NCBI RefSeq assembly: GCF_000143415.4
Contig: NW_003314263.1
Span: 4,219,628 to 4,283,627 of the forward strand
Source: Selaginella moellendorffii
Taxonomy: Eukaryota; Plantae; Lycopodiophyta
Reading direction: 5' to 3'
DNA: 64,000 nucleotides
Below, in pieces: positions 1 to 64,000 of the stretch. The first letter of the stretch is position 1; each line of letters starts with the position of its first letter. Under the pieces are notes generated by a model. It was not told the DNA's origin. It was given only the letters and a program-made list of their open reading frames with translations, and did not search any database. The translations under genes and the position numbers were made by a program.

Positions 1-381
1 GCCACCATCTGACTGCTCAATATTGTCGCTTGAGAAGAGGCTCAAGAGCTGAAGAAAGACATAGCCAAGCAAGTAGCCTGGAGTATAACCCCCGAAAAAC
101 TGGTGATTAAGAATATCGCAGCAGATCCAAGACCCAATGACGTTTGGGTGAGGCACCGGTGTCTGGATGGTTACCTTTGGGGGATCCGTTGGATACTTTG
201 CCGGTATCTTGACATCCAGGTGGAGCTTCAAGCCCTGATAAGGGCCGCAAAGAGGTGACAAAACCAAGCACATCCGCTGCATGTCTTGCTCATCCACAAC
301 AACGTCAATGCCCTTCAATGGCTCCTTGGCCAGATCCTTGAGATCACGGTGTAGCCGAACTTTCCATGGCGGCGTTGCCAT
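1..381 (-). CDS. Ubiquitin-conjugating (E2/UBC) domain protein, 5' part; runs off the window edge
   Basis: Hand translation from ATG 381 (not in the ORF track): MATPPWKVRLHRDLKDLAKEPLKGIDVVVDEQDMQRMCLVLSPLCGPYQGLKLHLDVKIPAKYPTDPPKVTIQTPVPHPNVIGSWICCDILNHQFFGGYTPGYLLGYVFLQLLSLFSSD. It has the E2 RLxxDL helix, GPY, YPxxPP, HPN motif and catalytic Cys region. Confidence 0.85.
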   Translation of the reverse strand, partial: MATPPWKVRLHRDLKDLAKEPLKGIDVVVDEQDMQRMCLVLSPLCGPYQGLKLHLDVKIPAKYPTDPPKVTIQTPVPHPNVIGSWICCDILNHQFFGGYTPGYLLGYVFLQLLSLFSSDNIEQSDGG

Positions 382-475
382 GGTTAGGGCTTAAGAAGGT
401 TTAGGGTATGGGGTTTATGATATCCAAAGGTTTGATATGAATATAAACATTAAGATGAAATCATCCCTATGCCTT

Positions 476-547
476 GCCTTTGTAGCTCAGTGGTAGAGCG
501 CCAGTCTTGTAAACTGGAGGTCCAGAGTTCGATCCTCTGCGGAGGCA
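476..547 (+). tRNA. trnT-UGU: tRNA-Thr(UGU), intronless
   Basis: Cloverleaf: GCCTTTG/CGGAGGC acceptor stem, GCTC/GAGC D-arm, CCAGT-CTTGTAA-ACTGG anticodon arm, CAGAG-TTCGATC-CTCTG T-arm; T-run Pol III terminator at 549-553. Confidence 0.95.
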
Positions 548-695
548 ATTTTTATCGCATTTTTAGACTTTCCCGCCAATCCACGTGTCAAGCAAAGAGC
601 ATTCTTAAATTTTTTATCCTTGGCCCTTATAAAAGAAGAGCGCAGTGGATCAGAAAATTAGGGTTCTTGGGCGGCATTGTTTTGGATTTCCAGAG

Positions 696-1350
696 ATGAT
701 GCGTCGGGCGATCAATCGGGGCAACAGCGCCGCTGTGCCGGCCACTGTAGCGGCATCGGCAACATTTGTGAGTAATCCAATCCCTCCTGTCGGGCTTCCT
801 CTCTCCCTCGATCTAGTGCTTCTCTGCTAGCAAATTGGGGGGATTTTGCCTGGAATCGCTGCATGCCGGGGCTGGATTTGTTTGCCCGGAGAAATCAGAC
901 TGTCCGTTTTGCCCCCTCTATATGCAGATGTGCTCCAGATTTCGCTATGGCGCATTGTGGTTGAGTGACCTTGGATGGGTACGACCCCCTTGCATTGCAT
1001 GGCCTCCCACCAAAGCGTGTTTGCCTGGTCAATTCTCCTAGATCTCTCTTGTTCTTCCTTTCTTGCCTCTCTAAACCCGATCTTCTTCTTTTTCTTAGAT
1101 GAGGTTCTTCAAGCCGTGCGCCGCGTCTAGCGCCCAGCAAGCGGCGGGCAGCACTCCAAGCTCCTCGGACAAGGAGCCATCGTCGAGAGAGGGCTTCGTG
1201 CACACCCCATCGCTGGAGAAGGAGATGAAGACCAAGGACATCTTCAATGCCGCCAAGCGCAAGGAAGCGGAGGCCGCCGCCGCCGCCGCCGCCGAGAAGA
1301 GCAAGGAACGAGCCGGCGCTGCGGCCTATGGTACTGCGCAGCACAAGTAG
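696..1350 (+). CDS. Small unknown protein (~107 aa, two exons 696-767 and 1099-1350)
   Basis: GTGAGT donor at 768 and pyrimidine-rich TTCTTAG acceptor at 1098 join in frame (MMRRAINRG...ATF|MRFFKPC...QHK). N-terminus is Arg/Ala/Ser-rich, like an organelle presequence. No family recognised. Confidence 0.55.
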
Positions 1351-1974
1351 GAGGATTGGGCGTCGCTCTGGCGCACAGTCCCACAGGTTTGGAGTGATTT
1401 CCTTCGCTCGTTTGATATCGACGAAAACAGGTAGAACTCTAGTACTGCTCTCTTTCTTTCTAGGTGGTGGTGGTGGAATCATTTAGGTGGTGAAGCTCGG
1501 CTCAGCTCACCGCAAGGATTGTCTCTCTCGATCGATCTCTGCGAGCTAGAGAGGCACAAGAAAAGAGAAAAACTTAAAAAGAGTGGATTTGTATATGTAT
1601 AGCTCCTGTTTTTGGGACTTGGGATCAATCAATCAGTAGACTTTGGTGGATGATGAACTTTTCTTTCTACAGTCGTATCGTACTACATCAAGATCGAATC
1701 TATCTCTATTATTTGATCGAGCTATGAAAGTTTCGGTATCTATCACTCACGGATCACGCACTACAGTGGCTTTTGCTCGCTCTCTCTCCAGCGTTGTCAA
1801 TCAGTGTGTCTGGAATGGAGGCATCAATAATGTCGTGTCGTGTGGATGTAGACATGCGCAGATTTACATGATTGATTGACTGGCTCTTGCGATTAGAAAA
1901 AATCAAGGACGAGAATGATTTTTTTTTTGCTTTTGTTTCACAAGCTCGAGGCTCTTCTCTCTCATTCAGTCTAT

Positions 1975-3969
1975 TTACATGTTGGCCAGAAGAACAAGAA
2001 GACCAGCGTGCTCGCTCTCCACGGCAATGCTCGCCACCTTTCTCGCGCGCTCCGCATCGTTATGGACTTTGCAAGCGCTGAGGAGCGACACCCACGCAAC
2101 CACGCATGGCTCGAATGGCATCGTTTTCACCACCTCCTCCGCCTCGTCCACCAGCCCGGCTCGTCCCAGCAGATCGATCACGCACAGGAAGTGATCCGCA
2201 GTTGGAGTCGCGAAGTAGTCCCCCGCGATGGAGACGAAGAGCAGCAGTCCTGTTTGGAAGATCCCACCGTGGCTGCAAGCTGCGAGAACGACGATGAAAG
2301 TCACTGCGTCGGGATGGAAGCCTTCGTGATCCATCTTCGCGAACAGCTCCAGCGCCTGGAGCTCGTTCCCGGCGCCCGCGTACGCCGCAAGCATTGCGTT
2401 CCACGACACGACGTTCTTGTTAGCCATGGCGTCGAAGAGGACCCGAGCTTCTCCCAGGCTCCCGCAAGACCCATACATGTTGATGAGCGAGTTCCACACC
2501 ACGGGGTCTCTCGCCACATCGCTGCTGCTCGACACCTCCTCGTGCAAATGCCGGCCCTCTCGCAGCGACGAGGAGCTCGCGCACGCGTCGATCACGCACG
2601 CGAAAGTTATCTCGTCGGGACGAGCGCCTTCCAGATCCATCCTGAGGAACAGCCTCACCGCCTCTTTCTCTTGCTGTTCTTGCTGCGAGTAGCCAGTGAT
2701 GACCGTGTTCCACGACACAGTGTTCCTGGAAGGCATTCTCTCGAACAGAGCTCGGGCTTCCTCCATGTCTCCGGCCTGGGCATACGCGGTTACCACAGCG
2801 TTCCACGAAGCGGTACTCTTTACCGGCATTCGATCGAACAGAACTCTTGCTTCTGTCAGGTTCCCGTTTTGAGCGTAGCCGGCGATCATCGCGTTCCACG
2901 ACACGACGTTCCTGTGAGGCATACTATCGAAAAATTCCCTCGCCTTGCTCAGCTGTCCGTCTTGGGCATAGGCCGTGACCATTGCAGTCCAAGATACTAC
3001 ATCTCGCTGTTGCATCTGGTTGAAGAGATCCATTGCCTCTTTCAGCTGGCCTGCGCTCGCGTACGCGACCACCATCGTCGTCCAGGTCGCGGAATCCTTT
3101 TTCGCCATGCTATCAAACAGTGCTCTCGCTTCTCTCAAGTTTCGATGTTGGGCATATGCTGCAACCATTGCATTCCACGACACGATGTTTCTATCGGGCA
3201 TTATCTCGAAATGTAGTCTCGCATTATCAATCTCACCAGCTTGTATGTATGCTTTCAGCATCGCTGTCCACGAAACAACGTTCTTCCGCGGCATACTTGC
3301 AAACACGGCCTTTGTCTCACCAAGATCACCCCTCGAGGCATATGCGGAGAGAATGGTAGTCCACGAAACTACGTCTGGCGTGGGCATGCTCTTGAACATT
3401 ACGTGAGCTTGATCCATATCCCCGGCTTCACAGTAAGCGGCGAGCATTGTGTTCCAAGTCACAAGGTTCGGGCATGGCATCGCCTCAAACAATGTCCGAG
3501 CATCCTCCAGATGCCCGTTCTTGGCATATGCTGCGATCATGGCATTCCAAGAGACAGCAGTGGGTCTTGGCATAGCGTCGAAGACCACTTTGGCGTCGCT
3601 AGCTTGGCCATTCCGCGCGTACGCAGTGATCATTGCATTCCAGGACACGGCGTTCTTCTCGGGCATGGAATCAAAGAGCCGCCGCGCTTCGCCCAAATGC
3701 CCGTTGTGGGCATATGCGGCAATGAGGATGTTCCAAGAGAAGAGATTCGGCGCCGCGATGGAATCAAAGGCCCGGCGAGCCTCCTCCACGCTGCCGCATT
3801 TGCCGTACATGCCCACCACCAGATTGGAGACGTAGCGGTCCGAGAAGTGGCCGGTGTCGACAATGTGAGCGTGGATCCGGCGGCCCTCGGCGAGATCTCT
3901 GGCCTCGCCGCATCGCTTGAGCCGCGACGCATACACATCCTGCTGCTCCACCGAGATCGCGGTGGACAT
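1975..3969 (-). CDS. PLS-class pentatricopeptide repeat protein with E domain (probable organellar RNA-editing factor)
   Basis: 664 aa intronless ORF; many 31-aa S-type repeats (VSWNAMIAAYAQxGxLxEARxLFDxMP); ends in E-domain sequence (MPFEPCVVAWVSLLSACKVH...LLANM); no DYW. Confidence 0.93.
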   Translation of the reverse strand: MSTAISVEQQDVYASRLKRCGEARDLAEGRRIHAHIVDTGHFSDRYVSNLVVGMYGKCGSVEEARRAFDSIAAPNLFSWNILIAAYAHNGHLGEARRLFDSMPEKNAVSWNAMITAYARNGQASDAKVVFDAMPRPTAVSWNAMIAAYAKNGHLEDARTLFEAMPCPNLVTWNTMLAAYCEAGDMDQAHVMFKSMPTPDVVSWTTILSAYASRGDLGETKAVFASMPRKNVVSWTAMLKAYIQAGEIDNARLHFEIMPDRNIVSWNAMVAAYAQHRNLREARALFDSMAKKDSATWTTMVVAYASAGQLKEAMDLFNQMQQRDVVSWTAMVTAYAQDGQLSKAREFFDSMPHRNVVSWNAMIAGYAQNGNLTEARVLFDRMPVKSTASWNAVVTAYAQAGDMEEARALFERMPSRNTVSWNTVITGYSQQEQQEKEAVRLFLRMDLEGARPDEITFACVIDACASSSSLREGRHLHEEVSSSSDVARDPVVWNSLINMYGSCGSLGEARVLFDAMANKNVVSWNAMLAAYAGAGNELQALELFAKMDHEGFHPDAVTFIVVLAACSHGGIFQTGLLLFVSIAGDYFATPTADHFLCVIDLLGRAGLVDEAEEVVKTMPFEPCVVAWVSLLSACKVHNDAERARKVASIAVESEHAGLLVLLANM

Positions 3970-4193
3970 CCACCATAAGCCAGCCCTAGATCCAATCCGA
4001 CGGCGCCCATTTGTGCGCCAGCAAAGCTATGAATTCTATTGCCAATTGGTATGATCGCGAATCGCGACGCTGCGAAGAACAGGCCAAAGTCGACCGGAAT
4101 CGCCAAAGTTCTTGGGTAAAACTGCAAAACAAAGCCACAAAACTACAAGCAAGAGGCCAGTATATATCGCCACCTCCGCGGCATCTCTGAATC

Positions 4194-5012
4194 ATGTCGA
4201 TGGCACGGAGGAGGCAGCTCCTTCTCGTCGTGCTATTCTCAGTCTTCCTCTTGCAGCTCTTGCATTTGGCCGAATCCAATCACAAGCACGGCCACGGTCG
4301 AAGAGGATGTGGGAAGACATGCAAATCCACGGCCAGCTGCAAGAAGGGGCTCGTGTGCTTACAAGGTGAATGCAAGGATGATCCAGACAAGGAGACCACC
4401 ATCTGCAACAAGAACAAGAACAAGAAGAAGAAGCAGCCCAAGAATCCATCAGATCCTCCTTCTTCTCCCCCGGAGATCGAAGCCCCGCCGCCGCCACTCG
4501 AGCCAGCTCCTGGCCAAGGGCAGTGCCGAGCCTCGGGATTCCTCCATGCTCCAAAGAGCTCCAAGGGATGCAAGGATTGCTGCCAGGTCGGGAAATCCTA
4601 CCCGCAGTTCAAGTGCTCGCCTCCGGTGACAAAGTTCACGAAGGCGATTCTCACCGTGAACGATTTCCAGCCGGGAGGGGACGGCGGCGGCGCCTCCGAG
4701 TGTGATTCCAAGTTCCACTCCAACAACGACTTGGTGGTGGCGCTCTCCACCGGATGGTTTGCCAAAGGGAAGCGTTGTGGGCGATTTGTGATCATCCATG
4801 CGCCCAGCGGCAAGAGCGTCCGGGCGAGAGTGGTGGACGAGTGTGACTCTCTTCGTGGCTGCGACGCCGAGCATGGATTCTATCCGCCATGCCAGCCCAA
4901 TCTGGTGGATGCATCGCCCTCAGTTTGGCGCGCGCTGGGGGTCTCGAAAAATAGCGATAAGTTTGGCTGGATGGACATTACTTGGTCGGATGCGCAGGGC
5001 GCCTCGGATTAA
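4194..5012 (+). CDS. Kiwellin / ripening-related protein with N-terminal kissper-like Cys domain
   Basis: Signal peptide; Cys-rich CGKTCKSTASCKKGLVCLQGECKDDP; DPBB core TKAILTVNDFQPGGDGGGASECD...VVALSTGWF...VVDECDS...VDASPSVWRALG...DITWSDA. Confidence 0.92.
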   Translation: MSMARRRQLLLVVLFSVFLLQLLHLAESNHKHGHGRRGCGKTCKSTASCKKGLVCLQGECKDDPDKETTICNKNKNKKKKQPKNPSDPPSSPPEIEAPPPPLEPAPGQGQCRASGFLHAPKSSKGCKDCCQVGKSYPQFKCSPPVTKFTKAILTVNDFQPGGDGGGASECDSKFHSNNDLVVALSTGWFAKGKRCGRFVIIHAPSGKSVRARVVDECDSLRGCDAEHGFYPPCQPNLVDASPSVWRALGVSKNSDKFGWMDITWSDAQGASD

Positions 5013-5385
5013 AATTCTGTCCTTCGTGAACAATAGAATAATACAACTCAATTATAATATAATTGATTTTATTAATATTTACTAGTCTTTAGAGCAATGC
5101 AATGGCCACCATTTTTTTATAGCAGCAGCACAAGCTGATCGTCTAAAGAGTTTTCTAAGAAATCTAACCAATATCTGCTTGTGGAGCTTTGATCTTCCCA
5201 CGCCCCAATTTTATTCTCACACTTCTGTGTGATTTTTACGACTTTACCTCACTTTTTTTGCTTGGTGTTGGCTGCTTGTAGTTGTCTCTTTTAAAGCATG
5301 GAGAGATCCTTCCCTTCTTCCTGGAAACCTTAGCTTTCTTCTTACCTTTTCTTTGTTACCAGCCTAGGACTTGGTAACTGCGTTT

Positions 5386-6740
5386 TTACCCTCTAGCTTC
5401 ACCCAAAGTCAAACCACTGCCCAAGTGTGACCTGTGTGGAGTCCCTTTCCTCGCTCGTTGCCTGCCAGGGAAAATCCCCTCCGTCCACGTCACCACCTGA
5501 GGCGGTGTGGACGGGCAGATCCCCACCAGGCCCAACCGCTGTTGGGACATTTCTCCATCTCCATGCTCTTCTTCCTCGAACTCCTTTTCCTCCATAACGT
5601 TTTCCGTTTTCTCTCCTCGATCGGCCGCCTCCTCTACTGGCAGATCAGCTGGAGCGCTGGGCGCATTGTTTGGCGTAGCGATCTTCTCCTGATCGCCGGG
5701 CGTGGGCGTGGCTAGTAGTTCCTGGTGCTGCTGGGATTGGATTTGCTGCGTGTCCAGCTTGAGCTTCTTCCTGGATCTAGATCTCTTGTGAGACACGCCG
5801 TCTTCCGGGTAGACCCGGTGGTTTCCATTGCCGACTTGGGGCTTTGGCTGGACCGTGAAAGTGAGATCGTTGTGCTTGCTGATGCCTTGGAGCTGCACAG
5901 TGAGATCGAAGAAGAAGAAGAGTTTTGGAAAGAATTTGGTGTTGGGCTGCCTACCTTGCATCCCAGCGAGCAGTAGCGGAAGCTCTCGTTGAGGCTCCTC
6001 TCGCAAATCTCGCAAGTCTTGGTGACGCCCTTGGCGAGCTTGGTCTGGGGCCTGCCGTTGAGGAACACCACCCGGGCGCTGTTGATGATGTAGGATTGAA
6101 TGCCGCTCAAGTCGAGCACCTTTTGGATCTCTGACACGCGAATCACGTCGTGGTAGGACGATCGACGAATCTGTACATAGAAAGAAACCCACTGTCAGGC
6201 ATTATATACAAGGCTTCCCTTGAACTCTCTCGATCAATGTCCACCATATCCATATCGGGCAATTGCCCATCTCGGGTAGCCGATCACTTTCGTCTCGGAC
6301 ACCCGAACAACCAAAGAAGTTTCTTTTCATCGCTTTTGCGTACCTGCACGACGTGGTGATTCTTGTGGCAGAATGTACAGCCAAAACAGAGTGGCTCGTC
6401 CATGCAATCCAGGCAGTAGAGGTTGCATTCGATTCGAGCGGCGCTGGTCGACGCGGCGGTCTCGCCAGCGGCCGGGGACGAGCTGGAGGAGCTGTGATTG
6501 TTGCAGGGCTCGAAGAACTTGGCGGAGATGAGGGGCTTGAGCCAAGGGGGGCAAATTGGATAGCTCTTGTGCTGGGCCACCTGGAAATTGGGCAAGAAAT
6601 TCGATCAATTCCCTCCAGGCATTGGCTCCACAGAGTTGAAATTCATAGAATTCATCGCAATCAGGATGCATGGTCACACTCCAAGCACAAACCAACTGCA
6701 ATTGGACCGATCAATCATGCAAAGAAGAAGAATTTACCAT
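5386..6740 (-). CDS. PLATZ zinc-binding transcription factor (multi-exon)
   Basis: Exons encode [33 protein letters not shown]|[55 protein letters not shown] and C-terminal RKGTPHRS. The start (ATG 6740 followed directly by GT) is approximate. Confidence 0.88.
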
Positions 6741-9169
6741 TCTCTTCCTCTCCAGGCTCTGTAGTGTCGAATTCCAGGTTCCAAGTGCTCTGCTGGTAAG
6801 AATTGCTCGAGCCCGCAAGAGGGCTGGGCCGAGATACAATGCCGTCACTACTCACCAATTGTCACAGCCCAGATGCATTGCGCAATGGAGCATCGCCGTG
6901 CGAATCAAGAGCACGAAATGCAAGTCTTGCGGTGCAAGAAATTCCTTGCGATTTGTTTACAGCGAAAGCGGCCCGGGAACGAAGCAATCACACTTATCAG
7001 TAGCTCGCACTCCAATTCATTCACACAGCCCTCGGCATGGAATGGGAAATTCGGGGCGACAAGCCATGGAAATCGGTCTGGGCGAGAGGAAGAGAAAAGG
7101 TTTGATGAAGCAAAGGTGTTTAAAAAGAGCTCCAGAGACGGTCGCGGCATCTCCGAAAAACCAACGGCCCAGATGCGTCCGGATCCAACGGCGGGAGATG
7201 TGCCTAGATTTTACAGTATGACATGGGGGGCGTGCTGACGTGGGCCAGTCACGCGTGCGCATTATGGACTCAAATAATTGGCGGAGCGATTTAATATCTC
7301 ATGGTTTTACCCATGGCTATGAATTTAATCAAAGATATATCTGTGGTTTAGTGGCCCCGCAAAGGTTGTAGTCTTGCTCTTGTTGTGCACATTACATGGA
7401 GAATTTGGGGGGAATTTTTTCTGGATAGGTGTAACTTTGGTTTGGTCGTGCTCGTAGCTAGGCCGGTTGGATTCGTGAAAGAGGACTTTATTTTAATTTT
7501 TTTCTAGACGTATATACCACCTTATCATCAACAAAGTTGGGTTAATTAGATGCAATGAAATTAAGCTTTACCAAGATTTTTTAGCTACGAGGAAGAAAAG
7601 CTTGGCTTTCACTACCCTCTAAGTGACTGGTGCGATGTTGAATTTCTTGTAGCGAATAAGATCTGCCTAAGAAGATTCCCAGCTGATTTGGTTTGCGACT
7701 TGTTTAAACTTTAGTTAATCCGGGGTCCCCTCCCCCCACCACCAGTGTATAATCTTTTCTTTGACGATCTATGTGCTCCATGATTGCTCCTGGGATCCAA
7801 GAACAAAACCAAAGAGGAGCGAGCATTTCCTCTTCCTTGACTGGATCCTCAAACAAAAGTTGCCACTGCTGCCTGTGTTGTGCTTCACGTTTCTTTGCCT
7901 GCTCACCAGTTTAAAGCATTGTATCTGTGTGCGTTCTTGGTGAAAAAAACTGACCGGACGGATACGATTCCAACTTGGCCCAGCGCAGCAATATAAAATC
8001 AAAGAATATTTCAGACCTGCAACGTCACCCAAAGCGAAAATCAAAAGCTTGGGTTAGTTGATTCCCAAAGAAGAAGTAGCCATCCCTTTCAAGTGGACTA
8101 ACTCACTCCGCCACTAACTCTCATACTTTGCGCTGAGCTGAGCCGAGCCGGGCTCTCGAGAGGGAGAGCTTTTGTGTGGTAGCATATCCACCAACTAGAG
8201 GCATAAACAAGATGGGCGGAATCAAAAGCTTTGTCATACGGAAAGGCAGCCGTACCTCTGAAAGGAGCGATGAGCGAGCAAAGCACGCTTAGTGTACACT
8301 TGTCTCTCGCTCCTCTCGTCGAGCGAGCACTCGCGAGCTGACTGATTGATTGAGGCCCCGAGATGGAAATGAGCTGCTGCGTGATCTCGTTGATCTCGTT
8401 GGGTGGAGATTCTTGTGAGAGAAACAAAAGGTTGTTCCATCGGGCCAAGGGCGGGTGGCGGTTGCTATAGTTTGATCCCAACACGACAAAGCGCCACCTC
8501 CGAAAGCAAGCCAAACCGACTGTGCCGTGCTTGGAAAGCGTTGTCCCTCGAGCCACCTACAAGCGTACAGCGTTAATATATACGTTTTCTCGGAATTCCT
8601 CTGTGCCCCACCTTTGCAAAGCCAGAAGAAGTATAGCGAGCCAGGCCCACGACTTGTTAACATCAGCCTCCACAAACCAACACAGCGCCCTCGCCCTCTC
8701 AAGCATATCTTGTGATAATGCTTCGCAGTGGTCGAGAGAAATCGAGTTCGTGACAAAGAAAAGCGGAAGGGATTGACCATCCTCTTTCCTCCTCCTCCTC
8801 CTCTTCCTCCTTTTCTCGACCGCTAGTGGGTTTTTGATGATCCACTACATATGGTTTTGACGTTGGCTCCACATGAAGAAAGTTAGAGAAGACAAAAGGG
8901 AATGACGCTATACTAGAATACGTACACATCACGTAGTGATCTCAGTTTTCCATTTTTGTAACACAGTGATCTGAGTGGCCCCTGTACCTGTTCGAGCACG
9001 CAAAAAAGAGTATTGTTACGCTTAGAAGACTAGATACAGAATCTCGTACCTTGCAAAAGAGTGCAATGCACACAGTGAAATCTGCGTGAGATGCCCCTCG
9101 ACATTCATATCCTCTCCTTGGTAAATACTGTGACAACGTGATCTGGAAAAGTCAGCTCTATCTCGTCAC

Positions 9170-9745
9170 CAGCATCAACTCAAAACAATGTCAACACTGA
9201 GAGCAAGGGAATCAACTGCTTCTTTGAAAAATTCAAGCACTATCAGGGATCGAATCACCACCTCGCACTTCTGGAAAAGCCTCTATCCGCAGGACCTGGA
9301 ACACAGCCCTTCAAAGTTGTCAAGTATCACTGTCTTTCACCGCACCTCTACTGAGCTAAAAAGCATGCCTTGTGAGTGAGAGAGAGAGAGGGAGTACGAC
9401 GGCATCATCCATATCGCGAAACAAACACGCAAAGGAAAGACCTTATTCACCGGATTTTTTCTTTCGCAATGCACGATGAAAGAAACTCTCCTCTGACACG
9501 TAACACATCTTCGGGTATTTTTTCCTGATCCTGTGCAACTTAAACACTGGGAAGCTAGTGCAAAGCCACCGGCTGGATCAGGGAGGGGCTCGCAAGGAAA
9601 ACAGAGGCACCAAATCCATGGAGGAGCATCGCAGGGAACTTTCCAACCTCGCTGCGATTACGAGAGAGCTAGATAATTCCAATCAAGTAGCTAAGAACAT
9701 TGGCAAGAAAATACCTTGTGTGGCTATGATCTTGGGATCGATGGC
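9170..9745. pseudogene. Decayed, deletion-riddled direct duplicate of parts of the alpha/beta hydrolase locus
   Basis: 9170-9520 resembles 10240-10530, and 9605-9745 resembles 11670-11830 (shared GGCACCAAATCCATGGAGGAG.ATCGCAGGGAACT). Confidence 0.65.
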
Positions 9746-10447
9746 TCCACATTCACGATACCCCTATAAATATTTTAGGGCTCTTGCTTAGTCGGTTGAT
9801 AAAGTGGAAGTCAAGCTGAATTGGAACGATTGACATGCAATCACGAGGTACTTTGCCACAGGGATTGGGCATGAGAGCGTGTTCTATAGCTCTTGGGAAA
9901 TCTGGTCTCCGCACTGGAAGCCGGGGTTTATCCATGACTACTGTTTTTGGAAAGACGCAGGATGATTTCGGTCCCAAGGTGTGCACTCTAGGTAACAGAG
10001 ACAATTTCCGGCTGAAGTTTCCATTCAGCTCAAATGTTCAACCAGAGCGAGTGGGATTTATATGAACTTCAACAGCATTCTTCTGGATCTCGTCATTAGA
10101 GAGTATGAAAGGAACCATATTGATGTCGAAATTGAGTTGCTTGTAAATCCCAACTTTACAAAGAATGTAAAATGAAGTCTGTGTGAGTTACCAGTTCTTG
10201 CTCAATACTGTGATCTGGGTAAGCTGTATCTCATCACTAGCATCAACATCAAACAGTGGAACTCAACTAGAATCACCATTTCACACTTGTAGACAAGCGT
10301 CTCTCCGCAGAACCTGGAACACAATCCTTCAAGTATCACTGTCTTGCAAGAAAAAGTATACCTTGTGTGTGAGAGCGAGTGGGAGAGGGACAACAGCTTC
10401 GTCCATCTCGTACCTCAAAGGCGAAACAAACACGCAAAGGAAAGACC

Positions 10448-12089
10448 TTATTCACCACATTTTACTTTTGCAATGCTCGATGAAATGAACTCTCCTACGA
10501 CACGTAAAACTTCTTCGGGTGTCTCTTCGTGAGGCAAGTGTCCGCACTCTTTGATCTTGTGAAACGTAGACTTGGGAAACACTTTGGCGAGCTTTTCTGC
10601 GTTCCAAGCAGGGACCAAACGATCTGTGTCTCCCGTTACTATCAGAACTGACGGGCGAGAAAACCAATTACGGCATGGATCATTTTAAACAAGAAATATA
10701 CGTACCTGGACATGAGATTTCTTCAATCTTCTCGGCTAGTTTCCTTCCCTTTTTGTCTCTGGTTGACAACATGGCTATAACGTACTCTAGCAACGCTTGG
10801 TCCCAGTTCCTACATCCCAAGGGCTATAGAAACAATCCTATGATTAAAGTGTTTCCTGAAACATAAGGTGACTCACCTTGGTGTAGCCTTGAATGATAGA
10901 GTTATTAACCATCTGTGGATTGTACCAAGCAAAACGCACTGCCTCCCTCGAGTATCTATCCATTATCTGCTGTATCTGTTTTGAAACGAAAGCACATGAG
11001 TTAGAAGGATGAATGTAATCGTAGTTTGAAATGGTAAACCATCCAGATAGCAGCCTTTGATCTGAGTGCCGCGGCTAAAACTCCCGCGAAGATGTTGGCC
11101 ACCAGTTCTTTCAAACTTTGAGTGAAGCGCTTTAGCTTGGAGTAAAGCTCGAGAGCAACAGCACGCAGTCCCAGAAAGAGACTGGTGACGAGCTTGACAA
11201 GCAAGCGAGCACGAGACAGCGAGCCGGGATTCCGTTCCAGATGCTCTTCTTTCCGAGTTTCTCGTCCTTGTCGTCGTCGCAGTTTCCCCATGAAAGGCGC
11301 AGCTATGGCAGGAGCTAGCATCACAATCCCGGCAATTCGCTCTGGAGCTTTAAAGTACGTATCGGCAGCGACAATGCATCCAGCAGAGTGCCTGCATAGA
11401 TGGAATCAGCACTTTTCTTCTCGCAAGAAAAGAAAAGAAAAAAGAGAGAAGAACGTACCCGACCAATATCACTTTGTCTGCCCCTAGAAAATCAATGAAA
11501 GCCGCGGCGATAGATGCCGAGAAATCCAGACTATACGGGTTCTCTTTCGCGGCACTTGGTTGAATCCTAGGCCGGGAAGTTAGTCCAAAGCCTGGCCGAT
11601 CAAACGCCACCACGGTTGATGCTAACACCTTGGCCAAAGGCTGCATCAGACGCTCCCACGAAAAAATCGAGGCACCAAATCCATGGAGGAGTATCGCAGG
11701 GAACTCTCCAGCCTCGCCAGCGCTGCGTCCACGCGAGAGCTAGATCGATAGTTATTCCCGTTGTCATCAAATCAAGTAGCGAGAAGAAAATACCTGATGT
11801 TTCCTGGGGATCCATCCCTGGCGATGATCTTGTAGTGCACCTGGACTCCATTGTACTCCGCGAATCGGCTGCTCGGATCTGCTAGAAGCCATGGCTCCAT
11901 GAGCACAGCCTGATCCACACCCGCGATACTCCTCGATCGCTTCTTGCGCTCCCACAATTCATCGCCTGGATCTGCCGCGGCGGACGACAAGGAGCATCTG
12001 GCGATCCAAGCGCCACGCCAGCGCGCGGCGCCTTGGAGCTGGAGATTTTGAAAGCGAGGAAGCGCAATGCAGTGGAGGAAGAGCGCCAT
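10448..12089 (-). CDS. Alpha/beta-fold hydrolase (multi-exon)
   Basis: LLHGFGASIFSW, AFDRPGFGLTSR, VILVG|HSAG nucleophile elbow, VLIVTGDTDRLVP and CGHLPHEE, split by short GT-AG introns. Confidence 0.88.
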
Positions 12090-12132
12090 AGCTGGGATGA
12101 AAATATTTTAGGGTTCTTGCGCAGGAGAAGTG

Positions 12133-12801
12133 ATGAATGGAGGTGGAGCGGCGATTCTTCCAGCGATGGCTGGTATCCTGGATGTGGCCGCGAGGAGGGG
12201 CGTGAGCCTGGAGCTCAAGAAGCTCGGCCCATTCTTCACGGTGATAGCATCCAACAGCAAAGATCAAGCGCTGCTGGGCGAGGCGAGAGGGGTGATCAGG
12301 CCATGGATAGACGGCATGGTTCTCCATCTGGATTCCATCCGGATGACAAGAGCCTCCAAGATCAAACAAGACAAGCCTCTCTTCGGTGTGGCATTGGTGA
12401 TTGGAGCAGCGGCGATTCGCCATGGCTACGATTGTGGCTGCTCCAGGGCCGAGCTCCTGGCCATCAACGACAGTGATTTGTACCACTCCAAGGTGAGATT
12501 GAGCGCTCTTCTCTCTCTGGTTGATGATCGATAGTAATACATTCTTCTTTCTCTTGCTACGCAGCTGCGGAGGTACTACCAGAGGGTTGGATTCGAGGCA
12601 GTGTATGAAGTGAGTGGAGAATCGCTGCGAGATTTGCCACACATGCTCGTGTGGGGAGGGATTGGGACTCGCATGGATGCAAGCATCCATCACCTGCTAG
12701 TCAAGTGGTCAAAGGTCTTTGACTCAGGTGGTCAAATGCCTTTGACCCAGAGTTCAAAAGCTCTTTTAAGCGCTAGGTTGGATCAGAATATTCGCAGCTG
12801 A
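12133..12801 (+). CDS. Conserved uncharacterised GNAT-like-fold protein (two exons)
   Basis: LELKKLGPFF...LHLDSIRM...AIRHGYDCGCSRAELLAINDSDLYHSK|LRRYYQRVGF...LVWGGIGTRMDA; intron about 12493-12564. The fold call is inferred from the AELLA...YYxRxGF pattern. Confidence 0.7.
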
Positions 12802-13639
12802 GTTTCTCTATAAGGGTTTGTCGATGATTTTTGAGCGTAGCATGGATCCTTACTACAAGGTGTTCTATTGCGTAGTATCTCCCACTGTTTTGGATGCTAG
12901 GAGACACCCTTTGGCAACTTCTAAGCTCATAGCGGGGTGATGTGATAACGACGATCATGCAGCAGATGCATGATGTTGCTTGGCTGGATCAAGAAAAATG
13001 AATATGTTACAGACAGGCATTTGGCGACGAGTTTTCCAGAGGGAACAATGGTCTACCTGAAGTTTGTGAAGCCAGGTAATGGTCCTGCGTGCTGTTCGTT
13101 TTGATCCCTCATGTGGCAACCATAGGAAAAGGAGCTTCTCCTGGTAAGCCAGAGATTTTCATTGTTGGTTGTTGGCATGACTTCCTTTTTCAGTTTTCAA
13201 TCTCCTCCCGCTGCAGTAGATATTCTTGGGCTCCTAGACGAGTATCTCCAGGGCAGGGCAACATTGGTTTGCCGACATGGCAAGGTTTTCCAATAGGTTG
13301 TTGGGAGGCCATCGGTCTTGTTGCACAGGTTGATGGAACAAGCATTTGACACGTTCATAAGGGGTTCAATGCCCTTTTCTATGGTGGTTGGAACCAGTGG
13401 GGCAGGTCCCTGTACGCTCATTTGTCTAAGACGCTCGGGTTCTTCTTTGTAGCTAACGACACGGGAAGTGGGGGCTCGAGCGTTTTCAGGGAAATAGTTG
13501 AATCGGCCCACACTTGCCTCACAGACAGAGGAACAAGACATTGTGGTTATTTTCCTTTTGTTGGCTGGGATGTAGATATACATCCACTGCAACACATGTG
13601 GCTTGACATTGGCACAGTGGCTTTTCTTTCAACTAGATA

Positions 13640-15384
13640 GGGATGGTTTAAACTTGAGTTGAGTTCATGAGTTGAGTTTAATTTAGCACAAGTTAATGAA
13701 GTTAACTATAACTCTTACAAAGAAAACTTATGTTATAAAAATGAAGGTTCTGACAAGCTTTAAAATATTAAAATATATAAATACCTAAGTCAAAAGTTTC
13801 TACTAAATTGAGCTATTTAGAAAAGACAAAATTCATGAAAACCTATCTATTTTCTTACTATCTTTACAATTATCATATTGTTAAATCAAAATAATTCTTT
13901 TTGAAGGGAATAGTGTATATTGGTCATCAAGGCAATATATATTTACATACTATTCATTCATTTTAGGGTTCTTAAGTAAAATAAAAAAAATTTAAGTAAG
14001 AGTTGTAGGGCAAATGAATGGGAGAATATTAATTTCATTTCACTATCACAATTTTTATATTACATTTCTAATCTTTATTACCCATCTGGGAATGTAAAGG
14101 CCATTGTAACTTTTGGTAAAAATGCTCATGTTACTTCCAAAATAATAGTTTAGAACAAAAGAAATGAAGAAATGAATGTAGTGAAGAAAACTAACAAATC
14201 TATTTTATAAAGCTTTCCATGGCATTTGTAATTTATAAATTAATTCATATAAAAAAACTCTACTTGCCTACCTATAGTACAATCCTCCTATATGAAAAGA
14301 CAAAAATATATTTTTGGGATGAATCCTCACTAGCATTTTATGAGAGTCATTTGTGAATAATATTAATAGAAATCAAAATCTTTAAAAAGATTTAAAAGTG
14401 ATATCACGTCAAAGAATCAAATTTATCTATGTTTTCAAGATTAAAAGGTAATATCACATAAGGGAATGCATGTGGGTTTGCATGCTTGCATACTCTATTA
14501 CTATAATATGGTCTATATTTCCCTGTTGTGTATTTTTATTGAAATTTGGCACAAGTTTAGAAAAGAATATATGTAAATGGTCATTAGAATGATAGATATT
14601 CTAGTATGTGTATCTAAAATTCTAGAAGCTCTGCTATTCATAAATAGACTATGATTATGAAATCTCATTTATGATATTGACATTTCAAGAATCTGAGTAT
14701 TATTAGTGTCATAATAAATAAACCTCATTCCCAAGACTAAAATTAATATATAAATGCCAAGAAAAGTTAGTCATTATAGTATTTTTGTTATTTTTACACT
14801 CCTTGGAAAGCTGAAAAGTTCAATATAAAAATGGCTCAAAAGAAAGTCATTGTTATTTGTATTTGGGTCCCTAACATTTTATATTAGTCTCTACTTCCAT
14901 CCCTAAGGTTTACCAACATTCCACATTCACCTCCATTATAACTACATTACAATCCTCTTTTTATTGAGGGTTTTTATGAAGTTGAACTAAAGCTCTCTAT
15001 ATATAAAATTTTGAATATTGTTACTAAAGAGGGATTACCTCAAATGTTTCAAAAGTAGTGCCACATGTTTTTGCAAGATCTTGCTTGTGGTATGGTAGGA
15101 CTGCTTAAAAGCACAAAATGCTATTATATTCAATGTTTAATATGCTACTCTTTTTTGGACAAAACAAATGTTTTCATGGGTTTACAAACTTTTCTTGAGC
15201 ACTATAGTAATTGCTTAATAATGGGTCTAGAAAGTGTGGATGTACAATAAATTCAAGAACAAGCTATGGACACATAGCCATTATTGTTTTATAGTGAGGA
15301 ACAACATAACAATGCATTGGCTAGTGTAGAATATGGGTTTTTTAGGCTATCTTACTAATTGCTTTACTATACAATTATATTGTC

Positions 15385-15389
<5 letters not shown>
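13640..15389. mobile_element. AT-rich degenerate transposon-like DNA (left flank of the nest)
   Basis: Abrupt switch to very AT-rich, stop-riddled sequence, with similar composition at 35370-37590 on the other side of the nest. Confidence 0.35.
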
Positions 15390-15432
<43 letters not shown>

Positions 15433-15472
15433 GTATATATGTGTATATATATATGTATATATGTATATATAT
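15390..15472. repeat. (TA)n / TATG microsatellite
   Basis: Directly visible; abuts the truncated LTR of element A. Confidence 0.95.
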
Positions 15473-16264
15473 GTCTCGGACTCTGTCTCGGTCCATCTCA
15501 GACTCCATCTCGGGTCCATCTCGAACTCCATTTCGAACTCCATCTCGGACTCCCTCTCGAACTCCATCTCGGACTCCTCTCGGACTCCATCTCGGAATCC
15601 ATCTCGGGTCCATCTCAGACTCCATCTCGGGTCCATCTCAGACTCTTCCACGTGTCATGTGTTAGTCCTTTTTGGGTCCCTTTTTAAAGCCTCGCTTATT
15701 GCTCGCTTCATGCTCATTCCTCGAGCACTTTGTTGAGAGTTCCACTCCCACTCTCGACCTATCAAGTCGAAGCTTTTAGTCCAAACGTGTTATGCTTATT
15801 TGGGTTTCGCTTCGGCCACTACCATATGGCACCCTTTCGGCTCCACTTTGGGGCTTAGGGATTTGTGTCTCACAACTCCACCACCCATAGACGAAGTTCG
15901 ATGTCTTCATCGAACGGTAAACCCTTTTATAAAGTAATACCCACAGGTATTACCATTTCCATCCTTGGCACCTAGCCAATATTTATCTATGGTTTGACCC
16001 CGAAGGCTCACCATGCCTTGTCCATCTTCTAAGGAACATAGTCTCTCCAACCTAGAGACTCACTCGACCACCTGGGGTGGTTTGCCCCCTTTTATTGGTT
16101 CGGTTCTTGTGAAACCCGTTAGAGACACCCTCTCTAACTCAATTCCACTACTCATTCTCGAGTAGTCTCAGATTCCATTGACCTAACCTTTGCACTTTGG
16201 AACTTTTAATTTTTGACTTCTCAGTGTCAATTTCCTAGGTGTCTCCGACACCTTACGTTGCACA

Positions 16265-16953
16265 TGTAAACAACCAAAGGGAACGACTTGAGAGACGATC
16301 CATGGGGTTCAAAGATAGAGGGAAAGGGCCTATGAATAAGAGTGCACCCCCTTTTCCAATCGGTTAAGGGTCTTGGGATATTTGGGGTTAAGCGTCCTTG
16401 GGTTAGAATAGTACTGGGTTGGGTGACCTCCCGCGAAGTCCAAACTCAGGAGCTTACATTTGGTATCAGAGGGATCTCAGGTCCGACTCTGTTGGTTGGC
16501 TAGGGGAATCACACCACATGTTGATTGACATCTGGCTGGTCCAGTTTGCTCCCGCTGGGCTCGACCCGAGGGGTAGGGTGTCAAGAGAGCGGGGCTCTCG
16601 GGCTGGGCTCGACCCGAGGGGTAGGGTGTCAAGAGAGCGGGGCTCTCGGGCTGGGCTCGACCCGAGGGGTAGGGTGTCAAGAGAGCGGGGCTCTCGTGAG
16701 AGCTGCGGCTCTCAGCCTTCCGTTCACGAGGGCGTGAACTTGCAGGGAAGTGTGGTGGATTGTAAGCAACCAAAGGGAACGACTTGAGAGACGATCCATG
16801 GGGTTCAAATATAGAGGGAAAGGGCCCATGAGCAAGAGTGCACCCCCTTTTCCAATCGGTTAAAGTCTTGGGATATTTGGGGTTAAGCGTCCTTGGGTTT
16901 GAATAGTACTGGGCTGGGTGACCTCCCGGGAAGTCCAAACTCAGGAGCTTACA
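16265..16953 (+). mobile_element. Cassandra-type TRIM (689 bp) with 5S rRNA-derived core in each LTR
   Basis: LTRs 16265-16458 and 16761-16953 (TG...CA); TSD GCACA on both sides; PBS TGGTATCAGAG (tRNA-iMet); PPT AGGGAAGTGTGGTGGA. 5S-like GTTAAGCGTCCTTGGGTTAGAATAGTACTGGGTTGGGTGACCTCCCGCGAAGTCC at 16387-16441 and 16882-16936. Confidence 0.93.
16554..16696 (+). repeat. Three tandem 48-bp repeats inside the TRIM
   Basis: GCTGGGCTCGACCCGAGGGGTAGGGTGTCAAGAGAGCGGGGCTCTCGG x3, essentially identical. Confidence 0.95.
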
Positions 16954-19900
16954 GCACATGGTGCAACTCCACTTCCCTATCCTAGGAAGTTTTTTACTTG
17001 AGGGTACCATCATCCTCTCTTCGATATCATGCCACCTTTGGCACTAATTCCAGTTATCATAATTGGTGCTAAGTCTGCCCATGGCCCTATTATTTGGCTA
17101 CTTTACCGCTCCCCCCTTTGGAGCATCCACTTTCGCCAAATCAGAGCGGTTGGGAATCCACCCTTGGGGAAACATTGCCTTTCCCACAATTCGTTAGCAC
17201 CCAACACATTAGTGTTCTTGGCTTAACTTTGCCTTTTGGATTCTTTCTCATGATTCCCATGGCTCTTTTCTTAGCCACTAGTCTTTTGCTCCTATCCTTG
17301 ATTGTTGCACCTAGCAACACAGGATCGCTACCTCCATTTTCGAGGTTTCCTTTCAGTTCCAAACAAACACTTTGTTTTGCCAGGTCCAGAGGGTGTTTAC
17401 CCCTAGTACGTCTTTTTAACATTTTCTACTATGGGCTCTATCCACGGCCCAACTTTTGAGACCCTCCTTTGGATCTTTTATAGAGACTACTATCCTCGGA
17501 ATTGCTATGCCATAGCATTAACATAACGCATTTCCCTTAGGTGTTCTTCCCACTTGGTCCCCTTGACCAAGCCACACCATTACCAATAGTTCAAATCAAC
17601 ACTTTGAACTAAGAATCATATTCCTTAACCCAAACAAAGACTTTGTCCTTGTTTAGCCACAAGATCACCTAGCGATCTCATCTTGACCCCTTAATAAATC
17701 TACCAATAGGAATTAGGTCTTCCAGACCCTTCTAAGTTGTTGACTATGACCCCGGGGGCATCCCCCACACTTGGCGGTGCGCCCAAGCCAACCCTTCCAG
17801 CCAGGGATCCATAGCAATTGAGACTGGGTGTCCCCATCTCATTTACCACGTCCTTGGTGCCCTTTGCACCAAAGTGTTCAAGTTAGATATGCTGAGCTTT
17901 CACTCTAAGCAATCTAACCGTGTATCATGACTCCGAGGCATCCCTCGCTTGGCAGTGTGCCCAAACCAGTCTCCTCACTGAGAGTCCATGACCACCGAAA
18001 TATAAGTGTCCTTATATTCCAAACCATCACCACGCCCTAGTGATTTGGGACTCGAACCCAAGCACTAGAGGGTTGGGACTTGAACCCAACCTCCGTATAT
18101 GCATCTACGGATGGCATCACCCTAGATGCCTGGCATGACTCCCCACGCTGGTGCACCAACTTATACTTAAAGCGTGCTACAGATCACAGCTTAGGAACTT
18201 AGTTCCTCCACACTGCTAAGTCCTCTCACTTGACACGTCTGTGATCATGCATGGACTCCTCGATGCTCAGCCCCATAGGCCACCCCTTTTGAAGTTAGCA
18301 CCTTCAACTAGGGGATTTGTCCCCCTGACTTGCCAATCTCATTTAGCAAGTCATCCGGCCATCGTAACATGGTTTATGCATAAGCGTGAAAGTCCTTAAT
18401 CATTGACTTTCGTTCAAAGCCCTCTCTTTGAACATTCGGGAACTACTTCCCCAACCTTGATAGCCTCGCCTCATGGCCAGCTTCAAGACCATGCTTCTAC
18501 TGCGCCACTCTGATTTTGCGTGCTCTAGGAACCATTTACACTTGGCCTTTCTAGGTACTAAACTACCTAGAATCGTCTTTGGGAACTTGAAGGAATTCTA
18601 TCCCTTAACTTGCTAATGCCTCTCCTTTCGCAAGCTTTCCAATTGCCATATGGTCTAGCATGGACAATTTCATGCTTTAGACTCTTCATGGCACCACAAT
18701 TGTTAGTAACAACATACTTGAGTGCCCACTTGATTCTCCACTCCCAACTGACATAACCACCCTTGGTTGTGCTCTTTGATTCCTATGGTTTGGTTCTATC
18801 CCATTACTACTTGCTTTTAGCCTCACACATTTCCTTCAATTATTTGCCTCCAAACTAGGAGGATAGCTTTGCACATTCTACCATGCTTTAACAAGTATTC
18901 TTGGGGATGAACCTACCCAACAGCCTAGGGAGTGGTTCCTCAATTTGGGTATGCTCACCTTATAATCCCACACACCAAGATTAACGTTGCTACATATGGG
19001 CTTTTATATGCCCATCACTAGCCTTGCCAAAATTCTATTTTTTGCTTTATCTGATTCGGCTAGACGGACTTCTTCCGTCTTTGCAACCTTGGATATTTGG
19101 ATAGCACCTTCTATCCATTATTTGCTAGGGGCTTAGTCCCTTGGGCTTTATCTATTGCTCTCGCAACATCAAACACCACCTCCGGGTGTTCTAGAGTGTT
19201 TGGGTGTCCCAATGATGGCCTCTTTAACAATGAGCATTCCCCTTTTCAACATTGACTTACTATATCGCAACATAAGCAATTTATCCTCTAGAAGGGTACA
19301 TCTAACTTCCTTATGCTATTAAGAAGTCTTGGGTAGTTACCTTTTACCAGTTTAACAAATTATCTTGCACCTTTTGCTTAGTTGCCTCATAGTTGTCAAG
19401 TCCTATAACTCATTGCTGGTGCTTCCACACCTCTATCATTGTTTTGGTCACCACACTCTACCACATGCCTTCCAGCTTAGGCTATGCCATTCCCATTTCT
19501 ATTGGGATTCCCTTTGGCAAAGGGTTCTTATGAACCCATCAACATAACCTCAAAGTATCACACCTTAGCACATTTGGTGTCTCCACACCCTTGGCCCCAC
19601 AAGCCCATCCTTGTGACACTACTTATTAGCGTCTAGGTCTTTGCCAAGACCAATATGGTTGTTCTTCATGCTAACTATCCGTTAGCACCGCACCATAGTG
19701 TTTGCACCCAACTCTGGGCCAAAGTTGCTTTCTTCTGGGAACATCTTTCCCCCAACTTTAGTATGGCACATTCTACCATCAATGAGATACCTACTGTTCT
19801 CATACTTGGATCTTATGATCCTCCCCATACCTCATGGGTACCATACACCTCAGTCCAAATGCTTCAACCAACCCCTTAGAATTATTCTTTGACTGTTATT

Positions 19901-22900
19901 TGAGTCATCCAGCTTTTTCGACATTATCATCCGACGACCCGTGAGGTTCTACTTTTGAGGTGCTAGCTTGCCAGAATACAACTTCTTGTATTCAGGTCCG
20001 ACTCACAAGGACCATCTTTGTAAGTGTTACTCTGACACTTGATTTGTTCTCTTGGGGCAACCTTTTGCCCCTTAGGACCACTTGTTCGTGTGATGAGAAT
20101 ACCAACTCACCCTCTGAGTACACCCTTAACTCCTTGGGTTGTTCCAGCATTTATTAGAGGTAGCTTTGGCTACCATTTCAAAAACTGGTGTCCTTTTCCG
20201 TATTTGACCTCCCGTAGTCATTACTTTTGGTCTCACATTCATGAGCACCAACCTCAACTATATGAGGATAATCTTGTGACTCCTTTATTGTTTTGGAGTT
20301 TGCATCTTTCCCGTGATCCCAATTATAGTTCTTTACCACAACTATCTTAGCCCGTTTGCTGCATCAAACGCTCATCTGGATCACATAATCACTCAATGAG
20401 GAAAGCCTTATACTGTTCCCAAGATCCCAAAGTCATTCCATCATTGGCCCTTTTCTATCCACCACCTTGCCTACAAGTTCACACGTGAACTGTAGTGGAG
20501 AGCCATGTCTTCCCGACTTGCTACTCCTCAAGGACAAGCCCACCCCTAGGACCTTCCGATGCCAACACTAGTGGTGATATACTTCAGCACCAATAAAAGT
20601 TGGACTAAGGAACAGTTCCAATACCAAATTGTAAGCGACTAATTTTTCCATTTTACTTTAGTCACTTAACCACACCTCCGATCGCTTGGAGGAGTCTCAC
20701 TCACAACCTTCATAAGTCCTATTCCGGACTTGGGGACTTGCTAGCCCCAAGAATGGCATCCGTGCCACTCAACCGTTGCACTTAGTCCAAGTGCTCCATG
20801 TGTTTGGTCCCAAGACTGACACCCAAAGGTACCACTGACATATCGGCCCATTATGCTAAGGCCATGCCCATTCACCTTTGCCGCACTAGTGGTCCAATAC
20901 CACTTGCATCACAATCCTGTCTCTTCAAGACTGGGCCATCCGTCCACGAGTGGTCAACCCAGATCCACTCCTTAGCATCCTTAGGATGCCTATAGATAGG
21001 GGGAATAGCCTTCCCCAATATCCCTTTGTTAGTTCCTATTTAGTCCCTTTTCGGTCCATGGCTATGTTCATCGACAATGCCACTAGATCAAAGCCTACAG
21101 GCCCGACCACTAAGTCCCATGGTCCTCTGGGACTTCCTCACCCTGTGACTGTATCCTTAGTCACTACACTAGAGGACTGCTCCTCCTCCTTTCCCCCATT
21201 TGGGACTCCAGGGCAACATTTTGGAACACCGTGGGCTTACGCGAGCCCCGTGGGTACTCTCCCCACCTTCCGCCTTTAGGTGCTCTAGCCATGGGCTTAG
21301 AGCGAGGTTCCATTGAGCCATGCCTGGTATCAAAGTAGGTAGTGCCACCCACACTTGAACTGGGAGCATCGGCTAGTCGATCTCCCGAGGGAACTAGAGC
21401 CGGCTCTTGAACACTTCACCAAGTTACCCCGCTTGTCGGTCCGTATTCACTCTAGTCTTGGACTTTCCAGTGGTCAGTTCATCACCCAACACTGGGTCTG
21501 GCCTTCCTGGGCCAAACTGGCCTTTCCTGGCCAAACTGGCTCCACTGCAGCCCTCCCCACAAAGGAATAATTTGTAGCTTACACTGGACCTCAAGCAGTT
21601 TCGGAGTGTAGGGCCCTGAGGTTATTTGAATAACCTTGGCCCCTCGAGGCCAGAAACTACCCGAGGTGGCAAGCTCAAGTTGGACCTCGGGCAGTTTCGG
21701 GGTGCGGAGGCTCAAGGTTATGTGAATAACCTTAGTCCCTCGATGTTAGGAATCCCCAATTCTTGCCACATTCCTGACTCTCGCCGGATTCCTGACCTAC
21801 AGACCACATTCCTAACTCTCGAGACACTTCCCTATTCTTGACTCTCGATTTCCCGTACGATTCCTGAGTCTCGAGCCATATTCCTGATGATGATGTGGCG
21901 CCTCTTCAACCTCAACTATATTTGGGCCGTCCTCGATCCAAGAGTGGTGGAGCTTCATCAACCTATAGTATATATAGGTTAGCCTTGTTCCATTTCTCCA
22001 CAATCTGAATCAACACTAGTCTAAGGCCTCTTCTTTGTTATTCACTAGCTTTTCTCTTTGTCTTTTGCATTTTCCAGTCTTGATCTTATTGGGGGTCTTG
22101 ACAGTTTGATTTAGATTGTGGTTTTTTGTTTTTTGCTTTAGCTCGTTTTGATTGTTTGATTGCCTTTGCCATTTTTTCCCCCTTTTTTCTTTCTTCTTTT
22201 CCAATGGATTCTCCAAGCCATCCTGATTTCTTTGCTGAAGTCCTTGCAAAAATCCAGTCTGAGAATACCGAGCTAAAGGCGACCCTTCTTCACATGCAAC
22301 AGGAGCTTGCTTCACTTTCGGCTCAAGGATCCAGCAAAGTTCCTGAACCGAAGGTGAGTTTCTCGGCGAAATTTTCAGGGAAGCGTTCGGAGCTTCGCGG
22401 ATTCTTGAACCAGATGGAGCTGATCTTCGCACTTCAACATCAGTGGTACCCCACTCCCGAGTCTCAAATCGGTGCGATTGGGATGTTGCTCGAAGGTGCA
22501 GCTTTGTCATGGTTTCTCCTCTCCTGGAGAAGAGCATGAAAGGGGTCGTGGTTCCGGAGCTAATGGATCTTCAATTGTTCAAAGAGAAGCTCGAAGCATG
22601 TTTTGGCGAGACGGATCGGGTTCGGGCTGCCACCACAAAGATGAGACGTCTCTCTCAATTGTCTCGTCTTGCCTCGATCTATGCTGTAGAGTTCCAACTC
22701 CTTGCCTTGGACACTCAGTGGGATGAGCGGGCCCTGATTGATCAATTTCGTTTCGGCCTCAACAACGGTGTCAAGGATTTGTTGCTCACCATGGAGGATC
22801 CCAAGGATTTGTCGGACGCCATCAACAAAGCTGTTCGATGCGACAATCGTCTCTTTGAACGTCGTCAGGAAAGTCGCCGTGCCGCCATTTTCCCGTCCCA

Positions 22901-25900
22901 GACTCAGGAATCCCAGCTCGAGTCTTTAGGGCATACTCCTGAACCTACTGCTCTGGTCCCGATGGATATTTCTGGTACTGCACGACTCATTAGAGGGAAG
23001 TTGAGTCCTGCTGAAAAGCAACGTCGAATATCTCATAATCTTTGCCTCTACTGTGTTGATCCTAATCACAAAGCAGCTGTGTGTCCCAAGAAGCCTCCCC
23101 GACTGCTCGAGTTCACTCTGCCTCAAAGTCCACCTCTGTTACAATCGGGAAACGACCCTGTCCAAACAGAGTAGGAGCTGTTTGTTTGGACTCCCCGAAT
23201 AAAAATCACTTCTCTTCTTTATCAAGCTCCTCACCACCTTTCATCAAAGCCACCACCAATTTCCGCAACTTCCGCGTCCCATGTCTCCTTTCTTTCACCG
23301 GACAATCAGGACTCAAGGCTCTGGCGCTACTGGACTCGGGTGCAACTTCCTGCTTCATGGACACGGACTTTGCTGCCCGACATCACGTTCCTCTTTCTCC
23401 TACCATACGGGATCTACGGGTTGAAGGTATTGGCGGGCATTTTGTGTCTCCCTCTTCTGGACTTAGGGAAACATTGCCCATTCGAGTACACATCGGGTCC
23501 ATCATCACCAATATCGCCTTCAACATCATCAACAGCAAGTCCTCTTCTGTGGTGCTTGGCCTCCCTTGGTTCCAACTACATCAGCCTTAGATCTGTTGGA
23601 AGGAATTACAGCTCGTTTCTCCCACATCACCATCTTCCATGGCTTCCCCTGCTGTTCATCAAGTCTGAATCAGGAAAAGTTCCCTAAACTCAAATCGGGG
23701 ATCTATTCCTGACTCTGCGAATTTTTCACCCTCTTCTTTTTCCTCTCTTCCATCTTACACTGGACAGTATCCTCGTCCCATCATTCCATTTAGTCGTACA
23801 CCTCTTCCTATCTCCACAATCACTATGAAAGAACTTCTTCATGAAGAACCTATTTTCCTTTTTGCTTTGCATGTTTCTCCTGTCAGTCTTCCTGAGAAGT
23901 ATCATGATTTTGGGGATGTGTTTGACAAGAAAAAAGCTAGTGTACTGCCTGTTCATCGGCTTTATGACTGTCCCATTGATTTATAGGAAGGAGCATCACC
24001 TCCGTGGGGGCCTATCTACGGGTTATCCCCGTCCGAGCTTCAGGCCCTCAAAGATTATGTGGATGAGAACCTTGCCTCGAGGTATATTCAGCATTCGCAG
24101 TCCCCAGCTGGAGCGCCTGTCTTCGTTGTCAAGAAGAAGGATGGGAGTTTGCGGCTAGTCATCGACTACCGAGGTTTGAACAAGGTGACTGTTCGGAACT
24201 GTTATCCACTGCCCTTGATCTCGGACCTGTTGGAATGCCTCGGTAGTGCCCGCTTCTTCACTAAGATCGACCTCCGTGGAGCATACAACTTGATCCGGAT
24301 CCGGCCTGGTGATGAATGGAAGACTGCGTTCCGAACCCGCTATGGCCACTTCGAGTACACTGTCATGCCGTTTGGCTTGACAAATGCTCCAGCAGTTTTC
24401 CAACACATGGCAAACGACGTCTTTTAGGAGTTTCTTGATCAGATGGTGATCGTCAACCTCGATGACATCCTCATCTACTCGAAAACTCAAGAGGAGCACG
24501 ATGAACATGTACGCAAGGTGCTGGCAAAGCTGCGAGAACACGGCCTATACGCGAAGCTTGAGAAATGTTCCTTCGATCAGGAGTCTGTGGAGTTCCTTGG
24601 GTACATTGTCACTCCTGAGGGTATCACAATGGATCCTGCCAAAGTCAAGACTATTCTCGAATGGGAGCCTCCACAATCAATGTCGGACATTCAGGTTTTC
24701 CTTGGCTTTGCCAACTTTTACCGCAAATTCATTGATCACTACTCTGACATTGTCCTTCCTCTCACGCATCTCACTCGCAAGGATGTTCCCTTCTCTTGGT
24801 CTGCTGCTGCCCAGTAGGCCTTCGACACACTTAAGGCGGCCTTCAGTTCTGCTCCCGTCTTAATCCACGCTGATCCCTCACAACCTTTCTTCATCGAGGC
24901 TGACGCCTCCGACTTTGCCATCGGTGCTGTGCTGTCTCAACTCGGAGCGGATCAAGAACTTCACCCGGTCGCTTTCCATTCTCGGAAATTCCAGCCTGCA
25001 GAGATCAATTATGAAATCCACGACAAGGAGCTCCTTGCCATCGTGGATTCCTTTGGAGAGTGGTGCCATTTCTTGGAGGGGGCAGGCCATCAAACAACAG
25101 TCTGGACGGATCACAAAAATCTTGAGTATTTTGCCACTTCCCGAGTTTTGAGCCGTCGTCAAGCAAGGTGGGCACAATTCCTGAGTCGGTTTGACTTTGT
25201 TATCAAGTACAGACCTGGAAAGCTTCAAGGCCTTCTTGATGCTCTTTCAAGGCGCTCCTATCTCAGTCTCAAGCCTGGTAATCCTGCCTTCGATCAACAG
25301 GATCAAGTTATCCTCGGTCCTGATCGGCTTCAAGTTATGGCAATTTCCCTGGCCCCTCAGGACTCCTCCTTGATGGATGCAATCAGAAACAATCTTCAAT
25401 CGGATGACCTCACCAGCGACATTTTCCCCCATCTTCAGGCTAGACACCTAGTGACTCTTGATGCCGGCGATTTGATGAGTTCGAGTTCTTAGATGGCTTG
25501 TTGTACCGTGGGGAGCAGCTTTATGTTCCTGAAGGTGATGCTCAACGGTTAGTCCTGATGGCGTGCCATGATAGCCTGACTGCTGGTCACTTCGGCATTG
25601 CAAAAACCTATGAGTTGGTTGCACGAGACTTTTGGTGGCCTCACATGGACGACTACATCAAAGTTTTTGTTACCTCCTGTGACACTTGCGCCCAAAATAA
25701 GGTACCTCGCCACCTTCCTTCAGGTTTATGTAAGCCACAAATTTTTCCTTTCCAATTTGCCAGCTTACCTCGTCTATTCGACCAACTCTGCCTTGGCTTG
25801 TGCTAAGTTCCCTCGCCAAGGTTCTCGCCTATGGTACCAGCTCCTAATTGGTCCTACTTGGTTTCAGCTACTCACTGCATGAGCAACGGAGTGTTAGCCA

Positions 25901-26534
25901 TCCATCTACGGATTCCCAAATCTCTCCCAATCCCCCTCCCCGGGTTAGACTGGACTTAAGGTTCGGTTACACTCCCCACAGGCACAAGCAGCCAAGCACA
26001 CCAAGCCTCCAGATTCCTAACACCCCTTGGTACCACAAGACTTGATCATGGGACCCTCTAAATCCCAAGTCTTGGGTGCAGCACTTGCTTCGGGACGTCG
26101 GGGCGAAACACCGTGGCCTAACGGCCCGGTATGGGTACCTCTACCCCCCTTCTTCCATCCTGAAGGGAAGGCCCAAGCCCCCGGAAGGGCGAGGACCAAT
26201 GAGCCACAAGGTACTCAAGTGGGGCACCACTCCACCTGAGCCGGGAGCACCGCAGTCGGTTTCCCTTTCGGGAGTGGGAGCTGCTCTTGAGCACTTCCTT
26301 GGATGGCCCCTCCAGCACCAGCCAAGTCCATGCTCACTCCCACCCAAGGCCCCTCGGTCCCAGTCCCAACCTCAAGTCGGTTTGGAAGCCCAACTGGAGA
26401 GTCCCCTCAAAACTGGTTCCTGGACCTCACTATCCCTACTATACTTTTGGAACCCCCTGCAGCCCCCCCCCCCCCCCCTAGGAGATGCACGCTTTGGGCT
26501 TTCACCCCTTGACCCGTATTAGTATTTGGACTTA

Positions 26535-26790
26535 GTCTCTGGCTCGATCTCGGACCCGATTTCGGATTCGGTCTCGGACTCGATTTCAGACTCGATCTCG
26601 GACCCGATCTCGGACCCGACCTCGGACTCGACCTCGGACTCGGTCTCGGACCCGATTTCGGATCTCGGACTCCGTCTCGAACTCGGTCTCGAACTCGGAC
26701 TCGAACTCGGTCCCCGAGTCGGTCTCAGACTCGATTCCAGACTCTATCTCGAACTCGGTCCTAGAGTCGGTCTTGGACTCGATCCTCGAC
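26535..26790. repeat. Degenerate 12/6-bp tandem array (CTCGGACCCGAT-like) in the B LTR; second copy about 32915-33180
   Basis: Directly visible; the right LTR has one extra 12-bp unit. Confidence 0.9.
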
Positions 26791-27282
26791 TTGGTCCCAT
26801 CCGATGAACTCTTTGTCATTTCGGTCAAGCTTTTGGGGATCCTTTAGCCTACGACATCTCGGGGAGTCGGTTCCTTACAACTCCACCACCCATAGAAGAA
26901 GTTCGATGCCCACATCGAACGTCTCGTTTTATCCTACGACTTGTTGACCATGTCTCCGGGGGCATCCCCCCACGTAGCGGTGTGCCTAAGTTAGCCTCCC
27001 CGGCCAAGAGCCCATGACAACGGAATATAGGTGTCCCTATACTCCTCACCTCACCACGCCCTAGTATGGGGTCGGGACTTGAACCCAGCCTTGCTTTACT
27101 AGGGGGTTGGGACTCGAACCCAACCTCCGTAGAATACGTCTACGGATTCGAGATCCCCGCGGGGAGTCGGGCGTAGTGCCCTACGCCTGGTCGACCTATC
27201 CAACCCATGCTAATTAGCTTACCTTTGGCGCGCCTTCGGGTCCCAACATATTGCACTTGCTCAACTTTGCAAATTGATATTT

Positions 27283-30200
27283 TTAATTGAATTTTGCATA
27301 AGTACATAGAGTTCTGCCTTGCAGAAATTCCTCCACTAGATCTCGAGCGTTCGCTAGGTTCTCCTCCGGTTCCCATGTTGCTTCGCAGTGTGGAAATCCT
27401 CTCCACTTCACATGGAACTCTCTCACCTCGCGTCCTTGTCGCTTGCTCTTGCGCGCATTAAGGATGGCCTCGACTTCGTATTCCTCTTCCCCTTGGATAA
27501 CCTCAGGCAAAGGTCTCACTTGGTCCTTGCGAAGCGGATCCTCAAAGTACGGCTTGAGTAAGTTCACGTGGAACACTGGGTGCATCTTCCCCATCTCTCG
27601 AGGAAGTCGGAGTCGGTAAGCCACTTTACCGATTCGTGCCTCAATCTCGTAAGGCCCCGCGAACCTGCTTAAGGAACTCAAGATCAATTCATTTACAGGA
27701 ATACATGCATCTTTACCTTTGGGTCAACTTTCGGCTGATCCCACTTGGTAGTCTGAGGTTCTTGGTGTTCAGCCACACCTTCTCCCCAGCTTGGAACTCT
27801 ACATCCCGACGCTTCTGGTTCGCGTATTTGGTTTGCCTTTGTTGAGCCCGTTCCAAGGAATCCCTCACTAGATTCCAAATGCTGAGTCTTTCTGCCGTGA
27901 ATGCCTCCACTACGGGCAACTCTCCATGATACTCGGCCACGCCGAGTTCCACAGGACCTTCAATAGCTCGCCCATTGATGACTTCCCATGGACTCACCCC
28001 GATATTCGAATGTGGTGAGTTGTTATAACACATTTCCTCAAGTCCCAAATGACTTACCCAATCGGTCTGGTCTCCCGAGACATAGCATCGCAAATAATCC
28101 TCCAGCTGCCTATTCACCCTTTCTGTTTGTCCGTCTGTCAAGAAGTGTTAGTGCCAACAACTTGACTTAATACCCCATACCTGTCTGTGGGTAATAGGCT
28201 GTGCTGAATTTCAACTTGGTGCGATATTGTTCAAGGAGAGTCCTCCAGAACCTACTGGTGAAAATCTTATCTCGATCTGAGATGATCTCTTCTGGTCTTC
28301 CCCGCACTCGAACCACTTGCTCGAAGAACAGCTTCGCCACACCTTCCGCATCCACTTCTGTTGTGGTGGGTATGAAATGTGCCATTTTCGAAAATCGGTC
28401 CACCACCACGAATATCGCATCAAACCCCTCGCTTGGGGGGAGTCCCGTGATGAAGTCCATTGTAAGACATTTCCACGGGTGATCTGGAATTGGGATGCTT
28501 TGCAACAAGCCCCCACTAGCCTTAGTCACGGCTTTTACCTGCTGACATGTTGGACATGTCTTTACATAGTCTTGGACGTCCTTAGCCATATCTGGCCAAT
28601 GGTACTTCCTTTTGAGTAAGCCCATCGTCTTGGGCACTCCACCGTGTCCCGCAAGAGGTCCGTCATGACACTCTTCTAAGGCCACCTTCCTTAGTTCCCC
28701 TTCTGGAACATACACCCTCGTTTGCTTGTAATAAATGAGTCCGTTGCGTTCCACATAGCCCGTTTTCTCTTCCGTTGGCAGCTCACCTCTCTGGTGAGCT
28801 TCCCGCGCCTCTAGATTCCTCAGCAACACTTCCTATGCTAGACCATCGTTCTCATATGCTGTCCGCACATCGTCCCAGAAGGTTGTTGTTGCGCTGGATA
28901 TTGCCAACCTCAAGCTCGCTTTTTGACTTAGCGCATCCGCCACGATGTTGCTCTTCCCAGGCTTGTACAGAATTTCGCAATCAAACTCGGCCAAGGCGTT
29001 GGCCCACCGACCTTGTTTCCCTCTTAGGTCGGGCTGTGACAAGAAGTGTTTCGTTGCCACATTGTCCGTGTAAACCTTGAAGTGTCTCCCAAGGTAGTGT
29101 CGCCACTCCTTGAGCGCCTTGACCACCGCAAACAATTCCTTCTCGTGGGCAGGCCACTTCCGTTGAGCCTTGTCTAGCTTCTTCGAGAAGAACGCTACCG
29201 GATGGTTGTCTTGCTTCAAACTGCGCCCAACGCAAAGTCCGAAGCATCCGTTTCTACCTCAAAGTCCTTACCAAAGTCTGGTAATGCCAATACGGGAGCC
29301 TTCCTCAACTTCCCTTTGAGGTGGACGAATGCCGCCTCGCATTCCGCTGTCCACACCATCTTCCCTTTTCCTGTTTGGTCCGTTAAGGGCAGGGCTACTC
29401 TCGAATAGTGTCTGATAAACTTTCGATAGTAGTTGCATAGCCCCAGGAATGCCCTCAACTCGTGTACATTGGATGGTCGCTCCCATTCCTGGATCGCTTG
29501 GACCTTCTCCGGGTCCACCTTGAGCCCGTCCTAGCCCACCACATGCCCGAGAAACTTTACCTCTTGTTGAGCAAAGTCACATTTGCTCTCTTTAGCATAC
29601 AGCTTGTGTTCCCTTAGTTTCTCAAACACCTTCGCCAAGTGTTCGGCATGCTCCTCTAGCGTCTCGCTATAGATCAGGATGTCGTCGATATAGACGACCA
29701 CGAAGTGATCCAGATAGGGTACAAAGACGTGGTTCATTAGCGCCGAGAACGTTGCCGGCGCATTACATAGCCCGAAGGGCATCATCAGAAACTCAAAGCT
29801 CCCATACCTCGTTCGATAGGTTGTCTTCTCGACATCTTCCTCGGCTACCCTGATCTGGTAGTATCCTGACCTTAGGTCAATCCTCGAGAAGTATTTTGCC
29901 TTTCCCAACCTATCGAACAGGTCCTCAATCCTTGGCAAAGGGTACTTGTTCTTCTTTGTATACTTGTTGAGCAAGCGGTAGTCTATGCACATGCGCATAG
30001 ATCCATCTTTCTTTTTCACAAATAACACCGGCGCCCCATACGGCGACTTGCTCAACCTAACATACCCTTTGTCCACCAACTCCTCTAGTTGGCACTTGAG
30101 CTCCTTGAGTTCTTTTTCGTTCAAATGATAAGGGGGACGAACCACTGCCTCAGCACCCTCGACCAGCTCAATCTTATGTTCTATCGGTCCCGCCGGTAGC

Positions 30201-32050
30201 CCCGCCGGTAGCTCCTCTGGCATGGTATCTTGGAATTGGTCCAACACTCGTTGGATCACTAAAGGTACTTCTTCCATTCCTGTCTTTTTGTCACTCTTCA
30301 CCGAGAGTAAGCACAAAAAAGCCGCCTTAGTTCCTTTAGTGAGTTGCCCTCTCGTGGACACCAGGTTTAAGCAGGAATCTTTGGCCTTGCTTTGCCCTAC
30401 CTTTAGATCTTGGGCCTCCACCCTAGATCTTCTTCCTTGGGCATTCGCCAGTACCATAAGGTTTCTACCTTGCCCATACAGAGCTACCACGAATCGATTG
30501 AACCAGTCCATTCCGAAGATCACGTCAAATCCCGCCATGTCCAACACGGTGAAGTCCATGTCCACCTTCCAAGTCCCCACTTCGACTCTCGCTTGTCGAA
30601 GTACCTCATCGGTGCTTTGGCTACCTTGAACAAACTCTATAGTCCTTGGTTCGCCTAGCCGCTGCACCGTTAGTCCGGCTTGCCGGACTATGTCTGCAGC
30701 CACAAAATTATCCGAAGCACCCGTGTCAATAAGGATTTTAACAAAGTTACCTCCGAGCTTCCCTCGGAGGGCTAGTAGATGTCGCGAACGACTCTCTACC
30801 AAAGTTGCTCGTGTAATGAGTAACTTTGAGTTAGGGACTGGATCACATACCTCTGTTTGGACTTCACCCGACTTGATGGCCATATTGGCTCTGGCCTTCT
30901 TCGGGTAGGGACATTCCCTCGAGAAGTGTCCCGCTTCACCGCAGTTGTAGCATACGTTGTTTCCCACGCTGCTATATGACTTGACCTTCTTATCCGTGGG
31001 TTTGTCTCTTTTCGCCTGACTCCCCCACGTACTCGCTCGCTGGCCACCAGATCTGCCTTTCCGAAACCCCGAGGACTCATTCTTAGAGAAACTCTTCTTG
31101 AATTTCCCTCTGCTAAATGTTCCCCTTGGTTTGGCCCCTTTGCTAAACGTGGATCCCGACCCCGTCGTGTTCCCTTTTCGCAGGTTATCGTTGAAATGCA
31201 CCTTGATGGCCGCATCCAACGCTTCCTTGTAGTTGGTCGGGTTCCACCGCATTACTTCGCCCCGAGCCCAGGTTTGCAAACCTGATATGAAGGCATGGAA
31301 CGCATCCATATCCCCCATGTCCGTGACAAGTATCCTCTTTGCCATAAACCCATTCACATACTCCTGAATGGTTCCGGTTTGCTTCAACCTACTCAGCTCA
31401 TCCCTTAGGTGTAGAGTAGCATTTGGAGGAACGTAAGTTGCGCGGATCCTCGCCTTCATCATTTCCCAAGTGGCCACCGGTCCTTCGTTGGCCTCCGTTG
31501 TTCTCCACCAAGACTTGGCATTATCTGCCAAGTATGGTTTTGCACATGGGACCTTCTCCGAGCTCGGTAATCGCAACGCTCGGAAGTAGTCCTCCATATC
31601 GTAAAACCAATCCTCCACCACCTTATAGTCGTTCACTCCCTTGAAGACCGGTGGGGGCTTTGGTTTGTACTTGGGAACTGCCTGCGGGACTGATTCCACT
31701 TCGGTCTGTTCGACCTTGTCTGGTTTTGCCTCAGTCCCTGCCGAAGGGTCCGCACCTTCTGCGCTGCCAGCATCCGCGGTCTTTCGCTTTTTCTTTCGCT
31801 TCTTGTCACGCTTTAGCTTGCGTACGAGAGTCTCTAGCAGGGCATTGGTCTGTGCCAATTGCCCTTCTAGAACGTCCAATCGAGCCTTGGACGACCGAAC
31901 CTCACCACCGGACTCCTGTTTGGAAGTTGCCTCACTGGAGTCCTCCTCATGCAACGATTCCTCATCCATAGCCTCTTGTTCGACCGGAGGCTCCAGCTCT
32001 GGAGGAGGTTCCGTCTCCGCCTGGGTTCGCTTACGTCCTGCCCTTGCCAT
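27283..32050 (-). pseudogene. Element B gag-pol polyprotein (gag, CCHC, PR, RT, RH, IN, chromodomain) with two introns
   Basis: [64 protein letters not shown]. In-frame stops at 29531 and 28833, frameshift near 29218. GT-AG introns at 28135-28180 and 27665-27716. Confidence 0.92.
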
Positions 32051-34833
32051 CTCCCAGCAATCCGCCTCTATCCTTCGCTAGAACTGAGGAAGAGGCTCCA
32101 ATACCAAATTGTAAGCCACAAATTTTTCCTTTCCAATTTGCCAGCTTACCTCGTCTATCCGACCAACTCTGCCTTGGCTTGTGCTAAGTTCCCTCGCCAA
32201 GGTTCTCGCCTATGGTACCAGCTCCTACTTGGTCCTACTTGGTTTCAGCTACTCACTGCACGAGCAACGGAGTGTTAGCCATCCATCTACGGATTCCCAA
32301 ATCTCTCCCAATCCCCCTCCCCGGGTTAGACTGGACTTAAGGTTCGGCTACACTCCCCGCAGGCACAAGCAGCCAAGCACACCAAGCCTCCAGATTCCTA
32401 ACACCCCTTGGTACCACAAGACTTGATCATGGGACCCTCTAAATCCCAAGTCTTGGGTGCAGCACTTGCTTCGGGACGTCGGGGCGAAATACCGTGGCCT
32501 AACGGCCCGGTATGGGTACCTCTACCCCCCTTCTTCCATCCTGAAGGGAAGGCCCAAGCCCCCGGAAGGGCGAGGACCAATGAGCCACAAGGTACTCAAG
32601 TGGGGCACCACTCCACCTGAGCCGGGAGCACCGCAGTCGGTTTCCCTTTCGGGAGTGGGAGCTGCTCTTGAGCACTTCCTTGGATGGCCCCTCCGGCACC
32701 AGCCAAGTCCATGCTCACTCCCACCCAAGGCCCCTCGGTCCCAGTCCCAACCTCAAGTCGGTTTGGAAGCCCAACTGGAGAGTCCCCTCAAAACTGGTTC
32801 CTGGACCTCACTATCCCTACTATACTTTTGGAACCCCCTGCAGCCCCCCCCCCTTGGGAGACGCACGCTTTGGGCTTTCACCCCTTGACCCGTATTAGTA
32901 TTTGGACTTAGTCTCTGGCTCGATCTCGGACCCGATTTCGGATCCGACTTCGGATTCGGTCTCGGACTCGATTTCGGACTCGATCTCGGACCCGATCTCG
33001 GACCCGACCTCGGACTCGACCTCGGACTCGGTCTCGGACCTGATTTCGGATCTCGGACTCCGTCTCGAACTCGGTCTCGAACTCGGACTCGAACTCGGTC
33101 CCCGAGTCGGTCTCGGACTCGATTCCGGACTCTATCTCGAACTCGGTCCTAGAGTCGGTCTTGGACTCGATCCTCGACTTGGTCCCATCCGATGAACTCT
33201 TTGTCATTTCGGTCAAGCTTTTGGGGATCCTTTAGCCTACGACATCTCGGGGAGTCGGTTCCTTACAGTTTGCTTCGTTCCCTCCCGGTCCCTTCAAGTC
33301 CTTGGGAATCCATCTCCATGGATTTCTTGAGTGATCTCCCAAGTTCTGGAGGCTTCAACAGCATTTTAGTCGTGGTGGATCGCTTCACAAAGATGGCACA
33401 CTTCCTGCCGTGTACCAAGGAGTTTTCGGGGGAGGACATCGCAAAACTGGTATTCAAGGAAATTTTCCGACTTCATGGGATTCCTGCAGATGTGGTTTCG
33501 GATCGGGGACCTCAGTTCATCTCTCATTTCTGGCAATGGTTTCTGCAGCTGCTTGGAGTGAAAGCCAACCTCTCTTCAGCATATCATCCTCAAACAGATG
33601 GACAGTCCGAGCGAACGATTCAGACGTTGGAACAATTCCTGAGGTGCTTCATCAACTATCATCAGGATGACTGGTTTGATATCCTTCCCCTTGCTGAGTT
33701 CTCTATAACAACTCTGTTCACTCCTTTCTTCGAGTTTCCCCCTTCTTTGCGAACTTTGGCCGAAATCCCCGATTCAATCTCTCACTTCCTTCTCCATCTA
33801 AATCCTCTCATTCTAATCCCCGCTCTGAGACATTTGTCTCCAACCTCCAGGAAATCCACACCTCCATCTCCTTCCACCTCCATCGTGCTCAGGAATCTCA
33901 CAAAACATTTGCCAATGTCCATCGTCAGGATTGTCCCCCTTACAATATTGGGGATAAAGTCTGGCTCCTTAGGCGAAATATCTCCACCACCAGGCCATGT
34001 CCCAAACTCGATTTCAAACGCCTCGGTCCTTTCCCTATCACTGCCATCATTAATCCTGTCACTTATCGCCTTGCACTTCCCTCCTCATATCAAATTCACC
34101 CCGTTTTTCACTCCTCCCTCCTTGAGCCTTATATTCCCAGTCCTATTCCAAATCGGGTCATTCCTCCGCCTCCACCAGTACAGCTCGAGGATGGGTCTGA
34201 GTACGAGGTTCAGGACATCCTTGATTCCAAGATCTCACGGTCTAAACTCTACTATCTGGTCGACTGAAAGGGTTATAGACTTGAAGAACACACTTGGGAA
34301 CCTGCGGACAACCTAATTCATTCTTCTGACCTTGTTCAGGACTTTCACCGCCGCTATCCTTCTCGTCCCAGTCCTCATTCTTTTTCTCCATCTCCCGTCC
34401 CTCGCCGCCCATCTCATCCTCCTCCTCGTTCTCATTCACGTCCTCATTCCACTCGTTCTTGCGGAGGGGGTGCTGTCAGGAATCCCCAATTCTTGCCACA
34501 TTCCTGACTCTCACCGGATTCCTGACCTGCAGACCACATTCCTAACTCTCGAGACACTTCCCTATTCCTAACTCTCGATTTCCCATACGATTCCTGAGTC
34601 TCGAGCCACATTCCTGATGATGATGTGGCGCCTCCTCAACCTCAACTATATTTGGGCCATCCTCGATCCAAGAGTGGTGGAGCTTCATCAACCTATAGTA
34701 TATATAGGTTAGCCTTGTTCCATTTCTCCACAATCTGAATCAATACCAGTCTAAGGCCTTTTCTTTGTTATTCACTAGCTTTTCTCTTTGTCTTTTGCAT
34801 TTTCCAGTCTTGATCTTGTTGGGGGTCTTGACA

Positions 34834-35360
34834 CTCGAGGCCAGAATCTGCCCGAGGTGGCAAGCCCAAGCTGGACCTAGGGTAGTTTTGGGGTTTAGGG
34901 GCCTAAGGTTATATGAATAACCTTGGCCCCTTGAGGCCAAAAACTGCCTAAGGTGGCGAGCCCAAGTTGGACCTGGGGTAGTTTCGGGATCAAGCCCAAG
35001 GTTATTTGAATAACCTCAGCCCTTCGAGGCTAGAAACTGCTTGAGGTGGCGAGCCCGAGCTAGACCTAGGGCAATTTTGGGGTCTAGGGGCCTAAGGTTA
35101 TGTAAATAACCTTGGCCCCTCGAGGCCAAAAACTGCTTGAGGTGGCCAGCCCGAGCTAGACCTCGGGCAGTTTCAGGATGTGGGGGCCCAAGGTTATTTG
35201 AATAACTTTAGTCCCTCAAGGCCAAAATTACCCTAGCCTCGAGGGGCTAGAAATTGCCCAAGGTGGCTAGCCTAAGCTCCACCTTGGGTAGTTTCGGGGT
35301 TTGGGGGCCTGAAATTATTTAAATAACCTCAGCCCCTCGAGGCTAGAAACTACTTGGCCT
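34834..35360. repeat. About 95-bp tandem repeat made of two palindromes, continuing the array at 21590-21743 (in element A LTR)
   Basis: Units start near 34921, 35014 and 35110; they contain AAACTGCCCGAGGT..ACCTCGGGCAGTTT and AAGGTTATTTGAATAACCTT-type inverted repeats. Confidence 0.85.
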
Positions 35361-36479
35361 AGAGCTTATTTTATTTTATCAATAACATAAGATACATTCA
35401 TATTGTATGTAAAATTTTTAAAATTTATAAATGATGGTGTATATAGTACTTTTCAATATTTAAGTTATTGGAGAATTAATATTATTTTTCCCAATTATAT
35501 AGAAAGGATACATTCTCAACAAGATTTCATACATATTTTGGATTCGTGACATAACTTTAAAGAGTATAAATCTGGCATGTTGCATTGTTATATTAAATAT
35601 ATTATACTATATCAATCTATGAATGGATGAATCCTCAACATTGTGTATGAACCTAAATTATAGGCACGTGCTCTAAATGTCATTGAGCAGTATTTGCATA
35701 TATGGATAACACTCAACTCATATTGAGAATCAGAACTATATCATTGAAAAATTATCATTATTGACATCACCTAACACTAAAGATTTAACAAAGTACTAAT
35801 AGTTTACATGTGTGCCAAAATAGACTATCATTATTAACATCATCACTAACAATCAAACTTCACGTGTTGAAAATCTTTTCTTGGATTTATGTGCATGTAA
35901 TAAACAGCAAAACACATGATAATACTATCACACTTACACATATTAGATATGTTGTAGTATTTAAATTCATTTGTACATTGTTGTTATTCTTCTTATTGCT
36001 CTCCTTAAATCTCAATTTATGTTTCATTATAAATTTTTATAAGCAACATAAAGGAAATAGAGAACTCCAAAATCTATAAAGAAGGATGAAAATGTTTCTT
36101 TTACATTTTTGAGATCACCCACTGGTTTTATTCTCTCAAAGCCATGTTTTTGAAAGTTTTTTATATTGCCATTTTGATATTTGTCTTGGCTCTATTTTTT
36201 CGGAGACTGGGATCCGAAACAACACTGATATAGTTATTGCTTGGTGTTTCTTCTTTTTAGTGTGGGCAAGGGTGGATAACAATAAGATTTGCAAAATTTA
36301 AAATCCAAGAAAATTTAAACTTTTGGATTTCCAATCAAAGTGTTTCAGCCAAAGTGAATGTAAAGAAAGAGTTAGTCATCATCCTCTCTTCCTCTTCCAG
36401 TTTAAGTGGAAAAGTTATGCTAGTATTACCCCCAAATTCGCTATCTTTATCTTTAGTAATATTCAAAGTCATTAACAAT

Positions 36480-37300
36480 GCTTTCCACTTTTCCCATTTC
36501 TTAGTCAATGTGCACTTACTTCCGTATAAACCCATGAGTGAGCTTCCATCTTACTACAATAACAAGATCTTCTTTGATCTACCACCTCTTATTGATAGCA
36601 TTAGTTCTAAACAAAAAGGGATGGAGGTCAAATAGAATGTTTAAAATTGGTGTAATATCAAAACCACACACTTCTAACATTTTGAAAGAACAATGTTTAT
36701 AGTTTACTATGGTAAGCATTTGGATTGTATGGATGAAGCATGTAATCAAAATAACTATAAAAATTCTATATTTTTTGAAGGGTCTATAATTAATCCTCTT
36801 GCCCATGACACTATTATTATTGAATTCAAGTGTTGGTTTTGCAAAAATTCTCCTTTATGTTGTGTCATTTACAAAGCCAAAATATACTTCTTCCTTCCTT
36901 AGGATAGAGTGGTTGGAAGAGGTGAAATCTTTTATTTCTTCTTTATTTTTATTGCCTTTTAATGTTGTCTTTTTCATTAGAACCAACTATTTGAGGATCT
37001 CGCATACACCCTAATTTGTGAATTTTTCCAAGAGTAAACATTAGAGTTAACATTCTTCTGAGGCAGGGAAAGAGAAGATAAATTTGTATAAAATATATTT
37101 ATTGGATTTGATACATGCTATAAAAAAGTCTTCAAAAGCATTAACATTCGAGGAAGGAAGATACTGGGAATAAGGCCTTCTATTAAAATGTTACATGATA
37201 GGATAAAGAGGAAAGTGACTCCACTAGCTCAAGAAATGACAATTGTAATTGAGAAAGTGGTTCATGACACATTTTTAGAGTATAATTCCCAAGCTTCTAT
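36480..37300 (+). mobile_element. Degenerate DNA-transposon coding remnant (possibly Mutator-like with a Cys/His zinc-binding domain)
   Basis: Stop-interrupted peptide ELPSYYNNKIFFDLPP...GKHLDCMDEAC...KCWFCKNSPLC...KAKIYF. The family resemblance is from memory and unverified. Confidence 0.35.
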
Positions 37301-37754
37301 TGGTTGCATGAAAATTATTCACTTATTAAAGTGTTATTTTTTCTTTATTGGTGAAGATATTAATATAAATTTTGGAGTGAAAAGCTCTTACAGTCTTGAT
37401 ATTGAGTATAATTTTGCTCCAAGATATTGTACATTGTCAAAATAGAAAATGAAGAGTACACAATTATTATTCAATACTTTCCTTCTTGCACATGTCCAAA
37501 CTTTACTAATCTTTAAACTAGCCAGATTTTGAAGGCAAAAGAATCCACACAGCAGCTCTAGATTTGTGATACTACTTGATATACAACTGGACCACTCCCT
37601 AGTGGAAAACAGACAACACTAGAATCTTCAAGCCACCTTGGACAAAGGCTGCATCCTGAAAGCAATGGAGGAGTGTGGGAGGAGACTCTCTAGTCTCACC
37701 AGAGCTGAGATTATGTGAGAGCAGAAGTAGCCAAGAATCTTGGGATGTCGGGAG

Positions 37755-38230
37755 CACTGCGATCCACCTCCTTCGGCTTGCGCTCCGACAATTCATTCAG
37801 CTGCTCTGTCAGAAGCGAGCAAGTGCCGGATAAGCGGCAATGCAATGGAGGAGGGACGAAAATATTTTGGGATTCGAATAGTATCCTGGATGTGTCCGGT
37901 GTGAGCCTGGAGCTCAAGAAGCTTGGCCCATTCTTCACCAGGAGATCGGCTCTAGAGCAGCCAAAGTCGTAGCCATGGCAAATTGCCACTGCTCCAATCT
38001 GCAATGCCACTCGGAAGAGAGGCTTGTTTTGTTTGATCTTGGAAGCTCTTGTCAAATGGAGGACCATACAGCAGCGCTTGATCTTTGCTGTTGATGCTAT
38101 CACCGCCATCAACGACAGCACTCCAAGGTTCCATGGATCGATTGATACCTTAGAATCGCTGCAGTGCTAGTCAAGTAGTCAAAGGTTTTTACCCAAGTGG
38201 TCAAAAGTCTCTGACCGAGAGTCAAAAGAC
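37755..38230 (+). pseudogene. Compressed duplicate of the hydrolase/GNAT head-to-head region, with an internal inversion
   Basis: Matches 11920-12770 in the same orientation with deletions; 37938-38105 is the reverse complement of 12239-12460. Confidence 0.85.
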
Positions 38231-38373
38231 GTTGACTTAAATTCGAGCTCAAGTGCTCAAATTTTAGGGCGACACTTGTCCACGCTGCTCTGGCGCTACA
38301 CAGCCTCGTTCCTCGTCTTGCTCGTCTTCCTCTCGTCAGGGCGCGCGCGATCCAATCCATCCCCGCCGCGGCC

Positions 38374-39821
38374 ATGGCAGGAAATCTGGATCACGCCCTC
38401 GCGGCAATGCGGGCCATTGCTCCGCCCTTGGATCCCAAAAAACACAAGGGACAAGCAGGTAAAGAAAGATCTCTCTCTCTCTTTTCTTCTTCCTGGTTTT
38501 ACTTCTGGATCTCTTCCAGGGAAGATTGCAGTGATTGGAGGCTGCCGGGAGTACACTGGAGCGCCGTATTTCTCTGCTATCTCGGCACTAAAGATGGTTA
38601 GCCGGCAGTTTTTTTTTTTTTCTTGTTCTTCCTGGTTTTGTTTTTTTTTTTATGGAAGTTCTTGGACAGGGCGCAGATCTCTCTCATGTTTTTTGCACGA
38701 ATGGTGCAGCAACCGTGATCAAAAGCTACAGTCCAGAGCTGATTGTCCATCCAATCTTCGTGGAATCGCATGAACTTGCGGATGAATCCCAGGAAAGTCA
38801 GCAAGCGACCAAGAACAAAACTCTCAGCGAAATCGATCGATGGATAAGCGGTTTTAGCTGCCTCGTGATCGGACCCGGACTTGGCCGAGACCCTCTCCTT
38901 TTGGTACCATCCACCACTTTTGTGTCCAAGGCTAACTTCGTTCATGCCAGGACTGTGTCTCGGAAATTATTCGTAAGGCTCGAGCCAAGGAGATTCCCAT
39001 GGTGCTGGACGGGGTACGACTTGTCATTGTTTGGAAGTTCATCGCGAATAACTTTGCTAGATTTTCAGGATGGACTTTTTCTCGTGACAAGCGAGCCAGA
39101 GTTGATCTCCGGCTACGCTCTAGCGACGCTGACACCAAATATCAACGAGCACAAACGGCTTGCTCAGAAGATCAAAGGCGCTGAGCACGAAGTTCAAACG
39201 GACAAAATTCCGGACGAGCTCAAGTCCTTGGCCAGCCAGTATGGTTTGACCTTCTGTTTTTCATCTTCGATGTTTTCTCCGCTTCTTTTCAGACTGGGAG
39301 GAGTAACAATATTGCAGAAAGGTTTCACGGATTACATGAGCGATGGCACCTCAGGTTCTTGGTTGCATTTCTAGCTTTTTCCGGCCGAAGGAATAATCGT
39401 GCTCTGGATTTCGTTTGCAGTGCTAGCGTGTGACTTTTACGGATCGCCTAGGCGTTGTGGCGGTCAAGGAGACATTCTTTCGGGCACTGTCGCGGTCTTT
39501 ACGTCCTGGGCGAGACAATGCAAAGGGTCGCCGGACATGGAAAAGTAAGCACAGCCTTTGGCGAAGCGTCAACCTCTGATGAGTCTATGTTTTTTCTTTG
39601 TCTGATCAGGCTGTCACGGAATCCCTGCATGTTAGGAGCCTTGGCGGGGTCTGTCCTGGTAAGAAGAGCCGCACAGGACGCTTTCACTCGTCACAGGCGG
39701 AGTACTGTCACTGGCAACATCATAGAGTGTCTCCAAGCAAGGTAAGTTACAGCCTTTTCCTTCGTGGTTTTGACAGTATGGCTGTCTGAAGTGCAGCATG
39801 GACGAGCTGTGCCCCCTGTGA
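38374..39821 (+). CDS. NNRD: ATP-dependent (S)-NAD(P)H-hydrate dehydratase (multi-exon)
   Basis: HKGQAG|[74 protein letters not shown]. Confidence 0.93.
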
Positions 39822-39992
39822 CGGTTCTTCCAAGTTGTGAGCAAGCAGCAAACGAAAGAAACATCGAGTTAAGCGTGAGATTTCTCATTCAAAGAATTAT
39901 CGAAATGGCTTTCTAGATCTTTGCAGCCGATGATCCTAGAAGCCTCACGAGTATCTCCTTGTACAGCTTACTCCGCAGCACCAGAATGGAAG

Positions 39993-40660
39993 TCATGAAA
40001 CAGGCGAGAGCCATGAGCAAGAAGGTGACCCGATAGCACCGTGCTCCGGCGTCACCACCTTCAGTTTGACGGACAGAGCAAACATTCCTACGCCTTTAGC
40101 AAGCGTGGGAACGTTTTGCAGGTGGCTGGGTGTGGCATACCTGTCCAGCAGCTTGTCGGACAGTGCACCGGTAGCGACGCCACCCATGAAGTCGAGGATG
40201 GCAACGAACACGCCCGTTTCCGAAGCCGAGTAGCCGAGTGCGAGGCTGATCTGGCAGGGCCGATCCAACGCCGCAGGAGTTTTCGCAACTTGAGCTTAGT
40301 GAGCTACGCAAACCTCCCACAGGCGAGAGTGCGAGAAGGAATGGCTGAGAGCCAGGAGGAATGGAGCGCCACCCAAGTTGTAGAGGAGGCCCGAGAAGCT
40401 ATTGATGGACTCTTGGTCGTAGCCCAGCGACGCTCTCATGTGCTGCAAGAAGAGGCTGAATGTGTTCAAGGATCCGCACGAGAATATCACATGTAGAAGC
40501 TCGCCATGGTTGACATCCATCTCGTCGTCACTGCCATCTTTCCTGTGCTTACCTCGTTAAACGAGAGGGATAACAACAAAATACCTTGCTTGATCAAAGA
40601 CCCATAAAGCTTGGAAGAGTTGGAAAGAGCTCTGTCCGTGAGGAGTCCGATACGCGATCC
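39993..40660 (-). pseudogene. MFS / nodulin-like transporter remnant
   Basis: Broken hydrophobic frames: FSLFLQHMRASLGYDQESIN, QISLALGYSASETGVFVAILDFMGGVATGALSDKLL, GSRIGLLTDR. Confidence 0.45.
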
Positions 40661-40665
40661 AGCTA

Positions 40666-42879
40666 TCACCACTGCTCCATGTATCGATCCAGCTGCATTG
40701 CGGGATCCAGCTCCATCTGTGACGAGAAAGTGTTGTTGTAGTCACTCCGCTGCCAGCCACCACTGTGAGTCGCCACTGCTGTGGAGGTGTCCGATGGTGG
40801 TGCTCGAGAGCTCTCCAGCTGCGGAGTGTAGACGCCGGGATAGTCCTGGCACAGCTGCTTTGCGGCAGCCAAGTCGCCAGTCTTCCACAAGCTCTTGATG
40901 ACGAGCTGGAGCGTGTTGAAGCTGGGATGGAAGTGGAGGCGCTTCATCTCGTCCAGGAACTCGAGAGCGTGCTCCACTTGGTTGTACCTGGTGAGCACGT
41001 CGATCAGGCCGCAGTACGTGAACTGGTTGGCCGTGATCCCGCGCTCCCTCATTTCCTCGTACAGGTCGAAGCACAGCTCGATGTATCCTCCTCGCCCCAG
41101 CCTGACGATCAAAGTGTTGTAAGTGACAACCGAAGGACTGCAGCCGTTTCGCTTCATGTCGAGGAATTCCTCCCAAGCCTCTGCAAACTTCGCAGTCTTG
41201 CCGAAGAGGTCGATCGCAATGTTGTAAGTTATCCCATTCGGTTTGGTTCCCGGGAACGACTTCATCTCCCGGAAGAAGGTGAGAGCCAGCGTCGTTTTCC
41301 CAGCTTTGCTCAGCCGGCTGAGGAGAGAGTTGCACGAAACCGAGCTCGGGTAGATGTTCTTGCCGATGAGCTCCATGTAAAAGGCGTGAGCTCCCTCGAG
41401 ATTGTTCACCATGGCAAAAGTATCCAGCAGCATTCCATACGACTTCACTGTCGGCTGGCAACCGTTTTCCGCGATCTTCCGGAACAAGTTCACGGCTTCG
41501 TCCAGCTCTCCGGCCTTTGCGTGGAGTCCAAACAGGAGATTGAAAATCTCCTCGCCCGGCAAGCATCCTCGTTCTAGCATCTCCAAAAAGAGCCGGGTAG
41601 CACCGGTGACGTTGTGGCACTTGATGTAGCCGTCGATGAGGATGGTATAAGTGAAGAGGTCGATGGTGGACTTGTCCTTCATCTTGGAGAAGACCTTCAT
41701 GGCCTCGTCCATGTTTGCGACGTTGCACAAGCTGCTAATCACCGCGTTGTACACGTAAGAATCTGGAGCGTGTCCAGCAGTCATGAGGCCCTTGTACAGC
41801 ACCGGCACCACCAAGTAGCACTCGGATCGTAGCATCCTGTCAATCACATACTTGTACTCGTTGAAACCCGGAGGTGACGAGGACCTCTCCATCTGTGAAA
41901 ACACCTCCAGCGCGTCCTCAACGTAGCCCCCTTTGAACAGGCTGACGAGGAGTATCTTGGAAGTCTCGACAGTCCTGGGAATGTCGTCGTTCTCCATCTC
42001 TTTGGCAAGCCGGGCCATGTCAAGATACTTGCCGGCTTCTTGGAGGAGCTTGAGCATCATGTTGTAAGTCGCGCTTACGTGCTGGAAGAAAGGCTGGAGC
42101 CCGGCCCAGCGGAAAAACGCGAGGGCGATTCCAGCTTCGCTTGGAGTGCACGACTTGAGCACCTCAAAGACGTGGAAAGGCCGAAGCTGACCACCAAAGC
42201 TGCGAACAACGTCCTCGGCTTCCCAGGTAGCCACGTTCCCTTGCTTGAACAGGCTTCTCATCTCGAAAACCAGGCACTCGTCGGAGGGCGCCGGCTGCCA
42301 GTCCTCGTCCATGTTGCCAGAGATCTCGAAGAGTCGGCAGTCGGGTCTGTGGAACGTTTGCAGCGACGAGTCGGCATCGTCGGACAGCGTCTTTCTTATC
42401 TGGAAACGATCACGAACAACGAGCTCGCTGTCTTCGTCTTCCGATTCCTCGTCCTTCTTCTTTGGAGGAGTGGACGAGTTTGCTGCCGGCACCAGCTGCG
42501 ATTCGCTAGAATCGAAGCCAGCGTAGGCCCTGGAGCTGCTGGGATACTTGTCGAGCTTACTACCCGTGAATGGATAGTTGCTCTCTTCCTCGTCATCCTT
42601 GGCACTCCAAGAAGAGTACCTGGATTCGCGATCGTGGCTACGATGCTCGTAGCGCTCCCCCGCGAACTGAGGCGGCTTCCACACCTTCCTCGAGTCCTGC
42701 GGCACCGTATAGGAGAAATTCCCGGGATCCACAAACCCCTTCTTCCTGTAGTTGCGATCGCTGTAATCCTTCCTCAGGTAGCCTCGGTCGGCGAAATGCC
42801 GCCTAGCGCCCGCGCTGGAGCTGGAGATTCTCGCCGCCGCATCGATCCAGCGCCCGCCCGCCAGGAAGAACGCGCGCAT
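40666..42879 (-). CDS. P-class PPR protein, probably mitochondrial, with an unusual ~200-aa N-terminal extension
   Basis: ALAFFRWAG..HVSATYN followed by about 12 35-aa repeats (e.g. PSVVTYNTLIVRLGRGG). Arg-rich presequence. The exact C-terminus may be spliced. Confidence 0.9.
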   Translation of the reverse strand: MRAFFLAGGRWIDAAARISSSSAGARRHFADRGYLRKDYSDRNYRKKGFVDPGNFSYTVPQDSRKVWKPPQFAGERYEHRSHDRESRYSSWSAKDDEEESNYPFTGSKLDKYPSSSRAYAGFDSSESQLVPAANSSTPPKKKDEESEDEDSELVVRDRFQIRKTLSDDADSSLQTFHRPDCRLFEISGNMDEDWQPAPSDECLVFEMRSLFKQGNVATWEAEDVVRSFGGQLRPFHVFEVLKSCTPSEAGIALAFFRWAGLQPFFQHVSATYNMMLKLLQEAGKYLDMARLAKEMENDDIPRTVETSKILLVSLFKGGYVEDALEVFSQMERSSSPPGFNEYKYVIDRMLRSECYLVVPVLYKGLMTAGHAPDSYVYNAVISSLCNVANMDEAMKVFSKMKDKSTIDLFTYTILIDGYIKCHNVTGATRLFLEMLERGCLPGEEIFNLLFGLHAKAGELDEAVNLFRKIAENGCQPTVKSYGMLLDTFAMVNNLEGAHAFYMELIGKNIYPSSVSCNSLLSRLSKAGKTTLALTFFREMKSFPGTKPNGITYNIAIDLFGKTAKFAEAWEEFLDMKRNGCSPSVVTYNTLIVRLGRGGYIELCFDLYEEMRERGITANQFTYCGLIDVLTRYNQVEHALEFLDEMKRLHFHPSFNTLQLVIKSLWKTGDLAAAKQLCQDYPGVYTPQLESSRAPPSDTSTAVATHSGGWQRSDYNNTFSSQMELDPAMQLDRYMEQW

Positions 42880-42943
42880 CTCAGCATAGCTCTAGCCCTA
42901 GGCCCTCGTTAAACCCTTCCCCCCTTACTAAAGCCAAAACCCT

Positions 42944-42968
42944 CCCTAAACCCTAACCAAACCCTAAC
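42944..42968. promoter_or_regulatory. Telo-box cluster (AAACCCTA) upstream of the PPR gene
   Basis: CCCTAAACCCTAACCAAACCCTAAC about 70 bp from the ATG; telo-boxes are known plant promoter elements. Confidence 0.5.
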
Positions 42969-43084
42969 TAGGGCACTTCTTTACCCTTGGGATTTTTACG
43001 CTGTTACTTCCCATGATAGTGTAAATCCATGGTCAGATTTTAGTGGGCGATTCTCTCTTCTTCCTCCAGGCGATGGATGCTTCG

Positions 43085-43402
43085 TCATTTCTTATGGCTC
43101 CCTCGCACGCCCGGCTTCTCTTTCTCCTTGGCGGACGACTCCACCCCAGCGTGCTGGTTGGCAATCTTCTCCTCCTCGAATGGAAGCTTGGAGTGGCGGG
43201 CGTCGTGGTGGATCTTCATGCTCTTGACATCCGGCGCGGTGGCCTTGCAGATTGGGCACACGAACTTGGCATGGCCGCCCTTGTCCGCCCCCAATCGGTC
43301 CTCGAGCCCCGCCTTTCCGCCTCCTCTGTTGGTGGTGGCCGCGTCCACCTTGGCCGCGATCTCCTTGGCCGTGTGCTTCTTGGGCTTGGCCTTGCCAGTC
43401 AT
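43085..43402 (-). CDS. MBS1: METHYLENE BLUE SENSITIVITY-like small C2H2 zinc-finger protein
   Basis: MTGKAKPKKHTAKEI..TNRGGGKAGL..GGHAKFVCPICK..MKIHHDARH; probable 5' UTR intron about 43420-43608. Confidence 0.88.
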   Translation of the reverse strand: MTGKAKPKKHTAKEIAAKVDAATTNRGGGKAGLEDRLGADKGGHAKFVCPICKATAPDVKSMKIHHDARHSKLPFEEEKIANQHAGVESSAKEKEKPGVRGSHKK

Positions 43403-43954
43403 CCTCGGCTCGATTCCACCTGTGGATTGCCAATCAATCCAATCAAAAGCTTCGCAATCCTCTATCGATCACAGGCCAGGGACACAAGGGATTGATTGAT
43501 AGGACCCAGACAGGCAGGGAGATAGCTCTAGGCATTCCAGGATCAATCAATCAGACCAAGGCGCCGGTGGAGAGGAGGAGAAGCGAGTCCGAATCTATGG
43601 CGCCATACCTGGTGATCGCCAACGCCGCACATACGCGCCCACAGCTCTAGGGCTAGGGCACTGGCGAGCAAATCAAAATCAACCACTCCCATTTCAATCC
43701 AACGGCCAGGAACAAAGCATGTTTACTTTTAAGATTTGTATTAAATTGTTCTTTCCATTGGTGGGCGACTCGATTAAAGCACCTCAAGCAATGCGCTCGC
43801 TGTTAACATGGTGGAATCGCCATTCTCCACTCTTTGTCTAGCACAGCACCTGGTATACTACTACTTACAAATGTGTTCTTCCTTCTTCTTCTTTGTTCTT
43901 CTTCTTCTTCCATCGAGTGTTATATACAAATTCCTCCTCGCAGGAACCAGCCAG

Positions 43955-44889
43955 TCACGCCCCCGTGCTCTCGTGAAACACCATCTCCTGGACAAGCAAA
44001 GAGAAGTTTCATCACTCCTCCATAGCCCATGGATCGATCGAGAGAGACCCGAAAGAAGAAGAGCTTGTCACATACATACCTTGTCACAGACTGGGCAGTG
44101 CTTGCTTCTCTCCATCCATTCCAGGATGCAAGCGAGGTGATAGTGGTGGCCACACTCGGTGTTGATCTTGGGATTCTCGGGTGTATATACTGCAAGGAAA
44201 CAGAAAAAGATCGAATGAAGATCGCAAGAGCTCGAAAGAAGCAAGCAATACCATCGAGACAAGTCGGGCACGCGTCTTCGTCGTCAATGAGCGACAGCAT
44301 CGACTCCGACTTGGTCAGAAGCTTGGACGAGTGCTGCTGCTGGAGCTGCTGCTTGTCGATCGAGTCCGAGTCTTCGGCGTGCTCCGCCGCCGCCGCCGAG
44401 TCGGAGCTCTGCCGGGGGAGCAGCGCCAGCGCCTCGCCGCCGCCGCCGCCACCGCTCTCGCTACTGTAGTGGCTCATCCCAATCTTGTCCCTCCTGGAAA
44501 CCAAGCCATCGCGCGGCAGCCTCACGTATCTGGCATCCACGTCGTAAGGCAGCGGCCGCGGAGGAGCTCTGAAAGTGTCGAGCGAGTCGGAGGAGCGCGG
44601 CGCGGACACCACCACCCCGGACGCCGATGGAGGCGACTGATGCGTCGATGGCAAGCCCGGCCCAATCCTCTCGAACATCGACGCGTACTACAAGAAAGAA
44701 AAGGAAGGAAGGATTTTTCGATCCAAAGGAAGAGCTTTAGAGGAGAGATCTTCTTGTTTCACTCACCCAGAAGAGGAGCCATCTCATGCAGCCTTGGAGG
44801 CAAGCACAGCGCTGGTAGAGCGTGCCATTGGGGTAGGAGACGAGCTCCTCCACATTCTCTGGAACCGGGCAGCAGCACAAGCTCCCCAT
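43955..44889 (-). CDS. RING-H2 E3 ubiquitin ligase with N-terminal MGxxCCC lipidation motif (RHB1A-like)
   Basis: MGSLCCCP...; DTFRAPPRPLPYD; CPTCLD|VYTPENPKINTECGHHYHLACILEWMERSKHCPVCDK|EMVF; four exons. Confidence 0.9.
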
Positions 44890-45154
44890 GGGAAGATCCA
44901 CAGCCCTAAAAACCTGGAATGGATCGATCGCTCGCCCTTTTTATTTCCGGAATTCCATCCTCCTGCCCTAGCGCCCCTTCCCCCTTGCCTTTCCTTGTAC
45001 TTCTAGCTGTGGATTTATTAATGCCTTCGCTATAAGCGCGGTATCTAAGAGAGATTTACGCTAGCCTCGCGAGCTCCAAGCTTTTGTGTGAATCAAAGGT
45101 TGCGTTTGATCTCGCGAGTATGTTACAGTGAAAGATGCTACACTCCACCGCTAC

Positions 45155-46476
45155 TCAGCCAACCATGAACGCGAAGTCGAGGTTCTTGTCTCCCATTCCA
45201 AAGTACAAGGAGCCATACGCCTTGGTAGACGCGTTGTAGTAGAAGGAGTATCCAGGCCACCAAAGGCTTCGCAGGATCACATCTCCGGTGATGGGAGTCA
45301 TTTGGACGCTCCATGATCCTGGAGGAGAGAGAACACCGGCTTGAGCTTGCGAGAGATCAAAGACGTGAGAGCTTCGTTTACCTGTGATGTCTTTGGAGAG
45401 AAGAGTGTCTTCGTAGCGCTGATAGAGATGACCATAGGAATCGAGCTTCTCTGGGAACTTTACTCCTGCGAGAGAGAAACGCGGCTGTCGAAAACGAGAA
45501 AAGGATTTGAGGATGATCGTGTTACCTGAGAACAGTGTGTTTGGAACGAGCTGTTTCCTGGCGTTTAGGACCAGCGCATTCACTGGCATCACTCCACACT
45601 CCTCGTCAACTGCTCTTATCAAGGCGGAGAGCCTGTCCAGCTGAGAGATCCACAGAACATCACTCGAGAAAAGAACGACTTTGAAAGATCTTACCTCGCC
45701 AAATTCCACAGTCTTCATGTTGGGATCCTTCTTTTTCTTTTTCTTCTTTGCGCCCTCTTCGCCTTCCTCGCCTTCTTCCTCTTCTTCTTGTCCCTCCGGA
45801 TTGTCCGTGGTCACCTCGGCCTCTGCCGGCTTCTCAACTTCCTCCACCTTTGGTGCGTCTGGATTCTCACCCTCTATAGGAGCAGCCGCCTCTGCGAAAA
45901 CACGAACGCTTCCTTGAGAAAAAGAACCAGGAAAAGAAAGAAACGTTCCTTCAGACCTTATGTTCTTGTTGAGGAAGCGAAAGCGAAAGCGAGGGCCGAG
46001 TTTTTACTTGGAGGAGCTGGCGGCGTCGGAGGTGGCGGAGGGACACGAACAAGAGCCTTGTACCTTTGGCTGGGATCGCCTTTAAATCCTCCCTGGATAG
46101 TCTTGCAAATGTCGTAAGCATCATCCGTGAGAGGCTGAAGATCCAACCACTTTGCTCCATCCAAGCTACAAAACCAAAGAAAGGAGAGAGAAATCCAACA
46201 ATCCGATCGAGAAATCGAAACAAACCTGTAGTAGCACTTCACATCGACATTGATACGATCGTCCGAGGTCTGGATCCCATTGCAGCCCTGCGCTACCAGA
46301 TAATCCTTGCCTGTGAGCGTGTAAACTCTCCCCCAAAAGCCCAGGGTGCTCAACCCCGCCTCCTCCTTCTTGATCACCAGCGACGTATCCATCGCCGCCC
46401 GCTGCTCCGTGGGAACCACGAATCCAGACGTCCCCAGCGCGTCCAGCGCTAGGGTGTGATTGTTGAAGAACGCCAT
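45155..46476 (-). CDS. RSPH9: Flagellar radial spoke head protein 9
   Basis: FWGRV...DYLVAQG, FKGDPS, LDRLSALIRAVDEECGVMP, SWS...LRSLWWPGYSFYY..YGSLYFGMGDKNLD. Confidence 0.88.
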
Positions 46477-46556
46477 TCCTTCCTCTAGAGCCCTAATAAC
46501 TAAATCACTGGAGTGAATATTCCACCCTGAAATTTTAGGGCTCCTGGGCAGCAGCG

Positions 46557-47338
46557 ATGCGTGCTCTCCTCCGCGCGTGCTCGTATGGGCGGCATTTGGG
46601 ATCGTCGCAGGCTCTAGCATTCCAGGCGCGATTTCTTGCGGATCGGGGCCTGAATAGGAAGGATTACACGGATCCGGGGTACCAGGCGTCGGGCTACATC
46701 AATCCTAGCTGGTACAGTAGCACGCATGAGGGGCGATTCAAGAATCCCTACCCTAGGGCGCCGCTCTACTGCGGGAACACTATCGACGAAGAGGAGCTGG
46801 CCAAGAAGATGAAGAAGAAGAAGCGCATTGGCGATGCGCGCAAGCAGTATGAGGAATCCAAGGCCAAATCGGGTGAGCCAGAGGCGCGGGTCTATAGATT
46901 TAATCGCGGAGAGAGCGATCGACGTAGCAGTGATAGTGGCGAACCATGGGAGGTGGAGGACGATGATTTGCTTGGGCAGCCGCGAAACAGGGAGTTACCT
47001 CCCAAAGTCTCTGTTTTGAACGAGGATACTCCAGAGCTAGAAATTCTCCAGGAGGAGGAGAAGAAGAAGAAGAAGAAGAAGCCACCCAAAAAAAAGAGGC
47101 TTTTCAAGGGGAGGATCGAGACGGACTATGCGGATTTCAACTATAGTAACAGTGGTTTGGATGAATACACCAACAGGATCAAGGAAAAGGAGGACAACAA
47201 GATCAAGGAACTGGAAGAATTCCTGGCGATGAAGAAAGCTCGAGAGGTAAGTCATATCTTTTGCTTGCAAAGGTTTTTTATTTCTACTTCTTTTCTGTGT
47301 AGAAAAAAACCGAAGGTGATGGAGATCATACCATCTGA
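46557..47338 (+). CDS. Unknown putative mitochondrial protein (ADRG-motif family), exons 46557-47246 and 47303-47338
   Basis: Long ORF; GTAAGT donor and TGTAG acceptor; shares two motifs with the genes starting at 42879, 49971 and 58022. Confidence 0.7.
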
Positions 47339-48289
47339 CCACCAGAATACGCTTGGCCGATTCTCCAGTTAGCAGGGACAACGTCGTATGCCGTCACAGT
47401 TTTTCCAGTCGTGAAGGAGGTGACCATGAAAGAAAGGCTTTGGCCATGGAGCGATTTGAAAACCTGGAATCCAACTCCCCAGTTGCGTGACATTGGTAAC
47501 CAGCCAGTTTTGGATCCTTTAACAGCCATTCTTTTGATGTCGCCAGGCCCTCCAACGTTGCTCACGAAGACAATGAGCCACCAGCGATTGCCTTTGAGCT
47601 CGAACTTGATCCCACCTTTCCTCCGACAAGGCACCCTGCAAGACAAGGTTAGTCTTCGAGCTTGGGACAGTCGATTCACTCCACAGGGCCGCGTACCTTC
47701 TGTAGCGAACAGGAACTATTCCGGCTCTCCAGTAGGCAATCTTCGAGAAGGCAGGCTTGGACATGTCAAAGTGGATTCGCGGGGGATTACACCAGCCACC
47801 ATTGTTGGATGGTTTATACCAGTTTGGCGGACAGAGATTGGTGGCAGTGACGATGGTGGAGCCGGGATAGCAATGCTTGGACTGTGTACAAGATATCTCG
47901 TAGCAGCCTCCACAACCATAGCCGCTGTTGAAGAGGACGGTGCTCAGTGCAGTGGTATCAGTGCCGTATCCTTGCGAGTACAGGTTCCCGTATCCACAAG
48001 CTCCTCCTGGAAGAAAAGACGTGAAGTTTAGCCAAGTTCAAATGGAAGCTAGAACAGGATCATGGTGCTAAACGAAGGAACAAACAAAGCAGGGACGAGG
48101 AGGAGGAGTTCTATCTGGTGACTTGCCCATGGTTTCGAGAGCGTCGTATTCTCCGTAAAAGGTCGCGTGAGCATATCTCCAGAGGCCTCCTTTGTATCTG
48201 GATGGAGTGGAGTAAGAAGAACTATAAACTGCTGCTACTGCGAGTGCTTGGATCGCCAGAAGAATGCTTGCAACCAGCGCTAAGATCAT
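47326..48289 (-). CDS. EXPA: Alpha-expansin (three exons)
   Basis: Signal peptide, AHATFYG..TMG|[54 protein letters not shown]. Confidence 0.95.
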
Positions 48290-48637
48290 CGCAAAATTCC
48301 GGTCTGGGGATGAAACGGCGGTGATCCTCTCTTTGGTTTTGTGACACTTGCGAGCGATGTGCCATGAACGAGGCAGACAACGCACGTAGTTTTTCTAGAG
48401 CAGTACTTGGTCGTACTGCCACGTCGTGTCCACCATGGCGCCATATCGGGCTGTGTTGTCACATCGTGTCCACGTCGGACTATTTGCTAGTGCTGGGATT
48501 CGAACCGCCGCCGCGTGCTGCTACACTGCCACGTCCTTGCCACGTTGGACAGATCCGTGCACGTCATAGTCTCTTTGGGAAGATCAAGCTTGAGAGAAGC
48601 GAGCGATCGATCAGTTCGTCAATCCCGAGAGGAAAAG

Positions 48638-49078
48638 ATGGATTTCGTTCCCAATGCTCCTCGCCTGGTAGGTCCAGCAGGTGATTCCGGGGGATTCTTC
48701 GCAGATCTGTTTGGATCGGCTCCATCGGGCTCTCTGGTGCCCTCGTCTCGCCACGACGCCGTCGCCCACACCGCCGCAGAGCTCAAGCTGTCCTCCTCCT
48801 CCTCCTCCCCCACGGGAGGGCACCAATCCAAGAAATGCTCCATGGTGCCGCACAACAGGCCCGCGATCAGCATCCTCCCCGGCGAATCGATCAAGCTGGA
48901 TCACAATGGCCTGCTGCTGCCGTCGCCAGGATCGCCATCGCACTCGTCGCCTCTCCTTGCCGCGGCTGCCTCGCCCTCGCCCTCGCCCGCCAAGAAGGCT
49001 TCCAGACCTCTGGCCACCGCTGCCGTCGATGCCGATGCTACCAACAAAATCGACGGCGCTGCTCAGCCCCTTGCCTGA
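48638..49078 (+). pseudogene. GC-rich N-terminal gene fragment (Ser/Pro-rich), ending at the duplication breakpoint
   Basis: Coding-like ORF MDFVPNAPRL...AQPLA stops immediately before the duplicated block begins at 49081. Family not recognised. Confidence 0.4.
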
Positions 49079-49371
49079 GAGGTAAGAAAATCTTCCTTTG
49101 CTCTCTCTGGTAATTTCTCCAAAGTTTGTGGTCTCTCGCAGTTTAACTACCTGGATCTGTCGACACTACCTACATACATACGTACACACTACAAGTACCT
49201 TGTACATAGTTTTCTCCTCCAATGCTTGTCTTGTTTGCGCTATAAGCTCTTCTAACTTTCCTGTGTTGCTACAAAAGCTTCGAGCACTGATAGATTCGTT
49301 GGAGCCTTCTTGTGTTCTTTCCATCGCTACAAACGCTCCGAGCATTGATAGATTCGTTCAAGACATCTATA

Positions 49372-49971
49372 TCACTTGTGGAGCTGCCAAAAGAACTTGT
49401 GAGGATCCGAAACAGAAGGAATCGAATGCCGCACACTCACCTTGTCTCGTCCCAGCTTCTTCTTCCTGTCCATCTCCTTTATAGTGTGCTCGTCCAGGCC
49501 GCTTCCCTCGTACTCAAACCCGGTATAGTCCTTGAAAGCTCGGCTCATGAGCATCTTCCTCTTGTTGTCGATCTTTCGCTTGCGCCCGGAGAGATCAAAC
49601 GCCTCGGGGAGCTTTCCCGCAAGCTTTGGAGATCGAGCGAGCTTTCGCTCCTCTCCTCCCTCTTTGGATGCAGCATTGCTGGCGGTGGTACTAATACGCG
49701 CCCTCCTCAGCCTGGCCCTGTAAGCGCGCTCGTCCTCGTCGAAGCCCGAGAAGACTGGCGCGTGGGTGAAGTCGCGGGCCTCCTTGAATCGATGGAGCGC
49801 CGTGCTGCGGAAGCAATTCTCGCTGATGTAGCCCTCCTCCTGGAACCCCCGATCGCTGAAGTCCCTGCGCGTGAATCCCTTGTCAGCGAACCATCGCCGA
49901 GGCAAGTGGAGCGATCGGAGCTGCCTCAACAAGCCCCCCACAGCCGCCTTACCTCCACCTCCTCGCAGCAT
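49372..49971 (-). CDS. Unknown putative mitochondrial protein (ADRG-motif family), intact copy
   Basis: MLRGGG..RRWFADKGFTRRDFSD..; probable 57-nt phase-0 intron (GTGAGT...GGCAG) before the last codons LHK*. Confidence 0.7.
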   Translation of the reverse strand: MLRGGGGKAAVGGLLRQLRSLHLPRRWFADKGFTRRDFSDRGFQEEGYISENCFRSTALHRFKEARDFTHAPVFSGFDEDERAYRARLRRARISTTASNAASKEGGEERKLARSPKLAGKLPEAFDLSGRKRKIDNKRKMLMSRAFKDYTGFEYEGSGLDEHTIKEMDRKKKLGRDKVSVRHSIPSVSDPHKFFWQLHK

Positions 49972-50613
49972 TCTCTCATCATCAGCCCTAAAAGGTCACA
50001 TTGGAGGAATCGATAGCCCTAAATTCTAGGAATATGCTCAGGGTTGGTGGCACTTTCCAACACCTTGACGAAAGTGTTGACGTCGCCCCACAAGCCCAGC
50101 CCACATTGCATGACCAGAATCCACAGGCAAACGCTCAAATCCACCGCCCAGCCCAGCCTCGACAGGGATTTGGAGCCTCCGTGCCACAAGAGACGAAGAG
50201 CGGCTTGATCCCATGAATTTGTTGCGGACATGGGAGAATGAAAAGTGATGAGAGACTATCTTCTTCACTTACCGTGTTCCATCCAAACGCATCTAGGACG
50301 AAAGACTCACGTGGTCCCCGTATCTTGGTCTCCACAGAGACAGACAAGTTTTGAGCGAGAGTGTATCACCTCTTAAGGTATGAGCACTTGGGAGAGGGTC
50401 TCGTGACTCGGTGGCCTCTCGAGTCTTCTCTTTAGAAGTTTCTACATGACTTCAATGGAGCTCGAGAGCATTCGCAATTGGGCTTTCCTTTTCCATGTGG
50501 GATGGAGCTTTGATAGAGGACTTTCACTGACCTTTCAGCGAGAATCAAGGCATGAACTCTTTGACCAGATTTTTTTATAAGGGCCTTCGTCTGAGCGGGA
50601 TGTCGAGATAGAT

Positions 50614-52048
50614 ATGGAGGACCAAGCTCTTGAGGTGGAGGGGCAGAGCCTCGATCAAAATGATCAATCACAAAACAAGCTACAAAGGAGCTCATTCCTA
50701 CATGCAACATTCAACAGTGTCAGTGCCATACTTGGTGAGTGATAAATCGTGATTGACGATATTCTTCTTGATTTGAAATGCTTCAAGCAAGCTGCCTTGA
50801 TTCTTTGCAGGGATTTCTTTCCTCACCACACCCTACGCTCTCGAGCAAGGTGGCTGGCTGGGTTTGAGCATCCTGTTCGCGTTTTCAGTGATATGCTGCT
50901 ATACTGCCTATGTTCTTGGTCGCTGCCTCACCCCAAATGGATCATACAACACAATTGCCGAGACTGCCTTCGGTTCCAGAGCTCGCCTTCCCTTCACCTT
51001 GCTGGTTCAATTCGAGATGATAGCAGTGTTGGTGGGCTACACGATTTCCATGGGTGACAATCTTGCCAGGCTATTCCCTCATGCTACTCTTCGGATCTCA
51101 GCTCTTGAGATTGGCCCTTCCAAGGTGCTGCTTTTCATAGCGTTCCTCGTTGTTCTTCCAACAGTCTGGCTGAGAAACTTGGCATGGATATCGTATCTAT
51201 CTCTATTTGGTATTGTTACGTACATGATCATCACGGTTACGATGATTTATGCCGGAGCTGGATTAGGTATCGGGTTTCACCACTCCGTTCCACACTTGAG
51301 ACCGGAAAACTTGCTCAACATCGCGGGAATCTATGCCTACTGTTTTGCGGCTCACTGTGCTCTTCCTAGTGTTTATACGTCGCTCAAGAATCCCTCCAAC
51401 TATGCTACCATTTTTATCGACTGACATGGAGATGTAAAACTAAACTTCGTACTGGATTTCTAGGTGTTGGTTCTCAGTTTTATGACCTCCACGATGATAT
51501 ACATTGGATTCGCGTTTCTAGGAGGAACCATGTTTGGGGACTATACACTTCCGCAAGTATCTCTAAATATTCCCACACACTTGGTTGCTGCCAAGCTTGT
51601 GCTATGGCTGGTTGTTCTCCTTCCGTTCAGCAAGTATTCGCTATGCCTTGCTCCCATAGCTCTCGATATTGAGAGCAAATTCCCGTGGCCCAATACTTCG
51701 AGATGTTTTGTGGCATCCAGCATGCTTCTCAGGACCGGTTTCATGGCCTTCATTTTTTTGTTGGCTATGGTTTTTCCATACTTCGAAACCATGGTGGCAT
51801 TTATAGACTCTGCCTCGGGCATGCTCGTAGCTGTGATCCTTCCTTCGTTGTTTTACTTGAGAATATATAGAAACGCGATGCCAAAGTGGGAGGCCCGAGT
51901 CAACTATGCCATCTTGGCTGTGGGAACTGCGGTGGGCATGGCTGGAACCATCGCGTCCATCATCAATTTTGTGCACCGCATAAGATCATATCATCATCCA
52001 GGTAACTCGTCATTTGAAGAATCTTCAAATAAAAAGATGACAGAGTGA
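50614..52048 (+). pseudogene. AVT1-like amino acid transporter, damaged copy
   Basis: Near-identical to 59605-60987, but the second-intron donor is lost (TATGCTACCATT vs TATGCAAAG|GTT), FIGS is changed to FIDS, and the original stop is lost. Confidence 0.75.
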
Positions 52049-52838
52049 GTTATATAGCTTATGATGGCATTAATTCTAATTTATTCTACAGAATTCTTGC
52101 AGACTTTCACCTAACATGCTAGATAACCGTAGAGCAGCAAGGAAAGAACATTCAAGAAGCCTTTCAAGATCCTACTCTTTATTTTGTAGGAAATTCAACA
52201 GTTGGCTCTCCGAATTTGCAGCATGCCGGGACTGCATTGCAATGTGTTGGGATTTCTCCTATCCAAGATGTGTGCAAGTATGCACAGATTTTTGAGGATG
52301 TTTAGAAGGTAGTGGATCTACAAGTGATAGACACTGCTTGATTCTTATTATAATGAGGCTTATAACATTAACTTTTGCTAAACAATAGACTATGGCTGGT
52401 TTAGTAAAGGGATGATAAAACATGTATGGTTGTAAAACTCAGTTCTCATGAGATTCTTACAACTTTCTTCTGAAAGTCTTCATGTTTTGCCTTTGTGCTT
52501 CGCAAATCTTCCTCAGCTTGCTTGAGCTATATAAATAGGAACAATGTCTGTCATATGTAAGGTTAAAAACAACAACCTTCAAGTGATGTTCTTGTTAGGA
52601 ATGGAAGGGGCAAAATCCTTGAGGATCAACGCATTAGTTTTGGCAGGGTTGGCAACTACCAATTCCAAATTCCAAATGCTGATACGTTTTATATTTAGAT
52701 GTTACCTGCAAGTCCTTGGCAGCACACTTTTCAAGAGCAGAAGCTTGAGACTTCTAGATGGAGATAGACTATGCCATCAGGACTTTCAAGGAGGGGCTGC
52801 CTGTTTTGTTCCATAGAGATCTGAGCTAAGTCAGCAAA

Positions 52839-54236
52839 ATGAACACAAGAAAAAGACGAGCAATAATAGAACTAGTTTTGAGCATTCCTGAAAGTGTGAA
52901 TAACACGAATGCACCATACATTAACATACCAATAAATCACTATATACAAAAGAGAATGGGGCTCCTAAACACAAATCATGAAGGAAACTGTGAAGAAAAC
53001 TACATAGGGCCAATAGACAAACAATATGTCTATTATAAAGCTTTCCATTTTAATGGAGAAACAAAATCACAATGCTATCATCACGGCCGTGTCCAAATAA
53101 AAAATAGAAACCATTTCCCTGAATTGATCCAGAGGTTGCTAGAAGGTAATTCAAACTAGCAAAATTTCAAAGAACTAATAAGGAACTATAATAGTGCTCT
53201 AGCATTTGCTTCCATGGGAGCAAACATTGAAGAATTTTCGGGTGGCGGACCATACTACTTTAAGATACACAGTCAAGTGTATCACCATATGGGCAGCTTC
53301 AGACCACGAGACGATCAAGAGGCAATGTATTTACAACTCTATATTCTAGATACGGCACAAGCAACAGCAACAAGAATGAGAAATATGCATAACAAAAAAT
53401 GTGACTGGGAACTAATGTAAAGATTAGATGTTCTCTTACGAGAAATCAATCCCTATGCAAAAGCATTCAAGATGTTGCATGAACTTGAGAATGAGATGTC
53501 TCTTTCATTGTCATGTACATCAAGGGAGAGAGCACAACAGATCCTTGAAGATACAATGCACCGTGTTCAAATGAAGTTGCTGCCATTTTTACAAATCCAA
53601 GCGGGAACCCACCATTTGACCATAGTATAGCAGTCTATCCAAAGGAAGAATTAATGCAGGAAATATCAATCATTTCATCATGTTGTGACCCTATTATTTA
53701 CCCAATTCTTTTTCCCAGTGCTCAAACATATAATGCTGCATACGGGACATTCCAATAGCAGAATGATGAGTCATGTTGTAAGCGTACTCAGCATGAGCCA
53801 ACCAGCGTGAAGGTGTATGCATGTAGAAGAGCCTCTAGAGTGTGATTGGTCAAATGATATAAAATACATAGATAACAGCAATACACTTAAATGTTGTAAT
53901 GTCACAATGATGGAGTTTTATCAACACAAATTTGCTATATGGGGCATATGTCACAATGGCATAAGAAGCATATATTTCAACCTTGTGTTGACAACAGGAA
54001 AACTCACACAACAATACATGGTCGATACATACACCAAGATTGAAGGTGGCCGACTAACATGGATAAGAAACCACCAACGTGAGCTACATGCTGAAGCATA
54101 CGGTGGCCTCTTAGATTTCATGAAAAACAGAGCCGAACAGCAAAGGGTACATGCTGGAAAACTAATAATACTTCCATCCTCATTCACTGGAGGCCCACGA
54201 CAGATGAATCAAAACTACCAGGATGCTATGGAATAG
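52839..54236 (+). mobile_element. Helitron Rep/helicase N-terminal remnant
   Basis: NYNSALAFASMGANI..GGGPYYFKIHSQVYH, YLQLYILDT, QQYMVDTYTKIEGGRL, ILPSSFTGGPRQMNQNYQDAM; multiple stops. Confidence 0.9.
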
Positions 54237-55409
54237 AATTCTAATTTATTCTAATAGAATTCTAGTCTATTGTCTAAGCCCTAAACCCTGCAAGATGGAC
54301 CTTTGTAACCTTAAAAGCAATATAGTCACTTCTTTTTAATGCTAAGCCTTCATTTTCATCTTTCAAGAGGTCTGAAAACAGATCATCTGCTTCCAAATAT
54401 AAGCGTCTTCCAGAGCCTTCTTTGATAGAATCATTGCCCCCACCAATGAAAGTTCCCATGTAAGTCAATGCTCAAAGTGCCTAAGAAAAAGATGCCTCGA
54501 GATAAACAAATCACAAATGTTAATGAGCATATCACCTCAAGTGCTAGGTTCTTTCAAATGTTCCCCGGGTTTCCATGCAAAGATCCGCATTGTTCTAGAC
54601 TCTGACCAAAACTGCATAAAAGCTTCACATGCTTCAACATCAGAAATCTAGTCATAGCTCGGAAATACTCACTTGGCAGATCCAGAAGAGCCAAGAACAG
54701 CTGCAAATTTGACAACTGCAAAACTCATAAACTTAGACATTATCTTCTTGAAGCCAATTGTCATGTATGCTTGACTGTGGCAGTGCTTGCCTTTTGTTTG
54801 AAGCATCAGAGAGCTTCAAGAAACTTAATCTCCAATGTGTATGACTGTAATACATTCCAAGCAAGGTTGTCAGTAATCTAGAGAAGAAGAAAAGAGAATA
54901 CAGATGTTTGCTGGGGAGCTAAAAGCATCAAAATAGAAAACTCACCTCCTCAATCACTGCCACTTGGCTCACTATTCTCAACACTGAGAACTTGCCAGTG
55001 GATAGATGGACTCGCTGAGGTTAAGCCTGTGCAAGCCAACCAAGGTAGCTTGGCCAGTGACTCTAGAATGGGATCCAGCTTGTTGTCACTGAGCCATTGC
55101 ACATGAAAATGCATTCAGTTTGGCTACAAACAATATGTGAAAGCTTTCTAGCTCAAACTTAAGAGTGCCATACCATTGTTTGGCATGAAGAACTGGAAGA
55201 AATCAGCTTGACTGAGGAAGACAATGTTCAGTCTGCAGCGAACTTGACAAGATGGTATGTAGTGAGCTGCTTTCATTAGAGGTAGTGCTGAGCTTGGCAT
55301 ATAGCAGCAGAGATAGATTCAAGCAACCTCTTCAAGTGCATTATTGCAATCTCTCAACAAGCTGAATAGCAAAGTAGAGGATCCGTTAGTAGCAAAGAGC
55401 AAGAAAGGA

Positions 55410-55810
55410 AGTCTGGATTACCATGTTAATGTAGGCTATGCCATCAAGACTTTCAGGGAGGAGCTGCCTCTTCTGTTCCACGGAGATCTGAGCTATCAGA
55501 TATACAGGAGAATGAAGTAAACATAGAGTGGCTTATCTTGTTTGGTGCAGAGAGGACATCTCTTTCAGAGATCCTGTAAACTGCTTTCACAAACTTACAA
55601 GTTTATTGTACAGGTGCTCCAGCTGAATGGTAAAATGCTTTTCAAGTCGATCTGGGTGGAAATCTTGAGCGCCTGGCAGCCTTTGGACAGCACTATTGTG
55701 ATCAGATGGTCTGTTCATGATTCCACAAGTGCCATGGGAAGTCAGAGATCTCTTTGACGGCATCTTTGAGTACAAACTGGACAGTAAAGGAAAGATTCAT
55801 ATATAACACA
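55410..55810 (+). pseudogene. DUF2358 / SnoaL-like plant gene fragment (short second copy at 52768-52829)
   Basis: NVGYAIKTFREELPLLFHGDLSYQIY..EDISFRDPVN..KSIWVEILSAWQPLDSTIVIRWSVH..DGIFEYKLDSKGKIH; frameshifted. Confidence 0.65.
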
Positions 55811-56009
55811 AGGACCAATGTAATCATGCAGCGAACCTCATGGTGTGCAGCCGTTCCTAGAAAAATGCATTGAAAAAAACTGATTTACCCTAAAAAAAAC
55901 ATTTCAACCTCAACTGTTTTTTTGCAATGTGTTTTCATCTCCACCATTATTAAACTCGAAAAGAATCTCAATTAAATATGTCGCCCTTGCTCTTTTAAAT
56001 ATAGAAAGA

Positions 56010-56036
56010 CTAGCAAAAGTCCCAGCTACGCTGGGA
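56010..56036 (-). mobile_element. Helitron 3' terminus (hairpin plus CTAG)
   Basis: Minus strand TCCCAGC-GTA-GCTGGGA hairpin, then CTTTTG-CTAG followed by target T. Confidence 0.75.
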
Positions 56037-56984
56037 GCATCATGTTTATTCCTGATGTTTTAGTAATTTCAAAAAGTTGTAATTGTAATTGTAATTTTTA
56101 ACATAATCATTATTATGGCATACAATTAAACATAATATAATATTTATATTGAAAGTTCCTTGTACATAATTTATGCTTAATATATAAATTATTGTTATAT
56201 TATAACATGCTATATTATAATGTATATATAAATTTTTGTTTTTAGTATCATGATTTTTATGATATTAAAATATTATAGAATAAGTTATTAATATCTTAAC
56301 TTTTAATTTATAGTATAATTTGTGTAACCAGAAGCCCATGCATGCATTGTCAAAGTGTGGAATACAAATAGATTTCCTATTCTATCTACATGATCAACAA
56401 GAAATAGATGTGACTCACTTAATGCTAGCTTGTAATAGTGTTGGCTGGATGGTGTCACCCTAATAACTTGGATATGAGCATACATCACTTTTTTCTCCAT
56501 GGCAAGTTGGCACATTGTGGCAGCATTACATCTTGAATTTCTATCAGATCCTCATCACTATTAAGCTTCAAAAAAGCTAATTAGCTCACTACCCTGGCTT
56601 GAATTACCCTAATGCCTGGCTAGATAAAGAAGATATATCTTAGCCCACATATCAATGTAGAGTTCAAATGGCCAGTCCCGCATGTAGAGCTTCCACATTG
56701 GAAACACATCTGCTTTCCATTGAAAAAAAATGCGAAGGAGAAGAACATGATAATGTGTTGAGAGAAAAAATACAAGAAACAACCTTATGTTTCTTTCAGT
56801 TAGATTCACTGTTTGTTTCAGAGTTCAAGTAAAAAAGGTTACTCACGAAAAAAATAGCAGATTGTATAATTTATGATGTTGAAGTGTTCAGAGACACTTT
56901 CATACTTCGCATTTATACATTTTTATAAGTACTTAAATGTATTTTCTAATATAATACCTGCAGTCAAAAAAGTTATATGTGTAT

Positions 56985-57165
56985 TAATACGAAATTATAA
57001 TAGTGCATTAGCATTTGCATCAATAGGTGCAAACATTGAAGAGATTGCAGTAGGTGGCCCTTATTATTTTAAAATACATGGACAGGTTTATCATAATATT
57101 GGTTTATTCACAGTTATATATTTTAGATACTGCTCAAGCAACAGAAATAAATATGGTAAATAAGT
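56985..57165 (+). mobile_element. Second Helitron Rep fragment
   Basis: IRNYNSALAFASIGANIEEIAVGGPYYFKIHGQVYH then LQLYILDTAQA; AT-richer paralogue of 53180-53370. Confidence 0.8.
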
Positions 57166-58021
57166 ATTGAAATAATAAAATCAGTGATATGATTTGTGAT
57201 TTTTCGAGAACATTTGCTTGTGCTTCATCAGCATTTCACTTGACAAGTTCTTGTCAACTCATCCATGATGTGTTGCATTTTATCTAACACTTATTTTGCT
57301 TTTACTTTTGATTGTTGCCTACTTGACGGTTTGTTTGCATGGTTGGTTGTGTAGAATTTATTGTCTTTATCCATCTTCCTCTTGCCACTTTTTATGCTTA
57401 GAAACTTAATACATACATAGGTAGACTTCATGTTTATATTAAGCATTAGTCCTTAATTCTTACCATCACATCTCACCATTGTAGAGTTATCATTCTCCAT
57501 CTCTTAAAAAATTTGGAGAGGTATTTTTTGAATCAACCTAACTTCTTTTGAGCCATCCATCAAAATTCTTATTCAGTTTCTATATAATACTTGTGCTAAC
57601 AGTGCATATACACGTGACTTAGATAGAAAATAAAGAGATAGTTTGAATTCAAGTCTCGGCAATAATGAAGCTCCTACAAAGCACAGAACTCATATGCTCA
57701 CACTTCACACTTAAGCATATCCATCGCCACCTTTTGATCATCTCTCCAAGTCCTTGTGAACTTTACAGGCACTAAGCAGTCACTAAGAAGTGAATGACAT
57801 TCTCTTGATGAACCTATCTGCATCTTGTATTAGTTTAGTTCTCTTGAGAAAGTCTGCCACAGTACGTGCTCGTGTGATAAGTCCACATTATCCACATTCT
57901 CATTATCATCAGGATCATACAAGAGTGGAAGTGCCTGGAAATTTAGAAGCAGAGAAGACATTGTTCAAGTTATTACTTTCTGATCATCCCAATGTAGCCT
58001 TTTAGGGCTGATGACGAGAGA

Positions 58022-58615
58022 ATGCTGCGATGAGGTAAAGCGGCTGTGGGCGGCTTGTTGAGGCGGCTCCGATCGCTCCACTTGCCTCGGCGATGGTTCG
58101 CTGACAAGGGATTCACGCGCAGGGACTTCAGCGATCGGGGGTTCCAGGAGGAGGGCTACATCAGCGAGAATTGCTTCCGCAGCACGGCGCTCCATCGATT
58201 CAAGGAGGCCCGCGACTTCACCCACGCGCCAGTCTTCTCGGGTTTCGACGAGGACGAGCGCGCTTACAGGGCCAGGCTGAGGAGGGCGAGTGTTAGTACC
58301 ACCGCCAGCAGTGCTGCATCCAAATAGGGAGGAGAGCGAAAGCTCGCTCGATCTCCAAAGCTTGCGGGGAAGCTCCCCGAGGCGTTTGATCTCTCCGGCC
58401 GCAAGCGAAAGATCGACAATAAGAGGAAGATGCTCATGAGCCGAGCTTTCAAGGACTATACCGGGTTTGAGTTCGAGGGAAGCGGCCTGGACGAGCACAC
58501 TAGAAAGGAGATGGCGAGGAAGAAAAAGAAGCTGGGACGGGACAAGGTGAGTGTGCGGCATTCGATTCCTTCTCTTTCGGATCCTCACAAGTTCTTTTGG
58601 CAGCTCCACAAGTGA
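58022..58615 (+). pseudogene. ADRG-motif family gene, copy with premature stop
   Basis: Near-identical to 49372-49971, but GAG is changed to TAG at 58325. Confidence 0.8.
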
Positions 58616-58829
58616 TATAGATCTCTTGAACGAATCTATCAATGCTCGGAGCGTTTGTAGCGATGGAAAGAACACAAGAAGGCTCCAACGAATCTATCAG
58701 TGCTCAAAGCTTTTGTAGCAACACAGGAAAGTTAGAAGAGCTTATAGCGCAAACAAGACAAACATTGGAGGAGAAAACTATGTACAAGGTACTTGTAGTG
58801 TGTACGTATGTATGTAGGTAGTGTCGACA

Positions 58830-59528
58830 GATCCAGGTAGTTAAACTGCGAGAGACCACAAACTTTGGAGAAATTCCCAGAGAGAGCAAAGCAAGATTTC
58901 TTACCTGTGGACATCCCGGCTACGTGGGAAGCCATGGAAGAATGCTTTCGAAAGGGGCTGGCCAAGGCAATCGGTGTGAGTAACTTTAGCACGAAAAAGC
59001 TGCACGACTTGCTTCAACATGCAAAGATCACTCCTGCAGTGGATCAGGTAACACCATGATCTTCAAGAAAACTTCTACCAAGTTGTGTTGTCACTCTTCA
59101 AGGTTGAGTTACATCCATTGCGGCAGCAAGAGCAGTTGAGAGACTTGTGCAAGAGAAATTGTGTCCAAGTGATTGCTTGGTCACGGTCTTGGCAAGCCTT
59201 GGGGAAGCAAATCCGTACTAGAGCATCCTGTTATCCAGGAAATCGCTCTAAAGCACCACAAATCTCCTGCTCAGGTACATGGTTTTCTTGATTCCCGTTA
59301 AGTTTCATTCATCCATGCGTACAGGTGATCATACGATGGCTCACGGAAATCCATGTAGCTCCCGTTGTCAAGAGCTACAACTCCCAGAGACTGCTGGAAA
59401 ACATTAATAGCTTCGATTTCAGCTTGGCAGGCGGGGACCATAAACGAATCGAGAGCATCGCACAGGAAAGGATTTTCACTACCAGTCCTTACAAGTCACC
59501 GTTTGAGCTATGGGATGGAGAGATTTGA
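58830..59528 (+). pseudogene. Aldo-keto reductase (AKR4-like), C-terminal half, frameshifted
   Basis: [29 protein letters not shown]|VELHP, KSPAQ|VIIRW, VKSYN..RL.EN, ELWDGEI*; N-terminal catalytic half is missing. Confidence 0.85.
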
Positions 59529-59604
59529 ATGCCATCATAAGCTATATAACGCTGTCATCTTTTTATTTGAAGATTCTTCAAATGAAGAGTTACCTGGATG
59601 ATGA

Positions 59605-60987
59605 TCATGATCTTATGCGGTGCACAAAATTGATGATGGACGCGATGGTTCCAGCCATGCCCACTGCAGTTCCCACAGCCAAGATGGCATAGTTGACTCC
59701 GGCCTCCCACTTTGGCATCACGTTTCTGTATATTCTCAAGTAAAATAACGAAGGAAGGGTCACCGCTACGAGCATGCCTGAGGCAGAGCCTATAAATGCC
59801 ACCATGGTTTCGAAGTATGGAAAAACCATAGCCAACAAAAAAACGAAGATCAGGAGACCGGTCCTGAGAAGCAGGCTGGATGCCACAAAGGATCTCGAAG
59901 TATTGGGCCACGGGAATTTGCTCTCAATATCGAGAGCTATGGGAGCAAGGCATAGCGAATACTTGCTGAATGGAAGGAGAACAACCATCCATAGCACAAG
60001 CTTGGCAGCAACCAAGTGTGTGGGAATATTTAGAGATACTTGCGGAAGTGTATAGTCCCCAAACATGGTTCCTCCTAGAAACGCGAATCCAATGTATATC
60101 ATGGTGGAGATCATAAAACTGAGAACCAACACCTAGAAGTCCAGTACGAAGTTTAGTTTTACATCTCCATGTCAGTCGATAAAAATAAAACCTTTGCATA
60201 GTTGGAGGGATTCTTGAGCGACGTATAAACACTAGGAAGAGCACAGTGAGCCGCAAAACAGTAGGCATAGATTCCCGCGATGTTGAGCAAGTTTTCCGGT
60301 CTCAAGTGTGGAACGGAGTGGTGAAACCCGATACCCAATCCAGCTCCGGCATAAATCATCGTAACCGTGATGATCATGTACGTAACAATACCAAATAGAG
60401 ATAGATACGATATCCATGCCAAGTTTCTCAGCCAGACTGTTGGAAGAACAACGAGGAACGCTATGAAAAGCAGCACCTTGGAAGGGCCAATCTCAAGAGC
60501 TGAGATCCGAAGAGTAGCATGAGGAAATAGCCTGGCAAGATTGTCACCCATGGAAATCGTGTAGCCCACCAACACTGCTATCATCTCGAATTGAACCAGC
60601 AAGGTGAAGGGAAGGCGAGCTCTGGAACCGAAGGCAGCCTCGGCAATTGTGTTGTATGATCCATTTGGGGTGAGGCAGCGACTAAGAACATAGGCAGTAT
60701 AGCAGCATATCACTGAAAACGCGAACAGGATGCTCAAACCCAGCCAGCCACCTTGCTCGAGAGCGTAGGGTGTGGTGAGGAAAGAAATCCCTGCAAAGAA
60801 TCAAGGCAGCTTGCTTGAAGCATTTCAAATCAAGAAGAATATCGTCAATCACGATTTATCACTCACCAAGTATGGCACTGACACTGTTGAATGTTGCATG
60901 TAGGAATGAGCTCCTTTGTAGCTTTTTTAGTGATTGATCATTTTGATCGAGGCTCTGCCCCTCCACCTCAAGAGCTTGGTGCTCCAT
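59605..60987 (-). CDS. AVT1-like amino acid transporter (AAAP family), intact copy, three exons
   Basis: SSFLHATFNSVSAILG|ISFLTTPYALEQGGWLGL..CCYTA..LPTVWLRNL..YCFAAH..NYAK|VLV..FPYF..FIGS; splice sites intact. Confidence 0.9.
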
Positions 60988-61424
60988 ATCTATCTCGACA
61001 TCCCGCTCAGACGAAGGCCCTTATAAAAAAATCCCAAAGTCATGGTCAAACGAGAAGCCTTTGTTGAAGAGATAAAGAGTTTATGCCTTGATTCTCGCTG
61101 AAAGGTCAATGAAAGTCCTCTGTCAAAGCTCCATCCCACATGAAAAAGGAAAGCCCAATTGTGAATGCTCTCGAGCTCCATTAAAGTCCTGTAGAAACTT
61201 CAAAAGAGAAGACTCGAGAGGCTGTGCTCCCACAAAGTCATGAGACCCTCCCAAGTGTTTATACCTTCAGAGGTGGTTCAAAACGTGTCTGTCTCTATGG
61301 ACACCAAGATATAGGGACCACATGAGTCTTTCGTCTTAAATGTTAGTCATTTGTTTGTCAGTGACGGCTGAAAATTTTTAACGTTTTTGAACGTAAAGGA
61401 GAGGTCGTTCCGTTTGGATGGAAC

Positions 61425-62800
61425 ATGGTAAGTGACAAAAATAGTCTCTCATCACTTTTCATTCTCCCGGGATCAAGCCGCTCTTCGTCTCTTGTGGCAC
61501 GGAGGCTCCGATGCCTAGCTCAACATTGTTGCTGCGAAGGTTTCTCACTGATTTCTCGAGATAGATGTGGCTGACTAGTATCATACAAACATGTGTAGCT
61601 GGCTTCGCGGCTCCTCACTTTTCCACAATCCACTGCTCAATTGGGGCTGCCTTCGGCCATTGTTTTCCAGCTCCTTCTATCGGCGATGGGATTGTGGTCT
61701 CAATCCGCGATAAATGTTCTCTACTTGAGACACAAGCGGATGGTGAATCCAGAGACAACAGCGAATCAACCCTGGCACACGACTCAGGTACAATCAAAGA
61801 GTTTTTGAATCGACCGCTTAAGAGCACCGCAGCTTCACGAAGTTATTGGAGGGCTTCTGGGATCTAAATGGATGATTGTTTCCCTCGTGTTCAACATTGT
61901 CACACTCTTCTATGTTTCGTCGGCTCAACTTATAGCATGTAGCAAGTGAGAGTTCTTTCTGACATTCCTTTTGTCACTCTCGATCATATCTCAGACTTCC
62001 TTGTCAATTGGGGCAGTGTGGCATACACCGTGAATGACAACTTGGACAAGAGAACCTGGACGTTTGTGTTTGGGGCAATCTTCTCACTGCCAATTCTTTT
62101 CCCGAGCGCTCACAACTACAGAGTTTGGTCGTTCCTGGGAGTGGTCACTATTATCTTTGACTCTGCTTACATGACAATAGCAACGCTGTTTGACAGAAAG
62201 GCAAGACTATACTTTTCAATCATTACTAAAATCATTCCCACAGGCCGGAAACGTCCGTCATTCGTCACCACGAAGCTCCCAGGAATATTTTACTGGTTTG
62301 GTCGGGATGCTGATCCTCGGAAACGTTCCCATCCCTGTGTAAGATCTCACCCTTGATAATGTTTTTTCACTGCAAGGGAGATCATGGATGCAATGTGGAA
62401 GCCTGACGAGTACCAGGCAGCAAATCTCTACGGGATGGCTTGCATTTTGGTGGTGGTCATGCTTCCAAGCATCAGCATGGAACGCAAATTTGGAGACAAG
62501 CTTCTCGCCACACCAAACGCGATGTTGCTACTCCCAAGATCAAAGTTTCACAACAGTGCCAGCGTCCTCATCCTCCTTCATGTGGTTAGTATACCATGGA
62601 TCCATATGAGCTCTAAGTTCTACATCTTCTCTGATCGATCGAGAGAAATCCAATTCATCAGGTTATCAACTTTGGCATGTACTCCCTTGCACTCTATGCG
62701 ACGTGGGAGAAGATAGCCAGGTTATCAACTTTGGCATGTACTCCCTTGCACTCTATGCGACGTGGGAGAAGATAGTGTGCATCCAGTGTGGAGACACCAC
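61425..62800 (+). pseudogene. Divergent AUX1/LAX-like auxin influx carrier pseudogene
   Basis: LLWHGGSDA*, LLTFPQS.AQLG, QLIAC, NDNLDKRTWTFVFGA..FPSAHNYRVWSFLG, EIMDAMWKP, FGDKLL..NA..LLP, WEK. In-frame stop, a 59-bp tandem duplication at about 62659-62775, and 3' truncation. Confidence 0.85.
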
Positions 62801-62846
62801 GTCAGCAAAGAAGATAAGTCATTCATCCAAGACACCAACCGCCAAG

Positions 62847-64000
62847 TGTCACACCTATACCATTATATACATAACTATACCAAAGCAATGAAGTTGACAG
62901 AGCATTCCGTGTACACAAAATCACACATCTACATGGTATTGGGTTTGTTTCGATCCTGATGGCGAAACACTGGCAAACACAGCAACGCGATGAGCAGGAC
63001 TGCGCTAGGGCTCTCGCAGTCCTTGCTAGGGTGGAGTGATGGATTCAAGAACACAAGTGAGCGCAACGTGATGTCCATCCGTGCCTCTACCCTCATTGTT
63101 GCTCTGTGTGCACGGCGTGTGGGCATCCCTTCCAATGATGCCCACCACCTCCTCCCCCTCTTCGCTTCTAGCTTACTCTGCTGTTTTGTCCTTTCTTCTA
63201 GAAATTAATGGCTACTAGTACTCCACCTCGCACTACATCTAGAACCACCCTAGCGAGCACCATGGCCATCCCAGCTGGCAACTGGGATGCAAGATGGGAA
63301 AAGCTACTCCAGAAGTTCACGGGTGAGAACTTCACGACTTGGAAGACCAAAGTCCAATTAATCTTAATGGCAAAAGATTGTTGGGATTTGGTGAGGGAAC
63401 CGAAGTGAAACCTCAAGATATAGAAGCAGCCTTGTAGGCTACTTGGGACTCCAAGAACCGCAAAGCCCTTTCCATGATTGGACTAGGTCTTGGAGATGAA
63501 TTTATTCATCTCCTTGATCTAGAAAAATTTGCCAAAGCCAATTGGGATTTCCCAAGTCTTTGTAGCCATAGCCGGTAATGCTAAATTGGTTCTGACCCAG
63601 AAATTTTTCTTCCTACACATGTAGTTTGGTGAGACAATGGCAACATACATCGGGAAGCTCAAAGGCTTAATGCAACAGCTGAAGGAATTAGGTGCTATAG
63701 TTTCCGATGACTATGCAAAAGCCTTCTTGCTTTACTCTGTATCCCTAGAGTTGCAACAATCGTCCTCCATGCTTTCTTTTGTCCTAGGCAAAACCATGGA
63801 GGAGCTCTACTCTAATCTGCTCGAGGAAGAGCGCAAGATTGCTGAGTGTCAAACTGGCCATCAAGGATCCCCTCAGGCTGCTCGCAAGTAGGCTTGTTTC
63901 TTGGTAAGAAACAATTGAGTGGGGAGTAAAGGAAAAGAGGCACTAGCCGTGGGCTTCATATCTCTTCTGCTACAACTCCCAGCTTTGAATCTAACTTCTC
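62847..64000 (+). mobile_element. Ty1/Copia remnant (gag), runs off the window
   Basis: KFTGENFTTWKTKVQLILMAKDCWDLV, KALSMIGLGL, MATYIGKLKGLMQQLKELGAIVSD..LLEEE. PBS-like CA|TGGTATTGG at 62934; the LTR start is uncertain. Confidence 0.75.

What the first reader, a model, noticed from the sequence alone, without database searches (positions are those of the whole stretch)
40666..58615. Clustered, unrecognised family of putative mitochondrial proteins sharing a bipartite module, once fused to a PPR array
Three divergent genes plus one recent duplicate share a motif right after an Arg-rich presequence: RRHF-ADRGYLRKDYSDRNYRKKGFV..KPPQFAG (PPR, 42879), ARFL-ADRGLNRKDYTDPGYQASGYI..RAPLYCG (46557), RRWF-ADKGFTRRDFSDRGFQEEGYI..HAPVFSG (49971 and 58022). 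Consensus: AD[RK]GxxR[KR]D[YF][ST]Dxx[YF]xxxG[YF][IV]. A second motif is also shared: NYPFTGSKLDKY / DFNYSNSGLDEY / GFEYEGSGLDEH. Linkers are unalignable and charged, so the motifs look selected. The standalone genes also share a phase-0 intron just before a tiny last exon. Inference: a lineage-specific mitochondrial interaction module, present both PPR-fused and PPR-less, possibly an adaptor or competitor system in RNA processing or translation. I recognise no named domain.
Basis: partly seen in the sequence, partly recalled or inferred. Interest (0 to 1): 0.85.

Follow-up and report, generated by a model that had tools for sequence, protein, structure and literature searches.

The report
Selaginella-only presequence-linked motif gene family
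Three expressed genes at one locus of the lycophyte Selaginella moellendorffii, two small disordered proteins and one PPR RNA-binding protein, share a conserved stretch right after a mitochondrial-type import signal; it has no relatives in the databases searched, its function is untested, and several copies are already broken.

Summary
The window is Selaginella moellendorffii scaffold GL377567.1. The shared N-terminal motif is real. It occurs in PPR gene A (40666-42879, -), small gene B (46557-47338, +), small gene C (49372-49971, -) and copy D (58022-58615, +). Pairwise BLASTP gives 2e-7 to 4e-12. About half of the identical residues use different codons, so the duplications are old and the motif is under selection. 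The second motif is supported only between B and C; it looks like a degenerate internal repeat of motif 1, which is built of aromatic pentads. RNA contigs from three to four studies show the predicted phase-0 introns of B and C spliced. Pfam, PDB sequences and an exhaustive HMMER scan of 1.84 billion representative proteins find nothing beyond A, B and C. Structure models are low-confidence. Each protein starts with an Arg-rich leader ending in the -3R cleavage pattern (RxF/L|AD).

A further copy E is frameshifted. Both C-like copies on the other haplotype have lost motif 1. So the C subfamily is decaying, while A and B are intact in both haplotypes.

Mitochondrial location is inferred, not shown. 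The adaptor or competitor idea is untested. This is an orphan family of moderate interest.

The parts
40666..42879 (-). Gene A: intronless 737-aa P-class PPR protein (P0005). Residues 1-180 form the family module and about 12 PPR motifs follow.
   Evidence: ORF; PPR_2 2.3e-69 and other PPR models; intact allele P0014 on the other haplotype with pN/pS 0.03 in the PPR part
42793..42879 (-). A leader, residues 1-29, ending RHF before AD
   Evidence: read from the sequence; fits RX(F/Y/L)|(A/S) from PMC4986872
42658..42792 (-). A motif 1, residues 30-74 (ADRGYLRKDYSDRNYRKKGFV...PPQFAG)
46557..47246 (+). Gene B exon 1 (230 codons); LOC112341673, product P0006 241 aa
46638..46775 (+). B motif 1, residues 28-73
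47124..47168 (+). B motif 2, residues 190-204 (DYADFNYSNSGLDEY); best non-self match of the motif-1 matrix
47247..47302 (+). B intron, 56 nt, GT..AG, phase 0
   Evidence: spliced contigs in runs X1, X2 and X7, with a variant acceptor in X3
47303..47338 (+). B last exon, 11 codons plus stop
49441..49971 (-). Gene C exon 1 (177 codons); LOC112341685, product P0001 180 aa
49744..49887 (-). C motif 1, residues 29-76
49486..49530 (-). C motif 2, residues 148-162 (DYTGFEYEGSGLDEH)
49384..49440 (-). C intron, 57 nt, phase 0 (CT..AC on the + strand)
   Evidence: spliced contigs in X1, X2 and X7
49372..49383 (-). C last exon, LHK plus stop
58022..58615 (+). Copy D: pseudogene of the C type, with in-frame TGA at 58031-58033 and TAG at 58325-58327
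   Evidence: public models P0002 and P0004 merge it with the reductase fragment downstream
49088..49955 (.). Left arm of the inverted duplication that carries C; partner arm at 58032-58899, 95-98% identical
58032..58899 (.). Right arm of the inverted duplication, carrying D

Best explanation
This is a taxonomically restricted gene family, so far seen only at this locus of Selaginella moellendorffii and its allelic scaffold.

Shown:
- Three intact, divergent genes begin with the same layout. A 27-29-residue Arg-rich leader ends in RxF/L. It is followed directly by a conserved segment of about 45 residues, made of aromatic pentads and ending in P-x-[FY]-x-G.
- In B and C a charged, unalignable linker follows, then a weaker second copy of the core (DY.x.x.Y...SGLDE), a Lys-rich tail and a phase-0 intron before a tiny last exon.
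- In A the same 180-residue head is fused in frame to a P-class PPR array.
- B and C are transcribed and spliced.
- Motif 1 is conserved while synonymous sites have diverged.
- The proteins have no confident fold.

Inferred:
- The leader is a -3R mitochondrial presequence cut by MPP/ICP55 before AD. Motif 1 would then become the mature N terminus.
- Motif 1 acts as a short linear, sticker-type contact element rich in Tyr/Phe and Arg/Lys, rather than as a folded domain. It would bring PPR protein A and the small proteins B and C to the same partner or RNA-protein assembly.
- A arose by fusion of a B/C-like gene with a PPR gene, or B and C arose from a partial copy of A's 5' end.

The C branch is undergoing birth and death inside a segmentally duplicated, Helitron-containing array.
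For: - Organism and gene models.
- Homology of motif 1.
- Codon divergence at conserved residues: 7 of 14, 8 of 13 and 5 of 13 identical residues use different codons.
- The allelic nonsynonymous changes in A(1-180) and B all lie outside motifs 1 and 2.
- Spliced RNA contigs from four studies.
- No Pfam, PDB or Atlas relatives, and only A, B and C among 1.84e9 representatives.
- Low-confidence structure: ESM pLDDT 0.48 for B and AlphaFold2 pLDDT 50 for C.
- Aromatic period of 5: 10 lag-5 pairs, reached in 6 of 20000 shuffles.
- Motif 2 is the best non-self match of the motif-1 matrix in B (8 of 1000 shuffles) and C (86 of 1000).
- RHF|AD, RFL|AD and RWF|AD fit RX(F/Y/L)|(A/S) (PMC4986872).
Against: - There is no localisation predictor or experiment, no protein-level evidence and no partner.
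- B and C also carry Lys/Arg clusters that could serve as nuclear signals (KKKKKKKPPKKKR in B, RKRKIDNKRK in C).
- C is intact in one haplotype only, and 4 of 5 C-type copies are broken.
- Allelic pN/pS for B (0.26) and for A's head (0.41) rests on 3+3 and 3+2 changes, so it is not significant.
- Coverage of other Selaginella species in the searched libraries is unknown.
- The RNA evidence comes from unstranded contigs that merge overlapping genes and near-identical copies.
Confidence: 0.45

Rival explanations
1. Motif 1 is part of an extended import and processing cassette. The three genes inherited one 5' exon. The stretch after the cleavage site is kept because it helps recognition by the import receptors or by MPP/ICP55, or stabilises the new N terminus. 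It would not be kept to bind a common downstream partner.
For: Motif 1 sits immediately after the predicted cleavage site in all members. The only other thing all three share is the leader itself. The rest of each protein is unrelated or disordered.
Against: Conserved sequence for about 45 residues beyond a cleavage site is unusual for presequences; the consensus in PMC4986872 extends only one or two residues past the cut. The core recurs far from the N terminus as motif 2 in B and C, where it cannot act in import.
Confidence: 0.2
2. The free-standing genes are expressed by-products of partial duplication of the PPR gene's 5' end, or of a young orphan, with little or no function. Only A matters, and its head is a tolerated disordered extension.
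For: D and E are pseudogenes, and both C-like copies on the other haplotype lack motif 1. C lies in a rearranged, Helitron-containing duplication. B transcripts carry a spliced 3'UTR intron 143 nt past the stop, a typical decay trigger. Allelic pN/pS is not significantly below 1. There are no relatives elsewhere.
Against: B and C have kept motif 1, motif 2, the intron position and an open frame, despite near-saturated synonymous divergence from each other and from A. B is intact in both haplotypes, with replacements only outside the motifs. Both are transcribed in several studies.
Confidence: 0.25
3. The module is a very diverged member of a described domain or of a widespread plant family that the searches missed.
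For: The profile has only 65 positions built from three sequences. Relatives scoring below about 36 bits would be lost in a library of 1.84e9 proteins.
Against: Pfam at E up to 1, a PDB profile search at E up to 10, ESM Atlas features and the exhaustive HMMER scan all gave nothing credible. The three extra hits are repeat proteins matched by short repeated strings.
Confidence: 0.05

Closest known systems
Plant -3R mitochondrial presequences processed by MPP and ICP55 (PMC4986872)
   Same: The leaders are 27-29 residues long, with 4-6 Arg/Lys and 0-1 acidic residues. Arg is at -3, Phe/Leu at -1 and Ala at +1 (RHF|AD, RFL|AD, RWF|AD).
   Different: Position +2 is Asp rather than Ser/Thr. A conserved segment of about 45 residues follows, which ordinary presequences lack. 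Import has not been tested.
P-class pentatricopeptide repeat proteins
   Same: Residues 181-737 of A are a standard PPR array (Pfam PPR_2 2.3e-69). The gene is intronless and under strong purifying selection between haplotypes.
   Different: The 180-residue head is shared with two PPR-less genes next door. It was found in no other PPR protein among 1.84e9 representatives. No close orthologue of the array was found; all hits were at or below 30% identity.
Small organellar partners of PPR proteins (MORF/RIP type), as a functional analogy only
   Same: These are small nuclear-encoded proteins with organellar leaders that exist beside PPR proteins and could act with them.
   Different: There is no sequence similarity and no folded box domain. 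B and C are predicted to be disordered. No interaction is known.
Aromatic sticker and charged spacer low-complexity regions
   Same: Tyr/Phe are evenly spaced every five residues among Arg, Lys, Asp and Gly, and no confident fold is predicted.
   Different: The run is very short (4-5 pentads). It is positionally conserved like a linear motif rather than compositionally conserved. Condensate behaviour is pure conjecture.
Pentapeptide repeat family (A[D/N]LXX, PF00805)
   Same: Period of five, with a hydrophobic or aromatic residue once per unit and D/N/G before it.
   Different: There is no Pfam hit. The inward-facing i-2 position is Arg/Lys/Pro instead of a small residue. About one coil's worth of repeats cannot form the beta-helix.

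Membership tests
P-class PPR protein (gene A) | Tandem 35-residue PPR motifs recognised by the PPR profile models | tested here: met
   PPR_2 2.3e-69 with 9 stretches; PPR 4.8e-50; PPR_1 3.8e-45
P-class PPR protein (gene A) | No E/E+/DYW C-terminal extension | tested here: met
   Only PPR-type models hit; nothing else at E up to 1
-3R mitochondrial presequence | Arg-rich N-terminal leader, poor in acidic residues | tested here: met
   A has 5 Arg and 1 Asp in 29 residues. B has 4 Arg and 0 acidic in 27. C has 5 Arg plus 1 Lys and 0 acidic in 28. Read
-3R mitochondrial presequence | RX(F/Y/L)|(A/S) at the cleavage site | tested here: met
   RHF|A, RFL|A and RWF|A against the motif in PMC4986872
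-3R mitochondrial presequence | Actual import into mitochondria and cleavage | not testable with these tools
   No predictor or experiment was available
Any Pfam or solved-structure family (the shared module) | Significant profile match | tested here: not met
   Pfam: nothing below E 0.06 for B, C or D. PDB profile search: 0 hits at E up to 10
Pentapeptide repeat family | A(D/N)LXX units with a small residue at i-2, in runs long enough for a beta-helix | tested here: not met
   No Pfam hit. The pentads have R/K/P at i-2 and there are only 4-5 units
Functional recent duplicate (copy D) | Open reading frame from the start codon | tested here: not met
   TGA at codon 4 and TAG at 58325-58327

The most novel reading that the evidence does not exclude
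Motif 1 is a Selaginella-born docking peptide at the mature N terminus of mitochondrial proteins. Through it, a P-class PPR protein and two small disordered paralogues bind one partner or RNA granule. The small proteins would then tune, by competition or co-assembly, what the PPR protein does to its RNA target. This would be a young, lineage-specific regulatory layer on organellar RNA metabolism, born by gene fusion.
Probability: 0.15. Interest if true: 0.6.

Novelty: new variant of a known kind. Interest (0 to 1): 0.38.

Why it matters
If the inference holds, this is a compact natural example of how a new short interaction element arises. It would show such an element being kept by selection, copied locally and fused to an RNA-binding PPR scaffold in an early-diverging vascular plant whose organelles have extreme RNA processing.

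The locus also shows birth and death in progress. The two haplotypes of one individual differ in whether a family member is intact.

As it stands, it is an uncharacterised orphan family with no functional evidence.

Practically, it corrects public gene models that merge broken copies with a truncated aldo-keto reductase.

Tried and rejected
- Pfam on all copies: nothing credible.
- PDB sequence profile search at E up to 10: no hits.
- Word-based homologue searches with C and with A(1-140): only S. moellendorffii self hits, plus models that merge D or E with a reductase.
- Exhaustive HMMER on 1.84e9 representatives. Only A, B and C were found, plus three repeat proteins. P0007 carries six 'RKFFADRGYTPTDAEV' repeats. 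P0008 and P0009 are low-complexity. I judged these chance matches amplified by repetition, and they have no Pfam relation.
- ESM Atlas by features and by structure: no usable lead.
- AlphaFold2 of C with the family alignment: pLDDT 50, so no fold search was run.
- Search for orthologues of A's PPR array: only generic P-class hits at or below 30% identity, so no functional transfer is possible.
- The pentapeptide-repeat beta-helix idea was rejected on residue pattern and length.
- Earlier findings of this scan: none relevant.
- Literature search by locus names and by topic: nothing found.
- Reads could be laid only once, on 46400-50100. Transcription of A's head and possible D/E-reductase fusion transcripts were therefore not examined.
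Full report
**Identity of the window.** Protein searches place the window on Selaginella moellendorffii scaffold GL377567.1 (4.46 Mb). The allelic haplotype is GL377609.1, fetched as L002.

**The observation.** The loci are:
- A: an intronless 737-aa ORF at 40666-42879 (-).
- B: 46557-47246 plus 47303-47338 (+), 241 aa, LOC112341673 (P0006).
- C: 49971-49441 plus 49383-49372 (-), 180 aa, LOC112341685 (P0001).
- D: 58022-58615 (+).

*Motif 1.* It is homologous beyond doubt. BLASTP gives A-B 2e-7, A-C 1e-8 and B-C 4e-12. An HMM of the 65 aligned columns finds exactly these four places in a six-frame scan of the window and nothing else above noise.

*Motif 2.* It is significant only between B and C (3e-6). 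A's version gives no HSP and is matched by 597 of 1000 shuffles.

*Introns.* The predicted introns are real. Contigs from runs of four studies skip 47247-47302 (GT..AG) in B and 49384-49440 (CT..AC on +) in C. Both are phase 0 and leave last exons of 11 and 3 codons (for the models). The presence of many spliced joints shows these runs are RNA. The contigs are unstranded and merge overlapping genes and near-identical copies.

**Corrections to the observation.**
- D is not a working duplicate. Relative to C, a 6-nt deletion makes codon 4 a TGA, and a G>T change makes a TAG at 58325-58327.
- A third C-type copy, E, lies just beyond the window (L001 9923-10549). It is split over three frames.
- On the other haplotype the region aligns at 98% from 40344 to 49716 and then breaks. 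Both C-like copies there have lost the segment that encodes the leader and motif 1, without assembly gaps.
- Thus one of five C-type copies is intact. A and B are intact in both haplotypes.
- Public models P0002, P0003 and P0004 join the broken copies to a 5'-truncated aldo-keto reductase downstream.

**Selection.**
- Among identical residues in a 32-residue window spanning motif 1's core (RRHF…NFSY in A), about half use different codons: 7 of 14, 8 of 13 and 5 of 13.
- So the three genes separated long ago and the amino-acid pattern has been held, while the linkers became unalignable.
- Between haplotypes, A's PPR part has pN/pS of about 0.03. A's head has 0.41 (3 replacements, 2 silent) and B has 0.26 (3 and 3). 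No replacement falls in motif 1 or 2, but the counts are too small to test.

**Anatomy of the module.**
- The leaders are Arg-rich and nearly free of acidic residues. They end in RHF, RFL and RWF before Ala-Asp. This fits the -3R pattern RX(F/Y/L)|(A/S) of plant and yeast presequences and the AtICP55 consensus (PMC4986872).
- Cleavage there would put motif 1 at the mature N terminus.
- Motif 1 itself is periodic. It reads ADRGY|LRKDY|SDRNY|RKKGF in A, with the same pentad register in B and C. There are ten aromatic pairs at lag 5, reached by 6 of 20000 shuffles, or 29 of 20000 allowing any lag from 2 to 10. The three sequences are related, so this measures a shared property rather than three independent ones.
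- A scoring matrix made from motif 1 of the other two proteins finds its best non-self match exactly on motif 2 in B (8 of 1000 shuffles) and in C (86 of 1000), in the same register. BLASTP also pairs A's motif 1 with B's motif 2 at E 0.044. The 'bipartite' module is therefore probably one unit and its degenerate repeat.
- Models are of low confidence throughout: ESM pLDDT 0.48 for B and AlphaFold2 pLDDT 50 for C.

**Relatives.**
- Pfam gives only PPR models for A and nothing credible for B, C or D.
- A PDB profile search at E up to 10 is empty.
- Word-based searches find only S. moellendorffii entries.
- An exhaustive HMMER scan of 1.84 billion representatives returns A, B, C and three repeat proteins whose scores come from short repeated strings.
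- Leave-one-out models show that a member as distant as A is from B and C would still reach 38 bits (E about 1e-4) in that library. So the blank is meaningful at that level of conservation.
- I could not establish how well other Selaginella species are represented in the library.
- A's PPR array has no close orthologue among the hits, all at or below 30% identity.
- No paper names these loci.

**Interpretation.** What is shown:
- It is a real, expressed, taxonomically restricted family with a selected N-terminal element.
- One member is fused to a PPR array.
- One branch is decaying inside a rearranged duplication that flanks a Helitron.

What is inferred:
- Mitochondrial import and cleavage before AD.
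- A role of the aromatic-basic pentads as a linear contact element shared by A, B and C.

I rate the docking reading as the most likely mechanism, but at modest confidence. Two rivals remain live. The first is an extended import cassette; the recurrence of the core as motif 2 far from the N terminus argues against it.

**Verdict.** Novelty is that of an undescribed orphan module and an unusual PPR fusion, not a new kind of system. Interest is moderate.

Noticed in passing
window 58865-59600 and L001 10001-14579: Public gene models (P0002, P0003, P0004) join broken C-type copies to a 5'-truncated aldo-keto reductase; Pfam positions start at about 114. C itself carries a short remnant of that reductase exon (PERAKEDFL) downstream at about 49090-49115. 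This suggests the copied unit was C-type gene plus the reductase start.
   Followed up: partly
window 49088-49955 / 58032-58899 and 50414-51989 / 59607-61222: There are two separate inverted duplications (95-99% identical), with different offsets. They carry the C-type gene and an amino-acid transporter gene, and they flank an AT-rich stretch holding a Helitron_like_N ORF at 53817-54233.
   Followed up: partly
window 47482-47546: A GT..AG intron on the + strand is spliced out in contigs of all four runs. It lies in B's 3'UTR, 143 nt past the stop, and inside the last coding exon of the convergent expansin gene (47326-47679, -). This is an antisense overlap and a possible decay signal for B mRNA.
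   Followed up: no
window 48638-49139: A 146-aa ORF on the + strand has no Pfam match. It is annotated on the other haplotype. It has a spliced 3'UTR intron at 49080-49139, and its 3'UTR overlaps the 3' end of C in antisense.
   Followed up: no
L002 12516-13225 and 17314-18051: The other haplotype has two C-like copies in which the leader and motif 1 are deleted. One reads ATG...GGT AAG G then jumps to a fragment of QEEGYISEN, and then to RLRRAS.
   Followed up: yes
window 47303 vs 47306: Alternative acceptors 3 nt apart give the 241-aa and 240-aa isoforms of B. One run's contig uses the downstream acceptor.
   Followed up: no
window 49455-49481 in RNA contigs: Contigs crossing the C intron carry the D/E-type variants (an extra Lys codon, D>A, I>R). 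So transcripts of broken copies, or of an unassembled allele, are also spliced.
   Followed up: partly
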